This document shows, one piece after another, positions 1-57,681 of a stretch of DNA of 57,681 bases. The notes under the pieces are model-generated. The model searched no databases. It saw only the letters and a list, made by a program, of their open reading frames with translations, and was not told where the DNA came from. The position numbers were made by a program, and so were the translations under genes. This DNA comes from Candidatus Woesearchaeota archaeon (GTDB taxonomy: Archaea > Nanobdellota > Nanobdellia > UBA10117 > ARS21). Numbering within the stretch: position 1 is the first letter of the stretch; each line of letters starts with the position of its first letter. The stretch is taken from NCBI GenBank assembly GCA_964615505.1, contig CAZTOR010000001.1, positions 1 through 57,681 on the forward strand, in the 5' to 3' direction.

Positions 1-9
1 TTTTTTCAT

Positions 10-513
10 TTAACTATATTTATAGAGATCAAGGAAAGTCTTTATTTCTGAATGGTATTCCCATGAAACGCCCCATAATTCCTCCTCTATTCGTTTTTTA
101 GTTGAACGATATATGTATCTTTCAAAAAATTCCTTGAATAATGATCTTAATCCTTGGGCCCATTTTCCTTCAATATCTGACTCAACATAAGCACTGAGAT
201 CCATTGACATTGATCCCTTTTGTAATTTGATTTTCTTTCGGTTAATTGTGGCTTCAACATCTGTTACACCGTACATATTCCAGATTATTTTGAAAACTTG
301 TTTAGAATAATCATCAATGTCTTTTTCACAAAGCCAATGAATTTCATAGTCTTTGCCGTTTGGAGTAACTTTCTCAACATATTTACTTTCTATTAATCCA
401 AAACCTCTCCATTTTATCCAATCTCCTGCATGAGTATAGAATTCTTGAAAATCGAACACGAAACCGTTTTTTGAGATAGTCACATTGTTGATTAGATTTC
501 GAGTTTGTCCCAT
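10..513 (-). CDS. hypothetical protein (167 aa)
   Basis: Uninterrupted minus-strand ORF. A TATA-like box lies about 25 nt upstream of its ATG at 513. The protein looks soluble and is rich in Trp, Tyr and Lys. I recognise no family motif by eye. Confidence 0.45.
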   Translation of the reverse strand: MGQTRNLINNVTISKNGFVFDFQEFYTHAGDWIKWRGFGLIESKYVEKVTPNGKDYEIHWLCEKDIDDYSKQVFKIIWNMYGVTDVEATINRKKIKLQKGSMSMDLSAYVESDIEGKWAQGLRSLFKEFFERYIYRSTKKRIEEELWGVSWEYHSEIKTFLDLYKYS

Positions 514-530
514 GAAGTTATTATACTGAC

Positions 531-544
531 TTTATAATATAAAC
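531..544 (-). promoter_or_regulatory. TATA-like box (minus-strand reading gtttatattataaa) for the 10-513 gene
   Basis: A/T box centred about 25 nt upstream of the ATG at 513. The same spacing recurs at other first-in-operon genes in this window, which implies leaderless or near-leaderless mRNA. Confidence 0.4.
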
Positions 545-576
545 ATTTCCCGTTTCCTGAAAAAACTGGGTGAAAA

Positions 577-586
577 GTTTATATAG
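577..586 (+). promoter_or_regulatory. TATA-like box (gtttatatag) for the 607 small-ORF/pilin transcript
   Basis: Centred about 25 nt upstream of the ATG at 607. It is divergent from the 531-544 box. Confidence 0.4.
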
Positions 587-606
587 TGGAGAAGATATTA
601 TGAAAT

Positions 607-825
607 ATGCGAACTGTGGATCAAGAGAATTTCATTGAAAAAGGCTTACTTGGGATTCTTGCAGTATGGATTCTTGCAGTTCTATATTTAGTTAATCAAG
701 CTGCAACTGCAGAACTGAATGTTTTGAGCTGGGTTTCTTTAACAACTTTCTTTAGTGGATTCTCAAGTGTTGCACTGTTAGTGGTTGCGATCCTATTAGC
801 TAGAATCGGGAGAAACTTAAAATGA
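607..825 (+). CDS. small membrane protein (72 aa, two predicted TM helices)
   Basis: Has two hydrophobic stretches (GLLGILAVWILAVLYLV and FSGFSSVALLVVAILLA). Its stop overlaps the start of the downstream pilin gene (ATGA). A TATA-like box precedes it. Confidence 0.45.
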   Translation: MRTVDQENFIEKGLLGILAVWILAVLYLVNQAATAELNVLSWVSLTTFFSGFSSVALLVVAILLARIGRNLK

Positions 826-1370
826 GACGAAAAATGAATAAGAAAGGAGTAACTCCGATTATTGCAGTAATACTTTTGATGATGATGACAGTTGCTGCAG
901 CAGGAGCTGCATTCTTCTGGATCCTTAGAGTACAATCTTCATTTACTGGTGGATCCGAACAGCATGCTGAATCATTATATGAACATGTTAATTCTCAACT
1001 ATTAGTAAATCATATTGAATATCAACCAGAATCTACAACATACGGTAACTTAACATTAGTTTTAGCAAATGTGGGAACTCAACCTGTTCCATTAACATCA
1101 AGTGCTACTTCCCCTACCACAACGCTTATTTTGAAAGATAAGGATCAACGAATAATTTGTGCCCCTTCTTCTCTTAACGCAGCACCGGCGCAATGTATTT
1201 CAGGTTGTGGATCTACTGACTTAGGTGCAGGAAGTACTGCAACATTAACAATTAATTTATCAGCTGGTTGTTTAATCGCAGTCGATGCTACTTATCCGAA
1301 CGGTAGTCTATTCTATGCAAATTTAGATTTCTCCGGTCAAGTAGGAACTCAAGCAAGCTTCGTTAAATAA
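822..1370 (+). CDS. archaeal type IV pilin (class III signal peptide), paralog 1
   Basis: The N-terminus MRRKMNKKG/VTPIIAVILLMMMTVAAAGAAFFW has a basic stretch, a Gly, then about 22 hydrophobic residues. The C-terminal half carries C-x(10-15)-C-x-SGC plus a fourth Cys and a terminal LDFSG motif, all shared with the 3500 and 4027 paralogs. Confidence 0.8.
   Translation: MRRKMNKKGVTPIIAVILLMMMTVAAAGAAFFWILRVQSSFTGGSEQHAESLYEHVNSQLLVNHIEYQPESTTYGNLTLVLANVGTQPVPLTSSATSPTTTLILKDKDQRIICAPSSLNAAPAQCISGCGSTDLGAGSTATLTINLSAGCLIAVDATYPNGSLFYANLDFSGQVGTQASFVK
867..920. repeat. 54-nt segment identical to 4072-4125 (pilin signal peptide/N-terminal helix coding region)
   Basis: Manual alignment gives 54/54 nt identity. 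Over the wider span 822-920 versus 4027-4125, identity is 93/99 nt. Similarity collapses immediately downstream. Confidence 0.9.
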
Positions 1371-2975
1371 TTATACTTGATCTGGTAATTCTGGTTTAGA
1401 AGGTCTTGATGCAATTATATCATCAATTCGTAAAAGCATGATAGCTACGTCACTAGAAGAAGATATAGCTTGTGTTTTAATTTTTGCAGGTTCTATTACT
1501 CCTTTCTTCCACATATCTTCAACTTTTCCTGTATATACATTTAATCCTGCCCAAACCTCTCCAGAATCATGTTTTGATTTAAGTTCAGCAAGTGTATTTA
1601 TTGGATCCAATCCTGCGTTCTCTGCAAGAGTTATTGGAATTACCTCCAAACTATCTGCAAAAGCAGATATTGCTAGTTGTTCTCTGCCTGAAAACGAATC
1701 TGCATAATTTCTAATATTTCTTGAAAGCTCTAATTCAATAGATGATCCGCCAGCGATTATTTTCTTTGTTGAAACTGACGCAGCTAAATCGCCGATTGCA
1801 TCAGTTAGTGCTCGCTCAACTTCTGAAACTACGTGTTCGGTTCCACCTCTAACTAATAATGTAACTGCTTTAGCAGACTTGCATTTTTCAACGAATATCA
1901 TGTGTTCTCCTGATATTTTTCTTTCTTCGACTCTTCCAGCGTGTCCTAAATCTGATTTAGATATATCTTTTAGACTTGTTACTATGTTTCCACCGGTTGC
2001 TTTTGCCAATCTCTTCATATCTGATTCTTTCATTCTTCGAGTTGCAAAAATACCGTGTTTAGCTAAATAATGTTGAGCAACATCATCTATTCCTTTTTGA
2101 CAAAAAACTGCATTTGCACCAGTCGAAGCAATTTTTTCAACCATTTCTTTGAGCATCTTTTCTTCCTGTTCAACAAATTCTTGCATTTGGATTGGAGAAG
2201 TGATTTGTATTTTTGCATCAATTTCTGTTTCGGTGATTTCAATTGGTGCATCTAAAAGTAAAACCTTTGACATATTTACTAATCTAGGCATTGATGAATG
2301 AACACGCTCTTTATCTATGACAATCCCTTCAATTAATTCAGAGTTTTCTGTATCGTCTCCTGCCTTTTTTTCAATTTTAATGTCATTTAAATCTATTATT
2401 AACTGAGTTTTTGTTTCTTCAATTACGTTTGTTACTGCTTTAACTGCTAACTTTGAAAGTTTCTTCTTAGTTTCATATTCGACGTTCTTTCCGGTCATTG
2501 CAGTCGTTGCAATTTGTTCTAGCGTTTTCTTGTCTTTCAGAGTTATATTCTTAGATAATTTTGATAAAATTTCTTGAGATTTTCGTGCTGCCAGTTCGTA
2601 TCCTTTTGCAATTACAGTTGGGTGAATGTTCTTATCAAGCAATTTTTCTGCGTTACTTAGTAATTCTCCTGCCAAAATTACGGCAGTTGTAGTTCCATCG
2701 CCCACTTCAGATTCTTGTACCTTTGCAACTTCCACCAACATCTTTGCTGCTGGATGTTCTACTTCCATTTCATCCAGAATAGTTACTCCGTCGTTTGTTA
2801 TTGTGACGTGTCCAGATGAACTAACTATCATTTTGTCCATGCCTTTGGGACCTAACGTTGTTCTAACGGTATCTGCAAGTGCTTTTGCTGCTGCAATATT
2901 TGATTTTTGTGCATTTTTACCTTGGTTTCGAGTAGAACCTTCAGGTAAAATATAAATAGGTTGAACTGGATTCAT
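1371..2975 (-). CDS. ths: thermosome subunit (group II chaperonin, CCT/TCP-1 family)
   Basis: 534 aa. Contains LGPKGMDKM, the ATP-binding motif GDGTTT and VRGGTEHV, in the canonical thermosome length and order. Confidence 0.95.
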
Positions 2976-3051
2976 ATTTCTTCTTCAGAAGAAAACTTTT
3001 AAGGCTTCTTTTTGGCGGAATGTTTATTATTAAACGCAACATAATGAAGTT

Positions 3052-3468
3052 ATGTCTGATGAATTTGAATTAGTACCTTCTAAAAAGTTGAAGGAATTGG
3101 AATCTGAATTAAAGAAAATTAAATCGTTAGATAAGAAATCAAAGAATTCACCTAAAGAATATACTAATATTTTGAATTCAGTTCAGAAAATTGAAACTAA
3201 ATTCGAATTAACTGTGAAGAATTTGAATAAGTTAACTAATAAGTTGGACAATCTCCTAAAAATATTCTCGGGAGATATTGATGAAACAAGTGAAGAGGTT
3301 GATCAATTAGGCGAAATTTTATCAAGATTGGAAAAATTGGAAGGTTCACATGAATCTCTACGTCAGGAAACTCAAAATTTGCATTCTTCCATAAAACGTA
3401 AATCTTACTTTAACGAGCGTTTCCCGCGTGGTCTGAAAGTTAAATATAAACGGACAAAAAATCTGTAA
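3052..3468 (+). CDS. coiled-coil protein, function unknown (138 aa)
   Basis: Charged heptad-like sequence rich in Lys, Glu and Leu, with a basic C-terminal tail. No enzymatic motif. It lies between the thermosome gene and the pilin genes. Confidence 0.5.
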   Translation: MSDEFELVPSKKLKELESELKKIKSLDKKSKNSPKEYTNILNSVQKIETKFELTVKNLNKLTNKLDNLLKIFSGDIDETSEEVDQLGEILSRLEKLEGSHESLRQETQNLHSSIKRKSYFNERFPRGLKVKYKRTKNL

Positions 3469-3483
3469 GGTTTTTATATAAAT
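3469..3483 (+). promoter_or_regulatory. TATA-like box (ggtttttatataaat) for the main pilus operon
   Basis: Centred about 24 nt upstream of the ATG at 3500. No Shine-Dalgarno-like sequence lies between them. Confidence 0.45.
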
Positions 3484-3499
3484 AAGCAATATCTAATTC

Positions 3500-4030
3500 A
3501 TGTCAAAAGGATTAACTCCAGTTGTTGCTATGATTTTGTTATTGATGATGACAGTTGCTGCAGCAGGAGCTAGTTTTTATTGGTTAATTAAAATACAGGG
3601 GGAGCTTCAGGGCGGAACGCAACAATTTCAGGAACAGACTTTTGAAAGAATGACTTCAAATGTGGCTTGGCAAGATGCGAATTTTGATAGATCAACGAGA
3701 AATTTGACTATAAATCTATTGAATACAGGAACTACTAAGATACCTATTGCTAACCAGAGTTCTTCACCAAAAGCTCAATGGACGCTTTTAGATAGTGAAC
3801 AAGATATAATCTGTACTTCAGATTGGAACGGTACGGTAATTTCTTCAGATAATATACATTGTTGGAGCGGTTGCGATAGCGAATTAGGTTTGAAAGAATT
3901 AAGACTTATTAAATTAGAATTGAGAGACGGAGGAGATTGTGATATTGATGCTAAAGCAAATGATTCATTGATTTATGCAAAAATTTCATTTAGTGGTAAA
4001 ACTACTGCTTCAGGAACCTTTAGAAAATGA
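3500..4030 (+). CDS. archaeal type IV pilin (class III signal peptide), paralog 2
   Basis: N-terminus MSKG/LTPVVAMILLLMMTVAAAGASFYW. Has the same 4-Cys module (IICTS...HCWSGCD...GGDC) and a terminal ISFSGK. Confidence 0.8.
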   Translation: MSKGLTPVVAMILLLMMTVAAAGASFYWLIKIQGELQGGTQQFQEQTFERMTSNVAWQDANFDRSTRNLTINLLNTGTTKIPIANQSSSPKAQWTLLDSEQDIICTSDWNGTVISSDNIHCWSGCDSELGLKELRLIKLELRDGGDCDIDAKANDSLIYAKISFSGKTTASGTFRK

Positions 4031-4545
4031 GACGAAAAATGAATAAGAAGGGAATAACGCCAGTTATTGCGGTAATACTTTTGATGATGATGACAGTTGC
4101 TGCAGCAGGAGCTGCATTCTTCTGGTTCGTTAGAATACAAGGAGAACTTCAATCAGGTGGAGAAAATTATGCGTCAGAGTTAGGAGAAACTATAAACTCT
4201 AATGTTTATATTCAAGTCGCAGATCATGTTTCCGGAGATTTAGAAATATATGTTAAAAATACCGGAGGAGTAGATATACCTGTAAATATTGGAGCAGATT
4301 CACCAACAACTTCATTTGTATTACAACAAGGAGATGGAACAGTAATATGTCAAACATATCTCGGTAGTGCCGCCGCGGATTGTACTTCTGGATGTGGAAA
4401 TGATATACTCGTTGGTGAGACGCAAAAATTAGATATTGATTTGGCAGGTGATTGTTCTTTAAATTCTTATTCTGAAGATACTTCCATACATTTTACATTG
4501 GACTTTTCCGGTAAATCTGCAACAGGCGCCACTTTTGAAATATAA
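4027..4545 (+). CDS. archaeal type IV pilin (class III signal peptide), paralog 3
   Basis: N-terminus MRRKMNKKG/ITPVIAVILLMMMTVAAAGAAFFW. Has the 4-Cys module (VICQT...DCTSGCG...AGDC) and a terminal LDFSGK. Its start overlaps the stop of paralog 2 (ATGA). Confidence 0.8.
   Translation: MRRKMNKKGITPVIAVILLMMMTVAAAGAAFFWFVRIQGELQSGGENYASELGETINSNVYIQVADHVSGDLEIYVKNTGGVDIPVNIGADSPTTSFVLQQGDGTVICQTYLGSAAADCTSGCGNDILVGETQKLDIDLAGDCSLNSYSEDTSIHFTLDFSGKSATGATFEI
4072..4125. repeat. 54-nt segment identical to 867-920
   Basis: See 867-920. This is the second copy of the perfectly conserved pilin N-terminal coding segment. Confidence 0.9.
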
Positions 4546-4580
4546 GATAATTATTTAACTAAAAATAAGCTTGGATATCT

Positions 4581-6458
4581 ATGAAGCGCGGTTTGTCTAA
4601 TCTTATTGCATTTGTACTTGTAATCTTGATGACTTTGACAGTTGCTACTGCATTTTACTATTGGTTTACTGGAGTGCACTCTGATGCAATGAGTGCTTCT
4701 GAAACTTTTACTGGAGACATACAAAGTCAAGTAATAACTCAATCTACTTCCTTAATTGATCAATATTATAAAACAGATAACGAAAAAAATATGAATAATT
4801 TTGGTGAGATTACTCAAACAATTTGTGCCGAAGATAAAGGGATTAGTTTATCTGAAGATGATATTAGTTTTGAATTATATGAAGGTTATGGATCGAATCA
4901 AGAATTGATTTGCTCAGAATTTGGTGTGGATTGTAAATGTGACCAGTTAAATACAGCCATTGTTGGTGTATTAGGCGGGAATAATACACAAAACGGTATC
5001 ACTTTAATCTCTTCAACAGATGGTGAAAACTGGACTGAAAAAGTAGTAACTACTGATTTTGGAAATTATGATGAATTTGATTTTAGTTCAATCTCTACTT
5101 TTGTGGAAGGTGGGAATAATTGTACTAGCCCAATAAATATAATTTTGCACGGGTCTGCAAGACTTGATGTGGATGGCGGGTTGGGTGAAATTCCTGATAA
5201 TAAACCCAAATATATTGGATTGGTAGTTAACTCCTCTTTAGACGGCGTATCATATGATACAGCAGGAGTCGATTTGGAAAATGTGACTAAATATTTTGAC
5301 ATTACGCAAAGTCCACTTGAATCCGATGATACGTTAGAGCATCTGTTTAAAGGCGGAACTTTATTTTCTCCAACTCTTGGAACAAATCTAGAAGCAATTA
5401 TAACTCATCAGTTTTCGATTTACGATCGTCAAACACGACTTCCGGCTTTTGGAACGAACGGTCGGAGCATTAGTAATAGTGCAGTAACTGCAATTCAAAG
5501 AATTATTAGAAATGGGGAAAATCAATTATTGATTGGAGTTACATTAAATGATTCTAGCGGAGGATCATATATTGATGAAACTATAGACATAGCATCAGGT
5601 ATGGAAAAGAATTATCCGAGTGAATGTCCTTATGAGGTTACTAGTTTTGATGCGTGCGGTTATGATCCAACTCAGGCAGCTGCCTGTACCATTCAAATTG
5701 ACCAAGTTGCAGATATATTTTATGCCGATCAATTTGATGCTATGGTTTCATTAGAAAATTCAAAACCTGTGTTTATAGGTGTGCGTGGAAGGGATAAGGC
5801 AGGAAGAGGAGTAAATTCATTACTATATACCGGATATAATATGACCGAAACTGTAATTTACTGTCTAGATCTTAATGCTTTTGGAGCAGGATATGATTAT
5901 AGATTAAATGTAACAGATATAAAATATTTTGATAATTTGGGTACAGTTGCAGCATTCATAACTAGTGAAGAAGGTATTGCAAAAACTCAAGTTATAATGA
6001 TAAGACAAGAAGGTGAAAATTTGGTGCCTGTTCTGACGGATATACCTACTACTGTTTCCATTAAAACTTTTGCACAAATGGGAGACTATCTTTATGGAGG
6101 CGGTACTGATTACAGTGATGGTTTAATTTTTAGATATAAACTGGATGAAGAAGGCACTATTATAGATATAACGCAAGTTTACCAAAACACAGATTATCTT
6201 GAAGTTCAAAAACTTGAAACCATTAAATATTGTGCTGATCGAAACGTTTACTGTGTGGATGGATGTAACAAAGTCTTGAAAAGAGGTGAATGTTCTGACC
6301 TTACTCTTTCATTAGAAAATTCTGATTGCGATATTTCAAAATACAGTTATGAAACAGATTTTACTTCCAGATTAAATGTAGGTAATGATTTACAAATATT
6401 AAATGTTTTCACTAAAAAACAGAAAAGTAGTAAGGAGATAAACAGTACATTAATATGA
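4581..6458 (+). CDS. giant pilin-like protein (625 aa): class III signal peptide, large globular insert and pilin-type Cys module
   Basis: N-terminus MKRG/LSNLIAFVLVILMTLTVATAFYYWF. The C-terminus (YCADRNVYCVDGCNKVLKRGECSDLTLSLENSDC) repeats the C-x-[SD]GC ... L-x-[IL]-x-L ... C pattern of the three small pilins. The roughly 500 aa between them have no motif I can name. Confidence 0.65.
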   Translation: MKRGLSNLIAFVLVILMTLTVATAFYYWFTGVHSDAMSASETFTGDIQSQVITQSTSLIDQYYKTDNEKNMNNFGEITQTICAEDKGISLSEDDISFELYEGYGSNQELICSEFGVDCKCDQLNTAIVGVLGGNNTQNGITLISSTDGENWTEKVVTTDFGNYDEFDFSSISTFVEGGNNCTSPINIILHGSARLDVDGGLGEIPDNKPKYIGLVVNSSLDGVSYDTAGVDLENVTKYFDITQSPLESDDTLEHLFKGGTLFSPTLGTNLEAIITHQFSIYDRQTRLPAFGTNGRSISNSAVTAIQRIIRNGENQLLIGVTLNDSSGGSYIDETIDIASGMEKNYPSECPYEVTSFDACGYDPTQAAACTIQIDQVADIFYADQFDAMVSLENSKPVFIGVRGRDKAGRGVNSLLYTGYNMTETVIYCLDLNAFGAGYDYRLNVTDIKYFDNLGTVAAFITSEEGIAKTQVIMIRQEGENLVPVLTDIPTTVSIKTFAQMGDYLYGGGTDYSDGLIFRYKLDEEGTIIDITQVYQNTDYLEVQKLETIKYCADRNVYCVDGCNKVLKRGECSDLTLSLENSDCDISKYSYETDFTSRLNVGNDLQILNVFTKKQKSSKEINSTLI

Positions 6459-7057
6459 AAACTGGGCAAGCACAAATAGTTGGTTTTACTTTAGCAACGT
6501 TAATCATGTTGTCTGTGACCGCAGTAGTATTTATCTGGGCAAATCCTTTAATTCAAAATTCTAAAGATGTTAATGATTTGGACAGAATTGAGAATAGAAT
6601 GATTCTATTAGATAGTGCGATTAAAGAAGTGGCTACACAAAAATCTCAGAGAACTGTTGATTTTGAAATAAAGTCAGGAGATTTATTGATGGAGAGTGGC
6701 AGTAAACTAGTTTATTATACAAATATTGATTTACCGATTTCAAGTGGGGAAAAAATTGTTGTTCGAGGAGGGAATAAAACAGCAGGCGGTGCTTGCCTAA
6801 ATACTTCAACAAATGGTTCGATTGGAACAGATAGTTCGAGTTGTTTGATTCTTCAAGGCAGTGCGATTTATGAATTATATTATCCTGTATTGAAGGATAG
6901 TGTTAGTTGCTTTGCAATTAGGTTGAAGGCAGGTAATAATGCGGGAGTTGGTAAAGGTAAACATAAAATAAAATTAAAATATGATCACACAAACACAACT
7001 GCGGAAAATGGTTGTGGAACTATAACTAAACCAACTGTTGAGATAGATATAGAATGA
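6455..7057 (+). CDS. prepilin-like (minor pilin-like) protein, 200 aa
   Basis: N-terminus MKTG/QAQIVGFTLATLIMLSVTAVVFIW, followed by a Cys-containing extracellular-type sequence. ATGA overlap with the upstream gene. Confidence 0.55.
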   Translation: MKTGQAQIVGFTLATLIMLSVTAVVFIWANPLIQNSKDVNDLDRIENRMILLDSAIKEVATQKSQRTVDFEIKSGDLLMESGSKLVYYTNIDLPISSGEKIVVRGGNKTAGGACLNTSTNGSIGTDSSSCLILQGSAIYELYYPVLKDSVSCFAIRLKAGNNAGVGKGKHKIKLKYDHTNTTAENGCGTITKPTVEIDIE

Positions 7058-7515
7058 AGGGACAAGTAAGTATAGTTTATTTAGGTATATTGACAGTAAT
7101 AAGTTTGGCAATATTTGGCGTAATATTAGTATGGAATTTATCAATTAAAGATGCAAATACTGATTTGATTGTTGAGACTGAGATTAATAGTATACTTGAA
7201 AAAGTTGAGGCCGATATTTACTATATTGAAAGTTTGAATAAAAGTGGAGAATTTAAGATATATCGTTCTCTGCCTAACCGACTTGGTGAAGATTTCTATA
7301 CTATAACGCTACGCGCAGACGGGACAAGCAATTCTAAGGGCGGCTATTTGAATAATGACCAAATTATAATAACAAAAGATGCTAAACAAAGATTTACTTT
7401 ATCTAAAACTTATTTCAGTAAAGATATTTATACAGACCTATACATAATTCCTTCTTCAGTATCAGGTGGTGAATACACTCTGACTTCGAATAGCTCGGGC
7501 ATAAAAATTAACTAA
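7054..7515 (+). CDS. prepilin-like (minor pilin-like) protein, 153 aa
   Basis: N-terminus MKG/QVSIVYLGILTVISLAIFGVILVW. ATGA overlap with the upstream gene. Confidence 0.55.
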   Translation: MKGQVSIVYLGILTVISLAIFGVILVWNLSIKDANTDLIVETEINSILEKVEADIYYIESLNKSGEFKIYRSLPNRLGEDFYTITLRADGTSNSKGGYLNNDQIIITKDAKQRFTLSKTYFSKDIYTDLYIIPSSVSGGEYTLTSNSSGIKIN

Positions 7516-7547
7516 AAACATATATAATCTTGCCGACTATATTCGAC

Positions 7548-9224
7548 ATGGTCAATTCTAAAGCTCTTCGAATGCTTAAGAAAATTAAACAGAAGAATAC
7601 CTCACTCGTTGATTCTAATAAAATGGAGCATAAACTCAAAGTTGATGAAAAAATTGAAAAAACACTTAGAATTAAATTGCCCTCCGAACATTTGGACCAT
7701 AAAGAGAGTTCTGAAAATGTTTCAGAAGAATTGAAAAAGGTTGATGAAACTTATCCTCTGATTAGTACTTCTATCGGAGAAAAACAGATTAGCTTGGCTT
7801 ATACAAATATAAAATTTGATATTGAAAATCATACTTTAGTTTATACTCTAACTGAACCAATGTTAAATGAATATTCGCAAGAATTAGTTAATAAAACTGT
7901 TGAAGAACTTCATGAAAATTTAGACCTGGAATTCGGAAAGCTTACAGATAAATTAAAGATTCATGCTTATTTGAATAAAAAGATTGATGAAATTTGGGCA
8001 AAAATGGGTGTTGTTCCTGCAATCGATCATGCAATTAAAATGAAATATTATGTTTTTAGGCAAACACTGGGCCTAGAAAAAATTGATGCGCTAATGATGG
8101 ACCCAAATATTGAAGATATTAGCTGTGATGGAGTAGATTTGCCAATTTTTATCTTTCATCGTAACCCTTTATATGGCGAAATGGCCACAAATGTCAAATT
8201 TGATTCAAAGGAAGAATTAGATTCTTTTTGTATGCGATTGGCCCAAAAGGCAAATCGTTCTATCTCTGTCGCAAATCCGCTTATGGATGGTGCTCTTGAA
8301 GACGGTTCAAGAGTTCAAATAACTTATGGTACAGATATAGCTAGACGTGGAAGCAATTTTACAATAAGAAAGTTCTTCAAGACGCCATTGAGCCCAGTAG
8401 ATTTGATGAAATTTGGAACTGTAGATGCTATAACTTTGGCTTACTTGTGGTTTACTATTGAAAGAGAAAAATCGATATTAATTGCAGGTTCAACAGCGAC
8501 AGGTAAAACTACTTTTCTGAATGCAGTTTCATTATTTATACGTCCAAATGATAAAATTGTATCTATAGAAGATACTTCAGAATTACAATTACCTCATACA
8601 AATTGGTTGCCTCAAGTTACTCGAGCAGGTTTTGGTCCAAATAAATACGGTGAAATAGATATGCACCAATTATTGAAATCCTCCATGCGACAAAGACCAG
8701 ATTATCTAATTGTAGGGGAAGTCAGAGGTGTTGAAGCAGAAGTACTATTTCAGGCGATGGCAACAGGACATCCAGGATTATCCACAATTCATGCAGATAC
8801 AACCGAGGCGGTTATCGATAGATTATCTAACCCTCCGATTGAGTTACCTCTTTCGGTTTTACAGAATCTAGATATTATTATTTTCCTAGAAAAAATAAAG
8901 CGTGAAGGGAAATTCTTTAGAAAATTGGCAAAACTAGTAGAAGTTGAAGGTTTTGACTCAAAAGAAAAGGAATTGAAAGTTAATGATGCAATAATATGGA
9001 ATCCAGGAACTGATGAATTTGAAAAGAACGAGAGTTTTATTTTATCTCAAATTTCGAAGACTCATGCTGCTGAATCTTCAGCAATTTTAGAAGAAGTTAT
9101 GCGTAGGGCAAATATTCTAAAATGGATGAGTGAATCTGAAATTACAAGATTTGACGAGGTATCTAAAATTATCAAAATGTACTATGTTCATCCAAATTCT
9201 GTATTCGATTTGATGAAGAAATGA
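7548..9224 (+). CDS. type IV pilus assembly ATPase (FlaI/PilB/VirB11 secretion NTPase family)
   Basis: Walker A GSTATGKTT, Walker B region PDYLIVGEVRG and His-box region TGHPGLSTIHA. The ORF track starts at TTG 7530. The first in-frame ATG is 7548, 25 nt downstream of the TATA-like acatatataat (7518-7528). Confidence 0.85.
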   Translation: MVNSKALRMLKKIKQKNTSLVDSNKMEHKLKVDEKIEKTLRIKLPSEHLDHKESSENVSEELKKVDETYPLISTSIGEKQISLAYTNIKFDIENHTLVYTLTEPMLNEYSQELVNKTVEELHENLDLEFGKLTDKLKIHAYLNKKIDEIWAKMGVVPAIDHAIKMKYYVFRQTLGLEKIDALMMDPNIEDISCDGVDLPIFIFHRNPLYGEMATNVKFDSKEELDSFCMRLAQKANRSISVANPLMDGALEDGSRVQITYGTDIARRGSNFTIRKFFKTPLSPVDLMKFGTVDAITLAYLWFTIEREKSILIAGSTATGKTTFLNAVSLFIRPNDKIVSIEDTSELQLPHTNWLPQVTRAGFGPNKYGEIDMHQLLKSSMRQRPDYLIVGEVRGVEAEVLFQAMATGHPGLSTIHADTTEAVIDRLSNPPIELPLSVLQNLDIIIFLEKIKREGKFFRKLAKLVEVEGFDSKEKELKVNDAIIWNPGTDEFEKNESFILSQISKTHAAESSAILEEVMRRANILKWMSESEITRFDEVSKIIKMYYVHPNSVFDLMKK

Positions 9225-10090
9225 AGATATATCAGCGTGCAAATGAATTGTTTGGAAGCATAGTCAAAAATAATAATAAATATTTTAAAAAAATTGGTCC
9301 AAAATTAAAAATTGCAAGATTAGGAGTTCCAATTGAGGCATACGGTTCATTGATTATATTCTTGTCATTAGCGAGCTTCGGATTATCTTTTTTATTTTTA
9401 GAATTGATTGGACTTTTGACAATGGGTTTCAGTTTAATTGGTTTGGCAGTAAACTTTTTTGTTGCTTTATTTATTGGGTTAATAGTAGGAGGTTTTGTTT
9501 ATCTTTACCCTTCTTTTGTAATTAGTGAAAAAAAGGATAAAATTGAGAATTCATTAGCTTTTGTTTCAATCTACATGTCAACCCTATCTAAATCAGGGTT
9601 TGAACCTCAGAAAATATTTGGATTATTGAGTAAATTCAAAGACTATCCGGCTGCTGCAGAAGAATCTAGAAAAATAGATCATGAAGTTAATAAATTGGGT
9701 ATGGATTTGCGGACATCATTAGATAGAGCTATTGCTCGTTCGCCATCTCCTGAATGGACAGAGTTTTTGGCTGGAATAAAAAATAGTATTGAAGTCGGAG
9801 GTGATCTAAATAAATATTTAGATGAAAAGGCAAAGGGTTTTGTTCATGAATATAAACGAAAACTTCAATCTTTTGGTAAAACTTTGACTTTGTTAATGAA
9901 TTTATACATTACAATAATTATCGTTGGTACAATATTTTTCATTGTGGTTTCTTCGTTAATGGGTGCAGTTGGAGGGATATCAATATCTACGATTAAAGCA
10001 TTTCACTATCTAACTGTGTTTGCAGGATTACCGTTAATAACTACCGCATTGATATTACTAATTAAGAATTCATCACCATGGGCAGAATAA
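9221..10090 (+). CDS. TadC/FlaJ/PilC-like polytopic platform protein 1
   Basis: TM helices flank a T2SS-F-like cytoplasmic helical domain (AFVSIYMSTLSKSGFEPQKIF ... FLAGIKNSIEVGGDL). 4-nt overlap with the ATPase gene. Confidence 0.75.
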   Translation: MKIYQRANELFGSIVKNNNKYFKKIGPKLKIARLGVPIEAYGSLIIFLSLASFGLSFLFLELIGLLTMGFSLIGLAVNFFVALFIGLIVGGFVYLYPSFVISEKKDKIENSLAFVSIYMSTLSKSGFEPQKIFGLLSKFKDYPAAAEESRKIDHEVNKLGMDLRTSLDRAIARSPSPEWTEFLAGIKNSIEVGGDLNKYLDEKAKGFVHEYKRKLQSFGKTLTLLMNLYITIIIVGTIFFIVVSSLMGAVGGISISTIKAFHYLTVFAGLPLITTALILLIKNSSPWAE

Positions 10091-11220
10091 AAGAGTTAAT
10101 GAGAAATAAGAAATTGTTTTACACAGCTCTTGCTCTTCCTGCTCCCTTTATTCTGGCACTGGCTGCGTTTTTAATGGGCGCAAGTAGTACCACCATTATT
10201 GCTTTACTTTCAATCGGTCTAATTATCGTAGTTCTACCTTCCATTTGGATATCCTTCAAAGAATTTTCTGAAATAAAGTCTGCCGAAGATCAATTTCCAC
10301 ACTTTCTAGAAGACTTGTCTCAATCTGCATCTGCAGGAATGACTCTCCCTCAAGCAATATCTGTGGCGAGTAAAACACATTACGGTAAATTAACGAGTCA
10401 TATCAAACAACTTAATATCTGGTTGTCGTGGAGTCAAGCTTTTCCAAAAGCCTGGGAAAAATTTACAAAACGTTTAGCTGCGAGTCAGTTAATCCGTAGA
10501 GTTAATGCAATTATTCTTGAAGCATTCCATAGCGGAGGAGATGTTAAAAAAACACTTGGTTCTCTTGCTGAAGATGTTAACATAATAAAAGATATGGAAT
10601 CTGAACGAAAATCAATAATGCATCAACAGATTATAATTATGTATATAATCTTTTTTGTATTTGTTGGAGTAATAATTGCGCTTTACAAAATCTTGTCTCC
10701 GATTCTATATGTTCAGCAAATTGGTTCATTCTCAGGAATTGGTATACAAGAAGGTGGCGCTAAACTAACAATTGAATATTTCCGAAATTTATTTTTCCTT
10801 ATGACCTTAGTTGAAGCAATTTGTGCAGGCCTAATTGCAGGTCAAATTGCTGAAGAAAGATTAGTTGCAGGAATTAAGCATGTAGTGATTATGGTTTCAG
10901 CAAGCGTTTTTGTATTCTTTGTATTTGTATTTCCGGCAGAACTATCTGTCGAAATTTCTGTATTCCCAACAGAGGCACCAATAGATAGCAAAATTACAGT
11001 TGTAGGTAAGGTCTTCTCCGAGGGAGCTCCAGTTTCAGGAGCAGATGTAATAATTACGGATAGTTCAGGGCTTCCTAAGCAAATCTTTACGGATAATTCA
11101 GGAGAATTTAGGTACTTTTGGGCAACTCCTGAACAAGCCGGAGAATATAATATTCATATAACTATTGAAGATGAAAAAGGTACGAAAAATTTCGTTCGAA
11201 CAGTTAGAGTAATTAGCTAA
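10078..11220 (+). CDS. TadC/FlaJ/PilC-like platform protein 2 with a C-terminal beta-sandwich-like extension
   Basis: T2SS-F-like segments (FLEDLSQSASAGMTLPQAI ... AIILEAFHSGGDV) and TM helices. The last 90 aa or so (ITVVGKVFSEGAPVSGADVIITDSSGLPKQIFTDNSGEFRYFWATPEQAGEYNIHI) resemble a carboxypeptidase-regulatory/Ig-like fold. Confidence 0.75.
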   Translation: MGRIKELMRNKKLFYTALALPAPFILALAAFLMGASSTTIIALLSIGLIIVVLPSIWISFKEFSEIKSAEDQFPHFLEDLSQSASAGMTLPQAISVASKTHYGKLTSHIKQLNIWLSWSQAFPKAWEKFTKRLAASQLIRRVNAIILEAFHSGGDVKKTLGSLAEDVNIIKDMESERKSIMHQQIIIMYIIFFVFVGVIIALYKILSPILYVQQIGSFSGIGIQEGGAKLTIEYFRNLFFLMTLVEAICAGLIAGQIAEERLVAGIKHVVIMVSASVFVFFVFVFPAELSVEISVFPTEAPIDSKITVVGKVFSEGAPVSGADVIITDSSGLPKQIFTDNSGEFRYFWATPEQAGEYNIHITIEDEKGTKNFVRTVRVIS

Positions 11221-12242
11221 TGAAAAAAGGATATGTTGTAGGAGAGTATATTATTGTAACATTTTTTTTCCTAATCTTATTTGTAGGCATTGTAGATAGA
11301 GTTGTTTTAATTACTTCGGAAGAAGTAGATTTAGCACAAGATTATGAATCTTGTGCAAATTCAGAGAGAATTTTTAAGGAGCTGGTAGATAATGAGGTTG
11401 AGGTTGCGAAATACGGTATAAGTTCTGACACGGGTACAGTAAATTATGATTCAATTAAATATATTTATGACAACAAAAATCTATCTAACTATAATAATGA
11501 TACAAATAAAAGCGATTCATTTAAGTTGGCGTATGAAATAAAGGGTTTTGATGTTCAGTCTGCTTATTCTACACCGAGAGAAGATATTAGTCAATCAGGT
11601 AGAGATTCACCTGTAGCCCAAATTTGGTTAAATCACACTAATGGCTCTAATTCTTCACTTGTTCAAAATGTAATTGGAATAGGCTCTGCTAAAAATACCT
11701 CTGGAGCAAGTGACGTATATCTAACTATTGAGATGGTGATTCCAAATGCTACTTTGATTAATAGTTATACTGACTCAGGATATTGTTCGCATCTAGGTGC
11801 AGGTGATACAGTGACATATACTCAAAAATCATATGGGCTTTTAGTAAATTATAATTCTAAGATTAACAATGGTTGCGACCATAGATATATTGCTTATACG
11901 ACCAACAAAACTACGCTTTCTGATTGGGATGAACATTGGACTAGGTATGGTCCAAATTTCGGTCCAATTCAAGATATTCAACGAAATAATAATTTAATTT
12001 TTATCAGAGATATTTCGTTTAGGAGTAAAACATTGGATAAAGATTATCCCGTCTATCTCGGTAATGATACTTTAGCTAAACTTGAATGGGGTGCACCTTC
12101 AGCAAATGGTTGTGAATACAAACGACTTTACAAAATTAAAGATGATGATTCATTTTTAATAAATCAGAGTATATTTGATGAAGAGCATGAAGTGAATATA
12201 TCTCGAAATTTTATGGGGGAAATTAAAGTAACTTCAATATGA
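11220..12242 (+). CDS. prepilin-like secreted protein, 340 aa, rich in N-x-S/T sequons
   Basis: N-terminus MKKG/YVVGEYIIVTFFFLILFVGIV, with Glu at +5 after the putative Gly cleavage site. It has 4 Cys and about a dozen N-x-S/T sequons. TAATG junction with the upstream gene. Confidence 0.5.
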   Translation: MKKGYVVGEYIIVTFFFLILFVGIVDRVVLITSEEVDLAQDYESCANSERIFKELVDNEVEVAKYGISSDTGTVNYDSIKYIYDNKNLSNYNNDTNKSDSFKLAYEIKGFDVQSAYSTPREDISQSGRDSPVAQIWLNHTNGSNSSLVQNVIGIGSAKNTSGASDVYLTIEMVIPNATLINSYTDSGYCSHLGAGDTVTYTQKSYGLLVNYNSKINNGCDHRYIAYTTNKTTLSDWDEHWTRYGPNFGPIQDIQRNNNLIFIRDISFRSKTLDKDYPVYLGNDTLAKLEWGAPSANGCEYKRLYKIKDDDSFLINQSIFDEEHEVNISRNFMGEIKVTSI

Positions 12243-12610
12243 ACAAGCGCGGTTATGTATATTTCATTGAAATAATATTTGCAGTAGTTTTGGCATTTTC
12301 CTTATTTACTTCTCTACAAGTCACTTCACTTCAACAAGATAGGAATATTGAAATTAATTCGTTGATTGCCTATGATTTACTTCGAGAGCTGAATGGACAT
12401 GATATAATTTCTGATGAAGAACCATATAATTCCGAATTTGTTGAAGATTATGTGGACGCGTATTTGCCAGATACTTTTGGGTTTTACCTTACTAATGGAA
12501 CAGTTAACCTTCCAATAAGTAATTATGATTTAAGTTATGCAGAATATACCTATAAAGATTCAACCGGAGGATGGTCTACACTTAAATTATATATATGGAG
12601 TAAACTATGA
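12239..12610 (+). CDS. prepilin-like protein, 123 aa
   Basis: N-terminus MNKRG/YVYFIEIIFAVVLAFSLF. ATGA overlap with the upstream gene. Confidence 0.5.
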   Translation: MNKRGYVYFIEIIFAVVLAFSLFTSLQVTSLQQDRNIEINSLIAYDLLRELNGHDIISDEEPYNSEFVEDYVDAYLPDTFGFYLTNGTVNLPISNYDLSYAEYTYKDSTGGWSTLKLYIWSKL

Positions 12611-13233
12611 AAGGACAATTCTTTATCTCAGGTGTTGTAGTAATTGCAGTTATCTTACTCGTTTCTATGACTTATGCAAATAGTGCTGAAGAGCTTCGGA
12701 TTTATGGCGGAAATGATTTGGCTTTTGAAAATTATAAGAATGCTTATGAAGACGCAGTGCCCGATGATTGGATTGATACTCACTACGATAGCAGAAAAGT
12801 AATTGGTATTTGTGTGGATGATCCTACTTCATCAGCTTATTTTAATACAACAGTTCAATTTTCTGTTAGTACAGATTGTAAAAAGGAATTATATTCGACA
12901 ACCCCTTTTTTAATTGAATATGTTGGCGGTGGTTTAACTTCTTGCAATATTGTAATTCAGCCGTCTTCATTAAGTCTTAATTCCAAAAATTGTACATCCT
13001 TGTATATATACTACAACGGAAGTATGAGTAACGATATTCCAAATGTTGGTGATACTGCAGGAGATGTAAATGGTTCTTTAATTGATTTTATATCAATCTC
13101 AACAAGTCCTCATAGCGAGTTAGTTACTAATTATCGCGAGAAAAATATTTTAGTTAGTGAGACTTCAAGTACAAATAAAATATATAATGTAAGTTACAAA
13201 TCAAATAGAATTGATTATACCGGTCAACTTTAG
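12607..13233 (+). CDS. prepilin-like protein, 208 aa
   Basis: N-terminus MKG/QFFISGVVVIAVILLVSMTY. It has 4 Cys and several N-x-S/T sequons. ATGA overlap with the upstream gene. Confidence 0.5.
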   Translation: MKGQFFISGVVVIAVILLVSMTYANSAEELRIYGGNDLAFENYKNAYEDAVPDDWIDTHYDSRKVIGICVDDPTSSAYFNTTVQFSVSTDCKKELYSTTPFLIEYVGGGLTSCNIVIQPSSLSLNSKNCTSLYIYYNGSMSNDIPNVGDTAGDVNGSLIDFISISTSPHSELVTNYREKNILVSETSSTNKIYNVSYKSNRIDYTGQL

Positions 13234-13266
13234 ATTGATTATTAAACTTACTTAAGAATTAATAGT

Positions 13267-15402
13267 ATGTTAGTTTCAAAAATTAAAGATAAGTTACCGT
13301 TAAAATTTTATGAATCTTTGGAGTTTGAAAAATTTCGTCCAAGTCAAGAAAAAGCAATACATGCTGGACTATTAGATGGGAAGAATATGTTAGTTTGCTC
13401 TCCCACCGCCTCAGGTAAAACTTTTGTTGCAGAATTAGCAGGAATAAAACGGATTTTAGAAGAAGGTGGAAAGATGGTTTATATTGTTCCGTTAAAGTCT
13501 CTGGCTTCTGAAAAGGCAGATGAATTTAAAGAAAAATATGGTGATTTTGGTATTCAAACTGCATTGTCTATTGGAGATCCTGATTCAAGAGAAGGGTGGC
13601 TATCAAAATATGATATAATTGTTTGTACAAGTGAAAAATTTGATTCGTTATTAAGACATAATATTAATTGGCTCAAAGATGTTAAAACCGTAGTTTTTGA
13701 TGAGATACATTTATTGAATGATTCGAAGCGAGGTCCAACTTTGGAAATTATAATAACTTTGTTGAAACGAATTTTGAAAAAAGTTCAGATTATTGGTTTG
13801 AGTGCCACGATCGGCAATCCTGCAGAATTTGCAAAATGGTTGGATGCCGAATTAGTTGAAGATAAATGGAGACCTGTCGAATTACATCAAGGAATTTTTC
13901 ATGAAGATGAATTGAAGTTTTTTGATTTTAAAAAAAATAAAGAAATTGCTAAATCAGTAAGTGATGATGTTCTTCGTTTGGCAATTGATACAATTAAATT
14001 AAAAAAACAGGCTCTGATTTTCTGTCCAACTAAAAGATCTGCTGAATCAACGGCAGAAAAAATTTCAAATCTGATTGAAATGGAAGGAAATGAAGAAATA
14101 TCTGGCAAGATTTTAGGTTCTGCGGGTTCTGCAACCCGACAATGTATTAGATTATCTAAGTGTGTTAGAAGAAGCGTAGCATTTCACCATGCAGGATTGA
14201 TGAGTAAACAAAAAAAGATTGTTGAAAATGGATTTAGAAATGATAATATCAAAATCATATGTTGTACTCCTACTTTGGCCATGGGGGTTAACCTTCCCGC
14301 ATTCAGAGTAATAATGAAGAGTTTGAAACGATTTACAGGAAGAGGGATGAATTGGATTCCCGTTTTAGAATATCATCAGATGACTGGTCGTGCAGGCCGG
14401 CCAACTTTTGGAGATGATTTTGGTGAAGCCATAACTTTGGCCGGAACTGAAAAAGAGCTTAATTTCATAAGAGAAAAATATGTTAATGGTAGTTCAGAAG
14501 AGATTACATCCAAACTTTCGGTTGAACCGGTATTAAGATCTGCAGTTTTGAGTTTAGTGGCAAGTGGATTTGTAATAAAATTAGAAGATTTGGTTGAATT
14601 TTTTAAAGAAACATTCTACGGAACACAATTTGGAGATGATTTTGGATTCAGATTAAAAATTGAAGATGCGGTAGATTCCTTAATAGATTTCGGATTTATT
14701 AAGAAAACGGACAATAATATTTTACCGACAAAAATTGGCCGGAGGGTTTCAGAACTATATATCTATCCTGATGCTGCTCATGATTTGATTGAAGGCCTTA
14801 ATTCATTAAACACTAATTTTGAAAATATTGCGCTTATTCACTTGATTGCATCTAACTGGGAAATGTATCCGTGGACAAATATTCAAAAGAAAGATTATGA
14901 ATGGATTGAAACTTCAGTTGATGAAATTCTACCGAAAATTGTAGGAGAACCTCCAAAAGAGTGGGATTGGACTTATTCAGAATTTTTGAAAAAATCAAAA
15001 ACTTGCTTCTTAATGAATGAATGGATTCATGAAAGTAATGAAGAATTTATCTTAGATGAATACAACGTGCCTCCGGGAGAATTGAGAAATGTTATTTCCA
15101 AGGCAGATTGGTTGCTTTACGGAGCATCAGAATTATGTAAACTGACAGATAATCTTGAGAAAGTAAATCAAATTAACAAAATTAAATTGAGAATAAAGAA
15201 TGGGATTAAAGAAGAATTAATTCCATTAGTTAGGCTACGCGGAATTGGTCGTGTTCGGGCTCGGCGTCTGTATAATGCAGGTCTGAAAAATGTTTTGAAA
15301 TTGAGAGCTGCCAAATTAGATGAATTATCCAGAATTTTAGGTAAAGCAACTGCTGAAAAAGTTAAGGAGCAAGTTAGTAAAAAGGTTATTAGAGAATCCT
15401 AG
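13267..15402 (+). CDS. hel308: Ski2-like DNA helicase Hel308/Hjm
   Basis: Walker A CSPTASGKT, DEIH box, SAT, HHAGL and motif VI QMTGRAGRP. The C-terminal HhH-like LRGIGRVRARRLY and the 711-aa length are typical of Hel308. Confidence 0.9.
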   Translation: MLVSKIKDKLPLKFYESLEFEKFRPSQEKAIHAGLLDGKNMLVCSPTASGKTFVAELAGIKRILEEGGKMVYIVPLKSLASEKADEFKEKYGDFGIQTALSIGDPDSREGWLSKYDIIVCTSEKFDSLLRHNINWLKDVKTVVFDEIHLLNDSKRGPTLEIIITLLKRILKKVQIIGLSATIGNPAEFAKWLDAELVEDKWRPVELHQGIFHEDELKFFDFKKNKEIAKSVSDDVLRLAIDTIKLKKQALIFCPTKRSAESTAEKISNLIEMEGNEEISGKILGSAGSATRQCIRLSKCVRRSVAFHHAGLMSKQKKIVENGFRNDNIKIICCTPTLAMGVNLPAFRVIMKSLKRFTGRGMNWIPVLEYHQMTGRAGRPTFGDDFGEAITLAGTEKELNFIREKYVNGSSEEITSKLSVEPVLRSAVLSLVASGFVIKLEDLVEFFKETFYGTQFGDDFGFRLKIEDAVDSLIDFGFIKKTDNNILPTKIGRRVSELYIYPDAAHDLIEGLNSLNTNFENIALIHLIASNWEMYPWTNIQKKDYEWIETSVDEILPKIVGEPPKEWDWTYSEFLKKSKTCFLMNEWIHESNEEFILDEYNVPPGELRNVISKADWLLYGASELCKLTDNLEKVNQINKIKLRIKNGIKEELIPLVRLRGIGRVRARRLYNAGLKNVLKLRAAKLDELSRILGKATAEKVKEQVSKKVIRES

Positions 15403-16126
15403 AAAATATTAGGAAAGCAGTGTGTCCGATTGAATGTGATTTTGGTCTTGAGATTCTTCCTTTGAAGGTCCACTCACGTTCTTGGATTTCAACTACTCTT
15501 TCAATCAAAATATTATTATCGCTACAGAAATTTACGTATTCTTGAACTTGAGAAATTTGTGGTAAATAGGTAATAACATAACCACCGGGTTTGATATTTT
15601 TCTTAATTGTTGATACTCGCCAGGGTTCAGCCAAATCTAAAATCATTGCATCAAAATTTTTTTCTTTAATGTCAGAATATGCGTCTCCGTGTTTCGCTCG
15701 GACATTTTTTAGTCCCAATTCTTCGAAATTTTCTTTTGCGAGTTTATGGTTTGCTTTTGATTTTTCATAAGTTACAACTTTACCCTTGGATCCAACAACT
15801 CGAGATAAAAATGAAACCATCCATCCTGTACCTGTGCCTGCATCTATAACTTTTGAGCTCTCTCCAATTCCGGTTTCAGTAATTATTAAACCTGCATCTT
15901 TTGGTAAAATTATTTGAGGTCCCCGTTTAAATTTCTTCATTAAATCAAATCTACTTGGCTCAACTACTGTGAAAATTGATCCTTTTGCACTATTGACTCT
16001 ATCTCCGAACTTCTTTATTTGAGTTAAATCGATTGCACCTTCTTTAGTGTGGAATTTTTCTTTTCTATATTTTATCAAATACCTGGATTCAGTTCCTAGT
16101 AAAAGAATTCGGGTTCCTTTTCGCAT
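15389..16126 (-). CDS. trmI: tRNA (adenine-N1)-methyltransferase, TrmI/Gcd14 family
   Basis: Gcd14-type N-terminal beta domain followed by the SAM-binding motif IDAGTGTGW and a Rossmann fold. Its 3' end overlaps the convergent hel308 gene by 14 nt. Confidence 0.8.
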   Translation of the reverse strand: MRKGTRILLLGTESRYLIKYRKEKFHTKEGAIDLTQIKKFGDRVNSAKGSIFTVVEPSRFDLMKKFKRGPQIILPKDAGLIITETGIGESSKVIDAGTGTGWMVSFLSRVVGSKGKVVTYEKSKANHKLAKENFEELGLKNVRAKHGDAYSDIKEKNFDAMILDLAEPWRVSTIKKNIKPGGYVITYLPQISQVQEYVNFCSDNNILIERVVEIQEREWTFKGRISRPKSHSIGHTAFLIFSRIL

Positions 16127-16196
16127 ATTAAATCTGTTTAGTTAGGAATATAAATATATTGACAAGCTTTAAAACATTGGTAGAGTAAGAATTCTT

Positions 16197-17048
16197 ATGA
16201 GTTTCAAAACTTCTTATAATAAAAACTGGAAGAAACTAATGATACTTCCTGTATTGATTTTAGTTATTTCTCTAACTATTTTAGGAAATAATTATTCTAG
16301 TTTTGGAGATTTTATTGAAAAGGATGTTTCTTTGAAAGGAGGGTATTCAATCACTGTTGAGACAGAAAAGGAGTTCTCAACTTCAGAGCTTGAGCAAAGT
16401 TTGGGCGATGATGTTTCCATTAAAAAATTGAAATCTATTGCCACAGGTGGGGCACTAGGTTATACTATTGATTATGGCGGAGATGACATTGAAAATTTCT
16501 TGAGTCAAATTGAATCTCTTTTTGGAGTTTATGAATATAGTATAGAAGAAATATCTCCTGCAATTAGTCAAAGATTTTGGGAAGGAACACTAAAAGCAGT
16601 TAGCTTAGCAATTATTGCAATGTCATTTGTAGTGTTTTTATATTTTAGAAAGATTGTTCCAGCAGCGGCAATTGTTTTGTCAGGCGTTTCAAATATTATT
16701 GGCACCCTTGCTGCAATGAGTCTAATCGGAGTTAGCTTATCTGCATCAGGTATTGCGGCAATTTTGATGTTATTAGGATATTCAATTGATTCCAACATTG
16801 TTTTGACCGCACGAGTTATGAAAAATAAGAAAGATAGTCTAGAAGATAGAATTACTTCTGCTGTAAAAACCGGACTTACTATGTCTGTAACTTCGATTGC
16901 AGCTTTGACAGTCCTATACTTAACTAGTACTGCGGAGATTTTGAAAATTATATCTTTAACTTTGATTATTGGTTTGATTTTGGATATCCTGAATACTTGG
17001 GTCCAGAATGCAGGAATATTAAGATTTTACTTAGGTGATAAAAAATGA
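16197..17048 (+). CDS. secF: protein-export membrane protein SecF
   Basis: One N-terminal TM helix, a periplasmic-type loop, then a 5-TM SecD/SecF C-terminal domain. ATGA overlap with secD. Confidence 0.85.
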   Translation: MSFKTSYNKNWKKLMILPVLILVISLTILGNNYSSFGDFIEKDVSLKGGYSITVETEKEFSTSELEQSLGDDVSIKKLKSIATGGALGYTIDYGGDDIENFLSQIESLFGVYEYSIEEISPAISQRFWEGTLKAVSLAIIAMSFVVFLYFRKIVPAAAIVLSGVSNIIGTLAAMSLIGVSLSASGIAAILMLLGYSIDSNIVLTARVMKNKKDSLEDRITSAVKTGLTMSVTSIAALTVLYLTSTAEILKIISLTLIIGLILDILNTWVQNAGILRFYLGDKK

Positions 17049-18562
17049 AATGGTTGAAAGTGCTTTCTACCGGCAGAGTAATGTTACTATTATCTTTTAT
17101 CCTGATGTCTTTCGTAGCAATTTCTCCTGATCCGTGGGCAAGTGGATTTGAAGTTAAAGGAATTGAAGACGGGTCTAGTGCAAAACTTAATGGTTTAGCT
17201 CAAGGAAATGTAATTTATTCCATTGGCGGTAAATCAATAGATACTCTTGATGAATTATTTATCGAATTAGATTCATATTCTTCGGGAGAAATTGTATCTT
17301 TAGAAACAGATACCGGCCAAGTTAGTTTCGTGAAAGAAGCCGCCAACGGATTTACATTAAAGGAAGTTGGAACTTCAAATTTGAAGAAAGGATTAGACTT
17401 AGTTGGTGGTGTTAGAGTTGTTCTTCGACCCACAGTAGATTTGGCAGAGTCAGAGATTATAGATATGATTGACTTACTTGAGAAGAGATTGAATGTCTTC
17501 GGAGTTAGTGATATGTCTATACGAAATTCAAAGGACTTGGAAGGTACGAATTACATAATAATTGAAATTGCTGGTGCTTCTAAAGAAGAAATTGTTGACT
17601 TAGTTTCCAAACAAGGAAAATTTGAAGCAAAAATTGGAGATGAAGTTGTTTTCCGTGGCGGAAAGGATATCAAAAGCGTTTGTAGGTCTCCTGAGTGTTC
17701 CGGGATTTCTTACCAAAATGGTTGCTATCCTATAGAAAGCGGAGAATGGCAGTGTAGACATCAATTTAGTGTCGGAGTAAGTCAAGAATCTGCAGAAAAA
17801 CATTCAGATATTACTTCAAAACTTAGAATTGAAGGCGGATATTTATCTGAGAAACTGGATCTATACTTAGATGATGAGTTAGTTAGTAGTTTGTTTATTT
17901 CAGAAGGGCTTCAAGGGATTGTTGCAACAACATTTAGCATTTCTGGATCAGCAAATGGTATCACTGAAGAATCAGCAGCCCAGAATGCAATAGCAGATAT
18001 GAAAGAGATGCAAACTTTATTGATTTCAGGTTCATTACCTTATTCTGTTGAAGTAGAAAGAGTAGATGTAATCTCAGCATCACTTGGAGAAAAATTCTTT
18101 GGTGAGGCACTTCTATCAATTGTTCTGGCAATATTCGCAGTCGGAGGAGTTATTTTTGCAAGATATCGAAACTTGAATATCGCACTTCCTATGATATTTA
18201 CAGGATTGAGTGAAGTAGTCATAATACTTGGTTTCGCCGCATTAATTAGGTGGAATTTGGATTTGGCAGCCATTGCAGGAATAATTGCTGCAGTAGGTAC
18301 GGGTGTGGATGATCAAATTGTTATCACTGACGAAGTTATGCGAGGTAAAAATGCTGATGAATCTTGGATTGATAGAATGAAACGGGCCTTCTTCATAATC
18401 TTTGCAGCATATTTCACTATGTTAGTTGCAATGCTACCACTTTGGTTCATTGGTGCAGGTGTTCTTAAGGGATTTGCACTGACTACAATTATCGGAGTAA
18501 CAATTGGAGTATTTATTACTCGACCAGCTTTTGCTAAGATGATTGAGAAATTATTAGAGTGA
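17045..18562 (+). CDS. secD: protein-export membrane protein SecD with an N-terminal PDZ-like insertion
   Basis: SecD signature KKGLDLVGGVRVVL and the C-terminal 5-TM SecDF domain. Residues 34-97 or so (GFEVKGIEDGSSAKLNGLAQGNVIYSIGGKSIDTLDELF...GEIVSLETDTGQVSF) match the PDZ sequence pattern. Confidence 0.85.
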   Translation: MKWLKVLSTGRVMLLLSFILMSFVAISPDPWASGFEVKGIEDGSSAKLNGLAQGNVIYSIGGKSIDTLDELFIELDSYSSGEIVSLETDTGQVSFVKEAANGFTLKEVGTSNLKKGLDLVGGVRVVLRPTVDLAESEIIDMIDLLEKRLNVFGVSDMSIRNSKDLEGTNYIIIEIAGASKEEIVDLVSKQGKFEAKIGDEVVFRGGKDIKSVCRSPECSGISYQNGCYPIESGEWQCRHQFSVGVSQESAEKHSDITSKLRIEGGYLSEKLDLYLDDELVSSLFISEGLQGIVATTFSISGSANGITEESAAQNAIADMKEMQTLLISGSLPYSVEVERVDVISASLGEKFFGEALLSIVLAIFAVGGVIFARYRNLNIALPMIFTGLSEVVIILGFAALIRWNLDLAAIAGIIAAVGTGVDDQIVITDEVMRGKNADESWIDRMKRAFFIIFAAYFTMLVAMLPLWFIGAGVLKGFALTTIIGVTIGVFITRPAFAKMIEKLLE

Positions 18563-18597
18563 GCAAGATTTTTATTGAAAGACTTCGTTCCTAAGAA

Positions 18598-19446
18598 ATG
18601 GTATTGGAGTCCCTCGGTCGACCGGTTAGACTTGAAAAGAAACCAAGTGAATTATTCTTCTTGACATTTAGTTATTGCGTAATTGCTATTCTTCTTTCGA
18701 TCTGGGTATTTCCCCAATATGCCGGACTAACAATGGTATTCTTTACAGTTATGGCTGCAATTCCAATGATGCTAAAAATGATAATGTTTGAGGAAAGGAA
18801 GCTTCTCGCTAGACCCAAAACTGAACATCATAAAGACACGTTGATGTTTTTTATTTCATTGTTCATGGGGATGGTTTCAGCATATACTTTATTCTTTGTT
18901 CTAATGCCTGAAGAAACAGTGAAATCTTTGTTCAATATTCAATTAGAAACTATATCTGGAGTAAATAATCAAATTGCTGAAATGGTTTCAGGAAATTTCT
19001 TCGGGAAAATATTTCCTATAATCGTTATCAACAATTTGAAAGTTATGATTTTCGCACTTCTTTTCTCATTCATTTATGGATCTGGGGCAATATTTATACT
19101 AACTTGGAATGCATCAGTTATTGCCGTTGCAATTGGATCAGTTATTCGAGAAATAATTGCTAGTGCCGCATTAAGTGTCGGTGCAGTAAGTATTGGTACT
19201 TATTTTACTGCAATTTCTGCGGGAATGGCACGTTACTTAATTCACGGTATACCTGAAATTGGTGCATTTTTCATTGCCGGTTTAGCAGGAGGATTAATTT
19301 CAATAGGGATGCTTAGATATGAACTATTTGATGATAATTTTGGATTGATTATGAAAGATGCTTTATTCCTGACTTTTGTTGCAGTAATATTGATTGTTTT
19401 GTCAGCCGCTATTGAAGTTTCAATTTCTCCGTTAATTTATTCATAG
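18598..19446 (+). CDS. SpoIIM-like (DUF95) integral membrane protein
   Basis: Polytopic protein with NNLKVMIFALLFSFIYGSGAIFILTWN and ARYLIHGIPEIGAFFIAGLAGG, which match the SpoIIM/DUF95 pattern (HGIxEip). Confidence 0.6.
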   Translation: MVLESLGRPVRLEKKPSELFFLTFSYCVIAILLSIWVFPQYAGLTMVFFTVMAAIPMMLKMIMFEERKLLARPKTEHHKDTLMFFISLFMGMVSAYTLFFVLMPEETVKSLFNIQLETISGVNNQIAEMVSGNFFGKIFPIIVINNLKVMIFALLFSFIYGSGAIFILTWNASVIAVAIGSVIREIIASAALSVGAVSIGTYFTAISAGMARYLIHGIPEIGAFFIAGLAGGLISIGMLRYELFDDNFGLIMKDALFLTFVAVILIVLSAAIEVSISPLIYS

Positions 19447-19477
19447 TGTTTTTAAATTTGATTAACATCATTAATTA

Positions 19478-21955
19478 ATGAGTAAGCAATCCGAATATAT
19501 TGATTTTAGTGAAATTTTAAACTTATTGAAAAAGAGTTACTTGAAAGTTAGAAATTTTAAATATCTTGAACATTCCTTGTTTGGTTTGATTGCAGTTTTA
19601 GCTTTATTTTTGAGGACTAGGAATATATCTCTGTTAAAGGGTAAATATTTAGTTGGTCTTGATCCCTATTATTATTTTAGACAAGCAAAAGAAATTATTA
19701 ATCAAGGATTCTTAACATCACCAGATCTATTTAGGAATCCGCCAATTGGACATGAGCCTTCGCTTGATTTTTTCCCTTATTTTATGGCCTACTGGTCTAA
19801 ATTTCTTAGTTTATTTGGATTGAATCAAGAAATGGCGCATATAATTTACCCTCCTGCCATAATGTTGATTTCATTAATTCCATTTTACTTATTTGTAAAA
19901 AATGTTTTTGGTAAAAAAATTGGTTTAATTTCGGCATTACTTCTTTCCATAATACCAGGATATATTTTTCGAACAGGTTCTGGATTTGCAGATCACGAAT
20001 CGTTAGCAATGTTATTTGTATTTAGTGCACTTTATTTCTTTAGCAGAGGTTTGGATTTTAAATCAAATAAAAAATACGTATATGGAATTGCCGCAGGTTT
20101 ATTCACTTGGTTAATGGCAATGTCTTGGAGCGCATATCCTTTCTTAGTAATTACGATCTCATTATTTTATCTTTTCAAGTTCTTCTTCTCTAAAATAGAT
20201 TTGAGATATTATCTTACGTGGGTATTAACGTTCTCGATATTATTAATTCTATTTGGAAAATTCGATATTAGCAATTACGGTATTCTTATTGCTCTTGCGA
20301 CGCTATTTATTTTAGTTATTAATCGAGTTATTTCTGATTTTGATTTTAAGATGCCTAATCAAGTATCTTCTGTAATTATTGCAATTTTTGTAGGTATTAC
20401 TATTAATTATATTTTCAAAATTATTGATTTGACATCTTTAGTCTTTAATTTACTGAATGCAGGAGGTTCATCAAAAGTAGATTTCACTACTTCCGAAGTC
20501 AGTCGAGCTTTTGTTATGAGCGGGAATAGTTATTTTTCCAATTACGGTTATCTAATTTTTATTTCCATATTAGGCCTATTCTTACTTTCTTCAGTAATAT
20601 TTGGTAAATTAAAAAAGAGTAATAGGCTGATATTGACAAGTCTCACTGTAGGTTCGGTGACCTTGGTTATGTTAGGTAACTGGAGTTATTCAATTAGTAT
20701 AATGCAGGATTTATATCTACAATTCTTAGCATCAGTTGGAATTATATTCATACTCTATTATTCTTACTTATATCAATCTAATCAAATCGAAAAAGTTCAG
20801 AATCTGGCAAATCCTAAACTTTTGTTGATATTATCGCTATTTATAACATCTGGCCTTCTTGCAAGAACGGCTACTCGATTTTTGTTTCTTTTTGGGCCTG
20901 CCGTAGTAATATTGGCAGCATATGCATTAAATGAACTCTATATTCACTCTAAAAAATTGAAGTTTGGACCAATTGTAGCAATAATTGTATTTGCAATATT
21001 ATCTTTTAATCTTGCAGAAATTAGTTATAATCAAAATAGTAGAACTGGCTCAGGTCTTCCTGGTCAATGGGAGAGTTCGATGATGTTTCTAGATTCTAGT
21101 ACTTCTGAAGATTCAATAATTGCTCATTGGTGGGACTACGGTTATTGGACACAATCTGTCGGAAATAGGGCATCGGTACAAGACGGAGGTAAACCAGGCG
21201 GAGGGTTTATGATATATACTCTTGCGCGTTATGGTATGACTCATACTGATCCAGTTGAATCATTAGAGTACTTTAAGGCTCACGGTACAACTCATTTATT
21301 ATACTCTTCAGAAGAAATTGGTAAGTATGGTGCCTTTTCATATCTTGGTTCAGATAAAAATGATGATCGTAAGTCAATGATCGGTATGTTTGGTCTTTCA
21401 GCGATTAACGAAGTTAGATCAGGGAATAAATTAACTTATCAAGGCAATTGGCAACTAGATGATACGTTAATTGATGGTAAAAAAATAATTCTTCCAGGAC
21501 AAGGATATATTTCAGAAATAAATGTTTATGTGGATGACGTTGGAGTTTATGCTCCTGCTACTGTAAAGATTATTGCATCAAATTATGTTAATGAATTTGA
21601 AATTGGATGTATATATTTACATGACACAAAATTCATATTTGAAGAAAATGAATTAAATTCATGTGTAAAGGTAATTCCGAATAGTAACGGCGGAAATAGG
21701 AACGATTTGGGCGGTGCATTATACTTATCTGAAAAAGTTAAGGACGGTCTATTTGCAAAACTCTATATTCATTCTGAACAAATTGAAGGGTATTCTCAAA
21801 TATATTATGATAATATTCCGCTATCTTTCTTTAAAGGTAGGTTGATGGGACCAATAAAGATCTGGAAACTTGATTATCCGAATAACTTAAATAATGTTGA
21901 TAGATTTTTAGATGAGGCTAAATTGCCCGAATTTAAAGAAAATTATATCTTATGA
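19478..21955 (+). CDS. aglB: archaeal oligosaccharyltransferase AglB (STT3 family)
   Basis: 825 aa. Multi-TM N-terminal half, the catalytic WWDYG motif (AHWWDYGYWTQ) and a soluble C-terminal domain. Confidence 0.85.
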   Translation: MSKQSEYIDFSEILNLLKKSYLKVRNFKYLEHSLFGLIAVLALFLRTRNISLLKGKYLVGLDPYYYFRQAKEIINQGFLTSPDLFRNPPIGHEPSLDFFPYFMAYWSKFLSLFGLNQEMAHIIYPPAIMLISLIPFYLFVKNVFGKKIGLISALLLSIIPGYIFRTGSGFADHESLAMLFVFSALYFFSRGLDFKSNKKYVYGIAAGLFTWLMAMSWSAYPFLVITISLFYLFKFFFSKIDLRYYLTWVLTFSILLILFGKFDISNYGILIALATLFILVINRVISDFDFKMPNQVSSVIIAIFVGITINYIFKIIDLTSLVFNLLNAGGSSKVDFTTSEVSRAFVMSGNSYFSNYGYLIFISILGLFLLSSVIFGKLKKSNRLILTSLTVGSVTLVMLGNWSYSISIMQDLYLQFLASVGIIFILYYSYLYQSNQIEKVQNLANPKLLLILSLFITSGLLARTATRFLFLFGPAVVILAAYALNELYIHSKKLKFGPIVAIIVFAILSFNLAEISYNQNSRTGSGLPGQWESSMMFLDSSTSEDSIIAHWWDYGYWTQSVGNRASVQDGGKPGGGFMIYTLARYGMTHTDPVESLEYFKAHGTTHLLYSSEEIGKYGAFSYLGSDKNDDRKSMIGMFGLSAINEVRSGNKLTYQGNWQLDDTLIDGKKIILPGQGYISEINVYVDDVGVYAPATVKIIASNYVNEFEIGCIYLHDTKFIFEENELNSCVKVIPNSNGGNRNDLGGALYLSEKVKDGLFAKLYIHSEQIEGYSQIYYDNIPLSFFKGRLMGPIKIWKLDYPNNLNNVDRFLDEAKLPEFKENYIL

Positions 21956-22629
21956 AAACAACAATTGTGATCCCTGCATTTAATGAGGGAAAGAGAATTG
22001 GTAAAGTTCTTTCTAAGTTGGATAAGTACTCTTACAAAATAATTGTAATTAATGACGGTTCATCAGATGATACAGAAAATGTTGTTAAACAATTTAAACG
22101 AGTTAAGTTAATCAACCATAAAAATAATTCTGGGCAAGGTGCAGCATTAAGAACAGGGATTCGTGCAGCGCTAAAAGATAAATCAGATATTATTGTTACT
22201 TTTGATGCAGACGGTCAACATAAAGCAAGCGATATAAAGAAATTTATTACTAAAATTAATGAAGGTTATGAAGTAGTATTGGGTTCTCGTTTTATTAAAA
22301 AAACAAAACTGCCGCTAAAGCGTAAATTTTTGTTGAAAGGCAGTATCCTTGTTGAACGTTTGTTTATTGGCATTAAACTTACTGATGCACATAATGGTTT
22401 TAGAGCTTTTTCTTCTAAAGCTGCACGCAGAATAAAGATTAAAGAAAATGGGATGGCTCATGCATCTGAAATAGTATATAGAATTAAAGAAAACAAGCTT
22501 AAGTATGCTGAAATTCCTATCAGCATTAAATATACTCGTGATACTCTTTCAAAGGGCGGGAACACCGTACCTCGAGCAATGAAAATACTATATAAACTAA
22601 TAAAATTAAGATTTCGTGTTCAAACATAA
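21952..22629 (+). CDS. GT2 glycosyltransferase (dolichyl-phosphate sugar synthase-like)
   Basis: IVIPAFNE, NDGSSDDT and FDADGQH (DxD) motifs of GT-A family 2. ATGA overlap with aglB. Confidence 0.8.
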   Translation: MKTTIVIPAFNEGKRIGKVLSKLDKYSYKIIVINDGSSDDTENVVKQFKRVKLINHKNNSGQGAALRTGIRAALKDKSDIIVTFDADGQHKASDIKKFITKINEGYEVVLGSRFIKKTKLPLKRKFLLKGSILVERLFIGIKLTDAHNGFRAFSSKAARRIKIKENGMAHASEIVYRIKENKLKYAEIPISIKYTRDTLSKGGNTVPRAMKILYKLIKLRFRVQT

Positions 22630-22661
22630 TACATATAAATTGAATCTGAAAGGAGTTTTTA

Positions 22662-23240
22662 ATGGATATTGATAAAATAATCAAACAAAGCATTGATGTT
22701 AAGACTAGTTTGTTAGATGCGGACTTTATCTCAGAATTAGAGAAGGTTGGACAAGTATGTGTCGATGTATTGAAAAAAGGGAATAAAATACTTGCTGCAG
22801 GTAATGGCGGAAGTTCATCCCAAGCAAGCCACTTTATTGGAGAATTGCTTGGTAGATTTGAATTGGATAGATCTGCACTTCCCGGAGTTTGCCTATCTTC
22901 TGATTTAACTAACTTAACTGCAATTTCAAATGATTATGGTTATGACCACGTTTTCTCTAAACAAGTAGAAGGACTTGGAAAAGAGGGCGATATTTTTGTC
23001 GGTCTAACTACTTCAGGAAATTCTGAAAATATTATTAGAGCTTTAGAAAAAGCGAAAAAAAATGGACTACAAACCATTGTTTTGAATGGTAGAGATGGAG
23101 GCATCCTGAAAAATTCAGACTTAGTTGATTTCAATCTTATTGTAAAGGATGAAAATACTGCCAGAATTCAGGAAAGCCATATCTTGATAATTCATATTAT
23201 TTGTAAATATATTGAAGATGGATTATTCAAAAATTCTTGA
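22662..23240 (+). CDS. gmhA: phosphoheptose (sedoheptulose-7-phosphate) isomerase GmhA
   Basis: SIS domain with AAGNGGSSSQASHFIGEL and GLTTSGNSENI. The 192-aa length is typical of GmhA. Confidence 0.85.
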   Translation: MDIDKIIKQSIDVKTSLLDADFISELEKVGQVCVDVLKKGNKILAAGNGGSSSQASHFIGELLGRFELDRSALPGVCLSSDLTNLTAISNDYGYDHVFSKQVEGLGKEGDIFVGLTTSGNSENIIRALEKAKKNGLQTIVLNGRDGGILKNSDLVDFNLIVKDENTARIQESHILIIHIICKYIEDGLFKNS

Positions 23241-24186
23241 TTTTGTTAAGAATAATAGTTTCAGCGAAAGGAATATTTTAGTAATTGGAGACATAATGCT
23301 TGATGAATTCTGTTATGGTTTTGCAAATAGAATTAGTCCTGAGGCACCTGTTCCTGTTTTTGAACCAAATAATTCAAAATATATGTTGGGTGGTGCAGGG
23401 AATTCAGCATTGAATCTTAAGACTCTCGGATCAAATGTTGAAATAATTGGGATAATTGGTGAAGATGATAGTGCTGATAAAATTAGTGAACTATTGCGTA
23501 ATTTTAAAATAAAAAACCGGTTGATATCGGATAAATTTTCTACTACTCACAAAAAAAGATTTGTTGCATCAAATACTCACTTATTAAGAAAAGATGTTGA
23601 AAAAATTAGGGATATTAACGGTAGTGAAACAGAAAAAAAGATAATCAATGTAATTGATTCAATTCAGAATATTGATGCTATAATAATATCGGATTATGCA
23701 AAAGGCGTGATAACCAAAGACATCGTTGATCAATTGAAAAATAAAGGTGTGCCGATTTATGTTGATTCTAAACCTGAAAGATATGATTTATTCGACGAAG
23801 TATATTTATTAAAACCGAATTTGCGACAGGCCATGATGGCATTAGGAATTCGGAGAGATGAATTAAGAGTTGAAGAAATTGCATTAAATCTATCTAAGAA
23901 ATATAATTCAAATATTTTTCTTACGCTAGGTGACCAAGGTTCACTAATACATGAATTGGACTCTGAAAAAAGTAATTTGATTCAAATATTTGATAAGAAA
24001 AAATTGAAAGATGTTAGTGGTGCAGGAGATACTGCATTATCTGCCTTTGTATTAGCTAGTCTAGAAAAAGATTTAGTTTTCTCTGCAGAATTTGCGAATA
24101 TATGTTCAGGAATGGTTGTATCAAAATCCGGTACTTCGAGTACCTCTTTAGATGAAATAGAGGTTGAACTAACTAATGGAAAATAA
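23212..24186 (+). CDS. hldA: D-glycero-beta-D-manno-heptose-7-phosphate kinase (RfaE domain I / HldA)
   Basis: N-terminal VIGDIMLDEF...RISPEAPVPV is the RfaE-I signature. Also has the PfkB-family C-terminal motif VSGAGDT. The start may instead be the ATG at 23218. Confidence 0.85.
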   Translation: MKMDYSKILDFVKNNSFSERNILVIGDIMLDEFCYGFANRISPEAPVPVFEPNNSKYMLGGAGNSALNLKTLGSNVEIIGIIGEDDSADKISELLRNFKIKNRLISDKFSTTHKKRFVASNTHLLRKDVEKIRDINGSETEKKIINVIDSIQNIDAIIISDYAKGVITKDIVDQLKNKGVPIYVDSKPERYDLFDEVYLLKPNLRQAMMALGIRRDELRVEEIALNLSKKYNSNIFLTLGDQGSLIHELDSEKSNLIQIFDKKKLKDVSGAGDTALSAFVLASLEKDLVFSAEFANICSGMVVSKSGTSSTSLDEIEVELTNGK

Positions 24187-25264
24187 AAAGATAATTGATG
24201 AAATAATTGGTAAATTTAATTTTGTACTTAATTTGATTCCAGTTAAGGATTTTCCTAGAGGTAAAAGAGTCATAATCATAAGACTTTGGTCAATGGGTGA
24301 GAGTATACTAACCTTGCCTTTAATGTCTCAGCTCAAGAAGAGAGGATATAAAATAGACGTATTATGTAGCAAATTTAATAAAGACATATTCTACGGTCAA
24401 TCTTTCATAAACAAATTGGAAATACTTGAATTAAATCCTTTTAAAGATTTTAGAAAAATTTTGAATTTGAGGAATCGTTATGATATTGTTATTGATACTG
24501 AGCCTTTTGTAAATATATCTTTGTGGATATCCAAATTTATCGGGAGTTACTCTATTGGATTTAATACTTGTTTACGTAAAAAATTATGGGATGCAAATAT
24601 AATTTATAATGATAAGCAACACGTTGTTTTGACTTTCCTTGATTTAATGAAACCAATTGTAAATTCTTTGGTTCCGAAAAAGTTGGTGAAACTTAAATAT
24701 AACTTAATATCTGAAAAGAAAATTAGAGGTTTATTTAGAAGTATTGGTAATAAGAAAAAAATAGTTATACATGGTGGTGTTGGTTCAACTAATAAAAATA
24801 GGTGTTGGTCACCATTCAATTTTTCAAAAGTTATGAAAAAATTGGATCGTAAGGATGTTTGTTTCATTTTAACAGGATATTCTAATTCAGAGATCGAAAA
24901 TGATAGATTAATACTTAAAAATGCGGATTTAAAAAATGCGAAGGCAATAATAACTGAAGGTAAATTAAAAAATAAAGATTTATTTTGTTTGATTTCTAAA
25001 TCAAACTTAGTTATTTCAAATGATACTGGTCCTATGCATGTTGGTGCCGCTCAAGGAACACCAACAATTGGTCTATTTGGACCCAATACGCCTGTTAGAT
25101 TTGGACCATATGGTTCAAATAATTATTCGATATATAAGGTAAAGAGTAAGCCTTTGATTAATGTTCATTTAAAAGAGTTTAAAGAAGATGGAGGTCAAAG
25201 AATAAATCGTATTAGTCCGACAGAAGTGGTGCGTTTAGCTAAAAAAATATTATGGGTAAAATAA
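24176..25264 (+). CDS. GT9 family glycosyltransferase (ADP-heptose heptosyltransferase-like)
   Basis: C-terminal SNDTGPMHVGAAQGTPTIGLFGP matches the GT9 WaaC/WaaF nucleotide-sugar binding motif (gNDSGpmHlAaAlgtP...lfGp). Confidence 0.8.
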   Translation: MENKKIIDEIIGKFNFVLNLIPVKDFPRGKRVIIIRLWSMGESILTLPLMSQLKKRGYKIDVLCSKFNKDIFYGQSFINKLEILELNPFKDFRKILNLRNRYDIVIDTEPFVNISLWISKFIGSYSIGFNTCLRKKLWDANIIYNDKQHVVLTFLDLMKPIVNSLVPKKLVKLKYNLISEKKIRGLFRSIGNKKKIVIHGGVGSTNKNRCWSPFNFSKVMKKLDRKDVCFILTGYSNSEIENDRLILKNADLKNAKAIITEGKLKNKDLFCLISKSNLVISNDTGPMHVGAAQGTPTIGLFGPNTPVRFGPYGSNNYSIYKVKSKPLINVHLKEFKEDGGQRINRISPTEVVRLAKKILWVK

Positions 25265-25713
25265 TTGATATATCTAATCTAGAAGAACTTGTGAAGAAAT
25301 TGAGAACTAAATCGAGAAAAATTGTGACTACTAATGGTGCATTTGATATGTTGCACGTAGGTCATTTAGCAAATTTAGAATTTGCAAAAAATCAGGGAGA
25401 TGTATTAATTGTTGGTTTAAATTCTGATTCATCAATTAAAAAATATAAATCCAAAGATAGACCTATAGTAAATGAGAAAAATCGTGTTAAATTAATTGCA
25501 GCATTATCTTGTGTAGATTATGCTTTTATTTTTGAAGATGAAACTCCTTTGAATTGGTTAAATATAATTAAACCGGATATTCATGTTAAGGGGAACGAAT
25601 ATTTGAATAATCTTTTGGAGCAGGAAACTGTTGAGCGATACGGAGGGAAAATATTATTTAGCGGAGATAAAATTGAATCGACGACTAATTTAATTTCTGA
25701 ATTAGAAAAATGA
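25252..25713 (+). CDS. hldC: D-glycero-beta-D-manno-heptose-1-phosphate adenylyltransferase (RfaE domain II / HldC)
   Basis: 153-aa cytidylyltransferase-fold protein with TNGAFDMLHVGH (HxGH) and LIVGLNSDSSI, as in RfaE domain II. Confidence 0.85.
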   Translation: MGKIIDISNLEELVKKLRTKSRKIVTTNGAFDMLHVGHLANLEFAKNQGDVLIVGLNSDSSIKKYKSKDRPIVNEKNRVKLIAALSCVDYAFIFEDETPLNWLNIIKPDIHVKGNEYLNNLLEQETVERYGGKILFSGDKIESTTNLISELEK

Positions 25714-26843
25714 AAATCTGTATGATGATTGATGCGTGGAAACCACAGTGGGGTGGTGGTCAAATACATACGTTTGATTTATCTAGAACACTGGAAGAGC
25801 AAGGACATACTGTTGATCTATTTACTATGAATCTAGACGGTAAACCTACTATTTCTAAAGATACGGGTTTCAGAGTAATACGTGTCGGTAAACCGAAAGT
25901 TAAATTTAATGTAATTAATCGATTAAAATGGTGTATTCAAGTTTGTAGCGCAATTTATAGAATGAATAAGTTTGAAAAATATGATCTAATTCATGCGCAT
26001 GCGAATCTTTCCGGATTACCTGGAAAGATTATGAGTAAATACTTAGGAATTCCGATAGTTTATACGGTACACGGTAGCGGAATAAAATCAATTTTTCAGA
26101 TGTATGGATTAAATCCGTTTTCACTAGCATTAGGTCTCTTTGAAAGATTTTTACAAACAGCAATTATTTATGATACTGAAATTAGCGTAGATAGTAATTT
26201 TTTCAAGATGAGAAATTTGAATAAGAGAGTAAAGGTTATTCATAGTGCAATTGATGTCAATAAGTTTAAAGGTGTTAAGGATAAAAAAGGTAAAACTTTC
26301 AGATTCTTATTTGTTGGTAGATTGCATCCTCAAAAAGGTGTTTCAATTTTACTTGAATCATTGAGTAAAATTAAAAATGAATTAAATGGTGTTGAATTTG
26401 TTATTGTGGGCGGTGGTCCTGATGAAGTTAAATTGAAGTCTGAATCAAAAAAATTGGGTTTAAATAAATTTGTTAAGTTTACTGGTCGAATTTCAGATAA
26501 TAAATTGAAAAATTATTATTCTTCTTCGGATTGTTTCATATTACCGTCTTTATTTGAAGGACTGCCTTTAACACTATTAGAAGCTTGGTCTGCAAAATTG
26601 CCAGTTTTAGTAACAGATGTAGGCGAGCATAAATTATTAATCTCTCAAGGTAAAGAAGGTTTTGTTATTGAACCCAATAATATTGATGAATTGAGTGATA
26701 CTATTATTAAAGTAGCGAATATGAAAAAAAGTAATTTGAAAAAGATGGGTATGAATGGATATAAAAAAGTGAATAAAAATCATACGCTCAAAGTAATGGT
26801 AAATAAAGTACTAAGGGTTTACAAAGAGGTGTTAATAAAATGA
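25710..26843 (+). CDS. GT4 glycosyltransferase
   Basis: GT-B fold with GGGQIHTFDL near the N-terminus and the E-x7-E motif FEGLPLTLLEAWSAKLPVL. Confidence 0.85.
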   Translation: MKICMMIDAWKPQWGGGQIHTFDLSRTLEEQGHTVDLFTMNLDGKPTISKDTGFRVIRVGKPKVKFNVINRLKWCIQVCSAIYRMNKFEKYDLIHAHANLSGLPGKIMSKYLGIPIVYTVHGSGIKSIFQMYGLNPFSLALGLFERFLQTAIIYDTEISVDSNFFKMRNLNKRVKVIHSAIDVNKFKGVKDKKGKTFRFLFVGRLHPQKGVSILLESLSKIKNELNGVEFVIVGGGPDEVKLKSESKKLGLNKFVKFTGRISDNKLKNYYSSSDCFILPSLFEGLPLTLLEAWSAKLPVLVTDVGEHKLLISQGKEGFVIEPNNIDELSDTIIKVANMKKSNLKKMGMNGYKKVNKNHTLKVMVNKVLRVYKEVLIK

Positions 26844-27490
26844 GTACTAAATCTTATTCCAAGGGATATTATAATAAAATTAAACATAAAAAAATGAGTG
26901 GTTTCAAAAAGGCTTTATTTAAACTTATATCTTCAACACCTTTCGTGTCCAGATATTATTTTGTGTTAAATAAGCTTATATTGAGTTTGAATCCTAGATT
27001 TGATAAAAAAATAAAAGTCTTAGATATAGGGTGTGCACAAGGCGGATTTTTAAATTTTTTAAAAAATATTAGACCTGATTTTGAATTATATGGAATGGAT
27101 ATTTCAGACATGAAGAAACTTCTTCCGAAAAATGTTAAATTTATCAACAAAAATATAATTACGGATAAGTTACCCAAAGATAAATTTGATTTAATAGTAT
27201 CACTACATTTAATTGAACATATTAATGTTTCCGATGTTCCAATATTCTTTGAAAGAGCCAAAAAATTACTAAATAAAAATGGAGTTTTGTTTGTTCTTGT
27301 ACCCAGACTTTCTCAAGAATTTTATAATGATCCTACTCACATAAGACCTTACAACAAAGAGTCTCTAGAACGATTATTTAAGATGGCGGAATTTAAAACA
27401 TTTAAAACATTTAATAATGATGAGTTTAACTTTCCGTTTAATAAACTACTAAATTCTATGAAATTGTGTTTTGGATTTGGAATAAAATGA
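26840..27490 (+). CDS. class I SAM-dependent methyltransferase
   Basis: Motif I VLDIGCAQGGF and post-I/II spacing (YGMDIS ... FDLIVSLHLIEH). Confidence 0.7.
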   Translation: MSTKSYSKGYYNKIKHKKMSGFKKALFKLISSTPFVSRYYFVLNKLILSLNPRFDKKIKVLDIGCAQGGFLNFLKNIRPDFELYGMDISDMKKLLPKNVKFINKNIITDKLPKDKFDLIVSLHLIEHINVSDVPIFFERAKKLLNKNGVLFVLVPRLSQEFYNDPTHIRPYNKESLERLFKMAEFKTFKTFNNDEFNFPFNKLLNSMKLCFGFGIK

Positions 27491-28320
27491 AAGTTGTTAT
27501 CTGGAATAGCCGAGGTAGAATTGTCGGAGATACGATTCGAGAAACATCGATATTAAAATCGATTGAAGGTAAGATAGATATTATAGGTAGCTCAATAATA
27601 AAAGATTGTTATTCAGGTAATCCTTATGTTAATAAATTAATTGTAGATAAAAGATTAGACATTCTGACAAAGAATGTTTCAATTTTCAGAAAGATTGAAG
27701 CGTATACCTGCAGCGTTTTATATTCATTAAACAAAATAAAAAGGTATGATTTATGCATTATTACTCAAAAAAATAAGTTTTTATTTTCAGTATTGTCTAG
27801 AGTAGTAGGAACTCCTTTTTTACTTAAAGACGATATTAAACCCAATTTAGATATTGCAAAATTTTATTTTAGTAGATCTGAATTGGATAAATTAGATAAA
27901 TTTATCAAGAAAAATAAAAAGAAAAAAATTGGTATAAATATTGAATCTAGATCTAAAAAAAGAGCTTGGCCTATTGAAAAATATATTAAATTGATTCAAG
28001 TTTTAATTGATTCTAACTTTGAAGTATATCTTATGGGTTATGATACAAAGTATAATTCAAAGATCGTATCTAAATTTGGAAATAAAATTAATAATTTGGT
28101 AAAAAATAAATTATCAATACGGGAATCTGCAGCAATATTATCTAAATTAAATTGGTATATTGGAAATGATTCAGGATTTGCACATGTTGCAGTCGCTAGT
28201 GGTACAAATAGTTTAGTAATATTTTTGGATAGTAATGCTAAGATATTGAATCGAAATGACGTTATTGTTAAAAAACTTAGAAATCCATCAATAAATAAGG
28301 TGATTAAATTAATAAAATGA
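27487..28320 (+). CDS. second GT9-like glycosyltransferase (heptosyltransferase-like, short form)
   Basis: C-terminal GNDSGFAHVAVASGTNSLVIF matches the GT9 motif. The ATG at 27487 forms an ATGA overlap with the upstream stop, so the longer start at 27466 in the track is unlikely. Confidence 0.6.
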   Translation: MKVVIWNSRGRIVGDTIRETSILKSIEGKIDIIGSSIIKDCYSGNPYVNKLIVDKRLDILTKNVSIFRKIEAYTCSVLYSLNKIKRYDLCIITQKNKFLFSVLSRVVGTPFLLKDDIKPNLDIAKFYFSRSELDKLDKFIKKNKKKKIGINIESRSKKRAWPIEKYIKLIQVLIDSNFEVYLMGYDTKYNSKIVSKFGNKINNLVKNKLSIRESAAILSKLNWYIGNDSGFAHVAVASGTNSLVIFLDSNAKILNRNDVIVKKLRNPSINKVIKLIK

Positions 28321-29816
28321 GTTTGAAGAAAAGGCTGATAACAGGTGGACTTTGGATAAGTGGAGCTACAGTAATTGCTGCAGCACTTGCATTTGCATAT
28401 AGATTATTATTAATTCAAAATTTGACAGTTTATGAATATGGTCTATTTTATTCAATTGTTACTTTCTTTCTGATTGCAACTACCTTTATCGATATGGGTA
28501 TCTCTCCAGCTTTTCAGAAATTTGGGTCTGAATTTTTAGCCAAAGGTAAAAGTGGGAAGTTTAATTCGCTGATAGAATATTTGTTAAAATATAAAATTAG
28601 AAATGGTTTATTATTTCTGATTTTAGTGGTTATTTCGTCTAAATTTTTAGCAACATATTATTTTAGAGATATTACTGCTTTTTCATTATTTATTGCATTA
28701 GGGCTAGTTTATTTCTTTATAGATATATTCTTTAATTTCATTAACACGCTTTTACAAACATTTCAAGACCAAAAATTATATTCTTTATATGAAGTAATTA
28801 AGATCGCTTCTCAAGTTTTGTTGCTTTATCTATTTATTTTGATGGGATTCGGAATATGGAGTCCGGTATTTGCAATGTTTTTGGGAAATGCATTACCTAG
28901 TTTAGTATTCTACTTTTTAGTTAGAACTAAACATCTAGTAAAACTTGGTTCTAAACTTGACCGATTATCTTCAGATTATGTTCGAATTAAAAAATTTGCA
29001 ATATTAAATGTGTTATTTATTTTCGGAGTTTATGTATTGAATTATACGGATACGCTAATGCTTACCGGTCTTAGAACCATAGAGGAAGTCGGATTGTATA
29101 ATGTTGCGGTACCTACGGCCAAACTAATACTTTTCTTTTCAGGAGCATTTACATTAATATTAATTCCTTTGACTTCAGCACTTTATTCTGAGAAAAAATT
29201 TGATGTTTTGAATAAACTGATAAATATATTGTATAAATTAAATATTGTATTCTTATTACCGATCGCAATGATACTGATTATCTATCCTGATATTGTAATT
29301 AGAGTTCTATTCTCTGAAAAGTATTTACCGGCAGCAAAGGCGTTGTCAATTCTAAGTGTTTCCGCTGTATTGTCTGTATTCTTTTTAATCAATTCACATA
29401 TTCTTAATGGTTTAGAAAAAGCTAAAGCAAACTTTAGAATAACTTCAATTGGAGCCATATTCAATATATTTTTGAATTTGATTTTAATTCCGATTTACGG
29501 TTTAGTTGGTGCAGCAATATCGACTTTAGGCGGATACTCGTTGATGAGTATTTTGAGTTTTGGTGCCCTTTCTAATAAATTTAATGACTTTAAATTGGAT
29601 TTCAAAGGAATTATGATGCCAAGCATAGCTGGTTTGATATTTCTAATTTCATTGAGTTTTATGAAATCGAATATATCTTTCCAAAATATTTGGATTGAGA
29701 CTATAGCGGTTGTTGGAGTGTCCGGAGTGATCTATATTGTATCTTTATTCGCACTGAAAGTTGTTTCGATAAAGCAAATAACTGAACTTATAAATTTATA
29801 TAAATTAAGGAATTAA
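28317..29816 (+). CDS. wzx: Wzx-type oligosaccharide flippase (MOP/polysaccharide biosynthesis protein family)
   Basis: 499 aa with about 12-14 TM helices and the typical MOP flippase organisation. ATGA overlap with the upstream gene. Confidence 0.8.
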   Translation: MSLKKRLITGGLWISGATVIAAALAFAYRLLLIQNLTVYEYGLFYSIVTFFLIATTFIDMGISPAFQKFGSEFLAKGKSGKFNSLIEYLLKYKIRNGLLFLILVVISSKFLATYYFRDITAFSLFIALGLVYFFIDIFFNFINTLLQTFQDQKLYSLYEVIKIASQVLLLYLFILMGFGIWSPVFAMFLGNALPSLVFYFLVRTKHLVKLGSKLDRLSSDYVRIKKFAILNVLFIFGVYVLNYTDTLMLTGLRTIEEVGLYNVAVPTAKLILFFSGAFTLILIPLTSALYSEKKFDVLNKLINILYKLNIVFLLPIAMILIIYPDIVIRVLFSEKYLPAAKALSILSVSAVLSVFFLINSHILNGLEKAKANFRITSIGAIFNIFLNLILIPIYGLVGAAISTLGGYSLMSILSFGALSNKFNDFKLDFKGIMMPSIAGLIFLISLSFMKSNISFQNIWIETIAVVGVSGVIYIVSLFALKVVSIKQITELINLYKLRN

Positions 29817-29817
29817 A

Positions 29818-30804
29818 ATGAAAACGTTCTTTGTTCAAAATGTTCCAAAATCGCACCGATCGCATCTGGTTTTTGCTAAAAGTGTTGATGCTGAACTTTT
29901 AGTTGTATCTCCGAAATTATTGCCGATTATATTAATACCAATTATTTCTTTTTTTAGATTACCTTATCTTTATTTCAAATATCCTTCGGGAAATTTTATT
30001 TGTGAAGGGATGGCGGGACTTTATTTTTCAAGTATATTGAAATTAGTACGGCCTAACATAAATATAATTTATCATGATGCTGACCTACTCTTCCTCAGAG
30101 ATTATTCTAAAATTAGCGGTATTAAAAAGAGATATTTAGATTTTTTCTTAGATAAAATAGATTCATGTATATCTGATTCCAAATTATCAGCCATTGCATT
30201 TAAAAAACACCTAAAAATTGATTTAGAAATTGTTTATCCTTCTGTGGAGATAAATAAATTTGAATTTAAACCTAATCTTAATTCTAAACAAATAATTCAT
30301 GTTGGTAGAATTGCACCTGAAAAGAATTTGGAAAGATTAGTTAGAGCATTTGCCAAAATTAATAAGAAAATTCCTGAAAGTAAGTTAGTTTTTGTGGGCT
30401 CAGGAGACAGCTACAACTTAAGACGTCTTGCTTCAAAATTGGGTGTTGAAATTGAAGTTAAAGGTTTTGTTGAAGATCTAGATAGTGAATTAAATAATAG
30501 TTTAATCGGCTACAATGTTTCGAGCTTTGAGCCATTTGGATGTAATGGACTAGAATATGCTTTGAGCGGATTAATTCCAATAATTGGTGGAAAGAATGGT
30601 AATGCTGAAGTTTTGAAAGAAAATATGATTATATGTAATGAGCGCGATGTAAATGATATTTCAAATAAGATTATTGAGTTGATGGAGTTAAGTAAGTTTA
30701 AAAAATTGAAGTTGATTAATTCGCTTAAAAATAAATCTATAAAAATTAATGATGAAGCACAATCAGCAAAGTTTAAGAAGGCGTTTGGTAAATTAAAAAA
30801 ATGA
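29818..30804 (+). CDS. GT4-like glycosyltransferase
   Basis: C-terminal GT-B half with IIHVGRIAPEKN and FEPFGCNGLEYALSGLIPI (E-x7-E-like). Confidence 0.7.
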   Translation: MKTFFVQNVPKSHRSHLVFAKSVDAELLVVSPKLLPIILIPIISFFRLPYLYFKYPSGNFICEGMAGLYFSSILKLVRPNINIIYHDADLLFLRDYSKISGIKKRYLDFFLDKIDSCISDSKLSAIAFKKHLKIDLEIVYPSVEINKFEFKPNLNSKQIIHVGRIAPEKNLERLVRAFAKINKKIPESKLVFVGSGDSYNLRRLASKLGVEIEVKGFVEDLDSELNNSLIGYNVSSFEPFGCNGLEYALSGLIPIIGGKNGNAEVLKENMIICNERDVNDISNKIIELMELSKFKKLKLINSLKNKSIKINDEAQSAKFKKAFGKLKK

Positions 30805-31991
30805 AAAATAAAACTTTGATTTTCTTTTTGGATGCAGTTCGTCCAGATTATATTGGTCGAAATACACCGTTTATGAATTCATTGAAAAAGAGTGGATCAT
30901 TCTTGAAGTTGGATACTTTGCTAGGTTACTCTTCAGGAATATGGCCAAGCATATGGACTTCAACATACCAAGATCAACATAATAAGTTTTTAGTTTATCA
31001 ATACGATCCTGCGGGTTCCAAATTTAAATGGTTTAGTTGGTTTAAATTTATGCCTGCTAAATTGAGACAATATTTTTTTGCAGGTTTGAAAGTCCCATAT
31101 TATTTTATGCCTAAGATCAGGAAATATTTGCCAAAAATATATCATGAAAGATTGTTAGATTTGCCTCCTACCATTAATCCGACTCTAGCAAAATACTTCT
31201 CAGTAGATAAATCTAGCTATAGCGGATATAATTTGATGAAAGATATTGAAAAAAAGTATAGTATAGATTATACGGGCGATCATATCAATCTACCTACTTT
31301 CAAAAAGGCTGCGCCTGTTGAAGAATGGAAATTAAGCAATAACGATATTGATTTCTTCTTCACATACGATACGGACGGATTCGGTCACACATATGGTCCA
31401 AAATCTAAAGAGATTAAAGACTTGATGAATCGAATAGATAAATCCATTAAGCGACTTTATCGAGAAGCAGATAAAAAATATGATGATGTTAATTTATTTA
31501 TATTTTCAGACCACGGTATGTGTGAGGTAAATAAATTTTTAGATGTTCAACAAGAGTTGATTAAATTGCCTTACAAGATGCCCGAAGATTATTTGGCATT
31601 TTTTGATGCGTCTATGGTTCGATTCTGGGTTAAGGACAAAAAGGTGAGAAAGGAAATAATAAAACTGATAAAATCTGTTCCCGAATTAACTTATTTGAGT
31701 GAAAGTTTGAGAGATAAATATGGTTTGAACTTCAAAGATAGAAGATTTGGTGATTTGATGTGTATTGTTGAGCCAGAGACACGAATTTTTCCCGATTATT
31801 TTGCACCAGTTAAATCTGCAATAAAAGGATTGCACGGATACGATCCTAATTTTGAGCATTCAAAGGGAGTATGGTTAAGTAATCATAAATCTAAACGGAA
31901 AAAAATGCATATAATAGATATAATACCGTCTATTGCAGATAAATTGAAAGTTAAACTTAGTAAAAAAGTTCAAGGTAAAACAATATACTAA
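30801..31991 (+). CDS. alkaline-phosphatase-superfamily enzyme (type I phosphodiesterase / nucleotide pyrophosphatase family)
   Basis: Metal-ligand and nucleophile region FFLDAVRPDY ... GYSSGIWPS, plus DTDGFGHTYGP, FSDHGM and GLHGYDP. No TM helices. Confidence 0.7.
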   Translation: MKNKTLIFFLDAVRPDYIGRNTPFMNSLKKSGSFLKLDTLLGYSSGIWPSIWTSTYQDQHNKFLVYQYDPAGSKFKWFSWFKFMPAKLRQYFFAGLKVPYYFMPKIRKYLPKIYHERLLDLPPTINPTLAKYFSVDKSSYSGYNLMKDIEKKYSIDYTGDHINLPTFKKAAPVEEWKLSNNDIDFFFTYDTDGFGHTYGPKSKEIKDLMNRIDKSIKRLYREADKKYDDVNLFIFSDHGMCEVNKFLDVQQELIKLPYKMPEDYLAFFDASMVRFWVKDKKVRKEIIKLIKSVPELTYLSESLRDKYGLNFKDRRFGDLMCIVEPETRIFPDYFAPVKSAIKGLHGYDPNFEHSKGVWLSNHKSKRKKMHIIDIIPSIADKLKVKLSKKVQGKTIY

Positions 31992-32971
31992 TCTTTTCGC
32001 CAAAACCGAGGAGCAGTTTTCCAAGATAAACATATTTCTGAACGTAATTTGGAATATTTTCTTGGATTTGATAAATATTGTTGAGTAAGTAAAATTTCGC
32101 GAACATAGGGGTTTCTGAATGAAAATTTTAATTTATTATTGAATCGGAGATTATTGAAAGTATAGAAAATGATGTTTCCTAGGTTGATGAATAAATTTGG
32201 TTTGATTTTTTTTAATTCATTAATTGCGTCAATATAATTTCTATCGAAATAAATCTCCATTATTTGTTTCCAAGCTAATCTCAAGAAATGGTTTCCGTTG
32301 GAAATTAATTTGGATTTATTTTCTCCAAACGATTTATCCTTATATCTAAAATTGTATGCTTTATTGTGTTCAGAAATAAATCCAGGTATTTTTTTGGCCA
32401 GATTATTGGATATTACTCTATTTGATCGCTTATGATTATCTGCGATATATTCTCCACTGATTAACAATAGTGCTTCACCTATTCCTAGAATTAATTTAGA
32501 ATATTCGTAATCTATATTCCGATTAGAGTGTGCATTTAGAAAAGGTCCCCCTCTGTATGTTAAAATTTGCATTGATTCCCATTTAGGAATTTGGGATATT
32601 TTAGCCTTTTTTCTTAATTTTCCATATAATACTTTTCCAGATGAACTAAATTCAAAGTACATTAAATCTGGTTTTTTGTAAATTTTTGGTGAGAAAATTA
32701 ATAGCTCCACATCTACGGGTAAATTATTAAATAATTTTACGAATTTGTTTCTAATCCAAATAGATTTTAAGGGCGATAATTTTGAAGTTATGCAATAAAA
32801 ATCGATATCTGATCCCTTGTGTGTTGCTTGGCCTCGGGCAGCAGGCCCAGTTATTCCAAAAACCTCAATAAATTTACTTAGATCGGGACTGTTTTTTATA
32901 TCTTTAATAAAGGTATTAGTTCGAGCTAATATTTCCTTCTCCAATTCAGGTCTCTTTTTGTAGAAAAACAT
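31988..32971 (-). CDS. Pol-beta-superfamily nucleotidyltransferase-fold protein with an uncharacterised helical C-terminal domain
   Basis: GITGPAARGQATHKGSDIDFY matches the minimal NTase motif (G[SG]-x9-12-DxD). The track start at 33016 is a TTG, and the first ATG (MFFYKK) is at 32971. It overlaps the convergent 30801-31991 gene by 4 nt. Confidence 0.55.
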   Translation of the reverse strand: MFFYKKRPELEKEILARTNTFIKDIKNSPDLSKFIEVFGITGPAARGQATHKGSDIDFYCITSKLSPLKSIWIRNKFVKLFNNLPVDVELLIFSPKIYKKPDLMYFEFSSSGKVLYGKLRKKAKISQIPKWESMQILTYRGGPFLNAHSNRNIDYEYSKLILGIGEALLLISGEYIADNHKRSNRVISNNLAKKIPGFISEHNKAYNFRYKDKSFGENKSKLISNGNHFLRLAWKQIMEIYFDRNYIDAINELKKIKPNLFINLGNIIFYTFNNLRFNNKLKFSFRNPYVREILLTQQYLSNPRKYSKLRSEICLSWKTAPRFWRKD

Positions 32972-33026
32972 ATTAATTTCTACTATATTTATTTTAAAAA
33001 ACTTAGTAATCAACAAAAAAGCTTAG

Positions 33027-33281
33027 TTACACTATGTCTTCTTCACTAACTATTACAAAATCTCCGGTCGAAATAACTGCTGAAAAAGGTATTAGATGTT
33101 TACTTGATTTGTCTTTCTCTAAATCTAAACCCATGCAATATGCGGTAGGATTCTTTACTGCTAAATAAATTAATTCGCCAGTTCTAGATTCAAAAACCAA
33201 ATCACCGAGCAGTCCAAATTTTTTGCCAGATTTTGATACAACAGTCTTACCTAAAAGGTCGCCAGATTTTGATTTAGTCAT
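33027..33281 (-). CDS. stand-alone PRC-barrel domain protein (84 aa)
   Basis: Shows the PRC-barrel pattern LLGKTVVSKSGKKFGLLGDLVFESRTGELIYLAV ... LIPFSAVISTGDFVIV. Confidence 0.7.
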   Translation of the reverse strand: MTKSKSGDLLGKTVVSKSGKKFGLLGDLVFESRTGELIYLAVKNPTAYCMGLDLEKDKSSKHLIPFSAVISTGDFVIVSEEDIV

Positions 33282-33329
33282 ACGATTTTTAATAAAATTT
33301 GAATTAAATACTTTTCTATACTCTGCGTG

Positions 33330-33791
33330 TCATTCATAACCGAAACTTAGCGACTCACGTTTTTGTTTTTCAACGTAATCGATACCTAATTTAGACAAAA
33401 AATAACGTTTTGGTCTTCCTGGAATTGTAGATATATAGTTTAAATGTTCTAATTCCGCAAGTTTATTTCTAATTGTTCGCTCAGATTTCTGAATATTGTA
33501 TGCAGTTTTTAGTTGTATTGCAGTTACAGCGTAATTTGGTGTTGTTGCTTGCCCTTCGGATAACAGAACGAGTAATTGAAAATCGCTTACTGCAAAATTT
33601 GATGCTAAAGGTTTGGAAATTGGTGTTTTTTGTTTGGAATTTCCATTAATTTCCAGCATCTTCTCTAATAAAAACTGATACTTATTACTTAAGTTAGATA
33701 GATCATTACGAGTTATGCTTAAATCGGACTTAAGTTTCTCGATTTCAGACTTATGAGAATTTAAAATTTTGCGATAATCTATGGAAGACAT
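33330..33791 (-). CDS. coiled-coil and winged-helix (TrmB/MarR-like) putative DNA-binding protein
   Basis: The N-terminal 50 aa or so are coiled-coil-like. The C-terminus has a wHTH pattern (SERTIRNKLAELEHLNYISTIPGRPKRYFLS). ORB-like repeats lie in its upstream region. Confidence 0.55.
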   Translation of the reverse strand: MSSIDYRKILNSHKSEIEKLKSDLSITRNDLSNLSNKYQFLLEKMLEINGNSKQKTPISKPLASNFAVSDFQLLVLLSEGQATTPNYAVTAIQLKTAYNIQKSERTIRNKLAELEHLNYISTIPGRPKRYFLSKLGIDYVEKQKRESLSFGYE

Positions 33792-33840
33792 GAGTTTAAT
33801 ATGTTAAGGTCTAATAAAAGAATTCGTTTTTTCCACCAAA

Positions 33841-33874
33841 TTCCACTATTGACCCCTTTATTTCCGATGGAATT
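33841..33874. repeat. ORB-like 34-bp direct repeat, copy A
   Basis: Sequence ttccactattgacccctttatttccgatggaatt. The reverse complement reads TTCCATCGGAAATAAAGGGG, which is a mini-ORB dyad (TTCCA-n3-GGAAA) followed by a G-string. It matches the elements at 38472-38495 and 38590-38623. Confidence 0.7.
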
Positions 33875-33914
33875 CCTTTAAGTGGGCACATTATCTTATT
33901 TTTTTACCAATAAT

Positions 33915-33948
33915 TTCCAATATTGACCCCTTTATTTCCGATGGAATT
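33915..33948. repeat. ORB-like 34-bp direct repeat, copy B
   Basis: Sequence ttccaatattgacccctttatttccgatggaatt, 33/34 identical to copy A, in the same orientation and 74 bp away. It abuts the stop codon of the Cas4-like gene. Confidence 0.7.
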
Positions 33949-33950
33949 AC

Positions 33951-34643
33951 TTAAATTTCCTTGTCTCTACCGAAACAAATATCTTTGAAATCGCAATAAT
34001 TGCAGATATATGATTCTTCTCTGCTCGGAGGAGTTAGTGTTTTTAAGGACTGTGCTAGTACTGAACCTCTGGCCTCTAAATAATTTAGAGTATTTATTTT
34101 AGGAACTTCGTATGTTTTTATTTTATTTAAGGAAAAATAAACGATACATAATTTTTTAATTTTAGACTGATTTTCAGGTTTCATCATAGAATAATAGGAT
34201 TGTATTTGCATAATGTGTTCTATTTTAGGTTTTTCAGGGATACGTTCAGTCGTTTTGAACTCATACATCACATCATCAGACAATACATCCACGTAACCAA
34301 TTGCATCGAATAATCCGAAATCCTGCGACAAAAATATTTCGTTTTCGTGTTCTTCGAGGTGTTCTTGAAAAAAATTGTGGATTGCATGTCCTCTAGAAAA
34401 AATCCATAATTTATCTAATGAAATAGGTACTTCTTCGATAAGATCATAATATGAGCGTCTTAAACAAGGTCCGGTTAATCTGGTGACTCCGAATCGTGGT
34501 TTCTTATTTGAGTCTCTTTTCTTTCTTTTATCGCGCCCAGCAACAAGTGCTCGGATAACTACGGGTGGGAAGTGCTCATACTCTGCCTCATAAATATCTT
34601 TTACACTTCTTTCTTCACCGTCTGGGCAAATTATTTTAACCAT
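33951..34643 (-). CDS. Cas4-family / RecB-like PD-(D/E)XK nuclease with a 4-Cys (Fe-S) signature, stand-alone
   Basis: One N-terminal Cys (TGPCLRRSYY), SRGHAIH, the D...ExK triad (YVDVLSDDVMYEFK), Q-x3-Y (MQIQSYY) and C-terminal C-x2-C-x5-C (CNYCDFKDIC). Its start overlaps the DP2 stop by 8 nt. Confidence 0.75.
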   Translation of the reverse strand: MVKIICPDGEERSVKDIYEAEYEHFPPVVIRALVAGRDKRKKRDSNKKPRFGVTRLTGPCLRRSYYDLIEEVPISLDKLWIFSRGHAIHNFFQEHLEEHENEIFLSQDFGLFDAIGYVDVLSDDVMYEFKTTERIPEKPKIEHIMQIQSYYSMMKPENQSKIKKLCIVYFSLNKIKTYEVPKINTLNYLEARGSVLAQSLKTLTPPSREESYICNYCDFKDICFGRDKEI

Positions 34644-37600
34644 CCATGAAGCCCCCTAAACCAATTTGCTTGGTTGGTTCTCGTCCGAAAACTGAATCTA
34701 TACGTTTTTCTAGAAGTTTAATCGTATCATGAACATACGGTGATACGCCCTCTACTTCGATCAAATCGAGTGTTTTATCTAAATACTTCTTTATCGAACC
34801 TTCACTAATAGTATATATTACTCTGTCACTTTTACATGCACTACATTTTCCTGAGAGTGGCATCCGTCTAAATTTTTCATTACATTTAACGCACCTAAAT
34901 TTTTGCATAGTAAATTTTCTTAAATTTCCCTTTGTATCTCTGATAAAATGGCCGTTGATAACTAATTCAGCAACTTTTTCTTTATCTACTGCACGTATTT
35001 TGGTTGCCAAATCCATTTGACCTTCTAGTTTTTCATTCATAGTAGGTAGATATTTGTAAGAAGATACTAGTACTCCTTTATTCATATCCGAAACAGGGTG
35101 TGTCCATCCGTGATTTTCATACTGTTCTTTGGAATCAATTGTGTCCTTTATTGATTTTAAAGTTATGTCCCACGGATTTTTGAAATCGAGGGCACCAGTA
35201 TATAACTCCAAAGGTAGATTCCAATCTATATTTAAATCATAGACCTCATCATCCACTTCTTTAGAATTTAATATGGTTGATATTACAAGTGGTGCATCCA
35301 TGCTCCGTGTACCTCTTTGATCAGGCAAGAAATCTCGGGAGAAATTTAAGAATGCTTCAAGAGTTAGCATTATACTTGTTTCTTCACCATCCAAATCTCT
35401 TCGTTGTGCAGCATGCCAATAAGGGTGTGCGAATAATGCTGAAACGTTTGAGAATCCGATTATTCGTCCAATGATTCCTGCAGAAGTGTGTGGTGCAAGT
35501 CCAATTACTAAGTGTCCTATTAAATCGGCTTTTGTTGCGATATTATAAAAAGCATTTTTTTTGTAAAGTGTTGTTAATTCTTCATCGACAAAATGCGCGG
35601 TATTTATCAATATATTTGTTGCAGATTCCGGACCCAAATGCTCGGAATCAGGTATAATTATATCTTGAGGTAGTATCTCCACAATCTGATTTTCATTTAT
35701 TAATTTAGATCCATCTTTGTCAAATAAATATCCTAACTCATGTGCTTTTTTTATAGATAAGCCAATTTCTTTAGGAATAAAGTGTGTTATTCCTAGTTCA
35801 GTTCCATCATATCTAATTGTTCCATCTTTATTTACTCTTAATCCGTACTTTGCACGGATTAAACCTTTGAGTGGGTGTTCGACATATCTATATTTGTTCC
35901 TAGTTGATCGTACGCCCTTTATCAGTGAAGGTATTTCACCAGACCAATTTGAATTTATTTTTTGGAATAGTTTGGAAATTTCATATTTTCGATATTCGTA
36001 GTTTTTGTATTTTCCATGTTTTGGAGGTTCATCCATTTTCCTTTTTGATAAGTTACAAATTACTTGTTGTTTAGTGTTTAGTGAATCGCAGTGTTCACAT
36101 TTTTTGAATATGGTTTGTTTGTTGCAGTCATTGCAATGAATTATAGGTAGTTCAGAAGTAACGTATCCTTTAGTTATTACATCTCTAAAGTTTCTTAGGC
36201 GACCGCCTTCGTTCCCCACAGGAAATAAGAAATTCGGTGAACCTTTTAGGTCTCGCATTTTAGATTTTTCCGGTCGACCCATTCTGGCACCAATTGCAGT
36301 ACCGTTTTTATCTCTGATTTTAAAATTTGAAAGTTCATTTAAGAATTTGAAAGTTTCGTTTGATGTTGGAATATCTATTTTGCTTAGGTTTAAGTTTAAT
36401 TCGAGGTTTTCAAAATCGGAGATTGATATCCGAATTTTATTATTTAGTTGGCTGTGGTTACAGCCGATTATCTCTAAATATTTTTTGGGTTCAGAATTAT
36501 CTAATTCGATATATTCTGAATTTTTATTTCCTGAGTTTAGCCAATCTCTTAGCTTTTTTATTTTATCGATATTCAACTCCTTCCAAAAAAAGGTTAATTC
36601 GGGGTGAAGTGGAATTTTTTCGTTTTTTGAAATAGTGATTAATTTATCCTTAGGTAATTTTTCAGGTATAAATTTTTTAAAAAAAGTATTTGGTAGATTG
36701 TATTTTTTAATGAATTCTTCTTTATTTTGTATTTTTTCCTTTATTTCGAGTAGCCACCATTCAGGACAGTATCCTGCGGGAACCAAAATATGTCCATTTT
36801 CAATAAATTCTCCTGGTGAAATTAAAATATCGCCAAGAAATAAAATCTCTGATATGTTTTGAGAATAGTTTTTTGCCTCTTCTTCAGTTTGTGGAGTTAC
36901 GACTGATCCGTCTTTTAATTTTAAAATTGGTCCATTTATTGAGTCGCAAGATGTTAATGAGGTTGATTTTCCGGGACGCTCCACTCTTAATTGTGTTCCG
37001 ATAGCAAGATAATCATTGAGAACTCGCATAGTTATCGGTGATATTGCCCATGAACCGTGGCCAGTTAACCTAGATCTACCGTATCTTAATCTGAATCCAC
37101 CTTGACGAAGCGGGTGAGTAAATACCGGTCTACCCGCCACAATTTCTGAAATATAATTATAATTTGGTTTTAATTTATTTTCAGCTCCAGTTTCATCTTT
37201 CTTATTTGAATGAATTTTTGATTTTAGTGATATAAATTCTTCTAACCAAATCCAATTTTCTAGACCGAAGTCTCGCCCCCATTCTTTTAATTTTTTCCAA
37301 ACTTTTGTTCCTTTTAATGGTAAACAATCAGTTAACATTAAAGCCATACCTCCACGTATTCGATCTGTTTCTACTCGCGGTAGACCTTTATGATTTGATA
37401 CTGTTAGTTCAGAAGTAGGGTCTCCATTTAATTCAATAGTTAAGTTTGAAATTATGAATTCGATTTCTTTTTCTGTTGGTCTATATTGTTTACGTTCAAC
37501 CCGATCATAATAATCTATGACTTCAGTATGATACCTCTTTATTTCACTAGGTGTTGGATCATATTTGGCGATGTTTTGTTTTATTCTTACATAATCCGCA

Positions 37601-38109
37601 ATTACAGTTGTTACTGCAGAAGCTGTTGCACCACCTCCACGTATAGGTCCCGCATAATACATGGCAAGATAATTTTGACCATCTTTTCTTTTTTTGAATT
37701 TGATATCAATGAGTCCTTCCAATGGAGCCGATACTGTTCCTTGAGTAATGTATGCAAATCCAGTTCTAATTCCGATATTTATTCCTTCAATATTACTTTC
37801 AAATTCGCAAAATTTTTGTTTTGATATTTCTTCAGCTAAAACTAATGCAACTCTCCAATCACCGAAACCGTATGTTTTTTCTAATTCCCCGATTCGTTGT
37901 GAAACTCCGCTTCCAATTAAATTAGGAGATATGGATCCCATAATTGCTTCGACTCTTTCTGCGACAGATGCAGCAATAGGTATGTCTGACTTTAATTGTG
38001 GGTCTATTCCTGTCTTTTTCGAACTATTGGCCAGATTATGGAGATCGAGTGTTTCTGATTTTAGATTTTGAAAATAAGATTGTATTTGTTTAGATGCGAC
38101 AATATCCAT
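34636..38109 (-). CDS. polC: DNA polymerase D (Pol II) large catalytic subunit DP2
   Basis: 1157 aa. DP2-type N-terminus (IQSYFQNL...VAERVEAIMG...VSQRIGELE) and multiple CxxC Zn-finger clusters (CNDCNK..CEHC and CVKCNEK..CSAC). No intein-sized insertion. Confidence 0.95.
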   Translation of the reverse strand: MDIVASKQIQSYFQNLKSETLDLHNLANSSKKTGIDPQLKSDIPIAASVAERVEAIMGSISPNLIGSGVSQRIGELEKTYGFGDWRVALVLAEEISKQKFCEFESNIEGINIGIRTGFAYITQGTVSAPLEGLIDIKFKKRKDGQNYLAMYYAGPIRGGGATASAVTTVIADYVRIKQNIAKYDPTPSEIKRYHTEVIDYYDRVERKQYRPTEKEIEFIISNLTIELNGDPTSELTVSNHKGLPRVETDRIRGGMALMLTDCLPLKGTKVWKKLKEWGRDFGLENWIWLEEFISLKSKIHSNKKDETGAENKLKPNYNYISEIVAGRPVFTHPLRQGGFRLRYGRSRLTGHGSWAISPITMRVLNDYLAIGTQLRVERPGKSTSLTSCDSINGPILKLKDGSVVTPQTEEEAKNYSQNISEILFLGDILISPGEFIENGHILVPAGYCPEWWLLEIKEKIQNKEEFIKKYNLPNTFFKKFIPEKLPKDKLITISKNEKIPLHPELTFFWKELNIDKIKKLRDWLNSGNKNSEYIELDNSEPKKYLEIIGCNHSQLNNKIRISISDFENLELNLNLSKIDIPTSNETFKFLNELSNFKIRDKNGTAIGARMGRPEKSKMRDLKGSPNFLFPVGNEGGRLRNFRDVITKGYVTSELPIIHCNDCNKQTIFKKCEHCDSLNTKQQVICNLSKRKMDEPPKHGKYKNYEYRKYEISKLFQKINSNWSGEIPSLIKGVRSTRNKYRYVEHPLKGLIRAKYGLRVNKDGTIRYDGTELGITHFIPKEIGLSIKKAHELGYLFDKDGSKLINENQIVEILPQDIIIPDSEHLGPESATNILINTAHFVDEELTTLYKKNAFYNIATKADLIGHLVIGLAPHTSAGIIGRIIGFSNVSALFAHPYWHAAQRRDLDGEETSIMLTLEAFLNFSRDFLPDQRGTRSMDAPLVISTILNSKEVDDEVYDLNIDWNLPLELYTGALDFKNPWDITLKSIKDTIDSKEQYENHGWTHPVSDMNKGVLVSSYKYLPTMNEKLEGQMDLATKIRAVDKEKVAELVINGHFIRDTKGNLRKFTMQKFRCVKCNEKFRRMPLSGKCSACKSDRVIYTISEGSIKKYLDKTLDLIEVEGVSPYVHDTIKLLEKRIDSVFGREPTKQIGLGGFMDG

Positions 38110-38128
38110 ATTTATTTGAATTTTAGCA

Positions 38129-38141
38129 GTTTTTAAATAAC
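38129..38141. promoter_or_regulatory. near-palindromic shared TATA element (gtttttaaataac) between divergent genes
   Basis: Centred at 38135, exactly midway between the DP2 start (38109, minus strand) and the 38161 ATG (plus strand). Each start is about 26 nt away. Confidence 0.45.
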
Positions 38142-38160
38142 ATTATGGGAAATTAAACAT

Positions 38161-38469
38161 ATGCCTAGAGGTAGACCTGCATTTAGTCCAATTAGAGATA
38201 ATTTGGTAGAATTGATTTTTTACTACGGTAACGGTTATGGTTATGAATTATATAAAAAATATATTGAAGTTTTTCATAAAACAACAATGCGTTCAATATA
38301 TTATCATTTGAATAAAGGCGTTAGTTTAGGTGTTTTTAAAATAGATAAAGTTGAGCAAGTTAAGGGAGATTATAGTTGGGGAACGGGTGTTCGGAGAGTT
38401 GTTTTCTCATTAGGACCTAATGCTAAACCTAAAAAGGATATTAGGGTTCTTAAAAGATTAAAAAAATAG
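38161..38469 (+). CDS. small winged-helix DNA-binding protein (PadR-like), origin-adjacent
   Basis: 102 aa. GNGYGYELYKKY...SIYYHLNKGVSLGVF resembles the PadR-type wHTH (xGYEL ... recognition helix ... wing). Basic C-terminal tail. Confidence 0.5.
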   Translation: MPRGRPAFSPIRDNLVELIFYYGNGYGYELYKKYIEVFHKTTMRSIYYHLNKGVSLGVFKIDKVEQVKGDYSWGTGVRRVVFSLGPNAKPKKDIRVLKRLKK

Positions 38470-38471
38470 AG

Positions 38472-38623
38472 CCATACCCCTACATTTCCACTGTAATAAT
38501 TTAATTTTAAATTCATTTTTTTTCTTTCTTTTCTTTTCTATATTGATAATAAATAATATAAATTATTTTAATAATAATAATAATAAATATTTTCCATCAG
38601 AAATGATAGGGTATAGGGTAAAG
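38472..38623. other. chromosomal replication origin (oriC): inverted ORB elements flanking an AT-rich unwinding element
   Basis: ORB C lies at 38472-38495 (ccatacccctacatttccactgta). ORB D lies at 38590-38623 (ttttccatcagaaatgatagggtatagggtaaag) and is inverted, so both dyads face inward and both G-strings face outward. The 95 bp or so between them are almost pure A/T, with a 24-nt T/C tract (38516-38539) and (AAT)n. The origin sits directly upstream of orc1/cdc6. Confidence 0.75.
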
Positions 38624-38729
38624 CTTCTTATAAAAAAAATTATAAAATCAGTATACACAAATACATAAAATACAATACTATATTTTTGTGAGAATAAAAT
38701 ATTATAAGGAGTAGTTCTTATGGAAATAT

Positions 38730-39935
38730 ATGTCTGATGAATTAGATAGCTTATTCGATAATTTTTTAGAAAAACAATCTGTATTCAATAATAAAGAAGT
38801 TTTATTACTCAGGCATTTCCCAAACAATATACCACATAGATCTAATCAAATAAAGAAACTGGGATTAATTTTAGCACCTGCACTCAGAAACAACAAACCT
38901 TCAAATATTTTTATATATGGTAAAACTGGAACAGGTAAGACTTTATGCACTCAATATACTTTAAATAAATTAAAAGAAAAAGCAAAATTAGCCGGAACTG
39001 ACTTAAATTGCGCATACTTAAATTGTAAATTAAAAAAGGTTGCAGATACAGAATACAGAGTAATTGCAAGTTTAGCAAAAGCATTGGGTGAAAAAGTTCC
39101 AATTACTGGTCTACCTACTGATGAAGTATACAACATTTTCATAAATAAAATAGATGAAAAAGATCAAATCATTATATTAGTATTGGATGAAATCGATAGA
39201 TTAGTTAAGAAAACAGGCGATGAAATTCTATATTCTTTAACTCGCCTAAATGCTGAACTAAAAAATGCCAAATTATGTTTAATTGGAATATCGAACGATG
39301 TTAGATTTATCGAAGATATTGATCCAAGAGTAAAAAGTTCATTAGGTGAGGAAGAAATAATTTTCCCACCATATAATGCTTTGGAATTAAAAGATATACT
39401 TGAAGCCCGTGCAAAAAACGCCTTCTCTGAAGATACAATCGATTCAGCTGTTCTTGCTAAATGCGCAGCATATGCTGCCAAAGAGCACGGAGATGCAAGA
39501 AGAGCACTTGACTTACTACGAGTCGCAGGAGAAGTTGCAGAGCGTGAAGATAGTGAAATAGTATTAATGGAGCATATAAAGTTGGCTGAAGAAAAGATTG
39601 AAATTAATCGAATTTCGGAATTAGTAAAGACTCTACCAACACAATCAAAATTATTAATATATTCAATTTTTCAATTAATTGAAAAAACAAAATCTAAACT
39701 TGAAACTGGAGAAATTTATGAGAAATATAAAGATCTATGTAATATAAATAATACTTCTATTTTAACTCAACGTCGTATATCTGATTTAATTTCCGAATTA
39801 GATATGTTGGGCTTAATCAATGCAAGACTAATTAGTAAAGGTAGGCACGGTAGAACAAGAGAGATTTACTCAACAATACCTAATGATTTGGCAGATAAAT
39901 TAAAGGAAGAAATTAGATACGAATTAATGCTATGA
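38730..39935 (+). CDS. orc1: Orc1/Cdc6 replication initiator
   Basis: AAA+ protein with Walker A GKTGTGKT and Walker B LVLDEID, a DARRALDLLR sensor region and a C-terminal winged helix. 401 aa. Confidence 0.95.
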   Translation: MSDELDSLFDNFLEKQSVFNNKEVLLLRHFPNNIPHRSNQIKKLGLILAPALRNNKPSNIFIYGKTGTGKTLCTQYTLNKLKEKAKLAGTDLNCAYLNCKLKKVADTEYRVIASLAKALGEKVPITGLPTDEVYNIFINKIDEKDQIIILVLDEIDRLVKKTGDEILYSLTRLNAELKNAKLCLIGISNDVRFIEDIDPRVKSSLGEEEIIFPPYNALELKDILEARAKNAFSEDTIDSAVLAKCAAYAAKEHGDARRALDLLRVAGEVAEREDSEIVLMEHIKLAEEKIEINRISELVKTLPTQSKLLIYSIFQLIEKTKSKLETGEIYEKYKDLCNINNTSILTQRRISDLISELDMLGLINARLISKGRHGRTREIYSTIPNDLADKLKEEIRYELML

Positions 39936-41290
39936 ACTCAGAAAAAATAAACGATTTAATAAAAAAAGGAATTTTACCAACTCCTGAAACACTAAATAAA
40001 GAAGTAGTTGTAGTAAAATCTAAAAATAAAGATCTAAAACCAAATTTGAAAGTTGTAAAGGAGTTCGACTACAAACCTAAAAAAGTAGAACCAAAAGATT
40101 TCACCGAACATTATCGAGAGAGATATAAATTCATGAGAAATGTTCTATTTTCTAGACCTGAAGCATCAAACGCAGTATCTATTGAGCGTATTAAATCAGG
40201 ATATTCTCAAGAAGATCAAAGTATAATTGCAATGGTTTCTGATGTAATCCGGCTATCTACAGGAACACTCAAATTGACCGTGGAAGATTTAACTGGACAC
40301 ATAGACTTAATAATATCATCAAAAAATGAAGAATTAATCGAAAAGGCACAATTCTTAACGTTAGATGAAACTTTAATTTTCAAAGGACGTCCGTCCAAAG
40401 ATATTATGTTTGTTTCAGAAATAATTTGGCCAGATATTCCTACAACAACACCAACATATTCTCCTGAAGAAGTATACGCCGTTTTCTCAGGAGACATACA
40501 CGTCGGTTCCAAAAATTTTTTACCCAAACAATTCAAAACATTCATTGATTGGTTTAATGGCAAAGTCGGAAATGATAGACAAAAAGAAATAGCAAACAAA
40601 ACAAAATACTTCTTTATACCCGGAGACTTAGTCGACGGCGTCGGTATTTATCCTTCTCAAGAAAAAGAATTGAACATCAAAGATCTGCGCGAACAATATA
40701 ATGAATTAGCAAAATATATACAACAAATTCCTGATGATAAGGAAATAATAATTTGTCCTGGAAATCACGATACTGCAGTTCGGTTAGAAGAGCCGCAACC
40801 AAAAATGTACGAGTTCGCAGAAGCTTTAAGCGAATTACCAAATGTAACCATGGTTACAAATCCGTCTTACACAAATATACATTCTCAAGATGATTATCAA
40901 GGTCAAGATGTTTTAATGTATCACGGATACTCATTTGATCAACTAATTGATCAAGTAGAAGGACTAAGGGCAGCAGGTGGTTATGAAAAAGCCGAAGAAA
41001 TTCATAAGTTTTTATTGAAACGTAGACATTTATCACCAACACACAATCTAAACTTAACTCTTCCTATGAAAAAAGACCCACACGTAATTGAAAAAATTCC
41101 AGATATAATGGTATCTGGACATATCCACAAGGCCAGAATTGGAAAATACAAAAACACGATAAGCATTTCAGGTAGTTGTTGGCAATCCACAACTGCATTC
41201 CAAGAAAAAGTTGGTCATAAACCTGATCCAGGAATGATTCCTATTTTAAATTTAAAAACCAGAAAAGCAAATATGCTAAGTTTCAAATAA
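39932..41290 (+). CDS. polB: DNA polymerase D small (exonuclease) subunit DP1
   Basis: Calcineurin/Mre11-like phosphoesterase motifs SGDIHVGS, PGDLVDG, PGNHD and SGHIH, preceded by an OB-like region. ATGA overlap with orc1. Confidence 0.9.
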   Translation: MNSEKINDLIKKGILPTPETLNKEVVVVKSKNKDLKPNLKVVKEFDYKPKKVEPKDFTEHYRERYKFMRNVLFSRPEASNAVSIERIKSGYSQEDQSIIAMVSDVIRLSTGTLKLTVEDLTGHIDLIISSKNEELIEKAQFLTLDETLIFKGRPSKDIMFVSEIIWPDIPTTTPTYSPEEVYAVFSGDIHVGSKNFLPKQFKTFIDWFNGKVGNDRQKEIANKTKYFFIPGDLVDGVGIYPSQEKELNIKDLREQYNELAKYIQQIPDDKEIIICPGNHDTAVRLEEPQPKMYEFAEALSELPNVTMVTNPSYTNIHSQDDYQGQDVLMYHGYSFDQLIDQVEGLRAAGGYEKAEEIHKFLLKRRHLSPTHNLNLTLPMKKDPHVIEKIPDIMVSGHIHKARIGKYKNTISISGSCWQSTTAFQEKVGHKPDPGMIPILNLKTRKANMLSFK

Positions 41291-41321
41291 ATTTTATATA
41301 TGAATTTAATCTAAGTAATAT

Positions 41322-42104
41322 ATGTTATTCGGATTTATTCTACATCTAATTTCTTTTTCAATTTTACAATTCACTGCAATTTGGTTGGCACTAGAAAAAT
41401 TAAATTACGAACCAATATATTATCAACTTTCAACCAACATCTTTTTACTAACATTATTTATTGCAACAATATCATTATTTTTAATTCTAAAATTATCAAA
41501 AAGAATAAACATAATCAGATATTTATTTTACATAATTTTAATATTTGGTTCAAAATCTGTTTTTGAAATATTCTACTCTAATTTATCTGCATCAGTAATT
41601 TCTCTTTTAATTTTAATTTTATATATTTATAGAAGAAATCTTTTTTTACACAATTTAGTTTTGGGATTAGCAATACTGGGTATATCTACAAATCTAGGTT
41701 CATCTCTGAAACCAATAACTGTAATATTATTAATGTCCGTATTTGCAATATATGACATTCTGGCAGTTTATGCTTCAAAATATATGGTTAAGTTATTCAA
41801 AAATTTCGCAAATCGCGGAGCAACTTTGGCATTTATTTATCCAAAAAAATATGGTAAAATTACTGCCAAAAATTTATTTATTTTGGGAACAGGAGATGTA
41901 GCTTTTCCAATGTTACTTATTAGTTCATTAACCAAATATTCAATAGAATTGGCAACTTTGGCAGCAGCAGGATCAATTTTCGGAGCCGCAACCGTATTTT
42001 ATCTATTAAGCATACAAAAAAATAAACGACCGATGCCCGCATTACCACCAATAGCATTTTTTACAATATTACCGGTTATCGTAAAATTAATGTTCACCTT
42101 CTAA
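41322..42104 (+). CDS. presenilin / signal-peptide-peptidase homolog (GxGD intramembrane aspartyl protease, A22-like)
   Basis: Polytopic membrane protein with YD (AIYDILAVY), GxGD (LGTGDVAFP) and PAL (RPMPALPP) motifs in the canonical order. Confidence 0.75.
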   Translation: MLFGFILHLISFSILQFTAIWLALEKLNYEPIYYQLSTNIFLLTLFIATISLFLILKLSKRINIIRYLFYIILIFGSKSVFEIFYSNLSASVISLLILILYIYRRNLFLHNLVLGLAILGISTNLGSSLKPITVILLMSVFAIYDILAVYASKYMVKLFKNFANRGATLAFIYPKKYGKITAKNLFILGTGDVAFPMLLISSLTKYSIELATLAAAGSIFGAATVFYLLSIQKNKRPMPALPPIAFFTILPVIVKLMFTF

Positions 42105-42731
42105 ATCAAGAACATCTCTAATCAATTTATATTTCTTTGGACCTAATTTCTCGATAGTTAACATATCTTCTTCACTTGCTTTAAGAATATTTGACGGAGA
42201 TCTGAACGCCTGAAGTAAAGATTTTGCAAGCTTTGGACCAACTAATGGTAAACCTTCAATTAAAAATTGCTGCTTATCTTCCAATGTCCAAACTCGTTTA
42301 GAACCACGAAGACCCACGCTCCTATTTCCTTCCCTTTGTTCCCTTTTAACTAAAGATGATAAAATATTTGCAGTTTCATTTTCCGAATGCGAAAACAAAA
42401 ACGGAATTTGATAATCTAACAGAAGCGAAATCATTGCAGCACGAATTGCATTTGGATGAACATTCCTAACTTCAAATAAATCAGTTACGTCACCCTCAAT
42501 AATATAAATTGGTTTAACAAAATTTTCTTTCAATTCATTTGCTTGAGAAAACAATCTACCATCTATTAACGAATTAACAAAATCTGAAACTTTCTTCAAT
42601 TCAACAACAACATCTTCCGAAATAATAAAATCCCCAATCTCTAATGTTTGAGTATCAACTTTCAAACCAAGATCATAAAGTTTTCTAGGCAAAGTTCCTC
42701 GGGCTTCACGGTGGTCAATAATTATTTTCAT
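42087..42731 (-). CDS. XPF/ERCC4-type nuclease with (HhH)2 (Hef nuclease module as a separate ORF)
   Basis: IIDHREARG, IGDFII..VVVELKKVSDF (an ERK-box variant) and C-terminal GLPLVGPKLAKSLLQAF. Overlaps the helicase ORF by 17 nt and the convergent presenilin gene by 18 nt. Confidence 0.85.
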   Translation of the reverse strand: MKIIIDHREARGTLPRKLYDLGLKVDTQTLEIGDFIISEDVVVELKKVSDFVNSLIDGRLFSQANELKENFVKPIYIIEGDVTDLFEVRNVHPNAIRAAMISLLLDYQIPFLFSHSENETANILSSLVKREQREGNRSVGLRGSKRVWTLEDKQQFLIEGLPLVGPKLAKSLLQAFRSPSNILKASEEDMLTIEKLGPKKYKLIRDVLDLEGEH

Positions 42732-44157
42732 TTTGTAACAATTCTTTCATCCTCTTTTCCTTATGATAAGAAACCCAATAGTATTTCTCATCAATTGTGT
42801 TTTTAGTGATTAATAAATAAATCTTTCCAATATTCATTCTACCAATTCTACCTCTTCTTTGTATTGTTCGAAGTGCAGAGGGAACAGGTTCATAGAAAAT
42901 ACCGATATCTGCATTTTCTATATGAATTCCTTCTTCAGAGACGCTTGTTGCAACCAATACATTAAATTTACCGGATTTATATTCTTCCAAAACTTCAATC
43001 TGCTTTTTTTGCGAAAGTCCACCTCGTTGACCAACAAAAGCCTTAGCTTTTGCGGGAGAATTTGAATTTATAAATTCGACTAATTCATCAACCGTATTTC
43101 TATATTGTGAAAAAATAATTACTTTTGAAGAATCATCAATTAGTTCTATGATTTTCTTCATCTTTTCGTGATACAATGCTTTTGATTTTTCAGATAATAA
43201 TTTAACACGAGAATATCTCCAATCTTCAACAATTTTCTTAGACGCCTTAACTTTCAAAACTTGAGATTCAATTTTTAACAAAGCTTCCTTAAATGATCTA
43301 ATCGATTGCGTTTCCAACATTTCAATTAAATGTAATAACTTTATGCACATCGTTATATTAGAAATAAGGAAATAAGTCTCAATTTCTTTATTTTCTCGTG
43401 CGAACAAACTTTTTTGAAGCAATAATAATTTTGATTTTCTAATTTTACTCGAGTCAGCAGATTTTACTAAATTGTTAGAATAAAGAATTTGAACACCATC
43501 TTTCAATATACTTTTTAACAATTTAGATATTTCTTTTTGTGTATCGTTCAATTCAACAAATATTTTTTCTTGAGTTTTATCCTTAACAAAATCCTTCATC
43601 GAAGATTCATCCTTAAATTCAAAGTGTTTAATATACAGGTTTTTTTGAATTTCATTCAATCGTTCCTTTGTTGATGCTGGGCTAGCACTCATTGCTAAAA
43701 TTTGAGAAGAATCACAAAACTTATCTGCTAACCAAGTATAAGCATAATCTCCGACCGCTCGATGCGCTTCATCAAAAATTACTAATGAAAAATCCCGGGG
43801 ATCTAGATAACGTTTAATTAAGTCTGATTCAACTGTTTGTGGAGTGGCACAAATTATTTTTGATTTGTTCCACAATTCTTTTCGGGAAGCCGGATCAACT
43901 GCTCCCGTCAAAACAACAATTTCATCAGATTCATAAAAATATTCATCAAAACTAGATTTATGCTGAACAACTAATGGTTTTGTCGGTGCTAACATCAAAA
44001 TTTTTCCAGTCTTTATTTTTAAACCTGAAAGCGCAATTGCTACAATTGTTTTACCTGCTCCTGTAGGTAGAACTAAAAACGAATTTTTATCATAAATTTT
44101 ACCTAAAACTGCTTCTTGATAATTTCTCAAATTCAATTTTTCATTCAGAAAATGCAT
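42715..44157 (-). CDS. Hef-type SF2 helicase module (DEAH) as a separate ORF
   Basis: Walker A PTGAGKT, FDEAH, SAS and motif VI QRRGRIGR, with an inserted helical domain between the two RecA lobes as in Hef/FANCM helicases. Confidence 0.85.
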   Translation of the reverse strand: MHFLNEKLNLRNYQEAVLGKIYDKNSFLVLPTGAGKTIVAIALSGLKIKTGKILMLAPTKPLVVQHKSSFDEYFYESDEIVVLTGAVDPASRKELWNKSKIICATPQTVESDLIKRYLDPRDFSLVIFDEAHRAVGDYAYTWLADKFCDSSQILAMSASPASTKERLNEIQKNLYIKHFEFKDESSMKDFVKDKTQEKIFVELNDTQKEISKLLKSILKDGVQILYSNNLVKSADSSKIRKSKLLLLQKSLFARENKEIETYFLISNITMCIKLLHLIEMLETQSIRSFKEALLKIESQVLKVKASKKIVEDWRYSRVKLLSEKSKALYHEKMKKIIELIDDSSKVIIFSQYRNTVDELVEFINSNSPAKAKAFVGQRGGLSQKKQIEVLEEYKSGKFNVLVATSVSEEGIHIENADIGIFYEPVPSALRTIQRRGRIGRMNIGKIYLLITKNTIDEKYYWVSYHKEKRMKELLQNENNY

Positions 44158-44813
44158 TATAATTTCGAGACAAATTTCTTTAAACTACTTTTGTGTCCTG
44201 CACCAACGATAACTAGTATTTTCGATTCAGGAAACTTATCCGTAATCATTTTTACTTGTTTTTGCATGTATTTATCTCGATCTGATACCAATGCCTTATA
44301 AAAATAAGGAAATTTATGTTTCATCTCGCTAACTAATGTTTTAACAACAGAATCCTTGGGAACACTCTTCAAGTCAAATTTTACTCGTTTCTTACTAATA
44401 AATCCTCCAAACAAAACATAGGCAAAAAGTTTTAATTTTTCAGTAAATGGAACTCGTTTTGATAAATTTCTCAACGTAATTGAAATATCTTGATCAATTA
44501 ATGCAACTTTAGCACCATGTTTTTTAGCTTCAACAATTGCGGAGCGCATATCTATACCTGGCTTCGAACCCGCACGCCGTCCCAAAACTTTTTGAGAAAT
44601 AGATCCAAGCAAATAAAAGAAAAATCCGAACAATCCTAATTTAGTAATATGCGATAATTTAATTTTTCCTCGACTTTTCTGAAACAATGATTTATATCTA
44701 TTAATGTCTAACTCAACACAAACTATGTCTGGCTCAAATTCTTTAATAGAGCGTTTAATTTCAGTTACACTATCTTTTGATATATGCGAAGTACCAATAA
44801 TTTTTATTTCCAT
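44157..44813 (-). CDS. TraB/PrgY family protein
   Basis: IIGTSHISKDSVTEIKRSIKEFEPDIVCVELD and C-terminal VGAGH match the TraB family pattern. Confidence 0.7.
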   Translation of the reverse strand: MEIKIIGTSHISKDSVTEIKRSIKEFEPDIVCVELDINRYKSLFQKSRGKIKLSHITKLGLFGFFFYLLGSISQKVLGRRAGSKPGIDMRSAIVEAKKHGAKVALIDQDISITLRNLSKRVPFTEKLKLFAYVLFGGFISKKRVKFDLKSVPKDSVVKTLVSEMKHKFPYFYKALVSDRDKYMQKQVKMITDKFPESKILVIVGAGHKSSLKKFVSKL

Positions 44814-44832
44814 ATGCTAATGACTAGAAACA

Positions 44833-44844
44833 TTTAAATTTAAA
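44833..44844. promoter_or_regulatory. palindromic shared TATA element (tttaaatttaaa) between divergent genes
   Basis: Centred at about 44838.5. The midpoint of the divergent starts (44813 minus, 44862 plus) is 44837.5. This is the same geometry as at 38129-38141. Confidence 0.4.
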
Positions 44845-44861
44845 AAAGCTATTTCAAGACT

Positions 44862-45119
44862 ATGTTAGTTACTAAAAATCTAAATAGCGTAAATGGAATA
44901 GATGTTTATACTGATTCTGGAGAATATTTTGGAAAAATTGAAGAAGCAATTTTACATTCAAATAAGATCGATTCTTGGAGAGTTAGAGCAACATCCAGAT
45001 CATATTTATCGAAAGCAATGCCTGGTGCTAAAGGAGTTATTTTACCACACCATCACGTAAAAGCAATCGGAGATATCATGTTAGTATCACGTGCAGCAGC
45101 ACCGGCATATCAAGAATAA
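44862..45119 (+). CDS. stand-alone PRC-barrel domain protein (85 aa)
   Basis: Shows the PRC-barrel pattern VNGIDVYTDSGEYFGKIEEAILHSNKIDSWRV ... LPHHHVKAIGDIMLV. Confidence 0.65.
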   Translation: MLVTKNLNSVNGIDVYTDSGEYFGKIEEAILHSNKIDSWRVRATSRSYLSKAMPGAKGVILPHHHVKAIGDIMLVSRAAAPAYQE

Positions 45120-45166
45120 ATATGTCGATTTGATAACTTTAAAAATTTTTACCAACGCATTTCTAA

Positions 45167-46990
45167 ATGAGTTTTAAAGATACGTCTTCCTTAAACATAC
45201 CTCTAGATCTAGTAAATAAGATAATTGGTCAAACTCGAGCCGTATCACTAATTAAAAAAGCTGCCAAGCAACGTAGACATATATTACTAATTGGTGAGCC
45301 AGGAACGGGAAAATCAATGTTGGGACAAGCATTATCTTATCTGGTTCCAAAAGAGGCGCTAAAAGATATTTTAATTTTACCAAACTCTTCAGATGAGAAT
45401 ACTCCGTTAGTGCGCCCAATACTTTCAGGCAGAGGCAAGGAATTATTATCTCGTGCCAGAGATAATTTATCTGTTTCTACAAGAAGACAATCAGTTATGT
45501 TTGCAATTTTAGCAATAGTTGCATTAATGTTGCCGTGGTGGTTACGGGGAATTTATGGAGATATAATGGCCGCAGCATCTCTAATTTCAGGAATGATGTT
45601 CTTAATGATTTACGCAGTTTCAATAAATATGGTTTCAAAAAAGAAAAAGACTAACGAACCAAAATTATTAATTGATACAAGCAAAAAGCAAAATGCACCA
45701 TTCATCGATGCTACAGGTGCACACGCAGGCGCTCTTTTCGGAGATGTAAGACACGATCCATTCCAATCAGGTGGTCTTGGAACACCTGCACATCTACGAG
45801 TTGAACCAGGAATGATTCATCGTGCAAATAAAGGAGTTCTATTTATAGATGAAGTCGCAACATTAAACCCAATTACTCAACAAGATTTATTGACTGCCAT
45901 GCAAGAGAAGAAATATTCAATTACCGGAAAATCGGAAAGATCTGCTGGTGCAATGGTTAGAACTGAACCAGTACCTTGTGATTTTATTTTAGTGGCGGCA
46001 GGAAATGTAGATACAATAAAAAATATGCATCCTGCGCTAAGATCAAGAATTCGAGGATATGGTTATGAAATTGTTATGGAGAATGACATCGCAGATACTA
46101 AGAAAAACCGCGAATTTTATTATCAATTTATTGCACAAGAAGTTTCAAAAGACGGCAAAATACCTCACTTTTCTAAACCGGCATGTAATGAAATTATCAG
46201 AGTTGCTAGAAAGATGTCCGGTAAAAAGAAGAAATTAACTTTAAAATTCAGAGAGTTAGGCGGATTAGTGAGGGCAGCAGGAGATTTGGCAAAAGAAGAT
46301 AAATCTAAATTAGTTGAATTAAAACATGTCAAGTCCGCGGAATTAATTTCTAAAACACTGGAACAACAACTTGCAGACAAACACATTACTCATGTCAGCG
46401 ATTATAGAGTGGTTAGAAGAGAAGGAGAAGAAATCGGACGAGTAAATGGTTTGGCAGTTATTGGTCAATCTGGAATAGTATTACCTATTGAGGCAGAAGT
46501 AACTTCCGGTGGAAAGAAAAAAGAAATAATTGCAACAGGACAATTGGGCAAAATCGCTAAAGAGGCAATAGAAAATGTTTCGGCCATTGTTATGAAATCA
46601 TTTGGTAAAGATATTAAAGAGAAATATGATATTTATGTGCAATTTATACAAACGTATGAGGGCGTTGAAGGAGATTCCGCTTCAGTATCTGTTGCAACAG
46701 CAATCATTTCAGCATTAAGCGGAATTCCGGTTCGGCAAGATGTAGCGATGACAGGAAGTTTATCTATCCGCGGCGAAGTATTACCTGTCGGCGGGATTAC
46801 ACCCAAGATTGAGGCAGCAATTAATTCGGGAATCGAAGAAATAATTATTCCTGAAGCAAATTCTGAAGATATAGTTTTAGATGCCAAACAACTTTCAAAA
46901 ATCAAAATTCATAAAGCCGCTCGAATTGAAGATGTACTTAAAGTATCATTAAATAAAAGAAAAAGTAAAAAAATATTATCTAAATTCTAA
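45167..46990 (+). CDS. lonB: archaeal membrane-anchored Lon protease (LonB)
   Basis: Walker A GEPGTGKS, with a TM insertion in the AAA+ module ([13 protein letters not shown]...MMFLMIYAV). The protease Ser is in EGDSASV and the Lys is in [10 protein letters not shown]. Confidence 0.9.
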
Positions 46991-46992
46991 CT

Positions 46993-47148
46993 ATGGTAAA
47001 AATTGATGAGCTTAAGGTTGAACGCATTAACAAAGTTTTGAATAAATCTAATTTCAAAGATCTCGATTCGTTTGTAAATCATGCTATAGAATTACTACTT
47101 TTTGCAGAAGAGAACAAAGATAAGTTCAATGAATTAACTCGTTCGTAA
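46993..47148 (+). CDS. possible small ribbon-helix-helix-like protein (51 aa)
   Basis: This ORF is not in the track because it is under 60 aa: MVKIDELKVERINKVLNKSNFKDLDSFVNHAIELLLFAEENKDKFNELTRS. It starts 2 nt after the lonB stop and fills an otherwise non-coding 190-nt gap. Its beta-alpha-alpha pattern is plausible for RHH, but the support is weak. Confidence 0.3.
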   Translation: MVKIDELKVERINKVLNKSNFKDLDSFVNHAIELLLFAEENKDKFNELTRS

Positions 47149-47179
47149 TCCTTAAAAGTATTCAACTTGAAAATTTTAG

Positions 47180-48451
47180 ATGCTTGACATAAAATTATTT
47201 CGAGATAATTCATCGTTAATTAAAGAATCTGAAAAGAGACGATTCAAGGACCCGAAGCTCGTTGACGAAGTTTTGAAATATGACGAATTGTGGAGAAAAG
47301 AAATTGCAAAATTATCGCAACTGAGATCTATGCGTAATACTGTTTCTAAAGAAATCAATCAATTGAAAAAGGAAGGAAAATCAGCAAGTTCCAAAATAAA
47401 GGCTATGCGAGATACTTCTGAGAAAATTTCAAAGATCGACGCAAAGGCAAAGAAATACCTTATCTCTCGTGATGAATTAAGATATAAAGTTGGAAATATT
47501 TTGGACGAAACAGTTCCAATCGCTAAAGATGAATCGGGAAACGTCACTATTCGAAAATGGGGCAAACCAAATAAATTTAAATTTAAACCAAAGCATCAAG
47601 CAGATTTAATTAAGATAATCGATGGTGCAGATTTGGATCGAGCATCAAAATATTCCGGATCAAGATTTTATTATCTGAAAAATGAATTGGCTATATTAAA
47701 TCTAGCCTTAATAAAATACGGAATGGATAAATTGACAAAGTCTGGTTTCACGCCCATGACTACACCTGTAATGTTGAGACACGCTCCAATGAAGGCTGCA
47801 GCAGAACTTGCTGACTTTGAAGAACAACTTTACAAAATCGAAGGTGAAGATGCATTCCTTATTGCAACTAGCGAACAAACTCTCGCAGTTTATCATATGA
47901 ATGAAGTTTTGACTCACAAAGATTTACCAAAAGCATATTCTGCGTATTCTTTATGTTTCAGAAAAGAAGCAGGAAGTCATGGAAAGGATACAAAAGGAAT
48001 ATTCAGAGTTCATCAATTCGATAAAATCGAACAATATGTTTTCTGTCATCCTAACGAATCAGCCAAGTGGCATGAAAAGATGATAAAGCTGACTGAAGCT
48101 TTGTTTAAAGGACTAGAAATTCCGTATCAGGTGGTAAATATTGCTTCAGGCGATATGAATGACAATGGATCAAAAAAGTATGATATTGAAGGATGGTTCC
48201 CTACACAAAATACTTATCGAGAGCTATGTTCTGGGACAAATTGTGCTGATTACCAAGCGCGAAAACTAAATGTAAAATTTGACGACAAGGACGGTTCCAG
48301 GAAAATAGTACATACGCTAAATTGCACTGCACTGGCAACCGAGCGAACCATTGCTTGTTTAATTGAAAACCACCAAAATAAAGATGGCTCAATCAATATA
48401 CCGAAGGCGCTTTGGAAATATACTGGTTTCAAAAAAATCAAACCGAAATGA
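47180..48451 (+). CDS. serS: seryl-tRNA synthetase
   Basis: MLDIKLFRDN start, an N-terminal coiled-coil arm and class II motifs (FRKEAGSHGKDTKGIFRVHQF and GTNCADYQARKLN). Confidence 0.95.
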   Translation: MLDIKLFRDNSSLIKESEKRRFKDPKLVDEVLKYDELWRKEIAKLSQLRSMRNTVSKEINQLKKEGKSASSKIKAMRDTSEKISKIDAKAKKYLISRDELRYKVGNILDETVPIAKDESGNVTIRKWGKPNKFKFKPKHQADLIKIIDGADLDRASKYSGSRFYYLKNELAILNLALIKYGMDKLTKSGFTPMTTPVMLRHAPMKAAAELADFEEQLYKIEGEDAFLIATSEQTLAVYHMNEVLTHKDLPKAYSAYSLCFRKEAGSHGKDTKGIFRVHQFDKIEQYVFCHPNESAKWHEKMIKLTEALFKGLEIPYQVVNIASGDMNDNGSKKYDIEGWFPTQNTYRELCSGTNCADYQARKLNVKFDDKDGSRKIVHTLNCTALATERTIACLIENHQNKDGSINIPKALWKYTGFKKIKPK

Positions 48452-49056
48452 AAATTTTAGCATTTACGGACACTCATTCCGAAAAAAAATATGTTAACAA
48501 ACTTAGAAAGGATTACGAAAAACATAATCCGGATATTTTGGTCTTGGCAGGAGACTTCACTAAACTAGGAAAAAATATAACAAAGAACCTACAGAATTTA
48601 CACTTTGGTAAAAAATTACTTTTTATTCCTGGAAACCACGAGGAAAGAAAAAAGTTCAACCCAAAGTTAAAGAATATACTTTCAATCCACAACGATAAAT
48701 TTGAAGTTAATAATATTTTATTTATTGGTTGCGGCGGAGGATTTAGTGGTTTAATTGAAGAGAATCTAAAAAAATCAAAAATGAATCTGGAAAAGTTGAT
48801 TAAGGAATTCAGAATTAAAAACAAAAATGGAAAAGTAGTGCTAGTTACTCATCGACCGCCTTATGGAACAACTTGTGACTATATGACTGAAATTGATCAA
48901 CACGTAGGTGCTAAAAATATCAAAAATTTCCTAATTAAAAATAAAATAGATTTAAGTTTATGTGGTCATATTCATGAATGCTTCGGAAAATCGGACCAAA
49001 TTGGTAAAACCTTAGTAATAAATCCTGGACCAACTGGATCAATCATTGAAATATAA
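48448..49056 (+). CDS. calcineurin-like metallophosphoesterase
   Basis: Motifs ILAFTDTHS, LAGDF, PGNHE and CGHIH. The ATG at 48448 forms an ATGA overlap with the serS stop, so the longer track start at 48412 is unlikely. Confidence 0.75.
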   Translation: MKILAFTDTHSEKKYVNKLRKDYEKHNPDILVLAGDFTKLGKNITKNLQNLHFGKKLLFIPGNHEERKKFNPKLKNILSIHNDKFEVNNILFIGCGGGFSGLIEENLKKSKMNLEKLIKEFRIKNKNGKVVLVTHRPPYGTTCDYMTEIDQHVGAKNIKNFLIKNKIDLSLCGHIHECFGKSDQIGKTLVINPGPTGSIIEI

Positions 49057-51071
49057 TGGAATTAATTATTACTGAAAAACCCAGTGCAGCACTGAAAGTT
49101 GCTCAAAGCATCGGAAAGTTCAAAGTCAAAACTAAAAAAAGAGTAAAATATTATGAATCGTACGATGGTAAAATAATTATAGCTCCTGCAGTAGGACATT
49201 TATTCGGATTAACTAAGAATGAACGATTTTATCCAGTATTTGATTTGAGGTGGGCACCTTCGTTCGAGAATTCAAGATCTTCGGCATTCTCAAAACCATA
49301 CTTCGATTTAATAAAATCTCTCGGAAAAAAAGCAAAAACGGTAACTGTAGCTACAGACTATGATTTAGAGGGCGAAGTTATTGGACTAAATATTATTCGA
49401 GAACTATTAAAACTCAAAGATGCAAATCGCATGAAATTCTCCACATTAACTTCCGATGAGTTAAATGAATCTTATTCGTCTAAGTCTAAGACATTAAACT
49501 GGGGTCAGGCAAATGCAGGAATTGTCAGACACACTCTTGATTGGTATTACGGGATAAATTTATCTCAAATAATTTCATCATCAGTCTCAAAAGCTTTGAA
49601 TCGATATCAACCGATGAGTATAGGCAGAGTTCAAGGCCCCACGTTGGCAATTTTGGCGGAAAGAGAATTAAAAATCAAAAAATTCAAACCAGATCCTTTC
49701 TGGCAAATATTTGCAAAATTATGGCTAAACAAAAAATCAATCAAAGCAATTCACGAAAGAGATAAATTTTTTGATAAAACGGAAGCAAAAAAAATATTTA
49801 AAGAAGTTGATGGGAAAGACGGAACGATCTCAAATATTTTCAAATCCAAACAAAAAATTTCACCTCCAGTCCCATTCGATTTAACCAGTCTACAGTTAGA
49901 AGCGTATAGATTATTCAAATATTCTCCTTCTATGACTTTGAAGATTGCTCAGACCTTATATTCTAACGCCTATATCTCCTATCCTAGAACTTCATCTCAA
50001 AAATTACCGAAATTACTAAATTTCTCTAAAATTCTTAATAAATTATCTAAAAATTCGAAATACACTAAAATGGCGAACGAAGTCCTTCAAACCAAATTAA
50101 AACCGAATGAGGGCCGAAAGTCAGACCCTGCTCATCCCGCAATACACCCTACCGGCGATCGACCTGGAAAAATTTCACCATATGAATTGAAAATCTACGA
50201 TTTAATTGTTCGCAGGTTCTTTGCAGTATTTGGAGAACCTGGTGAACGAGAATCAACTCGTGTGAAATTGGACATATCTGGAGAAAACTTCAAATTCGGA
50301 GGCGCTATAACTACGAAAAAAGGATGGATGAGTTGGTATGGTCCTTATGCTATGAGAAAAGAAGTGGAATTACCAAAACTAAAAATTGGACAAATTCTAA
50401 AGCAAAATTCTGAGATCGAAGAAAAAGAAACCCAACCGCCTGCAAGATTTACAACAGCATCTTTAATCAAATTACTGGAAAAAGAAGGTCTTGGAACCAA
50501 ATCAACACGGTCTTCTATAATTGAAACTCTAAGTAAGCGGAACTATATTCAAGGAAATCCGATAGAAGTGACGGATTTCGGAATGAATGTTTATTACACG
50601 TTCAAGAAATTCTCTCCTGAAATACTTTCTGTGACCTTAACGCGTAAGTTTGACAAAGCAATGGAAGATGTTCGCTTAGGAAAAATTTCAGCAGACGAAG
50701 TAATTACTGCCGCCCAAAAATCAGTTACTAAGTATCATTCTAAATTAAAAGAAAATACATCAAAAATCGGAGATGTACTTTCTAAGTCATTTGTAAATAC
50801 AAAAAAGAAAAATACGGAACTATTCCCGCACGAATGCGGTAAAATGTTAGTAGTTAGGCGGTCCCGAGCAAGTAAAAAAAGATTTATTGCATGTAGCGGG
50901 TATCCTAAATGTAAATTTACTTGGCCATTACCACAGAAAGGAGTTTTAACAGTAACAAAGAATAAATGCGAGGATTGTAATACTATTATCTTACAAACTC
51001 GAAGCGGACGAAGACCTTGGAAATTCTGTCCAAATCCTGATTGCAAATCTAAAGATGAAAAATCCAAATAG
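49056..51071 (+). CDS. topA: type IA DNA topoisomerase
   Basis: Toprim domain (ELIITEKPS and DYDLEGE), active-site Tyr context YISYPRTSSQ, and two C-terminal Cys4 zinc ribbons. Confidence 0.9.
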   Translation: MELIITEKPSAALKVAQSIGKFKVKTKKRVKYYESYDGKIIIAPAVGHLFGLTKNERFYPVFDLRWAPSFENSRSSAFSKPYFDLIKSLGKKAKTVTVATDYDLEGEVIGLNIIRELLKLKDANRMKFSTLTSDELNESYSSKSKTLNWGQANAGIVRHTLDWYYGINLSQIISSSVSKALNRYQPMSIGRVQGPTLAILAERELKIKKFKPDPFWQIFAKLWLNKKSIKAIHERDKFFDKTEAKKIFKEVDGKDGTISNIFKSKQKISPPVPFDLTSLQLEAYRLFKYSPSMTLKIAQTLYSNAYISYPRTSSQKLPKLLNFSKILNKLSKNSKYTKMANEVLQTKLKPNEGRKSDPAHPAIHPTGDRPGKISPYELKIYDLIVRRFFAVFGEPGERESTRVKLDISGENFKFGGAITTKKGWMSWYGPYAMRKEVELPKLKIGQILKQNSEIEEKETQPPARFTTASLIKLLEKEGLGTKSTRSSIIETLSKRNYIQGNPIEVTDFGMNVYYTFKKFSPEILSVTLTRKFDKAMEDVRLGKISADEVITAAQKSVTKYHSKLKENTSKIGDVLSKSFVNTKKKNTELFPHECGKMLVVRRSRASKKRFIACSGYPKCKFTWPLPQKGVLTVTKNKCEDCNTIILQTRSGRRPWKFCPNPDCKSKDEKSK

Positions 51072-51205
51072 TGTTGAAGAAGATCTTGAAAATATCACTG
51101 ATGCAGAATTAGAACCAACTAAGAATAAATTCAAATGGCTATGGTTAGTTGCATGCTTCATGATTTTAATCGTAATTTTTTATTATATGTTTTAATTTAG
51201 CTATA

Positions 51206-51910
51206 TCAAAATATACTAACTTTTTTCGATCCACTTGCTTCAATTATGTCCTCAGAAGTTATCTCAAATCTAACTCTTTTAATCGGAATGGAGCGATGTT
51301 TCACTAAATTCAAATATCTTCCATCTGGATTTAATTCGAGTTTGATAATACATTTAGAAGTATATTTCATCAAATCCCCTCCAACCATTTTAATATTATC
51401 TTTCTTATCGAAGTCAGCATAAACTTGGTTCGTAAGTAAAATAGGTATAACTTTTTCATGAGATATTTTTCTCAAAACTCCTAATTGCCTAGCCATATCT
51501 TTGTTAACTGCACTGGCTTCTCTTTCCCCCATTTCCAATCGATACAACATTGAAATGGAATCTACAACAATCAGTACAGGATTGTGCACCTTCACCATTT
51601 TTTCCAGATCCGCAAAAACTTCATTCTGACCTTGGAAAGAAGTTGGCTTCTTAATAATCAAATTATTCAATCTTTTTGTGTATGATTTAGGAAACATTTG
51701 CTTAATTCTATCAACGGAAAGTCCTCCTTCAGTGTCAATGAAGATTACTTTACCTTTTCCTGCTGAGGACAAACCAACCAAAGTAGCAAAATTAGTTTTA
51801 CCACTTCCGCTTGGACCATAAATTGTTGTAGTTACTTCTGGTTCAAGACCGCCCTCTAGAATATCATCTATCAAATCCGATCCAGTTGAAATTCTATCTG
51901 CCACATTCAT
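51206..51910 (-). CDS. radB: RadB-like RecA-superfamily protein (RadA paralog)
   Basis: STGSDLIDDILEGGLE followed by Walker A GPSGSGKT and Walker B LIVVDS. The 234-aa length lacks the RadA N-terminal HhH domain. Confidence 0.8.
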   Translation of the reverse strand: MNVADRISTGSDLIDDILEGGLEPEVTTTIYGPSGSGKTNFATLVGLSSAGKGKVIFIDTEGGLSVDRIKQMFPKSYTKRLNNLIIKKPTSFQGQNEVFADLEKMVKVHNPVLIVVDSISMLYRLEMGEREASAVNKDMARQLGVLRKISHEKVIPILLTNQVYADFDKKDNIKMVGGDLMKYTSKCIIKLELNPDGRYLNLVKHRSIPIKRVRFEITSEDIIEASGSKKVSIF

Positions 51911-51949
51911 AACGTTTAAATAAACCTATTTAAGCAATTATATATCAAA

Positions 51950-52189
51950 ATGTCAGTTTCTGAAAACAAAAAAGCTTACATGAGAAAATATAACAATCGA
52001 AGTTATGTAAAGCGAAAAAAAGCAGAATATATGCGAAAAAACAGAAAATCTGCGGACGACGAAGCATCAGTTCGACTAGTAAATCTTTTGAGAGAGTATG
52101 GTTTTGAAGATTGGGCATTCGATTTTGCTCAAGAAAGAGCACCACAAATGCTAGTTTCATCAAAAGTAGCTTCACGTAGACGAAGATAA
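51950..52189 (+). CDS. small highly basic protein (79 aa), unknown function
   Basis: Lys/Arg-rich N-terminus and an RRRR C-terminus. A TATA-like gtttaaataaac lies about 25-35 nt upstream. I prefer it over the overlapping hydrophobic antisense ORF 51945-52199. Confidence 0.4.
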   Translation: MSVSENKKAYMRKYNNRSYVKRKKAEYMRKNRKSADDEASVRLVNLLREYGFEDWAFDFAQERAPQMLVSSKVASRRRR

Positions 52190-52236
52190 AGGCATCCACT
52201 AAATCAGCTTTTAAAATTTAACTATATCTGATTATT

Positions 52237-54510
52237 ATGCCTAAGGATTCTAAAGAAATAGTTTTAACGGTTCAAGAAGCAAGACAAGACGATATTGATA
52301 GAGGCATAGTCCGTATTGAAAATGAGTTCTTGAAAAAATTAGGATTACAGCAGGGTGATTTTATAGAAATAGAGGGCGATAAAAAAACAGTTGCAATTGC
52401 AGGAAGAGCATACCCTGCAGATTTAGGACTGGGAACAATTAGAATGGACCCATCTATACGAAAGAATGCCGGGACATCTATTTCTGAAAAAGTAACTTTG
52501 CGTGCAATAGATATCAGGCCTGCAAAGAAAATTACAATTGCGCCTTATCAAAAAGGTATGCGAATTCAAGCACCTCCCAAAATGTTTCTGAAAGCATTAG
52601 TGGGACGACCTGTTTCCAAAGGAGATATAATAACTCCTGCAACTCATGGTCGAGTTAGACGAATTCGAGGATATGATCCGCTCGAAGATTTATCTGACAT
52701 TTTAGGCGCTGCGATGAGCGGAGGACTACCTCTAATGTCTGGATTAAAATTTATCGTTGTAACTACGTCTCCTAAAGGTGCGGTGCTAGTAACTGAAGAA
52801 ACTCAACTTGAGCTAAAACCTGAGGCGGTTGAAATAACTGAAGATCACGTTCCGGATGTTTCCTATGAAGATATCGGTGGATTAAAAGAAGAAGTAGAAA
52901 AAGTTAGAGAAATGATCGAAATTCCATTAAAGCGCCCAGAATTATTTGATCGATTGGGAATCCAACCACCAAAAGGTGTTTTATTATATGGACCGCCTGG
53001 AACAGGTAAAACTCTTTTAGCAAAGGCTGTCGCATCAGAATCTCAAGCATCATTCCATTTAATCAATGGACCTGAAATTATGAGTAAATTCGTTGGAGAT
53101 GCTGAAAAGAAAATAAGAACCATTTTTGACGAAGCGGAAAATAATGCTCCTGCAATTATATTTATTGATGAAATTGACGCAATTGCACCAAAGCGAGAGG
53201 AATCATATGGCGAAGTTGAGCGAAGAGTAGTTGCACAATTACTTACTTTAATGGACGGAATGAAAGGAAGAGGAAAAGTCATCGTAATTGCAGCAACAAA
53301 TCGACAAGATGCATTAGACCCTGCATTGCGAAGAGGAGGAAGATTTGATAGAGAAATAGAAATAGGCGTCCCAAATTATGAAGGAAGATTACAAGTACTA
53401 AAGATTCATACTCGAAATATGCCTTTGACAAGTAACGTTAAATTGGAAGAATTAGCAAGAGTCACTCACGGTTTCGTTGGAGCAGATCTAGAAGCACTAT
53501 GTAAAGAAGCTGCAATGAATGTAATCCGAAGACTGGCATTAAAACACTCTTTGAAAGATGATTCTCCACTTGACGAGGAGATTATGAAAAAATTAATTGT
53601 AAATCAAAAAGATTTTGAAGATGCTTTTAGAAACGTCTCTCCTAGTGCAATGAGAGAAATATTAATTGAAACACCAAATGTTCCTTGGAATAGAATTGGA
53701 GGTCTCGGTGAAATCAAGCAACAACTAAAGGAAGCCGTTGAGTGGCCAATAAAGAACCCTGAAATGTTCAAACGAATGGGGATTCGGGCACCAAAAGGTG
53801 TTTTATTATATGGACCGCCTGGAACAGGTAAAACTCTTTTAGCAAAGGCTGTCGCGACCGAATCTGAAGCAAATTTTATCTCAGTTAAAGGGCCGGAATT
53901 ACTAAATAAATATGTTGGTGAATCAGAAAAAGCTGTTCGAGAAATATTTAGAAAGGCTAAACAAGTTGCACCGTCAGTAGTTTTCTTTGATGAAATTGAT
54001 TCGATTGCGTCAATAAGAAGCGGAGGTGGAGACGGAGGTGCAAAGGCAAGAGAAGGAGTAGTAAATCAAATTCTAACGGAATTAGATGGTGTGGAAGATC
54101 TGAGCGAAGTAGTAGTTATAGCAGCTACAAATCGTCCGGAATTGGTTGATCCTGCATTGTTAAGACCGGGCAGATTTGACAGACACTTGTTAGTCAGACC
54201 ACCGGGTAAAGCAGCAATTCAAGAAATTCTTAAAATTCATACTAAAGATGTTCCTATGGGTAAAGATATAACTCTAAAATATTTGACTGAAAAGTTAGTT
54301 GGGTATTCTGGTGCAGACATAGAAGCAATTGTTAGAGAAGCTGCAATGCTAGCACTTCGAGAAAAAGCAGATGCTAAAAATGTAAAGAAAAAACACTTTA
54401 GCGAAGCACTTTCAAAAATTAAACCATCATTATCGAAGGTTGAAGTTAACGCTTACAAAAATGCTATTAGGGAAGCAGAAGGAAGAGTTGGTCCAGACTA
54501 TCTTGGATAG
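52237..54510 (+). CDS. cdc48: CDC48/VCP-like AAA+ ATPase
   Basis: N-domain (double-psi barrel-like) followed by two AAA+ modules. Each module has Walker A GPPGTGKT and Walker B (FIDEID and FFDEID). Confidence 0.95.
52967..53033. repeat. 67-nt segment identical to 53789-53855 (Walker A regions of the D1 and D2 modules)
   Basis: Manual alignment gives 67/67 nt identity: caccaaaaggtgttttattatatggaccgcctggaacaggtaaaactcttttagcaaaggctgtcgc. Confidence 0.9.
53789..53855. repeat. 67-nt segment identical to 52967-53033
   Basis: Second copy of the intragenic repeat. See 52967-53033. Confidence 0.9.
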
Positions 54511-54518
54511 AATCAAAG

Positions 54519-55409
54519 TTAACCCAAAACTATTGGTTTGTCATCTACAATAATTGTATATTCAAATTGAGAAACCATTGAACCAGGCTTTTCATTTAAT
54601 ATTTTATGATCATGTAAAATTCCTGATCGAACAAATGAAGAAATGGCCAATTTTGTTTTAGTTCCCCCAAATTTTTTCGCAAGTTCTCTCTCTGAAAAAG
54701 GAAGTGTTTGATAATTCGAGAGTATATGATTTAAAACATCTCGATACATCCTAACCTGCTTTTTTTCAGAAAGTTCATATATTCCTGAACTTTTACCTTC
54801 AGTTACACTTCCTCTACCGTCAGTAGCAAAAGGTTCAATCGCTATAACCATTCCTTTCTCAAGTTTAAATTTACTTCCTGTTTTATAATTTGGAATATTA
54901 TATCCTGCATGTACATTATATCTATCAATTCCGTGACCTGAAAGATTTCGAATCGATTTAAAGCCATGCTTTTTTATGGTTGATTCAATCACTTCACCAA
55001 TGTCACTAACCGATACGCCTGGCTTCACCAATTTAATTGCGTTATCTAATGCTTCTCTGGACGATTCAATTAAATTATTATGTTTTTCAGTTTCGATTGG
55101 AATAGAAATTGCACTATCAACAATATAACCGTCAACATGTACGCCAATATCCAATTTCAACAAATCTCCTTTCTTTAAAGTATTTTCATCCTTTTCACTC
55201 GCACAATAATGAGCTGCAACATCATTTACAGATATATTTGCAGGGAAAGCCAGTTCTCCGCCCATCTCTTTAATTTTACTTTCAATTTTTTCTGAAATTT
55301 CAAGATATTTCGCTCCAGGGACTGCAAGTTCTCTACCGTATTCTTTACACCTTTTTGAAATATCGCTTGCTTTCTTATATTTTAATAATACTTTTTTGCT
55401 CATAACCAT
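54519..55409 (-). CDS. map: methionine aminopeptidase, type 2 (archaeal)
   Basis: Pita-bread fold metal ligands (KLDIGVHVDGYIVDSA, SGHGI, AIEPF) with the type-2 helical insert. Overlaps the polB stop by 10 nt. Confidence 0.9.
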   Translation of the reverse strand: MVMSKKVLLKYKKASDISKRCKEYGRELAVPGAKYLEISEKIESKIKEMGGELAFPANISVNDVAAHYCASEKDENTLKKGDLLKLDIGVHVDGYIVDSAISIPIETEKHNNLIESSREALDNAIKLVKPGVSVSDIGEVIESTIKKHGFKSIRNLSGHGIDRYNVHAGYNIPNYKTGSKFKLEKGMVIAIEPFATDGRGSVTEGKSSGIYELSEKKQVRMYRDVLNHILSNYQTLPFSERELAKKFGGTKTKLAISSFVRSGILHDHKILNEKPGSMVSQFEYTIIVDDKPIVLG

Positions 55410-57681
55410 TGATCTAATCCTATGCTCAAGTTCTTGACCTGATCTTCAGTATAACCGAAGAGTTCTAGTATTTTATAAGTTGCTCCAATCACTTGTTTGT
55501 CGATGTAATATTTCTCATCTATTTCGTTAATGTCCACATCTTCCGAAAGCTTTACTCGGTCCCGAACCAACTTGGAATTACCTTCAGAAATTACATAATT
55601 AACTACCGTTCCAGCACCTACAACTTTACCCTTGGCTTCCATTAGTCTACCTGCAGCAACTTGTGGACCAATCGCAACGTAATCACTCAAATTCCGAGTC
55701 AATTTATTTGACAAAACTAATTCCTCGACAGTAATTTTTCTTTCACGAATATTGGATATTATATTTTGTACAATCTTTAGTGCAATATCTCCTTTCCCAT
55801 CCGTTAATACCGATTTCAAAACTTCCAATTGAGCATTTTTTGCTAATTTAGACCAATCTCCTCTACGAGACTCCAAACCCTTAACAGTAATTTTCCCTGA
55901 TTTATCCATTAAAGCATACCTCTTTTTTGCTCCAGTTTCAGATCCCTTTTTTTCCAAAAATATTCCTGAAGAATAATGCCCTTCATCTTCTAGTTCCATC
56001 GGATCAGGTAGATAATCATTAACTTCTTTCTCAAATTCCTTTATTTTTTCTGAATCTAGTAAGAACACAGAATCCGTATCACCGTATATAACTTCAATAC
56101 CGTGTTTTTCCGCAGTCTTAATTAAACCCTCAATATATTTTCGACCCATTGCAGTTATTGCTGCAGCACAATCTATAGAGTACCATCTCGCACCATAGAA
56201 TCCCAAATAACCATAGAAAGAATTTGCCAATATTTTAATTGCGTAAGATTGAGCATCTAATTCCTTCCCCAATTCAGAATCAGAATCCACCTTTTTAAGA
56301 TCCGACTTTATTTGTCCTCTCTTTTCGAGCAAGTTTTTCAAAAGCGCAGGAATGAAACCGCCTTCCTTTTTGAAACATACTTTTTTGTGAGGCAAATATA
56401 TTTCCGTTTCACCTTCTTCGGAAAGAGTGTAAGGATCGATATTATGCGCAATTATTATTGAAGGGTATAGACTTCTGAAGTCAAAAACTCTAACATTCTT
56501 GTAAACTCCAGGCGTTGGTTGATATACAAAAGCACCTACTACTTTGGTACGCATCCTTGAAGATATATCTGATTCTGAAGGTTTATTTTCAATAACTCGA
56601 TTTTCATCAATCGAATTTTTTATTATATATTGTTCAACTAGTCGTCCATATCTCATACGCGAAACATCAAATAAGGGAATCCCGACGATTCTAACAAACT
56701 GTATTGCTATAGGCATCATTTTTTGAGCTAGTTTCCAAGTTATTCGAGAATCATGAAGATTATATTTCATAATTCTAGAAAGATTTTCGGAACCGCCTTC
56801 TTTCCAAAGCTCGCTAACGAATGCTCCTAGCGGTTCCTCCTTTTGATGTCCAATTAATTCGCGTGCAACACTATCTAATTTCAGCGAATTCGTTTTCAAG
56901 TTTGACGAAAGAATATTTCTGACAAAAATATAACTATCAAAATGAGTCAGTCCATTAATTCTTGAAGAATACCCTCTCTTTCCAGCACGTTCTAATTTAA
57001 TTCCGGATTTCAATGGACCAATTTCAATATTCACTCTCAACTTTTCTGCTCTTGTTTTTATGAATGGCAAATCAAATCCATCAGAATTGTAACCAGTAAT
57101 TACATCAACTTTTGATTCATTAATCGTTTTAGAAAAGTCTTCCAACAATTCAGATTCATCTTTTACAACATTAACATATTCTTTTTTATTTTCAAAATCT
57201 CTATACGTTGTAACTTTTCTTAATCCTTCCGAGTAGTATGAAATCGAAATTATTTTATCGTTTTTTGCATTTGGAAAACTTCCAGAACATTCAGTTTCAA
57301 TATCAAATGCCAACACTTTAGGCATGAAATTTTTGTAATATTCAAGTTTATTCTCTAGCCCTAATCTGAATAAATAAGGAATATCTGCCTCAAAAACTTC
57401 CAATTGCTGATTTTGAAGCTTTCGCTTAAGAGCGGGTATTTCAACCGGAAATTCAGTATGAACTTTAAACATAGATATTTCTTTCCCTCTAAATATTTTT
57501 TTAACTTCTTTGACTAATTTAGGTGATTTAATTTCACCCCGATAATCATAAACTAAATTTTCAATCTCCGATTTAGAAACATTAGATTTTACAAGCAAGA
57601 ATGGTAACTCAAAATCCCTTTCCTTGACATAGTTACCACTATCTGAATTGCAAATAATTGAAATTTTTCGAGAGTCACCTT
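55400..57681 (-). CDS. family B DNA polymerase (partial, N-terminus beyond the window)
   Basis: Exo I FDIET, motif A DFRSLYPSII, KILANSFYG and motif C YGDTDS. The frame remains open upstream of the track's TTG at 57598 all the way to the window edge (...GDSRKISIICNSDSGNYVKERDFELPF-LLVK). Confidence 0.9.
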   Translation of the reverse strand, partial: GDSRKISIICNSDSGNYVKERDFELPFLLVKSNVSKSEIENLVYDYRGEIKSPKLVKEVKKIFRGKEISMFKVHTEFPVEIPALKRKLQNQQLEVFEADIPYLFRLGLENKLEYYKNFMPKVLAFDIETECSGSFPNAKNDKIISISYYSEGLRKVTTYRDFENKKEYVNVVKDESELLEDFSKTINESKVDVITGYNSDGFDLPFIKTRAEKLRVNIEIGPLKSGIKLERAGKRGYSSRINGLTHFDSYIFVRNILSSNLKTNSLKLDSVARELIGHQKEEPLGAFVSELWKEGGSENLSRIMKYNLHDSRITWKLAQKMMPIAIQFVRIVGIPLFDVSRMRYGRLVEQYIIKNSIDENRVIENKPSESDISSRMRTKVVGAFVYQPTPGVYKNVRVFDFRSLYPSIIIAHNIDPYTLSEEGETEIYLPHKKVCFKKEGGFIPALLKNLLEKRGQIKSDLKKVDSDSELGKELDAQSYAIKILANSFYGYLGFYGARWYSIDCAAAITAMGRKYIEGLIKTAEKHGIEVIYGDTDSVFLLDSEKIKEFEKEVNDYLPDPMELEDEGHYSSGIFLEKKGSETGAKKRYALMDKSGKITVKGLESRRGDWSKLAKNAQLEVLKSVLTDGKGDIALKIVQNIISNIRERKITVEELVLSNKLTRNLSDYVAIGPQVAAGRLMEAKGKVVGAGTVVNYVISEGNSKLVRDRVKLSEDVDINEIDEKYYIDKQVIGATYKILELFGYTEDQVKNLSIGLDQWL

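Follow-up and report, generated by a model that had tools for sequence, protein, structure and literature searches.

The genes between positions 3500 and 13233, together with an open reading frame (ORF) that starts at 822, probably encode a type IV pilus that is complete and non-motile, in a small archaeon of the symbiont type (DPANN, Nanoarchaeia-like). The locus lies on a contig of 57,681 nucleotides, referred to here as the window, and all of its genes are on the plus strand. Nine pilin-type ORFs flank a single ATPase of the GspE/FlaI family and a two-gene platform; they sort into three PilA-like pilin paralogs, one modular pilin of 625 aa and five accessory pilin-like proteins. The cluster is a machine of a known kind, and Tad-like pilus clusters of DPANN archaea have already been published. 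Its value therefore lies in annotation and in the choice of targets rather than in a new principle. In genome surveys of the DPANN Tad-like clusters, no pilins could be annotated (PMC9563170). The present locus amounts to a full parts list, from the major pilins through the five-member accessory set to the rapidly diverging modular pilin, and its proteins give definite targets to proteomics, to labelling in cryo-ET and to heterologous expression.

The pilin-type genes

An earlier note on this DNA had described nine ORFs in which a [KR]-G motif precedes a hydrophobic stretch, and all nine were found where it placed them, at 822, 3500, 4027, 4581, 6455, 7054, 11220, 12239 and 12607. The range that it gave, 3500–13233, is right for eight of these, the 822 ORF lying outside it. 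In each, a K/R-(x)-G motif leads straight into the one hydrophobic helix of the N-terminus, and this class III-type pattern is confined to them in the 57.7-kb contig. It is seen in 8 of the 48 non-overlapping window ORFs of at least 140 aa, all eight belonging to the set, while the ninth (12239, 123 aa) falls under that size filter. When ORFs were called from every start codon, down to a length of 35 aa, the only extra matches were internal starts and a small protein with two transmembrane (TM) segments (607–825, 72 aa). This protein has a K-G-L-L motif but also the second TM segment, and the motif is missing from its homolog in L004. Its homologs adjoin the thermosome gene in L004 (39% identity) and in the relative L081 (85%), and its position beside the locus is conserved; its membership of the locus is uncertain.

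Profile and motif searches bore out the pilin assignments in part. The NCBIfam model of the archaellin/type IV pilin N-terminal domain (TIGR02537, cut-off 20 bits) matches the proteins encoded at 822 (39 bits), 3500 (29.3 bits) and 4027 (37.3 bits) and is borderline for 4581 (19.8 bits), and the strict FlaFind regular expression fits five of the nine ORFs and not the other four. The proteins at 6455, 7054, 11220, 12239 and 12607 had no TIGR02537 match and, searched singly, no significant match to any pilin model; they rest on the motif and the hydrophobic helix, the motif being kept among the orthologs in four of the five families. The nine ORFs are also, as had been proposed, rich in N-x-S/T sequons and in cysteine, with 1.88 sequons per 100 aa versus 0.55 in the remaining window (41 observed vs 12 expected, a 3.4-fold enrichment; Poisson P = 4e-11) and 1.74% Cys versus 0.68%. 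Chaining of the genes by ATGA or short overlaps is mostly as described: the 12 junctions of the locus comprise six ATGA overlaps, one TAATG overlap, one overlap of 13 nt and four gaps of 14–35 nt. The idea that the prepilin-like genes went beyond characterized systems is not supported: the Epd locus has 11 genes and the nine here resolve into three major, one modular and five conserved accessory proteins.

Two of the PilA-like pilins are candidate major filament subunits (3500–4030, 176 aa; 4027–4545, 172 aa). The thermosome gene stands between the main cluster and the third, a paralog of 182 aa (822–1370), which carries the FlaFind motif KGVT along with four conserved cysteines; the first 117 nt of its gene and of the 4027 gene share 92% identity. 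The 3500 pilin has the motif KGLT, four sequons and four cysteines and is 84% identical to its counterpart in L081, and a TTTATATA box is found about 25 nt 5' of its ATG. A PDB search with the 4027 pilin gave weak matches to subunits of archaeal filaments, pilin or 'flagellin' (8FK7, E = 0.0099; 9MYG; 3J1R), and the cysteine pattern C..C-x2-GC..C is kept among the PilA-like paralogs. Between the thermosome and pilin genes lies a gene for a cytoplasmic coiled-coil protein (3052–3468, 138 aa), which has no TM segment and generic coiled-coil matches only. It is 83% identical in L081, and coiled-coil proteins of 140–205 aa occur upstream in DPANN loci and after the platform in Asgard loci; it is probably an accessory or regulatory component.

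The giant modular pilin (4581–6458) is built of a PilA-type N-terminus with the motif RGLS, an insert of about 450 aa and a Cys-rich C-terminus. A hint of a beta-propeller in the module comes from a low-confidence model. Homologs are rare: a set of 5.8e9 proteins held three clusters of them, and one of 1.84e9 held 29 representatives. These relatives are 550–2357 aa long, their class III N-termini are canonical, and LamG lectin modules are present in three of them. No recognizable domain was found in the insert itself, and it is thus from these relatives that the candidate adhesin role is drawn: the giant pilin probably acts as an adhesin.

Assembly machinery and its relatives

The assembly ATPase (7530–9224, 564 aa, TTG start) belongs to the GspE/VirB11/FlaI family (Pfam T2SSE, E = 6e-35), and its motifs are intact (P-loop GSTATGKT, EDTSEL box, LIVGEVRG and TGHPGLSTIH box). 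Its best match in the PDB is AfGspE (2OAP, 358 bits), with FlaI of S. acidocaldarius at 266 bits. Among NCBIfam models the best is FlaI/ArlI (NF058587), which at 400.5 bits stays below its cut-off of 550; BasE reached 212. The C-terminus has a weak match to PilB3_C (E = 0.0055, below cut-off).

The earlier note had counted two TadC/FlaJ-type proteins. There are indeed two genes, each with one T2SSF domain (9221–10090, 289 aa, E = 1e-15; 10078–11220, 380 aa, E = 1.7e-14), but they amount to a single FlaJ-type platform in two pieces, an N-half and a C-half that match positions 5–248 and 302–541, respectively, of the 555 in the ArlJ model. The N-half has six predicted TM segments. The C-half has a C-terminal Ig-like beta-sandwich, and its residues 307–362 match CarboxypepD_reg (E = 4.6e-5, below cut-off). 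Nearly every one of the 80 loci with the closest ATPases (DPANN, Asgard, Bathyarchaeia, Thermoplasmata and Methanocellales) has a two-gene platform, and these 80 include none from Methanococcales, Methanobacteriales or Thermococcales.

Where is the prepilin peptidase? The earlier note had reported none, and this is true of the locus and of the 57.7-kb contig, where a scan of all polytopic proteins and profile searches found no A24 peptidase. The GxGDxK motif is absent from the contig, and tblastn of the contig with an Asgard sequence (L054:8982-9803) that is PibD-like by its N-terminal motif alone gave no match. The polytopic proteins scanned were SecD, SecF, a SpoIIM-like protein, AglB, a flippase and a presenilin-type PSH; AglB and a glycan cluster lie 6 kb from the pilus locus. 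The absence, which applies to the contig only, is quite ordinary, since peptidases of the PibD/FlaK type are often encoded away from pilus loci (PMC4858521). With no peptidase on the contig, prepilin processing is assumed.

How does the locus compare with known pili? The earlier note had likened it to the Methanococcus Epd pilus. With that pilus as found in M. maripaludis (clade 1 of Makarova, or 'system 1') it shares one ATPase and a pair of platform genes, a single operon rich in pilin-like genes, and adhesin-like components. A recent preprint lists DPANN among the lineages with the two-platform 'system 1', and its scheme might class loci of this sort as Epd-like; according to the same source, the Epd major pilin is without a globular domain, and a peptidase of its own is encoded in the Epd locus (10.64898/2026.04.22.720090). 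Here, however, the pilins are 172–182 aa long with a globular part, the EppA-type (9-TM) peptidase of the Epd locus is not found on the contig, and no ORF of 35–120 aa has the class III N-terminus of a short EpdE/Flp-like pilin, except for the 2-TM protein. The Epd label thus fits the split platform only, a feature that is near-universal in the 80 closest loci, and does not suit globular pilins, the lack of EppA or an ATPase that is nearest, among solved structures, to AfGspE. This clade 2 match and the want of Methanococcales and Thermococcales among the 80 loci hint, indirectly, at an ATPase outside clade 1.

Clade 2 pili ('system 2') include Haloferax volcanii PilB3C3 with PilA1-6 and Archaeoglobus fulgidus AfGspE (AF0659), which is assigned to clade 2 as arCOG01817 (Makarova et al. 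2016). Likenesses to this group are the nearness of the ATPase to AfGspE, the PilA-type pilin N-terminus, the several paralogous major pilins, the weak PilB3_C match and accessory proteins related to DUF7261, DUF7266 and DUF7287–7289. In addition, two tadC genes are noted for many loci of clade 2, where nanoarchaeal ATPases are placed as well (Makarova et al. 2016). On the other hand, the MinD/FleN ATPase that goes with clade 2 pili, usually as a stand-alone gene (Makarova et al.), had no recognized counterpart in the subset of window ORFs covered; H. volcanii encodes PilA in trans, whereas here pilins and machinery share one operon; system 2 has a single platform gene (10.64898/2026.04.22.720090), which is split here; and the locus has in addition a lineage-specific giant modular pilin and an Ig-like domain on the platform C-half. 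The Tad/Flp pili of bacteria (CpaF/TadA, TadB, TadC) are similar in having a VirB11-type ATPase, that of the locus being related to CpaF (132 bits), and two single-T2SSF platform proteins, as TadB and TadC. They differ from the locus in that it has no Flp-type short pilin and no secretin or other outer-membrane parts, and its ATPase scores far below the cut-off of the TadA model (146.6 vs 373 bits).

The five accessory families

Profiles made from DPANN and Asgard proteins were compared for the five accessory families, two of which (up1 and up2) are encoded upstream of the ATPase and three (d1 to d3) downstream of the platform. All five position-matched pairs gave probabilities of 74.5–98.3%, and all 20 mismatched pairs gave 17.7% or less. 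Pfam matches to DUF7289, DUF7266, DUF7287, DUF7288 and DUF7261 agree with gene position; DUF7261, DUF7266 and DUF7287–7289 are presumably haloarchaeal families.

The DUF7289-related up1 (6455–7057, 200 aa) is assigned by position and by the profile comparison (98.3%, E = 1.4e-14): its homologs stand immediately upstream of the ATPase in at least 11 DPANN/Asgard loci, and those of Asgard carry PF23960. An AF2 model of up1, with a helix at residues 3–62 followed by beta strands, is poor (pLDDT 56.7), as is a second structure prediction (35.6), and fold searches with the predicted structures gave nothing significant. The DUF7266-related up2 (7054–7515, 153 aa) has the motif KGQV and a position-matched probability of 87.8% (E = 3.3e-6), with sub-threshold DUF7266 matches to its counterparts in L004 and L021. 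In Asgard, Nanopusillus and L013, the K/R-G motif of this family is gone, and the family may therefore be a membrane-anchored component instead of a processed pilin.

For d1, d2 and d3, the assignment comes from the N-termini and the profile comparisons. That of d1 (11220–12242, 340 aa, 12 sequons) is MKKG/YVVGEY, the DPANN/Asgard orthologs having K/R-[GA]-Q-x-x-x-[ED]-[FY], in which position +5 stays acidic; the profiles match at 87.2% (E = 3.9e-6), and identity is 75% in L081 and 33% in L001. The DUF7288-related d2 (12239–12610, 123 aa) starts with KRG/YVYFIE (orthologs, KG-F-x-x-x-[IL]-E, with a conserved Glu at +6) and gave 83.1%. Its Asgard ortholog in L054 scores 36.1 bits on PF23959 (cut-off 27), and the orthologs of other DPANN are 394–715 aa long, one of them with FG-GAP repeats. 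The DUF7261-related d3 (12607–13233, 208 aa) has MKG/QFFISG, against K[GA]Q-x-[FIY]-I in its orthologs, and gave 74.5% (E = 2.7e-5).

The locus architecture is conserved over DPANN and Asgard loci, and the five-member set keeps its order in Asgard archaea. By analogy, the five families could be an ancient, as yet undescribed archaeal equivalent of the tip complex that minor pilins form in bacteria, common to DPANN and Asgard. Streptococcus sanguinis PilB/PilC, with their grafted adhesive modules, and PilY1-type tip adhesins offer a parallel, in that a pilin scaffold is joined to a large non-pilin module. Members of the 4581 family have LamG/ConA lectin modules, d2 of other DPANN bears an FG-GAP beta-propeller, and the accessory pilins would plausibly sit at the tip. 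There is no sequence homology, however, the bacterial proteins belong to another domain of life, and the 4581 module is not recognized.

Assembly and function of the pilus

How would such a pilus be made and used? We infer the following five steps. Prepilins would be inserted in the membrane and cut after the K/R-G motif by an A24 peptidase encoded elsewhere. The ATPase (7530–9224), presumably a hexamer, would power the platform of two half-size FlaJ/TadC proteins (9221–11220). The 6455, 7054, 11220, 12239 and 12607 proteins would build an initiation or tip complex, an analogy drawn from the minor pilins and pseudopilins of bacteria. The PilA-like proteins (822, 3500 and 4027) would form the fibre, probably stabilized by disulfides and N-glycosylated by the nearby AglB, and the 4581 modular pilin would ride on it as an adhesin.

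Judging from the sequence, adhesion to a surface or to a partner or host cell is most likely the function. A role in host interaction has been proposed for the Tad-like pilus clusters of DPANN (PMC9563170; 10.64898/2026.04.22.720090), and the locus bears on how these archaea recognize and hold their hosts. The attachment role put forward in the earlier note is reasonable as far as adhesion goes, helped by the modular pilin family; its host-specific part goes further, the pilus possibly adhering to a host cell in particular.

Might the apparatus rather serve surface display or uptake? A short pseudopilus or bindosome-like structure could display lectin-type or other binding modules and scavenge glycans, DNA or nutrients that a metabolically reduced cell cannot make. 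The LamG/ConA lectin modules on relatives of the giant pilin would suit such a role, filament machineries with class III binding proteins have been proposed for substrate scavenging (10.64898/2026.04.22.720090), and pilus-borne DNA import has been proposed for DPANN (PMC9563170). Nevertheless, the locus has no ABC-type substrate-binding protein, ABC transporter or ComEC-like channel, a retraction ATPase is absent, and three PilA-like pilins of the abundant type with conserved disulfide patterns suggest a genuine fibre. This role is unlikely, though it is the alternative that survives best.

Somewhat less probable again is that the DPANN module (coiled-coil protein, up1, up2, ATPase, split platform, d1–d3 and lineage-specific modular adhesin pilins) makes the filament of an attachment organelle or bridge, as in Nanobdellota YN1; if it did, the fast-evolving giant pilin would set host specificity. 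YN1 and Nanopusillus (L006, L010, L022 and L026) keep a homologous segment of thermosome, coiled-coil, up1, up2 and ATPase genes, and YN1 has intercellular filaments of about 6.6 nm, the components of which were not identified in that paper (PMC11420986). Their ATPase, however, has no adjoining platform gene or d1–d3, so the module is incomplete there, and the organism of the window is of a different, marine lineage. For the locus itself to form a cell-cell bridge or attachment organelle, such as a filament passing through the cone portal of YN1, is accordingly a doubtful proposition, and the tip-complex form of the pilus reading is better supported than the organelle-filament form.

A degenerate or atypical archaellum for swimming, already largely refuted, is very improbable indeed and was rejected, in keeping with the earlier note: among NCBIfam models FlaI fits the ATPase best, ArlF and ArlG weakly match the N-termini of 3500 and 4027, and Arch_flagellin weakly matches 822 and 3500, but all of these fall below their cut-offs (ArlF/G at most 25.5 vs 110 and Arch_flagellin at most 24.1 vs 29.5, besides the ArlI score given above), the ATPase is nearer AfGspE than FlaI, the window has no ArlH, its sole RecA/KaiC-like gene being RadB (TIGR02237, 189.8 bits; cut-off 172.4), its ArlJ counterpart is divided between two genes, ArlC/D/E and ArlX are absent, the coiled-coil protein lacks a TM segment, and an archaellum layout is seen in 0 of the 80 closest ATPase loci.

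The gene order of the pilus locus is identical in L081. Most of its components have identities of 73–89% in this relative, versus 83–92% for the flanking housekeeping genes, and values so near the housekeeping level point to purifying selection on the locus. The fastest-evolving proteins in this comparison are the giant pilin, at just 57% where its neighbours have about 84%, and d3, at 49%.

The locus and its class III-type proteins

The 57,681-bp window is one whole contig, AT-rich (GC ~33%) and dense in archaeal housekeeping genes (thermosome, Hel308, SecD, SecF, AglB, PolD large subunit, PolB, LonB, CDC48, topoisomerase I, Hef and RadB). The earlier note had claimed nine ORFs with a class III-type start, and all nine are present where it placed them (822, 3500, 4027, 4581, 6455, 7054, 11220, 12239 and 12607). 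At each N-terminus a few basic residues run up to a K/R-(x)-G motif, behind which lies a hydrophobic segment of about 20 residues, and none of the nine proteins has a second transmembrane (TM) segment. The pattern is restricted to these ORFs: in a set of 48 ORFs that do not overlap and reach 140 aa or more it marks these genes alone, the ninth, of 123 aa, is also positive, and a scan from every start codon in the window brought in nothing further than internal starts and a single small protein with two TM segments. With the NCBIfam archaellin/type IV pilin N-terminal model, 822, 3500 and 4027 exceed the cut-off, 4581 is borderline, and 6455, 7054, 11220, 12239 and 12607 have no match. The claimed richness in sequons and cysteines was also recovered, N-x-S/T being 3.4-fold (P = 4e-11) and Cys 2.6-fold higher in the nine proteins than in the rest of the contig. 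So was the chaining of genes, with six ATGA overlaps, two other overlaps and four gaps of 14-35 nt making up the 12 junctions across 3052-13267. The type IV pilus locus is real, complete and conserved, and it encodes a machine of an already known type.

Several smaller features lie at the upstream end. The thermosome gene (within 1371-3468) is a conserved neighbour of the pilus locus in several DPANN lineages. A TTTATATA box (3469-3499) is found ~25 nt 5' of the ATG of pilin 3500 and would fit a leaderless transcript from its own promoter. A 72-aa 2-TM protein with a K-G-L-L motif (607-825, + strand) overlaps the downstream pilin 822 by 4 nt and is kept beside the thermosome in two comparison loci, L081 and L004; as a Flp-like pilin it was ruled out by its second TM segment and by the lack of conservation of the motif.

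Could the machine be an archaellum? The earlier note had argued for a pilus instead, and the profile scores bear this out: the FlaI model gives 400.5 bits on the ATPase against a cut-off of 550, ArlF and ArlG matches reach at most 25.5 bits against 110, and Arch_flagellin at most 24.1 bits against 29.5. No ArlH is found in the window, where a true RadB is the one gene with a RecA fold, and ArlC/D/E and ArlX are not present at the locus. Among the 80 closest ATPase loci in GTDB species genomes, none has an archaellum layout and nearly all have the ATPase, FlaJ-N and FlaJ-C arrangement. The archaellum reading was rejected as very unlikely.

Assembly core, pilus class and peptidase

The ATPase (7530-9224) is of the GspE/VirB11/FlaI family and its nucleotide-binding motifs are intact; an exact sequence look-up matched no entry, perhaps on account of the TTG start call. 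Of the earlier claim of two TadC/FlaJ-type proteins, the two T2SSF-bearing genes stand. They are not two separate platforms, however, since both are halves of one: 9221-10090 (FlaJ-N) covers positions 5-248 of the 555 in the ArlJ model and 10078-11220 (FlaJ-C) covers 302-541, with one T2SSF domain each. The platform C-half carries at its C-terminus (~10966-11217) an added Ig-like or CarboxypepD_reg-like beta-sandwich domain, predicted from the TM count to lie outside the cell. Judging by protein lengths, several DPANN orthologs (372-409 aa) seem to have this domain, and those of Asgard archaea and Bathyarchaeia (271-332 aa) to lack it.

Among solved ATPases AfGspE (2OAP) comes nearest, at 358 bits versus 266 for S. 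acidocaldarius FlaI and 132 for CpaF. AfGspE belongs to clade 2 (arCOG01817) of Makarova et al. 2016, who also placed the N. equitans and Nst1 ATPases mostly in clade 2 and found two tadC genes in many clade 2 loci. What defines Epd pili, on the other hand, is a short pilin that has no globular domain, together with a dedicated peptidase (10.64898/2026.04.22.720090); the window has neither, and the Epd-like label is not supported. Because the nearest solved ATPase is a clade 2 enzyme and the Epd-defining traits are absent, the core would be filed as probably clade 2-like rather than Epd, a provisional placement qualified by a 2026 MacSyFinder preprint that puts DPANN under a two-platform 'system 1' (10.64898/2026.04.22.720090).

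No A24 prepilin peptidase is encoded on the 57.7-kb contig, as had been noted. Outside the Epd type it is usual for the peptidase gene of an archaeal pilus to lie elsewhere (PMC4858521), and TadV has been reported in DPANN (PMC9563170). A tblastn search with an Asgard protein that is PibD-like by its N-terminal motif only (L054:8982-9803) found no match in the window or the other fetched loci. Bathyarchaeial 5-TM proteins upstream of the ATPase were considered as peptidases; their N-termini and neighbouring genes make them look like parts of an ABC/ECF-type transporter. The sole GxGD protease on the contig (41322-42104, + strand) is a presenilin/SPP-type, PSH-like intramembrane aspartyl protease with YD, GTGD and PAL motifs; it was rejected as a substitute peptidase, since it matches PSH/SPP and not A24 and nothing connects it with the pilus locus. 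The prepilins would be processed by a peptidase encoded elsewhere, and the PilA-like pilins assembled by the ATPase and split platform into what is most likely a non-motile pilus.

Accessory families and conservation

Genes 6455 (up1), 7054 (up2), 11220 (d1), 12239 (d2) and 12607 (d3) represent five distinct accessory families. In DPANN-versus-Asgard profile-profile comparisons, position-matched pairs gave probabilities of 98.3% (up1), 87.8% (up2), 87.2% (d1), 83.1% (d2) and 74.5% (d3), against at most 17.7% for all 20 mismatched pairs. The Pfam matches by position, mostly sub-threshold, are DUF7289 (up1), DUF7266 (up2), DUF7287 (d1), DUF7288 (d2; one ortholog scores above the cut-off) and DUF7261 (d3), and a literature search on these five families returned nothing. 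A conserved acidic residue, at +5 in d1 and +6 in d2, is shared with classical type IV pilins. In several lineages up2 no longer carries the cleavage motif, and the protein may therefore act as a component anchored in the membrane. AlphaFold2 gave 6455 the expected long N-terminal helix and beta domain (71-sequence alignment, pLDDT 56.7); its identification by fold as ArlF/G or a pseudopilin is unsupported, Foldseek against the PDB giving no match at E <= 0.001. By analogy with bacterial minor pilins, the five proteins may prime or cap the fibre.

The recurring DPANN order, (thermosome)-coiled-coil-pilins-up1-up2-ATPase-FlaJ-N-FlaJ-C and two to three pilin-like genes, occurs in Nanoarchaeia, Nanohalarchaeota, Micrarchaeota, Aenigmatarchaeota and unclassified DPANN. 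Asgard loci (Heimdall-, Hod- and Borrarchaeum-type) have the same flanking set, but with the coiled-coil gene after the platform; DPANN and Asgard coiled-coil proteins share 15-25% alignment identity, their correspondence resting on position. In the hot-spring nanoarchaea Nanopusillus spp. and Nanobdellota YN1 (L006, L010, L022 and L026; ~7800-11500), the thermosome, coiled-coil, up1, up2 and ATPase genes are retained, and neither a platform gene nor d1-d3 adjoins the ATPase segment.

Gene order is identical in L081, a close relative (SRA run SRR11455652). Amino-acid identity with the window is 83-92% for flanking housekeeping genes, 83-89% for the ATPase and platform halves, 82-89% for the coiled-coil gene (3052-3468), 3500, 4027, 6455 and 7054, 73-75% for d1 and d2, 57% for the giant pilin 4581 and 49% for d3. 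On these identities the locus genes are all maintained, with two surface components, 4581 and d3, diverging fast. The ATPase-to-d3 segment is also present in a Tara Oceans contig (run ERR599082, CAJWSY010000039.1), with core proteins 67-70% and d1-d3 31-33% identical. This contig, whose ATPase (70% identity) is the nearest relative in public data, is binned as 'uncultured Chloroflexi bacterium', and is probably mis-binned because its gene content is that of an archaeal pilus locus.

Pilins, proposed adhesion and glycans

The pilins encoded at 822, 3500 and 4027 are PilA-like paralogs of one another; they share a conserved pattern of four Cys and weakly match solved archaeal pilin filaments. 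A 117-nt direct repeat (819-935 and 4024-4140, 92% identical) spans the start, signal peptide and N-terminal helix of 822 and 4027, which beyond it share only ~45% protein identity; such a contrast points to gene conversion, or else to very strong constraint on the 5' segment.

The giant pilin (4581-6458, 625 aa) has a PilA-like N-terminus and a Cys-rich C-terminus enclosing an insert of ~450 aa. Its family is rare: a set of 1.84 billion proteins contains 29 representatives; the relatives range from 550 to 2357 aa, all have a canonical class III N-terminus, and three have LamG/ConA lectin modules. The shared N- and C-terminal parts and the lectin modules suggest that 4581 is a modular, adhesin-type pilin. 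A PDB sequence search found no match for it and AlphaFold2 (5 sequences) no usable model (pLDDT 35.6); the weak, non-significant Foldseek matches of that model are all beta-propellers, a lead only. In other DPANN it is d2 that is enlarged, to 394-715 aa (L013:7099-8283, L005:13832-15424, L007:14683-16767 and L016:10357-12504), with FG-GAP (integrin-alpha-like beta-propeller) repeats in one Micrarchaeota locus; the window lineage has a minimal d2 (123 aa) and bears its large module on a separate PilA-derived pilin.

What would such a pilus be for? Adhesion to a host or partner, supplied by the modular pilin, is plausible for a DPANN cell and in line with published proposals (PMC9563170). A pseudopilus for scavenging or uptake is an unlikely reading of the same genes, and a part in a cell-cell bridge like the attachment organelle of YN1 is somewhat less likely still; YN1 is reported to have a separate archaellum as well (PMC11420986). 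The analysis adds, along with a fast-evolving modular pilin as candidate adhesin, annotated pilins missed by DPANN surveys and a five-family accessory set common to DPANN and Asgard archaea.

An AglB/STT3 oligosaccharyltransferase followed by a glycan-synthesis cluster (19478-31991, + strand) lies 6 kb downstream of the sequon-rich pilins. The PilA-like pilins are probably disulfide-bonded, and N-glycosylated via AglB and this cluster, which encodes a GT2, a SIS/GmhA-like isomerase, a PfkB kinase, a cytidylyltransferase-like enzyme, two GT9 (heptosyltransferase family) enzymes, GT4/GT1 enzymes, a methyltransferase and a Wzx-type flippase. Together the SIS isomerase, kinase, nucleotidyltransferase and GT9 resemble a pathway of the ADP-heptose type, here in an archaeon.

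Follow-up and report, generated by a model that had tools for sequence, protein, structure and literature searches.

A putative modular minor pilin from a DPANN archaeon with a predicted β-propeller inserted into its pilin domain

The ORF at 4581..6458 (+), from a tiny archaeon of the symbiotic type (DPANN), begins with an ATG and encodes a 625-aa protein (propeller-pilin). The product is probably a minor pilin of modular build, part of an archaeal type IV pilus, that would present a β-propeller adhesin, most likely at the pilus tip. We hold this reading with moderate confidence, on the basis of sequence comparisons, a structural model and likeness to bacterial systems. We infer both that the protein is an adhesin and that it sits at the tip, the latter by analogy and from a steric argument. 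Pilins interrupted by a large domain are known in bacteria, but apparently have not yet been described in archaea. The features assigned within the gene are as follows, with the evidence for each in parentheses.

4581..6458, + strand, stop codon included: whole ORF, 625-aa propeller-pilin, putative modular minor pilin (ORF, family, model)
4581..4766, + strand: class III signal peptide and long N-terminal α1, residues 1–62 (TIGR02537, hhalign, model helix 3–62, hydropathy)
4767..4928, + strand: N-terminal half of the pilin β-domain, residues 63–116 (hhalign, insert-deleted alignment, Cys covariation)
4929..6236, + strand: predicted inserted β-propeller, residues ∼117–552, ∼25 β-strands (AF2 model, Foldseek, BNR relatives, Cys covariation)
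5013..5033, + strand: Asp-box-like motif STDGENW, residues 145–151, in blade 1 (family alignment, model)
6237..6416, + strand: C-terminal half of the pilin β-domain, residues 553–612 (hhalign E 3e-7, alignment, Cys covariation, model)

One pilin domain from two ends

The N-terminus of propeller-pilin, MKRG|LSNLIAFVLVILMTLTVATAFYYWF, is class-III-like, in agreement with the class III signal peptide proposed in the first-pass annotation. The match to TIGR02537 (archaellin/type IV pilin N-terminal domain) is marginal, with an E-value of 4e-4 and a score of 19.8 bits that lies just below the cutoff of 20, and the hydrophobic core at residues 5–29 has a mean Kyte-Doolittle hydropathy of 1.86. BLASTP matches the protein to the three neighboring pilins with E-values from 1e-7 to 9e-4. 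When the family is compared with the pilins using hhalign, residues 2–123 align to pilin residues 7–129 (probability 95.6%, E 1e-8), and the last 96 aa aligned to the pilin profile place residues ∼552–599 on pilin columns 116–162 (probability 93%, E 3e-7). The C-terminal Cys module that the first-pass annotation had seen in common with the pilins is therefore borne out by profile alignment. It reads C558-x-D-G-C562 ... C571 ... L-x-L-x-L ... C583-D-I-S.

An insert-deleted construct (residues 1–116 joined to 553–625) matches the pilins across its full length, with the cleavage Gly, a Trp, C111, C558, C562, C583 and a C-terminal Phe all invariant in the alignment. The first ∼116 and last ∼73 residues thus correspond to one complete copy of the neighboring 172–182-aa archaeal type IV pilins. 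A profile of the pilins together with the insert-deleted giants also matches 8FK7, the archaeal type IV pilus subunit of Pyrobaculum calidifontis, for which a structure has been solved (PMC10334743), with an E-value of 1e-6, and Iho670 with an E-value of 0.011. In the AF2 model, the order of elements is a long α1, three β-strands, ∼25 insert strands and then four β-strands. The N-terminal half of the β-domain contains strands 76–82 (with C82 inside), 95–101 and 108–114 and ends at the first pilin Cys (Cys1, C111), and the C-terminal half contains strands 557–560, 571–577, 593–600 and 604–611.

The insert occupies residues ∼117–552, where it interrupts the variable loop that links Cys1 to Cys2 in a pilin. 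At ∼436 aa, it is somewhat smaller than the ∼500 aa estimated earlier, and its composition (G 9.5%, T 9.3%, D 8.6%, N 6.4%) agrees with the earlier description of a region rich in Gly, Asn, Asp and Thr. In the pilins, the Cys1–Cys2 loop varies in length and is poorly conserved, and it is probably surface-exposed. Two additional Cys pairs, 82/571 and 120/551, are each gained or lost jointly in all 16 of the 16 family members, with about four independent joint losses. This pattern of joint presence and absence argues for packing of the two pilin halves against each other and for a clamp at the base of the insert. A C120–C551 disulfide is predicted from the sequences to staple the propeller base, and a C82–C571 disulfide to tie the two pilin halves; we regard both as probable.

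The profile matches at both ends, the insert-deleted alignment, the Cys covariation and the AF2 secondary structure support the idea that the two ends re-form a single normal pilin domain of the neighboring pilins' family, as predicted from sequence and model. The first-pass picture of a pilin opened up by a large insert is upheld in this respect, since the protein aligns with the pilins throughout once the insert has been deleted.

A predicted β-propeller

A word-index search, using either the single sequence or a 16-sequence profile, found two relatives, and an exhaustive search of representatives found 31. With an alignment of three sequences, AF2 gave an unusable model (pLDDT 35.7), which became usable only once relatives from the exhaustive search were added. 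The model described here was built on an alignment of only 16 sequences and has a pLDDT of 68 and a pTM of 0.63. Values are 78–86 over residues 81–130 and 80–93 over most of residues 396–552; residues 226–287 and 335–346 are poorly modelled. The insert folds as a β-propeller in this model, and the strand count suggests that it has six or seven blades.

A Foldseek search of the PDB returned 171 matches at E ≤ 1e-3, and the best 50 of the 171 are all β-propellers, the best having an E-value of 2e-7. TM-scores among the matches listed are low (TMq 0.13–0.34, TMt ≤ 0.52). The most likely reason is that the long helix, the pilin domain and the poorly modelled loops were part of the query. In a distant subgroup of relatives (A6), the insert found at the same site matches a GH74 BNR propeller with an E-value of 1e-8 and also matches DUF6242. 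The AF2 model, the Foldseek matches and these relatives with BNR propellers together support a β-propeller fold for the insert, which had been one of the guesses of the first-pass annotation.

Sequence searches place the ends of the insert better than its core. For residues 158–545, Pfam, NCBIfam and PDB sequence searches gave no significant match to a known propeller or lectin family, and hhalign comparisons of the same region with the BNR relatives were not significant (A6 subgroup, E 0.003, probability 10%; A7, E 0.19). Only blade 1 and the last part of the insert align confidently to the propellers of distant relatives, and the propeller assignment consequently depends on a medium-confidence model derived from 16 sequences. 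The complete 625-aa protein has no Pfam match at E ≤ 0.1, and the only NCBIfam match is to the N-terminal pilin domain. Matches to cathepsin K at E ∼1 were dismissed as noise, and the PDB sequence search gave nothing else that was meaningful. No cytoplasmic or enzyme family was matched; such a match would have argued against the first-pass interpretation.

Blade 1, with its Asp-box-like motif, is kept across the subgroups. In propeller-pilin, this motif is STDGENW (residues 145–151), which forms the turn between strands 140–145 and 152–157 and is conserved in 13 of 17 full-length members. It is a shortened Asp-box, and the only other recognizable copy, SLDGVSY (residues 219–225), is degenerate; neither gives a Pfam BNR match. 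Relatives P0019 and P0023-26 have four to five Asp-box motifs each. There is no [FYW]RIP motif in propeller-pilin; an RLP at residue 286 is the only similar sequence and is not conserved in relative P0002.

These observations bear on a different kind of model, in which the protein is not polymerized at all: the class III peptide and α1 would serve as an anchor or short stalk on the cell surface, and the propeller would bind a ligand or act as a sialidase, GH74-type glycoside hydrolase or lyase. The lowest Foldseek E-values belong to the NanI and NanJ sialidases, the top matches include GH43 and GH33 enzymes, and the GH74 xyloglucanase match in the relatives points the same way. Class III signal peptides are also found on non-pilus proteins, the sugar-binding proteins of the Sulfolobus bindosome providing a precedent (PMC4858521; 10.64898/2026.04.22.720090), and in the related loci L005/L006 a cassette of pilin and propeller-pilin has no adjacent ATPase or platform gene. 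We nevertheless consider this model unlikely. Propeller-pilin keeps a complete pilin β-domain that is homologous to the adjacent filament pilins, which is more than the signal peptide alone. It matches no glycosidase family in sequence, lacks a conserved FRIP motif and has only one or two degenerate Asp-boxes, and many non-enzymatic propellers (integrin, Sec12, DDB1 and YWTD domains) score equally well in Foldseek. A sialidase or glycosidase was rejected as the primary reading for the absence of a FRIP motif and of a GH family match and for the equal likeness to non-enzymatic propellers.

Operon context and proposed role

Propeller-pilin lies within a set of genes for a type IV pilus near the start of the window (the whole 57.7-kb stretch of DNA analyzed). 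The neighboring features are listed below.

822..1370, + strand: pilin paralog 1, 182 aa (TIGR02537 E 4e-10)
3500..4030, + strand: pilin paralog 2, 176 aa (TIGR02537, pilin alignment)
4027..4545, + strand: pilin paralog 3, 172 aa (TIGR02537, pilin alignment)
6455..7515, + strand: two class-III-like small proteins (200 aa and 153 aa), candidate minor pilins (N-terminal sequence)
7530..9224, + strand: assembly ATPase, T2SSE/FlaI-like (PF00437 E 6e-35; NF058587 E 1e-119, below its cutoff)
9221..11220, + strand: platform protein split in two genes, two T2SSF/TadC-FlaJ halves (PF00482 E 1e-15 and 2e-14)
11220..13233, + strand: three class-III-like proteins (340, 123 and 208 aa), candidate minor pilins or accessory subunits (N-terminal sequence)

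Pilin paralog 3 shares 4 nt with paralog 2, and 35 nt separate its end from propeller-pilin downstream. The 200-aa and 153-aa genes each start 4 nt before the preceding stop codon, including the stop of propeller-pilin; their products have no family match in Pfam or NCBIfam, and for this reason both are assigned by N-terminal sequence only. The order of genes in the operon is conserved in Woesearchaeota/Nanoarchaeota (DPANN) MAGs. The earlier statement that the gene directly follows the pilin paralogs is accurate for two of the three paralogs here, and the gene is located directly after pilin paralogs in every related locus examined (L001, L003, L004, L005/6 and L007/8). The arrangement with a T2SSE ATPase and TadC/FlaJ platform is conserved in L001, L003, L004 and L007. 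No gene for an A24 prepilin peptidase was found within the window. The only GxGD protease encoded there (ORF 41322–42104) is of the A22 presenilin/SPP type.

Propeller-pilin is the fastest-evolving gene of its pilus operon and its most variable large gene. It is 59% identical to its closest ortholog, compared with 82–92% for the pilins, ATPase, platform and thermosome. In the same comparison the pilin parts of the protein are 71–80% identical and the insert 52%, making the propeller the most variable part. This fast evolution could reflect relaxed constraint instead of diversification driven by a ligand. Some relatives append arrays of lectin-type Laminin_G_3 domains (PF13385) or Cys-rich tails after the same scaffold. 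The operon context, the rapid evolution of the propeller and the lectin-domain arrays of the relatives all fit an adhesin.

The pattern of conservation is also relevant to a second alternative, that propeller-pilin is an assembly primer or cap that nucleates the pilus or aids in crossing the S-layer, with the propeller serving as a structural platform for other minor pilins rather than as a ligand binder. CofB and TcpB are known to initiate assembly of type IVb pili. The operon position of propeller-pilin is strictly conserved, the gene is translationally coupled to those for two small class-III-like proteins with three more encoded downstream, and large minor pilins located at the tip, such as CofB and GspK, have been described (PMC8179133). 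A purely structural role, however, predicts conservation like that of the machinery, whereas the propeller shows the greatest variation within a gene that is itself the most variable large one of the operon, and the appending of lectin-type domains to the same scaffold in relatives also speaks against this alternative. We judge a purely structural role improbable. Primer and adhesin roles can coexist.

Location along the filament was considered separately. Propeller-pilin might be incorporated sparsely along the shaft, with its propeller directed sideways from the Cys1–Cys2 loop to provide multivalent lateral adhesion. To our knowledge, archaeal pili have no outer-membrane secretin that would limit the width of a subunit, and insertion into a pilin loop that is length-variable, poorly conserved and probably exposed is compatible with such an arrangement. 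For modular pilins in general, a location in the filament body is considered possible (PMC8179133). The propeller, however, is over twice as massive as its carrier pilin domain, and the predicted clamp should hold it rigidly, so that clashes with neighboring subunits are likely, and we give this arrangement very little weight.

Our preferred model is therefore that of a minor pilin displaying a propeller adhesin, and it can be outlined as follows. The preprotein would be cleaved after G4 by a prepilin peptidase encoded outside the window. The ATPase and split platform encoded in the same operon would then take up the hydrophobic α1, which would pack alongside the α1 of the major pilins, leaving the propeller to project from the re-formed pilin domain. 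A propeller of such bulk could hardly fit at every position in the shaft, so that the subunit would most likely sit at the tip, where it would be incorporated first, perhaps in company with the operon's five small class-III-like proteins, or else be incorporated rarely. The propeller itself would act as a ligand-binding module attaching the pilus to a surface. Because the lineage belongs to DPANN, the most plausible ligands would be glycans or proteins on another cell.

A more tentative extension, which we regard as possible but on balance doubtful, is that propeller-pilin is a host-recognition device of Woesearchaeota-type DPANN archaea, in which a rapidly diversifying propeller at the tip sets the host cell or surface to which the episymbiont can hold on. 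If this were true, the protein would amount to an archaeal PilY1 and minor pilin merged in one polypeptide whose insert is held by disulfides specific to the family, and the scaffold would be common to much of the lineage, with lectin arrays or Cys-rich knots added in some relatives. Type IV pili are prime suspects in the finding and holding of hosts by DPANN archaea. The propeller-pilin family offers a concrete candidate for the adhesive subunit, with a defined putative binding module, a fixed operon position and signs of rapid diversification. Database entries label its members only "hypothetical protein", and systematic annotation would be possible with a profile of the two conserved pilin halves, N- and C-terminal.

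Comparison with known pilins and propellers

Bacteria offer close parallels. PilB, PilC, CofB, ComZ and GspK are modular pilins that have been placed at filament tips on steric grounds, by modelling or as a proposal (PMC8179133). Among them, Streptococcus sanguinis PilB has a vWA module and PilC a ConA-like lectin module, and CofB comes from ETEC (Raynaud et al. 2021, PMC8179133). Like PilB, PilC and CofB, which are predicted to be tip-exposed adhesins, propeller-pilin appears to combine a pilin module as carrier with a bulky effector module and is encoded with pilus machinery (PMC8179133). Laminin_G_3 (PF13385), which occurs in relatives of propeller-pilin, is also listed among the bacterial modular pilins (PMC8179133). 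The definition given by Raynaud et al. (2021) describes a pilin module with an extra domain that is not specific to filaments, as predicted here, and appended behind the N-terminal pilin module via a short linker. In PilB, PilC and CofB the extra module follows the pilin module in this way, whereas in propeller-pilin it is inserted inside the β-domain, with 73 pilin residues after it. Propeller-pilin also differs from these three in being archaeal, with an archaeal-type class III peptide, the fold of the archaellin/archaeal-pilin superfamily (not IPR012902) and a predicted β-propeller as its module.

The inserted topology is instead that of GspK from the T2SS, which has an α-domain, and of Thermus thermophilus ComZ, which has a β-solenoid; in both, the inserted domain interrupts the pilin globular domain, whose fold needs sequence from either side of the insert for its completion, and both have been proposed to act at the tip alongside other minor pilins (PMC8179133). 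They differ from propeller-pilin in being bacterial and in having other inserted folds, and there is no sequence relationship; the propeller-pilin loop is moreover flanked by Cys residues, with predicted disulfides at the junction that are specific to the family. If the assignment is correct, the modular pilin principle established in bacteria would extend to archaea, with a β-propeller as the inserted fold and in the inserted topology, the less common one, that GspK and ComZ display.

PilY1/PilC from bacterial type IVa pili and the PilY-like adhesins predicted for archaea provide another parallel, a functional one only, since they too are β-propeller proteins tied to type IV pilus operons and proposed to be tip adhesins (PMC4858521; 10.64898/2026.04.22.720090). 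PilY1, however, is itself no pilin but attaches to a complex of minor pilins, whereas propeller-pilin would carry its propeller covalently within the pilin. Membership of the PilY1/PilC family was rejected: the protein has no Pfam match to it (PF05567/IPR008707, DUF2341) at E ≤ 0.1 and is itself a pilin by the analysis above. PilY1 is also absent from the best 50 of the 171 Foldseek matches.

Likeness to the BNR/Asp-box propellers (GH33 sialidases, GH74 xyloglucanases and DUF6242) lies in the modelled fold and in blade 1, where SxDGxxW occupies the turn between strands 3 and 4. Compared with the canonical SxDxGxTW, this motif lacks one residue, and propeller-pilin differs further in having no Pfam BNR match and no FRIP motif. 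On the pilin side, propeller-pilin has the class III peptide, α1 and initial β-strands in common with 8FK7 and Ignicoccus Iho670 (5KYH). The latter two, whose filaments have been solved, are small (144–303 aa), uninterrupted major subunits that form the filament, unlike propeller-pilin with its predicted inserted propeller.

The 625-aa protein and its pilus operon

The window comes from the chromosome of an archaeon of low GC content (about 33%) and encodes, among similar functions, the thermosome, Hel308, SecDF, AglB/STT3, both PolD subunits, Orc1/Cdc6, PolB and Cdc48. An Rfam scan of the whole 57.7-kb window returned nothing at the gathering threshold: neither tRNA nor rRNA nor any further known RNA was detected. 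The first-pass annotation had described a 625-aa pilin-like protein at 4581-6458, and ORF calling recovers it with exactly these coordinates. At the sequence level, its gene belongs to a compact pilus operon in which most junctions overlap by 1-13 nt, the overlap with the following gene being 4 nt.

Genes of the pilus region
822-1370 (+), third pilin paralog (182 aa), past the divergently oriented thermosome gene
1371-2975 (-), thermosome
3052-3468 (+), 138-aa protein
3500-4030 and 4027-4545 (+), two pilins (176 and 172 aa) at the operon start
4581-6458 (+), the 625-aa protein
6455-7057 and 7054-7515, two small proteins with class-III-like N-termini
7530-9224, T2SSE/FlaI-like ATPase
9221-10090 and 10078-11220, platform protein encoded by two separate T2SSF genes
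11220-13233, three further class-III-like proteins, including those of 340 aa (11220-12242) and 208 aa (12607-13233)

The thermosome gene and that of the 138-aa protein, which lacks a signal peptide and looks coiled-coil-like by eye, lie between the 822-1370 pilin and the remaining operon; this arrangement is kept in all related loci, including the distant L005 and L007. The platform is of the TadC/FlaJ type, and its second half carries an extra C-terminal Ig-like domain of ∼70 residues (weak CarboxypepD_reg/Big_1 matches at residues ∼297-370) that may be extracellular. Elsewhere in the window, a 260-aa multi-pass membrane protein (41322-42104, +) with YD...GTGD...PAL motifs was considered as the A24 prepilin peptidase needed by the pilins and rejected, being an A22 intramembrane protease by its match to the presenilin/signal-peptide-peptidase family PF06550 (E 5e-10). 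The stretch 19478-31991 begins with a Pfam-checked AglB/STT3 oligosaccharyltransferase (19478-21955) and continues as a long run of ORFs that appear, by eye only, to be glycosyltransferase, sugar-nucleotide and flippase-like genes. Because N-x-S/T sequons are present in the 625-aa protein (9) and the 340-aa protein (12), the pilus proteins may be N-glycosylated.

Two halves of one pilin

The N-terminus of the 625-aa protein (MKRG/LSNLIAF...) matches TIGR02537 with an E of 4e-4, just under the cutoff, and BLASTP against the three pilins gives E-values of 1e-7 to 9e-4. Combined with its two closest relatives into one profile and compared with the pilins by hhalign, the protein matches pilin positions 7-129 over residues 2-123 (probability 95.6%, E 1e-8). 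The last 96 residues, run separately, match pilin columns 116-162 (probability 93%, E 3e-7), bearing out the C-terminal module that the first-pass annotation had seen in all four proteins. Removal of residues 117-552 leaves 189 aa that match the 172-182-aa pilins along their whole length, and deleting the insert from two distant relatives has the same result. The cleavage-site Gly, the Trp ending α1N, four cysteines and a C-terminal Phe are invariant in this alignment. Because the insert-deleted protein aligns with the pilins and its four cysteines are matched (pilin C113/C125/C129/C150 correspond to C111/C558/C562/C583), the insertion site is the Cys1-Cys2 loop, which in ordinary pilins is short, variable in length and poorly conserved. 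A pilin profile that includes the insert-deleted proteins matches 8FK7 (E 1e-6), a solved structure of the subunit that forms the archaeal type IV pilus of Pyrobaculum calidifontis (PMC10334743), and Iho670 (E 0.011).

Packing of the two halves was addressed by counting cysteines in 16 family members of full length. In 9 sequences, sites 82 and 571 are both Cys and in 7 both are non-Cys, and sites 120 and 551 are both Cys in 14 and both non-Cys in 2 (P0006 and P0025, relatives from different subgroups), with no mismatch at either pair. This implies about four independent joint losses. We infer from this covariation two family-specific disulfides: 82-571 would tie a β-strand of the N-half to one of the C-half, and 120-551 would clamp the base of the insert.

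Fold of the insert

Direct searches with the 625-aa protein found no match in Pfam, only the N-terminus in NCBIfam and none in a PDB sequence search. An exhaustive representative search yielded 31 relatives of 534 to 2357 aa, which have in common an N-terminal module (about 1-155) and a C-terminal module (about 520-610) around a variable middle. AF2 failed with a three-sequence alignment (pLDDT 36); the usable model, built on 16 sequences after this search, has a pLDDT of 68 and a pTM of 0.63. In it, a long α1 (3-62) is followed by three strands at 76-114 with a pLDDT of about 80-86, then by about 25 strands spanning 120-554 and finally by four strands at 557-611 (pLDDT 75-84). Confidence is high across most of 396-552 (80-93) and poor at 226-287 and 335-346.

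Foldseek with this model gave 171 PDB matches at E<=1e-3, and all 50 of the matches listed are β-propellers: NanI/NanJ sialidases (about 2e-7), integrin αV, Sec12, DDB1, LGI1-EPTP, LRP YWTD domains and seven-bladed lactonases (TMt about 0.5). Judged by the number of strands, there may be six or seven blades. An Asp-box-like STDGENW (145-151), kept in 13 of 17 full-length members, lies in the turn that joins two modelled blade 1 strands, and a degenerate SLDGVSY (219-225) occupies the equivalent position in the following blade.

For the relatives, the propeller assignment is firm by sequence. The insert of subgroup A6 (P0019, P0023-26) has 4-5 SxDGxxW motifs, and a profile of this insert hits the BNR propeller of GH74 xyloglucanase (E 1e-8) as well as DUF6242 and designed "Cake" propellers. 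Subgroup A7 matches A6 across the insert (E 4e-7), and the protein's own subgroup matches A7 end to end (E 1e-30), with confident alignment only at the ends and blade 1; the insert core (158-545) alone has no significant similarity to the other subgroups. The propeller suspected in the first-pass annotation is therefore supported here by the model and by the conserved first and last blades. Taken with the pilin alignments, the model indicates that a propeller interrupts the pilin at its Cys1-Cys2 loop.

Other domains occur in the family. Laminin_G_3 lectin-type domains follow the C-terminal pilin half in P0014 (one), P0016 (five) and P0017 (many), the longest such relatives reaching 2357 aa. 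The Cys-rich C-terminal tails of A6 weakly resemble tick evasins (E 0.012), and P0030 is an ordinary related pilin with a Kelch propeller appended, not inserted.

Divergence, distribution and possible role

The propeller diverges fast. Between the window and the related locus L001, the 625-aa protein is 58.7% identical, whereas the thermosome is 92%, the pilins 84%, the 200-aa protein 88%, the ATPase 83% and the platform 84-89%; against L003 it is 40%, the pilins 62-73% and the ATPase 65%. Compared with the L001 ortholog, identity is 71-80% in the pilin parts of the protein and 52% in the insert. A module that faces a ligand or host would be expected to show such a pattern, although relaxed constraint may also produce it. 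Only the 208-aa protein is as divergent (52.5%); the 340-aa protein is intermediate (75%), the remaining operon being at 82-92%. These two proteins may be partners co-evolving with the propeller-pilin.

Among GTDB-representative genomes, the carriers are Nanoarchaeota and Candidatus Woesearchaeota MAGs, and NCBI names the members "hypothetical protein [Candidatus Woesearchaeota archaeon]". The order thermosome, small ORF, pilins, propeller-pilin, ∼200-aa gene, ∼153-aa gene, ATPase, two platform halves and three small genes is kept in L001, L003, L004 and L007/8. L005 and L006 have a pilin and propeller-pilin cassette without adjoining ATPase or platform genes, which are therefore located elsewhere or lost. 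This P0019-subgroup cassette (pilins, propeller-pilin, 200-aa gene; L005 6908-10318, L006 1866-5276) has the same neighbourhood as elsewhere: thermosome, Hel308, methyltransferase and SecDF. Both the lineage and the split platform are consistent with archaeal type IV pili of clade/system 1, which are found in methanogens and DPANN and in whose loci separate PilY-like adhesins are predicted (PMC4858521; bioRxiv 10.64898/2026.04.22.720090).

A peptidase whose gene lies elsewhere would cleave the protein after G4, and the ATPase and platform of the operon would incorporate it via α1. For steric reasons it would be placed at the tip or rarely incorporated, and adhesion would occur through the propeller. 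Less well supported are roles as an assembly primer or cap, as a shaft-decorating subunit, or as a binding protein or enzyme that is anchored at the surface and does not polymerise. Solid in its architecture and putative in its adhesin function, this propeller-pilin is a testable candidate for DPANN attachment.

A non-exhaustive literature search found no description of an archaeal pilin with a β-propeller inside its globular domain, or of this Woesearchaeota family. Pilin-borne functional modules in bacteria and predicted adhesins in archaeal pilus loci are already known. The nearest precedents are the bacterial modular pilins, of which GspK and ComZ share the inserted topology, and PilY1 provides a precedent for a propeller at the pilus tip (PMC8179133).

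Follow-up and report, generated by a model that had tools for sequence, protein, structure and literature searches.

The forward-strand segment 19478-31991 of the window (the whole 57,681-nucleotide stretch of DNA analysed here) corresponded to a single tightly packed operon, with the gene for AglB first and that for an NPP-family enzyme last. We consider it fairly probable that this is a self-contained N-glycosylation operon, whose products would assemble a heptose-containing glycan, short and methylated, on dolichol phosphate for transfer by AglB to surface proteins. The gene order was AglB, a GT2 resembling Dol-P-sugar synthases, GmhA, HldA, GT9a, HldC, GT4, a methyltransferase, GT9b, Wzx, a GT4-like gene and NPP (Table 1). 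From the start of AglB to the end of NPP, neighbouring genes overlapped by 4-23 nt or were separated by gaps of 1-32 nt. Archaeal genes were present on both flanks (Hel308, SecDF, PolD DP2/DP1, Cdc6, thermosome, LonB and RadB). The host is a small, uncultured, marine archaeon. The scan covered 53 ORFs across the 57.7 kb window, including 52 of the 59 ORFs of at least 100 aa; the other seven were ORF 9221-10090, ORF 55400-57598 and five short ones contained in longer genes of the opposite strand. The genes named by an earlier sequence-only reading were found where it had placed them, with profile scores far beyond chance.

Table 1. Genes of the operon, with their positions in the window and profile scores.
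Gene	Assignment	Positions	Strand	Profile scores and remarks
AglB	STT3-type oligosaccharyltransferase, first gene	19478-21955	+	PF02516 70.9 bits, TIGR04154 101.8 bits
GT2	Soluble, polyprenyl/dolichyl-phosphate sugar synthase-like (PpgS/AglJ-like)	21952-22629	+	PF00535 104.3 bits
GmhA	Sedoheptulose-7-phosphate isomerase (SIS type)	22662-23240	+	TIGR00441 192.7 bits, E 4e-57
HldA	Heptose-7-phosphate 1-kinase	23218-24186	+	TIGR02198 (rfaE domain I) 256.7 bits, E 3e-76
GT9a	Full-length GT9, heptosyltransferase-like	24176-25264	+	PF01075 90.7 bits (cut-off 22); between hldA and hldC
HldC	Heptose-1-phosphate adenylyltransferase, single domain	25252-25713	+	TIGR02199 (rfaE domain II) 156.2 bits, E 5e-46
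GT4	Glycosyltransferase, GT-B, retaining type	25710-26843	+	PF00534 145.1 bits, PF13439 64.3 bits
Methyltransferase	SAM-dependent	26840-27490	+	PF13489 74.9 bits
GT9b	Compact 277-aa GT9, rare subfamily	27487-28320	+	PF01075 65.8 bits, C-terminal half only
Wzx	Wzx/MOP-family flippase, AglR-like role	28317-29816	+	PF01943 60.2 bits, PF13440 48.2 bits; 13 hydrophobic segments
GT4-like	Glycosyltransferase	29818-30804	+	PF00534 83 bits
NPP	Soluble NPP-family enzyme (alkaline-phosphatase superfamily), last gene	30801-31991	+	PF01663 86.7 bits

The identification of GmhA, an RfaE-domain-I kinase and an RfaE-domain-II adenylyltransferase in that reading was correct, the three models of Table 1 being the best matches, although the scores remained below the NCBIfam equivalog cut-offs (209, 345 and 181.5 bits for GmhA, HldA and HldC, respectively). 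In the PDB search, GmhA matched the Campylobacter jejuni GmhA 1TK9 with 170.8 bits, and 13 of its 15 matches were GmhA, the weakest two being the paralogue DiaA. At E<=1e-5 HldA matched only Burkholderia HldA (4E84, 114.5 bits), with the motif RISPEAPVPV common to both. The HldA ORF opens with a TTG at 23212, and gene callers choose the ATG at 23218. HldC matched Burkholderia HldC (5X9Q) with 92 bits, and its C-terminal motif KIESTT carries Glu, not Arg, ahead of STT. The kinase and adenylyltransferase genes were indeed split, as in Burkholderia, with GT9a between them. Five of the six population assemblies and both sister species had all three donor genes intact. That these genes have survived approximately 23% nucleotide divergence indicates purifying selection.

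Among the 53 scanned ORFs there was no HAD-type GmhB and no SDR-type HldD, in agreement with their reported absence from the cluster, and GmhB was not found in the sister-species clusters either. The formation of heptose-1-phosphate would thus depend on another enzyme. The NPP enzyme had been suggested for this role, as a non-orthologous GmhB replacement dephosphorylating heptose-1,7-bisphosphate. Its bimetal site is complete and its nucleophile is a Ser (D11, S44, D192, H196, D237 and H238 invariant, H345 nearly so), and it is predicted to be soluble; its gene closes the operon of a lineage lacking GmhB, is kept at the same position in the sister species, and had no detected homologue in any scanned archaeal locus carrying GmhB. 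This complementary pattern comes from a single lineage, however, and the nearest sequences and structures are those of phosphodiesterases and pyrophosphatases (NPP4/5/6 and Xac NPP), not monoesterases; the AF2 model (pLDDT 94.4) had NPP5, NPP6 and Xac NPP as top folds. Moreover, homologues at 36-41% identity were located in AglB or other glycan clusters without heptose genes, one with GT4s, a TagF-like transferase, Wzx and STT3 (L094), another with GT2s, methyltransferases and radical-SAM enzymes (L096). We therefore regard the substitution as improbable.

GT9a is a full-length GT9. Its family profile matched the structures 3TOV (E 7e-43), WaaF (4e-23) and WaaC (2e-13), the donor-site D-[TS]-G-x-x-H and R/K-x-W motifs were retained, and D283, G285 and H288 did not vary among 78 sequences. 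At the catalytic-base position, an Asp in characterised GT9 enzymes, GT9a has E42. In a neighbor-joining tree, which carries no support values, GT9a fell in a clade of 30 sequences from DPANN, Methanococcus maripaludis and Altiarchaeota, all archaeal save for one contig labelled Bacteroidales; Glu was the majority residue at the base position in this clade (23 of 30). GT9a was 41% identical to the M. maripaludis protein P0068. For HldA and HldC, too, archaeal homologues gave higher scores than bacterial ones, so the "bacterial-type" label, if taken to mean a recently imported pathway, was not supported. The second GT9-like gene noticed at 27487 proved to be GT9b, in which G14-D15, R159 and W161 of a K-R-A-W motif, and a G-N-D-S-G-x-x-H motif were invariant. 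The best Foldseek matches of its AF2 model (pLDDT 90.6) were WaaF, 3TOV and WaaC (TMq 0.66-0.77), and only seven representatives among 1.8 billion matched at E<=1e-30. ADP-heptose would be the donor of both GT9s, as judged by their family membership and genomic context.

AglB carried the WWDYG motif at residues 551-555 and approximately 12 hydrophobic segments, and its gene overlapped GT2 by 4 nt. The best NCBIfam matches of GT2 were PpgS (164.9 bits) and AglJ (88.9 bits), both under the equivalog cut-offs. The methyltransferase, which has a homologue within the M. maripaludis heptose cluster (L007), probably serves sugar O-methylation. In the GT4-like protein the C-terminal GT1 domain alone was recognisable, with one N-terminal hydrophobic segment. 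No Wzy polymerase, chain-length regulator or ligase was recognisable by profile scan in the operon. Genes for pilin-like proteins bearing class III signal peptides lay 6-19 kb upstream; these proteins had 14-35 sequons per 1000 residues, compared to 5.9 in cytoplasmic proteins.

The cluster is native to the archaeal genome. A chimeric or contaminated contig, in which bacterial LPS genes had been joined to archaeal DNA, could be suspected from a GC content (0.27-0.31) slightly below the window mean of about 0.32, and the sequence-only reading had named it as a possible refutation. At least six samples, belonging to two assembly projects, nevertheless gave independent assemblies of the 12.5 kb block together with its archaeal flanks, at 99.8% identity, and the block was colinear, with identical gene order, in two sister species at approximately 77% nucleotide identity. 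These repeated assemblies and the conserved order, together with the archaeal origin of the closest GT9a, HldA and HldC homologues, make a chimera scarcely credible, and integration in an archaeal genome, as first read, is confirmed.

A related arrangement, AglB-GT2-DUF2304-GT9 with heptose genes nearby, existed in at least 13 DPANN loci (Woesearchaeota/Nanoarchaeota). The order was colinear in L013, L017, L018, L019, L021, L023, L024, L025, L026, L031, L033 and L049, and permuted in L012, where all four genes were present. In 16 related loci the GT9a homologue was directly preceded by a GT2 homologue, apart from an intervening DUF2304 gene. Downstream, an HldD-HldA-GmhB-HldC block was located 1-4 kb away in L013, L018, L025, L026 and L031; L017 had HldD-HldA-HldC, with GmhB missing. 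Upstream of AglB, L018 encoded a GGR-like reductase that may act on polyprenol, and eight further loci had an unlabelled ORF of 354-391 aa at this position. The window resembles these loci in a GT9a 34-41% identical to theirs, in the direct linkage of AglB to a PpgS-like GT2 and in the proximity of HldA and HldC. It differs in lacking DUF2304, GmhB and HldD and in the interleaving of its heptose genes with glycosyltransferases, whereas six of the DPANN loci have a cupin at the GmhA position. This conserved arrangement supports heptosylation of a dolichol-phosphate-linked N-glycan, and the dolichol-linked glycan, which the sequence-only reading had named beside a surface protein or pilin, remains the likely acceptor.

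We infer the following donor, acceptor, order of sugar addition and final target. GmhA would convert sedoheptulose-7-phosphate to D-glycero-D-manno-heptose-7-phosphate, HldA would phosphorylate it at C1, a phosphatase encoded outside the window would remove the 7-phosphate, and HldC would adenylylate the product. GT2 would make a Dol-P-sugar primer on the cytoplasmic face, to which GT9a would add heptose; GT4, GT9b and the GT4-like enzyme may extend the glycan and the methyltransferase decorate it. Wzx would then flip the lipid-linked glycan, and AglB would transfer it to Asn sequons in envelope proteins such as pilins. The logic is that of the Haloferax volcanii Agl pathway (AglJ, AglG/I/E, the AglP methyltransferase, the AglR flippase and AglB), in which a GT2 puts the first sugar on Dol-P, soluble GTs lengthen the chain, and the glycan is then modified by the methyltransferase, moved across the membrane by the MOP flippase and passed on by AglB. 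The Haloferax glycan is composed of hexoses and hexuronic acids without any GT9, whereas in the window GT9s account for two of the four extending GTs and the donor pathway is encoded within the operon. The bacterial LPS pathway shares clear GmhA, HldA and HldC homologues with conserved motifs, as well as the GT9 fold and donor-site motifs; it differs in having GmhB, HldD and the catalytic Asp, in its Kdo-lipid A acceptor, missing in archaea, and in its context of waa/lpx genes instead of AglB, a Dol-P GT2 and a flippase. For heptose in an archaeal Asn-linked glycan there is a precedent in Thermoplasma acidophilum, with D-glycero-D-galacto-heptose (PMC11407970, PMC12448462), a galacto and not a manno isomer; these two papers do not tie its genes or transferase to GmhA, HldA, HldC or GT9.

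The heptose genes and GT9s might instead build a glycoconjugate that is not N-linked (a lipoglycan, a glycolipid or a capsule-like polymer flipped by Wzx), the adjacency of AglB reflecting only a general clustering of envelope-glycan genes. In M. maripaludis (L007), on a 1.57 Mb archaeal contig (L008) and in Micrarchaeota (L009, L010), the heptose/GT9 genes were indeed away from AglB, and bacterial pairs of PpgS-type GT2 and DUF2304 make polyprenyl-P-sugar donors for extracytoplasmic transfer. To our knowledge, the published N-glycan of M. maripaludis S2 contains no heptose, so that archaeal heptose need not always enter N-glycans. Tang et al. reportedly tested S2 enzymes and found them functional, according to a passage in PMC11573728. 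Since AglB heads the operon and overlaps GT2, is linked to GT2, DUF2304 and GT9a across DPANN, and is accompanied by no recognisable polymerization machinery, this alternative appears rather unlikely. It is very doubtful that the GT9s use a donor other than ADP-heptose, or that the pathway is non-functional without GmhB and its genes are decaying remnants. The missing GmhB and HldD, the Glu of GT9a and a nonsense mutation in hldA (T>A at window position 23495, giving L93*), present in one of the six population assemblies (L006), point in that direction; the intact genes elsewhere, the preserved GmhA, HldA and HldC signatures and the prevalence of Glu in the archaeal clade argue against it, and in E. 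coli the loss of gmhB does not fully abolish heptose-containing LPS. The N-glycosylation operon is supported by the enzyme identities, tight same-strand packing, conservation in sister species, the GT9a donor-site motifs and the place of GT9a between hldA and hldC, the catalytic G-D motif and GT9 fold of GT9b, the WWDYG and hydrophobic segments of AglB, the DPANN synteny, the GGR-like reductase and unlabelled ORFs ahead of AglB, the near-same M. maripaludis gene set, the sequon-rich pilin-like proteins and the Thermoplasma precedent. Counted against it are the lack of GmhB and DUF2304, the Glu at the base position, the four loci away from AglB and the S2 glycan.

Archaea were already known to have the heptose pathway, which makes the observation less novel than first supposed: besides the Thermoplasma N-glycan, functional archaeal enzymes were described by Tang et al. 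2024, according to passages in PMC11461863 and PMC11573728, and ADP-heptose clusters were noted in the glycan loci of M. maripaludis strains KA1/JJ (PMC12667266). The M. maripaludis locus L007 contains GmhA, HldC, HldA, GmhB, three GT9, HldD, two GT4, a Methyltransf_23-type methyltransferase and Wzx, a set nearly identical to that of the window. It has its own GmhB and HldD-like epimerase and does not adjoin AglB, whereas the window has AglB and GT2 at its head, an extra NPP-family gene and the short GT9b. What appears new is the conserved AglB-GT2-DUF2304-GT9 arrangement with nearby heptose genes, a gene neighbourhood that offers a testable answer to the question of why archaea make heptose.

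The operon consisted of twelve genes on the plus strand, from position 19,478 to 31,991 of the window, in which neighbours overlapped by 4–23 nt or were separated by 1–32 nt. Gene families were assigned by profile searches (Pfam and NCBIfam), and these, together with comparison to solved structures, confirmed the identities proposed in the sequence-only reading: the heptose-related ORFs were placed in the GmhA, HldA, HldC and GT9 families and not in families unrelated to heptose. The first gene encoded AglB, with a WWDYG motif at residues 551–555 and approximately 12 hydrophobic segments. At the family level, a set of AglB-dependent functions was thus collected in one operon: a GT2 resembling PpgS and AglJ, a GT4, the two GT9 heptosyltransferase-like proteins (GT9a and GT9b), a GT4-like protein and a MOP/Wzx flippase. 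The GC content dropped to 0.27–0.295 in the central part of the operon (window 24,001–30,000), as compared to about 0.32 window-wide. A conserved ORF of 327–342 aa converged on the operon end, and the sister species have it in the corresponding location; it had no Pfam match, and its G-S-D-I-D-F motif recalls the Pol-beta-type nucleotidyltransferases.

Location of the operon genes and of related features in the window and in other loci (positions are those of the window unless a locus is named)
Feature	Location	Strand	Family evidence
AglB / STT3	19478-21955	+	PF02516, 70.9 bits
Soluble GT2	21952-22629	+	NCBIfam best matches PpgS (polyprenyl-phospho-GalNAc synthase) and AglJ
GmhA	22662-23240	+	TIGR00441, 192.7 bits (equivalog cut-off 209.45)
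HldA	23218-24186	+	RfaE domain I (TIGR02198), 256.7 bits (equivalog cut-off 345)
GT9a	24176-25264	+	PF01075, 90.7 bits (gathering score 22)
HldC	25252-25713	+	RfaE domain II (TIGR02199), 156.2 bits (equivalog cut-off 181.5)
GT4	25710-26843	+	PF00534, 145.1 bits
SAM methyltransferase	26840-27490	+	PF13489, 74.9 bits
GT9b	27487-28320	+	PF01075, 65.8 bits (gathering score 22)
Wzx/MOP flippase	28317-29816	+	PF01943, 60.2 bits
GT4-like	29818-30804	+	PF00534, 83 bits
NPP-family enzyme	30801-31991	+	PF01663, 86.7 bits
Conserved ORF converging on the operon end	31988-33016	-	
Type IV pilus-like locus	822-13233	+	
T2SSE ATPase	7530-9224	+	
T2SSF platform protein	10078-11220	+	
Geranylgeranyl-reductase-like protein	L018:2390-3565		FAD_binding_3; faint GGR_cat
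Cupin	L013:11362-11742		
Cupin	L017:8777-9160		
Cupin	L018:10477-10845		
Cupin	L023:11997-12353		
Cupin	L026:12380-12748		
Cupin	L031:13205-13711		
GT2-DUF2304-GT9 and second GT9, Haliovirga abyssi	L095:11211-15367		

The best NCBIfam matches of the three heptose enzymes all fell below the equivalog cut-offs (only just so for GmhA), and these proteins are therefore diverged orthologues rather than near-identical copies. The SIS-type GmhA scored 170.8 bits against C. jejuni GmhA (1TK9), and 13 of its 15 PDB matches were GmhA proteins, the two weakest being the paralogue DiaA. For the PfkB-type HldA, TIGR02198 far outscored all other families and the Burkholderia HldA structure 4E84 was the sole PDB match at E<=1e-5; the RISPEAPVPV motif, spotted in the kinase as ISPEAPVPV by the sequence-only reading, was common to both. 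HldC scored 92 bits against Burkholderia HldC (5X9Q) and possessed the C-terminal STT motif. According to a commentary on Tang et al. 2024 (PMC11461863), an arginine at position 5 of the motif (F/L)XXGXSTT (STTR5) is tied to CTP/UTP use in promiscuous heptose nucleotidyltransferases and is not strictly required. The corresponding segment is F-E-H-D-R-S-T-T in 5X9Q and G-D-K-I-E-S-T-T in the window protein, where position 5 is occupied by a glutamate. This replacement favours a predicted use of ATP only by the window HldC. In one of the six assemblies of the same population (L006, ENA SAMN10231917), a T>A change at window position 23,495 (L006 position 318) converted HldA Leu93 into a stop codon, which could be a real surface-glycan loss-of-function variant or a consensus error. 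A 43-bp insertion in the hldC gene of another assembly (L001) contained a scaffolding run of N and was discarded as an artefact.

The two other enzymes of the ADP-heptose pathway were missing from the window. Domain scans of 53 ORFs, comprising every non-nested ORF of at least 100 aa except two in the 57.7 kb stretch, detected neither a HAD-family protein (GmhB) nor an Epimerase/SDR domain (HldD). Similarly, phmmer searches with two archaeal GmhB and two HldD queries gave no matches in the window or in the population variants L001–L006, and neither protein appeared in the Pfam listings of the sister-species loci. The absence of both genes from the cluster, as originally described, was thus borne out. 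Most related archaeal clusters possess GmhB and HldD, including those of M. maripaludis (L007), of a 1.57 Mb contig (L008) and of six Woesearchaeota loci (L013, L015, L018, L025, L026 and L031), so that the lineage of the window represents a reduced variant. HldD is dispensable where D,D-heptose is used, and its absence, if true genome-wide, predicts a D,D-heptose donor; the phosphatase step still needs an enzyme.

The NPP-family enzyme encoded by the last gene had been suggested as a substitute for GmhB. It possesses the complete metal site of the alkaline-phosphatase superfamily and the Ser nucleophile (D11, S44, D192, H196, D237 and H238 invariant, H345 nearly so), and no hydrophobic segment. 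Its closest sequences and structures, however, were phosphodiesterases and pyrophosphatases, namely NPP4/5/6 and the Xanthomonas NPP (PDB matches, and a Foldseek search with an AF2 model of pLDDT 94.4), making it diesterase-like. In addition, homologues at 36–41% identity occurred in glycan clusters devoid of any heptose gene: one such locus (L094) encoded GT4s, a TagF-like glycerophosphotransferase, Wzx and STT3, and another (L096) encoded GT2s, methyltransferases and radical-SAM enzymes. The NPP enzyme is therefore a recurrent accessory of surface-glycan clusters rather than a heptose-specific partner. Homologues, gene contexts and structural matches gave no support to the substitution, and a replacement of GmhB by this enzyme is very improbable.

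GT9a and GT9b both exceeded the PF01075 gathering score. GT9a is a full-length GT9 protein: the full length of its family profile, built from 31 sequences, could be aligned to 3TOV, a Veillonella GT9 structure (E 7e-43), and there were further matches to WaaF and WaaC, supporting a two-domain GT-B fold like that of WaaC/WaaF. The donor-site residues D283, G285 and H288 (D-[TS]-G-x-x-H) were invariant in 78 of 78 sequences, and R209 and W211 (K/R-x-W) were conserved. The position of the catalytic base was occupied by G41-E42. In GT9 proteins, this base is the Asp of the N-terminal G-D (Asp13 in WaaC); the position is a Glu in 23 of the 30 archaeal sequences and an Asp in 28 of the 48 bacterial ones, and the Glu of GT9a may do the job of the Asp. 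GT9b, with 277 residues, carried the invariant G14-D15, the G-N-D-S-G-x-x-H motif and the invariant R159 and W161 (K-R-A-W in the window protein). It had no PDB match by sequence. Its AF2 model (pLDDT 90.6) was a compact GT-B fold for which the top Foldseek matches were WaaF, 3TOV and WaaC (TMq 0.66–0.77). The GT9b subfamily is rare: of 1.8 billion representatives searched exhaustively, only seven matched at E<=1e-30, and the wider GT9 family matched it in the C-terminal half only. The chloroplast NDH subunit PnsB1 (7wff_a, 7eu3_6, 9grx_1) was matched by the archaeal profile of GT9a and by the model of GT9b; apparently, a GT9-like fold has been kept in this plant protein.

Direct heptosylation of proteins by enzymes of the TibC/Aah (BAHT) type was considered and rejected for both proteins. 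With the GT9a profile, the only PDB matches at E<=0.001 were 3TOV, WaaF, WaaC and the plant PnsB1, and for GT9b there was no sequence match in the PDB, the fold matches being WaaF and WaaC. The window contained no lpx, kds or waaA genes, and archaea are not known to make lipid A. The gene context points to an acceptor linked to dolichol phosphate (Dol-P) rather than to Kdo-lipid A.

The remainder of the window was archaeal, with genes for a thermosome, a type IV pilus-like locus, Hel308, SecDF, PolD DP2 and DP1, Cdc6/Orc1, XPF, LonB, RadB and Cdc48; no tRNA or rRNA genes and no Rfam matches were found anywhere in it. The same contig was recovered from at least six samples in two independent assembly efforts, with 99.8% identity across a 12.5 kb block. 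In two other lineages, where nucleotide identity was approximately 77% and the GT9a protein was 80% identical, the twelve genes had the identical order and the same archaeal flanks. A chimeric contig is excluded by this repeated independent assembly and by the colinearity in sister species, and the earlier view that the cluster is integrated rather than a contamination holds. A recent import from bacteria was not supported. For both GT9a and the NPP enzyme, the nearest homologues were encoded in MAGs carrying the labels Woesearchaeota, Nanoarchaeota or further DPANN groups, and the source of the window is therefore most likely a DPANN archaeon of low GC content (about 32%). HldA scored 160–192 bits with archaeal homologues and 95–150 bits with bacterial ones in the collected loci (114 in the PDB), and HldC scored 125–153 and 94–116 bits, respectively (92 for the bacterial PDB match). 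The higher archaeal scores of both argue against a recent bacterial import. A scan of one genome per GTDB species, queried with the GT9a alignment, ranked some 35 archaeal loci first (34–41% identity) and placed bacterial loci, at 35% or less, after them. In a neighbour-joining tree, computed without support values, the window GT9a fell inside a clade of 30 sequences from Woesearchaeota, Nanoarchaeota, Micrarchaeota, Altiarchaeota and M. maripaludis, in which one Bacteroidales-labelled contig was nested. The similarity ranking and this tree without bootstrap support thus do not support a recent transfer.

Related loci were annotated using Pfam in addition to profiles made from the window proteins. 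The order AglB, GT2, DUF2304, GT9a was colinear in twelve DPANN loci (L013, L017, L018, L019, L021, L023, L024, L025, L026, L031, L033 and L049), and one more (L012) possessed the four genes in a permuted order. In five core-module loci, HldD-HldA-GmhB-HldC lay 1–4 kb downstream; the block in L017 was without GmhB. The recurrence of the module across a broad range of DPANN archaea indicates that the link between GT9a and N-glycosylation is conserved and is no accident of this contig. The module is not confined to archaea, as a bacterial GT2-DUF2304-GT9 arrangement with a second GT9 was observed in Haliovirga abyssi (AP027059.1), approximately 2 kb downstream of an NPP homologue (45% identity). 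Directly upstream of AglB, locus L018 encoded a geranylgeranyl-reductase-like FAD protein, and eight of the other colinear loci (L013, L019, L021, L023, L024, L025, L026 and L049) had an unlabelled ORF of 354–391 aa at the same position. The L018 protein is possibly a polyprenol reductase saturating dolichol. In the window, this position is taken by a SpoIIM-like membrane protein instead.

At the position of GmhA, six Woesearchaeota and Nanoarchaeota loci encoded a conserved cupin, approximately 122 aa long, which matched Cupin_2 and, more weakly, Lyx_isomer and the mannose-6-P isomerase C-terminal family. It immediately preceded HldD-HldA-(GmhB)-HldC and overlapped this block in five of them (L013, L017, L018, L026 and L031), and the sixth locus, L023, stopped just past the cupin. 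No GmhA was detectable in the locus regions of these six, and GmhA itself occupied the cupin position in L015 and L025. The cupin may be a sugar-phosphate isomerase that displaces the sedoheptulose-7-P isomerase GmhA non-orthologously.

We propose that the operon directs the synthesis of a heptose-bearing glycan linked to Dol-P, which AglB transfers to Asn, and we consider this model probable. In this model, GT2 would charge dolichol phosphate with the first sugar, and GT9a would attach heptose next. The glycan would then be lengthened by GT4, GT9b and the GT4-like enzyme and modified by the methyltransferase, before being flipped by Wzx and handed to Asn by AglB. The logic parallels that of the Haloferax Agl pathway. 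Putative acceptors are encoded in the archaeal type IV pilus-like locus at the left of the window, where at least six small proteins had N-termini resembling class III signal peptides, e.g., KKGVTPIIAVILLMMMTVAAAGA. The pilin-like proteins (822–7515 and 11,220–13,233) had a sequon (N-x-S/T) density of 14–35 per 1000 residues, which exceeds that of the cytoplasmic proteins of the window (5.9) two- to sixfold, and are candidate acceptors of the glycan. The main rival is a heptose glycoconjugate without N-linkage. In its favour, the heptose and GT9 genes of M. maripaludis and Micrarchaeota do not adjoin AglB, and to our knowledge the published N-glycan of M. maripaludis S2 contains no heptose. 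Against this, AglB heads the window operon and is linked to GT9a in the conserved DPANN module, and we regard the rival as unlikely. A broader reading than the N-linked model for the operon is possible, and is offered more tentatively. The archaeal GT9a clade would comprise the first heptosyltransferases shown to act on a Dol-P-linked sugar, and manno-heptose would be installed early, perhaps in second place, in the N-glycans of many DPANN archaea, which would explain the purpose of archaeal ADP-heptose, a question raised in PMC11573728; the donor in the window lineage would be ADP-D,D-heptose, or else ADP-heptose-7-phosphate. The latter donor might be used if HldC accepted the 1,7-bisphosphate, and the resulting phospho-heptose glycan would then perhaps be processed by the NPP-type diesterase of the operon.

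Part of the surprise initially attached to the cluster does not stand. The gene identities are real, but it is established that archaea have an ADP-heptose pathway, and there is a precedent for heptose in an archaeal N-glycan. Archaeal heptose biosynthetic enzymes, including those of M. maripaludis S2, are reported to be functional in commentaries on Tang et al. (Science 2024; PMC11461863, PMC11573728), one of which called the reason for archaeal manno-heptose production elusive (PMC11573728). The glycan regions of M. maripaludis KA1 and JJ contain ADP-heptose gene clusters (2025 paper, PMC12667266), and D-glycero-D-galacto-heptose is present in the N-glycan of Thermoplasma acidophilum (PMC11407970, PMC12448462). 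In our literature searches, no paper connected AglB or the DPANN archaea with heptose genes or GT9. New elements are the heptose pathway and two GT9 genes joined directly to AglB in one operon, the reduced pathway without GmhB or HldD, and the conserved DPANN module, reached via the window operon.

The operon and the module make the use of heptose by archaea testable, as an incorporation into N-linked surface glycans on dolichol phosphate. Genetically tractable M. maripaludis strains have a homologous cluster, so the idea can be tested now. If it is true, GT9 enzymes would gain a lipid acceptor beyond Kdo-lipid A, and the N-glycans of DPANN, whose cell surfaces mediate host attachment, would gain a new sugar class. 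ADP-heptose is sensed by the ALPK1 receptor in vertebrate innate immunity, and the many uncultured archaea with these genes would then be potential sources of ADP-heptose.

Follow-up and report, generated by a model that had tools for sequence, protein, structure and literature searches.

The two direct repeats upstream of a winged helix-turn-helix (wHTH) gene in this contig of a marine Woesearchaeote are probably a satellite pair of candidate high-affinity Orc1 sites, each of them a full origin recognition box (ORB), that belongs to an extended origin region linked to orc1, and the pair probably ties the wHTH gene to Orc1 occupancy. It lies 4.5 kb from the origin and 4.8 kb from orc1 within the window, by which we mean the whole stretch of DNA analysed here (57,681 nucleotides). 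To our knowledge, the control of archaeal Orc1 outside the loading of MCM is largely unexplained, and we know of no study of origin architecture in the DPANN archaea, which are uncultured. Searches of the literature for ORB layouts in Woesearchaeota or Nanobdellota found no description.

Organization of the repeats and the promoter

The control region occupies the intergenic space between the stop codon of a Cas4-like gene and the start codon of the wHTH gene (positions 33,792 to 33,950). An earlier note, made from the letters of the sequence, had reported two 34-nt repeats here, and they are present exactly as it described them, at 33,841–33,874 and 33,915–33,948, identical at 33 of 34 positions, offset by 74 bp from start to start, and direct rather than inverted. 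The full direct repeat unit is longer, 55 nt (33,827–33,881 and 33,901–33,955; 87% identical), and this longer unit, with the conserved TGGAA half-sites that it contains, was missed at that stage. On the minus strand each unit carries the core TTCCATCGGAAATAAAGGGGT, which we call the proximal ORB (33,852–33,872, or -81 to -61 relative to the ATG at 33,791) and the distal ORB (33,926–33,946, or -155 to -135, with the same sequence). The offset of 74 bp between the two corresponds to 7.0 helical turns, and the 83 bp found in a sister group to 7.9 turns. Both copies contain the dyad TTCCATCGGAAA (TTCCA-N2-GGAAA), with the TTCC and GAA motifs that define the core of an ORB (PMC1904270), and the G-string that follows has the same GGAAA-YAAA-GGGGT spacing that is found in the clade's origin ORBs and, at 44 loci, in the boxes next to orc1.

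Downstream of the proximal ORB its repeat unit holds two TGGAA half-sites about 10 nt apart (33,841–33,845, or -54 to -50, and 33,831–33,835, or -44 to -40), while the distal unit holds one TGGAA (33,915–33,919; -128 to -124) and one TGGTA (33,905–33,909; -118 to -114). A recognizable core promoter comes next on the minus strand (33,812–33,826), composed of a BRE-like CGAATTC at -35 to -29 and the TATA element TTTTATTA at -28 to -21, so that boxes of the initiator type sit upstream of a BRE/TATA pair. The spacer between the TATA element and the ATG is constant in length, about 20–22 nt, and not conserved in sequence; this is standard archaeal promoter geometry, which implies that the wHTH mRNA is leaderless or nearly so. 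A search for transcript data on the start site returned only DNA contigs and unrelated metatranscriptomes without shared words. Neither Rfam nor a tRNA scan gave a match in the window, so no structured RNA accounts for the repeats.

The gene context is the one first described, with the repeats between the end of the Cas4-like/DP2 operon and the TATA box of a gene encoding a coiled-coil wHTH protein (33,330–33,791, minus strand, 153 amino acids). The Cas4-like gene (33,951–34,643) overlaps by 8 nt the gene for DP2, the large subunit of PolD (34,636–38,109), both being assigned by Pfam; together they form a minus-strand operon (33,951–38,109) that ends 5 nt before the distal ORB and separates the satellite ORBs from the origin. 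In most relatives of the window a TctA gene follows the wHTH gene in convergent orientation.

The 153-residue product is a clade-restricted, predicted DNA-binding protein. Its predicted structure consists of a coiled coil or long helix (residues 6–48), a disordered linker (50–66) and a C-terminal winged helix-turn-helix, with a mean pLDDT of 77 for the AlphaFold model. Fold matches are generic (TubR best, then MarR, the Csa3 winged helix and AspA, all at about 1e-3), and a match at that level is too weak for a family assignment even to TubR. Pfam and NCBIfam gave it no family above threshold, with sub-threshold helix-turn-helix matches only, and a sequence search of the PDB gave only weak matches to the winged helix of Csa3. 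Homologs number 17 among 5.8 billion proteins, and in searches of the genes that flank ORBs elsewhere the family appeared in this clade only.

The origin beside orc1

The origin of the window is canonical in layout, with inverted ORBs whose G-strings point outward and which flank the least stable segment of the window. That segment of 80 bp (38,510–38,589; 92% A+T, z = 3.96) lies within the AT-rich unwinding region, or DUE (38,497–38,591), between a left ORB, TTACAGTGGAAATGTAGGGGT (38,476–38,496, minus strand), and a right ORB in inverted orientation, TTCCATCAGAAATGATAGGGT (38,592–38,612, plus strand). When the orc1-upstream region was aligned with that of five relatives, the unwinding region showed an invariant block of about 30 nt at approximately 38,531–38,560. 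The left ORB, with its G-string directed away from the DUE, has the polarity of the satellite ORBs. Downstream on the plus strand are orc1 (38,730–39,935; Pfam Cdc6_C and Cdc6_lid) and the gene for DP1 (39,932–41,290). An analysis of GC skew had been proposed in the earlier note; carried out on the 57-kb window, it follows gene orientation and locates no origin.

A single Orc1 is encoded in the window, and it is the presumed reader of all four ORBs. Judged by sequence it is an ortholog of Orc1-1: its best matches among solved structures are Orc1-1 of Sulfolobus solfataricus (2QBY_A, 9.5e-105) and ORC1 of Aeropyrum pernix (2V1U_A, 1.9e-103), which we take to be the two initiators whose structures on ORB DNA were solved by crystallography. 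Conservation with respect to both is high in the aligned C-terminal segment, which is presumably the winged-helix domain that reads the dyad.

Two full ORBs in one place could also mark a second, dormant or remnant replication origin, and multiple origins do occur in some archaea. The surroundings of the promoter pair make this very improbable. No strong unwinding element lies between the repeats, as had been noticed at the outset: the 53-nt spacer and its flanks are of average stability (z from -0.5 to 1.1, against 3.96 at oriC), and the lack of such an element argues against a second origin here. Both boxes run in direct rather than inverted orientation, the neighbours are the Cas4-like and wHTH genes with no initiator gene adjacent, and the space is fully taken up by the promoter and flanking coding sequence. 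A decaying remnant is also at odds with the strong conservation of the boxes described below.

Assignment of the repeats to the ORB family

The degenerate consensus proposed in the earlier note matches four sites in the window and no others (33,852–33,872, 33,926–33,946, 38,476–38,496 and 38,592–38,612), with none expected in shuffled sequence, but the consensus comes from these very four sites, so that the agreement is circular. We therefore rely on a weight matrix that was built from origin ORBs alone, those of the window and four relatives, and scanned over the 57.7-kb window. Both promoter boxes score 32.1 bits on this matrix, higher than the origin ORBs themselves (28.0 bits for the right and 25.7 bits for the left), whereas the next-best site in the window reaches 9.3 bits and the best site in 20 shuffles 16.7 bits. 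The gap in score indicates that the window has exactly four ORBs, of which the two in the promoter rank best; nothing above 9.3 bits occurs elsewhere, including in dp1 (39,932–41,290). The promoter repeats thus belong to the same family as the two elements that flank the AT-rich region beside orc1, as the earlier note had proposed from aligned cores, and a stretch of 16 nt, CGGAAACAAAGGGGTA, is common without mismatch to the promoter boxes and an origin ORB of one relative (L013).

The distribution of the exact 21-mer TTCCATMGGAAAYAAAGGGGT extends this relationship well beyond the clade. A reference collection that represents 185,579 species of bacteria and archaea by one genome each contains it in 87 stretches, 86 of them labelled archaeal, where about one stretch would be expected by chance, as estimated from the size of the collection. 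The lineages include Methanomassiliicoccales, Methanoperedens, Methanosarcinales, Bathyarchaeia, Nitrososphaeria, Poseidoniales, Thermoplasmatota and Geoglobus, as well as Woese-, Pace-, Aenigmat-, Parv- and Nanoarchaeota, and in at least 10 archaeal phyla the identical 21-mer adjoins orc1. For at least 44 of the 87 stretches an orc1 homolog lies in the same 8-kb block; the reference loci are fixed blocks of that size, so a block without orc1 may still have the gene close by. The 21-mer is typically placed 20–200 nt upstream of the orc1 gene and faces it; 18 of the boxes have this orientation and are at most about 190 nt away from the gene's 5' end. For the short pattern TTCCANNGGAAA, in contrast, 12 occurrences stand against 7.5 expected, which is not a significant enrichment, so only the full 21-nt ORB is diagnostic.

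Taken together, the matrix built from origin ORBs alone, the distribution of the 21-mer and the presence of an initiator of the Orc1-1 type identify the boxes as the pan-archaeal ORB, and the dyad and G-string architecture first seen in the repeats is that of genuine ORB-class sites. Nor is the motif scattered over many unrelated sites, a pattern that the earlier note had named as one that would speak against its reading: the window and each relative of 17–20 kb have four ORBs apiece, and in four related reference MAGs, which are incomplete and were scanned for exact matches, the 21-mer occurs only at this locus. From this sequence evidence it is very likely that Orc1 binds the promoter boxes.

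The same distribution bears on whether the boxes could instead be operators of the 153-residue wHTH protein, acting on its own gene, or of a 102-residue protein encoded beside oriC. The wHTH product is a predicted DNA-binding dimer, with a coiled coil and a winged helix; proteins like TubR, its top if marginal fold match, typically target arrays of direct repeats; and the TGGAA half-sites, together with the TTGGAAA-N4-5-TTTCCAA palindromes of some subfamilies, abut the TATA box. Yet the identical 21-mer stands beside orc1 in all the phyla counted above, while the wHTH family was found in this clade only in the searches of flanking genes and with just 17 homologs in the whole of the database, and the combination of dyad and G-string is the architecture established for Orc1 (PMC1904270, PMC12141716). 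Autoregulation through TGGAA would be compatible with an ORB pair read by Orc1 but leaves the ORB cores unexplained, and we regard operators of this kind, in place of Orc1 sites, as improbable.

Conservation of the box-promoter arrangement

The closest reference genomes are marine Woesearchaeota and Nanoarchaeota MAGs (L067, L102, L052 and L094), and 24 distinct genomic contexts of the wHTH family were recovered. In every one of the 24 loci that reaches far enough upstream, the order is DP2-Cas4, then one or more ORBs, then the wHTH gene, with a PRC-barrel gene near, and the layout is kept even where the wHTH proteins share only 37–45% identity. The four-ORB layout of the window is repeated in L001, L004, L007, L013, L052 and L102; in the relatives of 17–20 kb it consists of a left-pointing ORB, the DUE and a right-pointing ORB, then 4.55 kb of DP2-Cas4, then two ORBs that both point right, and finally the wHTH gene.

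Among nine relatives with the 153-residue protein, the mean pairwise identity is 0.96 for the distal ORB, 0.97 for the proximal ORB and 0.98 for the BRE/TATA element, compared with 0.58 for the rest of the spacer, 0.42 for the leader from TATA to ATG and 0.54 for four-fold degenerate sites of the wHTH gene. Intermediate values are found for the TGGAA zones, 0.88 after the proximal ORB and 0.74 for the 27 nt after the distal ORB. Both boxes and the BRE/TATA element are under strong purifying selection, and the conservation of the latter at a fixed distance from the ATG bears out the earlier placement of the repeats in a regulator promoter. A neutral, recent tandem duplication would fit one observation, that in several genomes the two units are closer to each other than to their orthologs, which hints at occasional gene conversion; but both copies have been kept, with near-invariant cores, where silent sites are saturated, and against chance similarity stands an expectation of about zero for the motif. 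The phylogenetic footprint effectively refutes a neutral or chance origin of the repeat, and we give it almost no credence.

An ORB on the coding strand lies upstream of the wHTH gene in all subfamilies, with box number and spacing that vary. The closest group has two boxes 73–75 nt apart, the group at 48–55% identity two boxes 83 nt apart and L094 two boxes 38 nt apart, while the group at 40–45% identity has one box, an array of TGGAAA half-sites and a TTGGAAA-N4-5-TTTCCAA palindrome against the TATA box. From the start of the proximal box to the ATG the distance is 81, 69–73 or 122–135 nt depending on the subfamily. The distance from ORB to TATA is thus looser than that of a classical activator site, which counts against transcriptional control.

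The half-sites form a second layer of conservation. In 15 distinct upstream sequences each ORB is followed by a first TGGAA that does not vary, and such half-sites are absent after the ORBs of other lineages, which makes them specific to the wHTH promoter and rules out that TGGAA is part of a longer, general ORB. The control region is therefore composite, made up of ORB cores and a second, clade-specific set of sites, and the additional half-sites suggest a second binder.

Distal ORBs in other archaea

An ORB of exact consensus at some distance from orc1 is not peculiar to this clade. One is found 1.2–6.2 kb from orc1 in L033, L085, L069, L061, L080 (as a pair), L029, L025 and L051, and where origin-proximal ORBs were detected in these genomes (L033, L061, L069, L080 and L085) they have 3–4 mismatches. 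In nine of nine lineages, that of the window included, the distal box points away from the origin, although not all of these are independent and gene orientation is a possible confounder. In L080 and L061 a TctA-family gene and a gene for a family-B DNA polymerase converge, with the distal ORBs between their 3' ends, where no promoter is expected, and in 13 DPANN loci the ORB is intragenic. A family of coiled-coil and helix-turn-helix proteins in Pace-, Woese- and Nanoarchaeota has an ORB embedded in the linker-coding part of its own genes; this family is not represented in the window. An hhalign comparison of this embedded-ORB family with the 153-residue family was not significant (probability of 3% over the full length, E = 0.17 for the C-terminal domains), and we claim only a shared architecture for the two.

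Distal ORBs at convergent gene ends and within coding regions indicate that a transcriptional role here may be secondary to an origin-related one. They argue that satellite ORBs would have a role connected with the origin and that the association with a promoter in this clade may be an added or co-opted layer. In its extreme form this would make the pair purely a satellite of the origin, a site for Orc1 landing, titration or looping whose position in a promoter is incidental. The outward orientation shared with the nearer origin ORB across nine lineages, the boxes between convergent genes and inside genes, and the precedent of the Thermococcales dp1 cluster (discussed below) all favour such a reading, as does the contrast between perfect distal boxes and DUE-flanking boxes with 3–4 mismatches, which would be expected if the distal sites were always occupied and the origin sites only conditionally so. 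Against it, the boxes have kept their association with the wHTH promoter within this clade while their number and spacing changed, the clade-specific TGGAA sites that run from the boxes to the BRE resemble a regulatory region, and the shared polarity may reflect gene orientation. A purely incidental promoter position is thus possible, though we consider it rather unlikely.

The closer match of the promoter boxes to the ORB consensus, the outward polarity that they share with the nearer origin ORB, their conservation throughout the clade and the parallels in other DPANN lineages had all escaped the earlier note. A broader proposal is quite tentative. Perfect-consensus satellite ORBs that point outward 1–6 kb from orc1 could be a general, as yet undescribed component of archaeal origins (mostly DPANN in the present data) that retains or titrates Orc1, with the degenerate ORBs at the DUE being filled at initiation only, and the encoded coiled-coil and helix-turn-helix proteins, the 153-residue family and the embedded-ORB family, could be dedicated partners in the control of replication.

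A proposed mode of action

Returning to the reading that we prefer, in which the pair is both a satellite of the origin and a control element of the wHTH gene, one Orc1 monomer would bind each box, with the dyad toward the origin and the G-string away from it, the same polarity as the nearer of the origin-flanking ORBs. An offset of 74 bp, or about seven helical turns, would place the two monomers on the same face of the DNA. Located at -81 and -155 of a leaderless promoter, bound Orc1 would most likely set transcription of the wHTH gene, and with the boxes upstream of the core promoter occlusion is less plausible than activation or an architectural effect. A second operator would be made up of the TGGAA half-sites that lie between the ORBs and the BRE, to be read either by the wHTH gene's own product, as autoregulation, or by further, weakly bound Orc1. 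Binding of the boxes by Orc1, an effect on transcription, the sign of that effect and the identity of the TGGAA reader are all things we infer.

The chances that ORB binding modulates the downstream promoter appear about even, and we rate comparably a primary role connected with the origin, whether holding, titration or looping. Of the three options set out in the earlier note, a second or remnant origin is disfavoured, and control of transcription by Orc1 and a set of distal ORBs as part of the origin architecture are both compatible with the sequence.

Comparison with known systems

The closest parallel comes from Pyrococcus and Thermococcus, in which a second ORB cluster (ORB3 and mini-ORBs), conserved in Thermococcales, lies in dp1, 1.5 kb from oriC; in Pyrococcus Cdc6/Orc1 occupies it in vivo and in vitro, as seen by ChIP-chip and EMSA, with an affinity comparable to that for the origin ORBs (PMC1904270). 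Matsunaga et al. (2007) raised looping and an analogy with the DnaA boxes of Bacillus subtilis for this cluster and assigned no function to it (PMC1904270). The two arrangements have in common additional ORB-class boxes a few kilobases from oriC, outside the DUE-flanking pair, near genes for PolD and conserved in a clade. They differ in that the present pair is 4.5 kb rather than 1.5 kb away, on the other side of the origin and beyond DP2-Cas4; that it is intergenic, in a promoter, and not inside dp1; and that it is built of two directly oriented ORBs, both full and of consensus sequence, with a better match to the consensus than the origin ORBs and with TGGAA half-sites, as known here from sequence. 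We know of no documented extra-origin ORB cluster other than that of the Thermococcales.

Canonical ORBs of the Orc1-1 type, as in Sulfolobus oriC1, Aeropyrum and Pyrococcus, share with the promoter boxes the dyad (TTCC..GGAAA) and the G-string, and the identical 21-mer is found beside orc1 in many phyla; each such ORB binds one Orc1-1 monomer with defined polarity (PMC12141716). Unlike the boxes of a canonical oriC, the promoter boxes are in direct orientation, have no unwinding element between them and are found 4.5 kb away from the origin.

An initiator acting as a transcription factor is familiar from bacteria, where DnaA boxes occur in promoters, and the present locus resembles such promoters in having a site of the initiator family upstream of a core promoter. 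The same likeness holds for targets of Orc1-2 of Sulfolobus, a non-initiator paralog that is a global regulator of the DNA-damage response (PMC9738581), but here, unlike the case of Orc1-2, the site is a genuine origin box, a single Orc1 is encoded in the window, and one promoter only is concerned, with no evident regulon. The clustering of initiator boxes outside the origin proper also recalls datA and the DnaA-box clusters near the B. subtilis oriC, although these concern a different protein family and there are only two boxes here, so that the likeness is one of analogy only. In our judgment the pair is best described as a putative satellite of conserved consensus Orc1 boxes that also serves as the control region upstream of a wHTH gene specific to the clade.

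Implications

The conservation of the promoter boxes throughout the clade suggests that the initiator also acts away from the origin. If Orc1 does bind here, two questions become testable, whether an initiator in archaea can also work as a transcription factor and whether the availability of the initiator is buffered by satellite sites. The locus offers a compact and conserved test case, with two consensus boxes of fixed polarity and helical phasing and a promoter downstream that serves as a read-out, and its value is increased by an origin 4.5 kb away whose boxes match the consensus less well. The results would give a first view of origin architecture in the DPANN archaea.

The satellite ORB pair and the region downstream of the wHTH gene

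The satellite pair of origin recognition boxes (ORBs, presumed Orc1 sites; 33852-33872 and 33926-33946) lies in the promoter of the gene for a 153-aa coiled-coil winged-helix (wHTH) protein (33330-33791, minus strand). The variable bases right after GGGGT in each unit (33846-33851 and 33920-33925) are often the same in both copies while differing among genomes: both copies read CAATA in the window, CAACA in the relatives represented by loci L001 and L067, and CATTA in those represented by L004 and L007 (L-numbers denote loci from related or other archaeal genomes). That these bases are shared within a genome yet different across genomes suggests, from the sequences compared, occasional gene conversion between the two repeat units.

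Downstream of the wHTH gene, the window (31988-33330, compared with L001:10453-13299) contains neither a TctA gene nor a gene for a 112-aa protein, both of which lie between the wHTH gene and a 327-aa gene in L001, L004 and L007 and both of which are missing, as in the window, from L013, L014 and L105-L109. The 112-aa protein gives a weak OB-fold match in L001-L003. The PRC-barrel gene of the window (33027-33281) is inverted with respect to L001, L004 and L007, and, together with the two missing genes, this orientation points to a local deletion plus inversion. A PRC-barrel gene is always found near the wHTH locus, and in L029, L033, L069 and L085 it stands directly beside orc1.

The DP2 operon and oriC

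A gene for a Cas4-like PD-(D/E)XK nuclease (33951-34643, minus strand) overlaps the 3' end of the gene for the PolD large subunit, DP2 (34636-38109, minus strand), by 8 nt (34636-34643). Since this pairing is kept in every relative, down to ~60% DP2 identity, the Cas4-like nuclease is, judged by gene order, stably associated with the replicative polymerase in one operon.

Within the unwinding region of oriC (the DUE) lies a block of ~30 nt at 38531-38560, reading ATATATTATTTATTATCAATATAGAAAAGAA on the minus strand, which does not vary among the six aligned origins, in contrast to the adjoining AT-rich sequence. This block may be a protein-binding element within the DUE, and in position it resembles the ucm of Sulfolobus, which is bound by UBP (PMC12141716). 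Directly adjoining oriC is a gene for a 102-aa basic protein (38161-38469, plus strand), whose stop codon falls 7 nt short of the left origin ORB. The protein is without a family match; because it occupies the same position beside oriC in all relatives, with 76-93% identity, it is a candidate origin-associated factor.

ORBs within a family of coding sequences

An exact ORB, that is, the consensus 21-mer, lies inside a gene in 13 Pace-, Woese- and Nanoarchaeota genomes (L029, L031, L033, L034, L049, L050, L071, L073, L078, L085, L091, L092 and L095), where the host ORFs encode 160-280 aa and form a single family; one example is L031:4900-5748, with the ORB at 5322-5342. In these proteins a low-complexity linker joins an N-terminal coiled coil, marked by the motif F.KVK.DI..L, to an HTH at the C-terminus (Pfam HTH_11, 3e-6). 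Translated as S-I-G-N-K-G-V, the ORB forms an island of identity in a linker that is otherwise unalignable. L031 carries a second copy, 43 nt upstream of the first, which is read in another frame and so argues for a constraint on the DNA. The architecture of the family is like that of the window's 153-aa protein, and homology between the two was not demonstrable with hhalign.

Directly 3' of the intragenic ORB, each of the 13 loci has a microsatellite-like tetranucleotide run, of the type (CAGA)n, (TCAC)n, (CCAA)n or (TCAT)n, with a C/A-rich coding strand (for example L073, 902-950, reverse complement, and L029:7526-7560). The runs encode 4-aa repeats such as QTDRQTDR, and period-4 repeats within coding sequence are unusual.

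Consensus ORBs at other genes and in several copies

Consensus satellite ORBs are also found between the convergent 3' ends of genes for a TctA-family membrane protein and a family-B DNA polymerase (L080:1781-1923, a direct pair with 61-nt spacing; L061:2730-3014; also L047 and L023), with orc1 at a distance of 3.6-5.1 kb. Most relatives of the window likewise have a TctA gene downstream of, and convergent with, the wHTH gene. An exact ORB lies 185-195 nt upstream of, and co-oriented with, the ORF for TATA-binding protein (Pfam TBP, 3e-62) in three Nano- and Woesearchaeota MAGs (L040, L068 and L072). Here, too, a gene encoding a DNA-binding factor has a consensus ORB in its 5' region.

In some archaeal genomes the exact consensus ORB recurs, at two to four separate contigs or loci; these genomes include a Methanofrustulum MAG (L022/L076, L045 and L090) and Parvarchaeota MAGs (L020 with L043, L062 with L097). 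Extra-origin consensus ORBs, or else multiple Orc1-1-type origins, are thus not rare.
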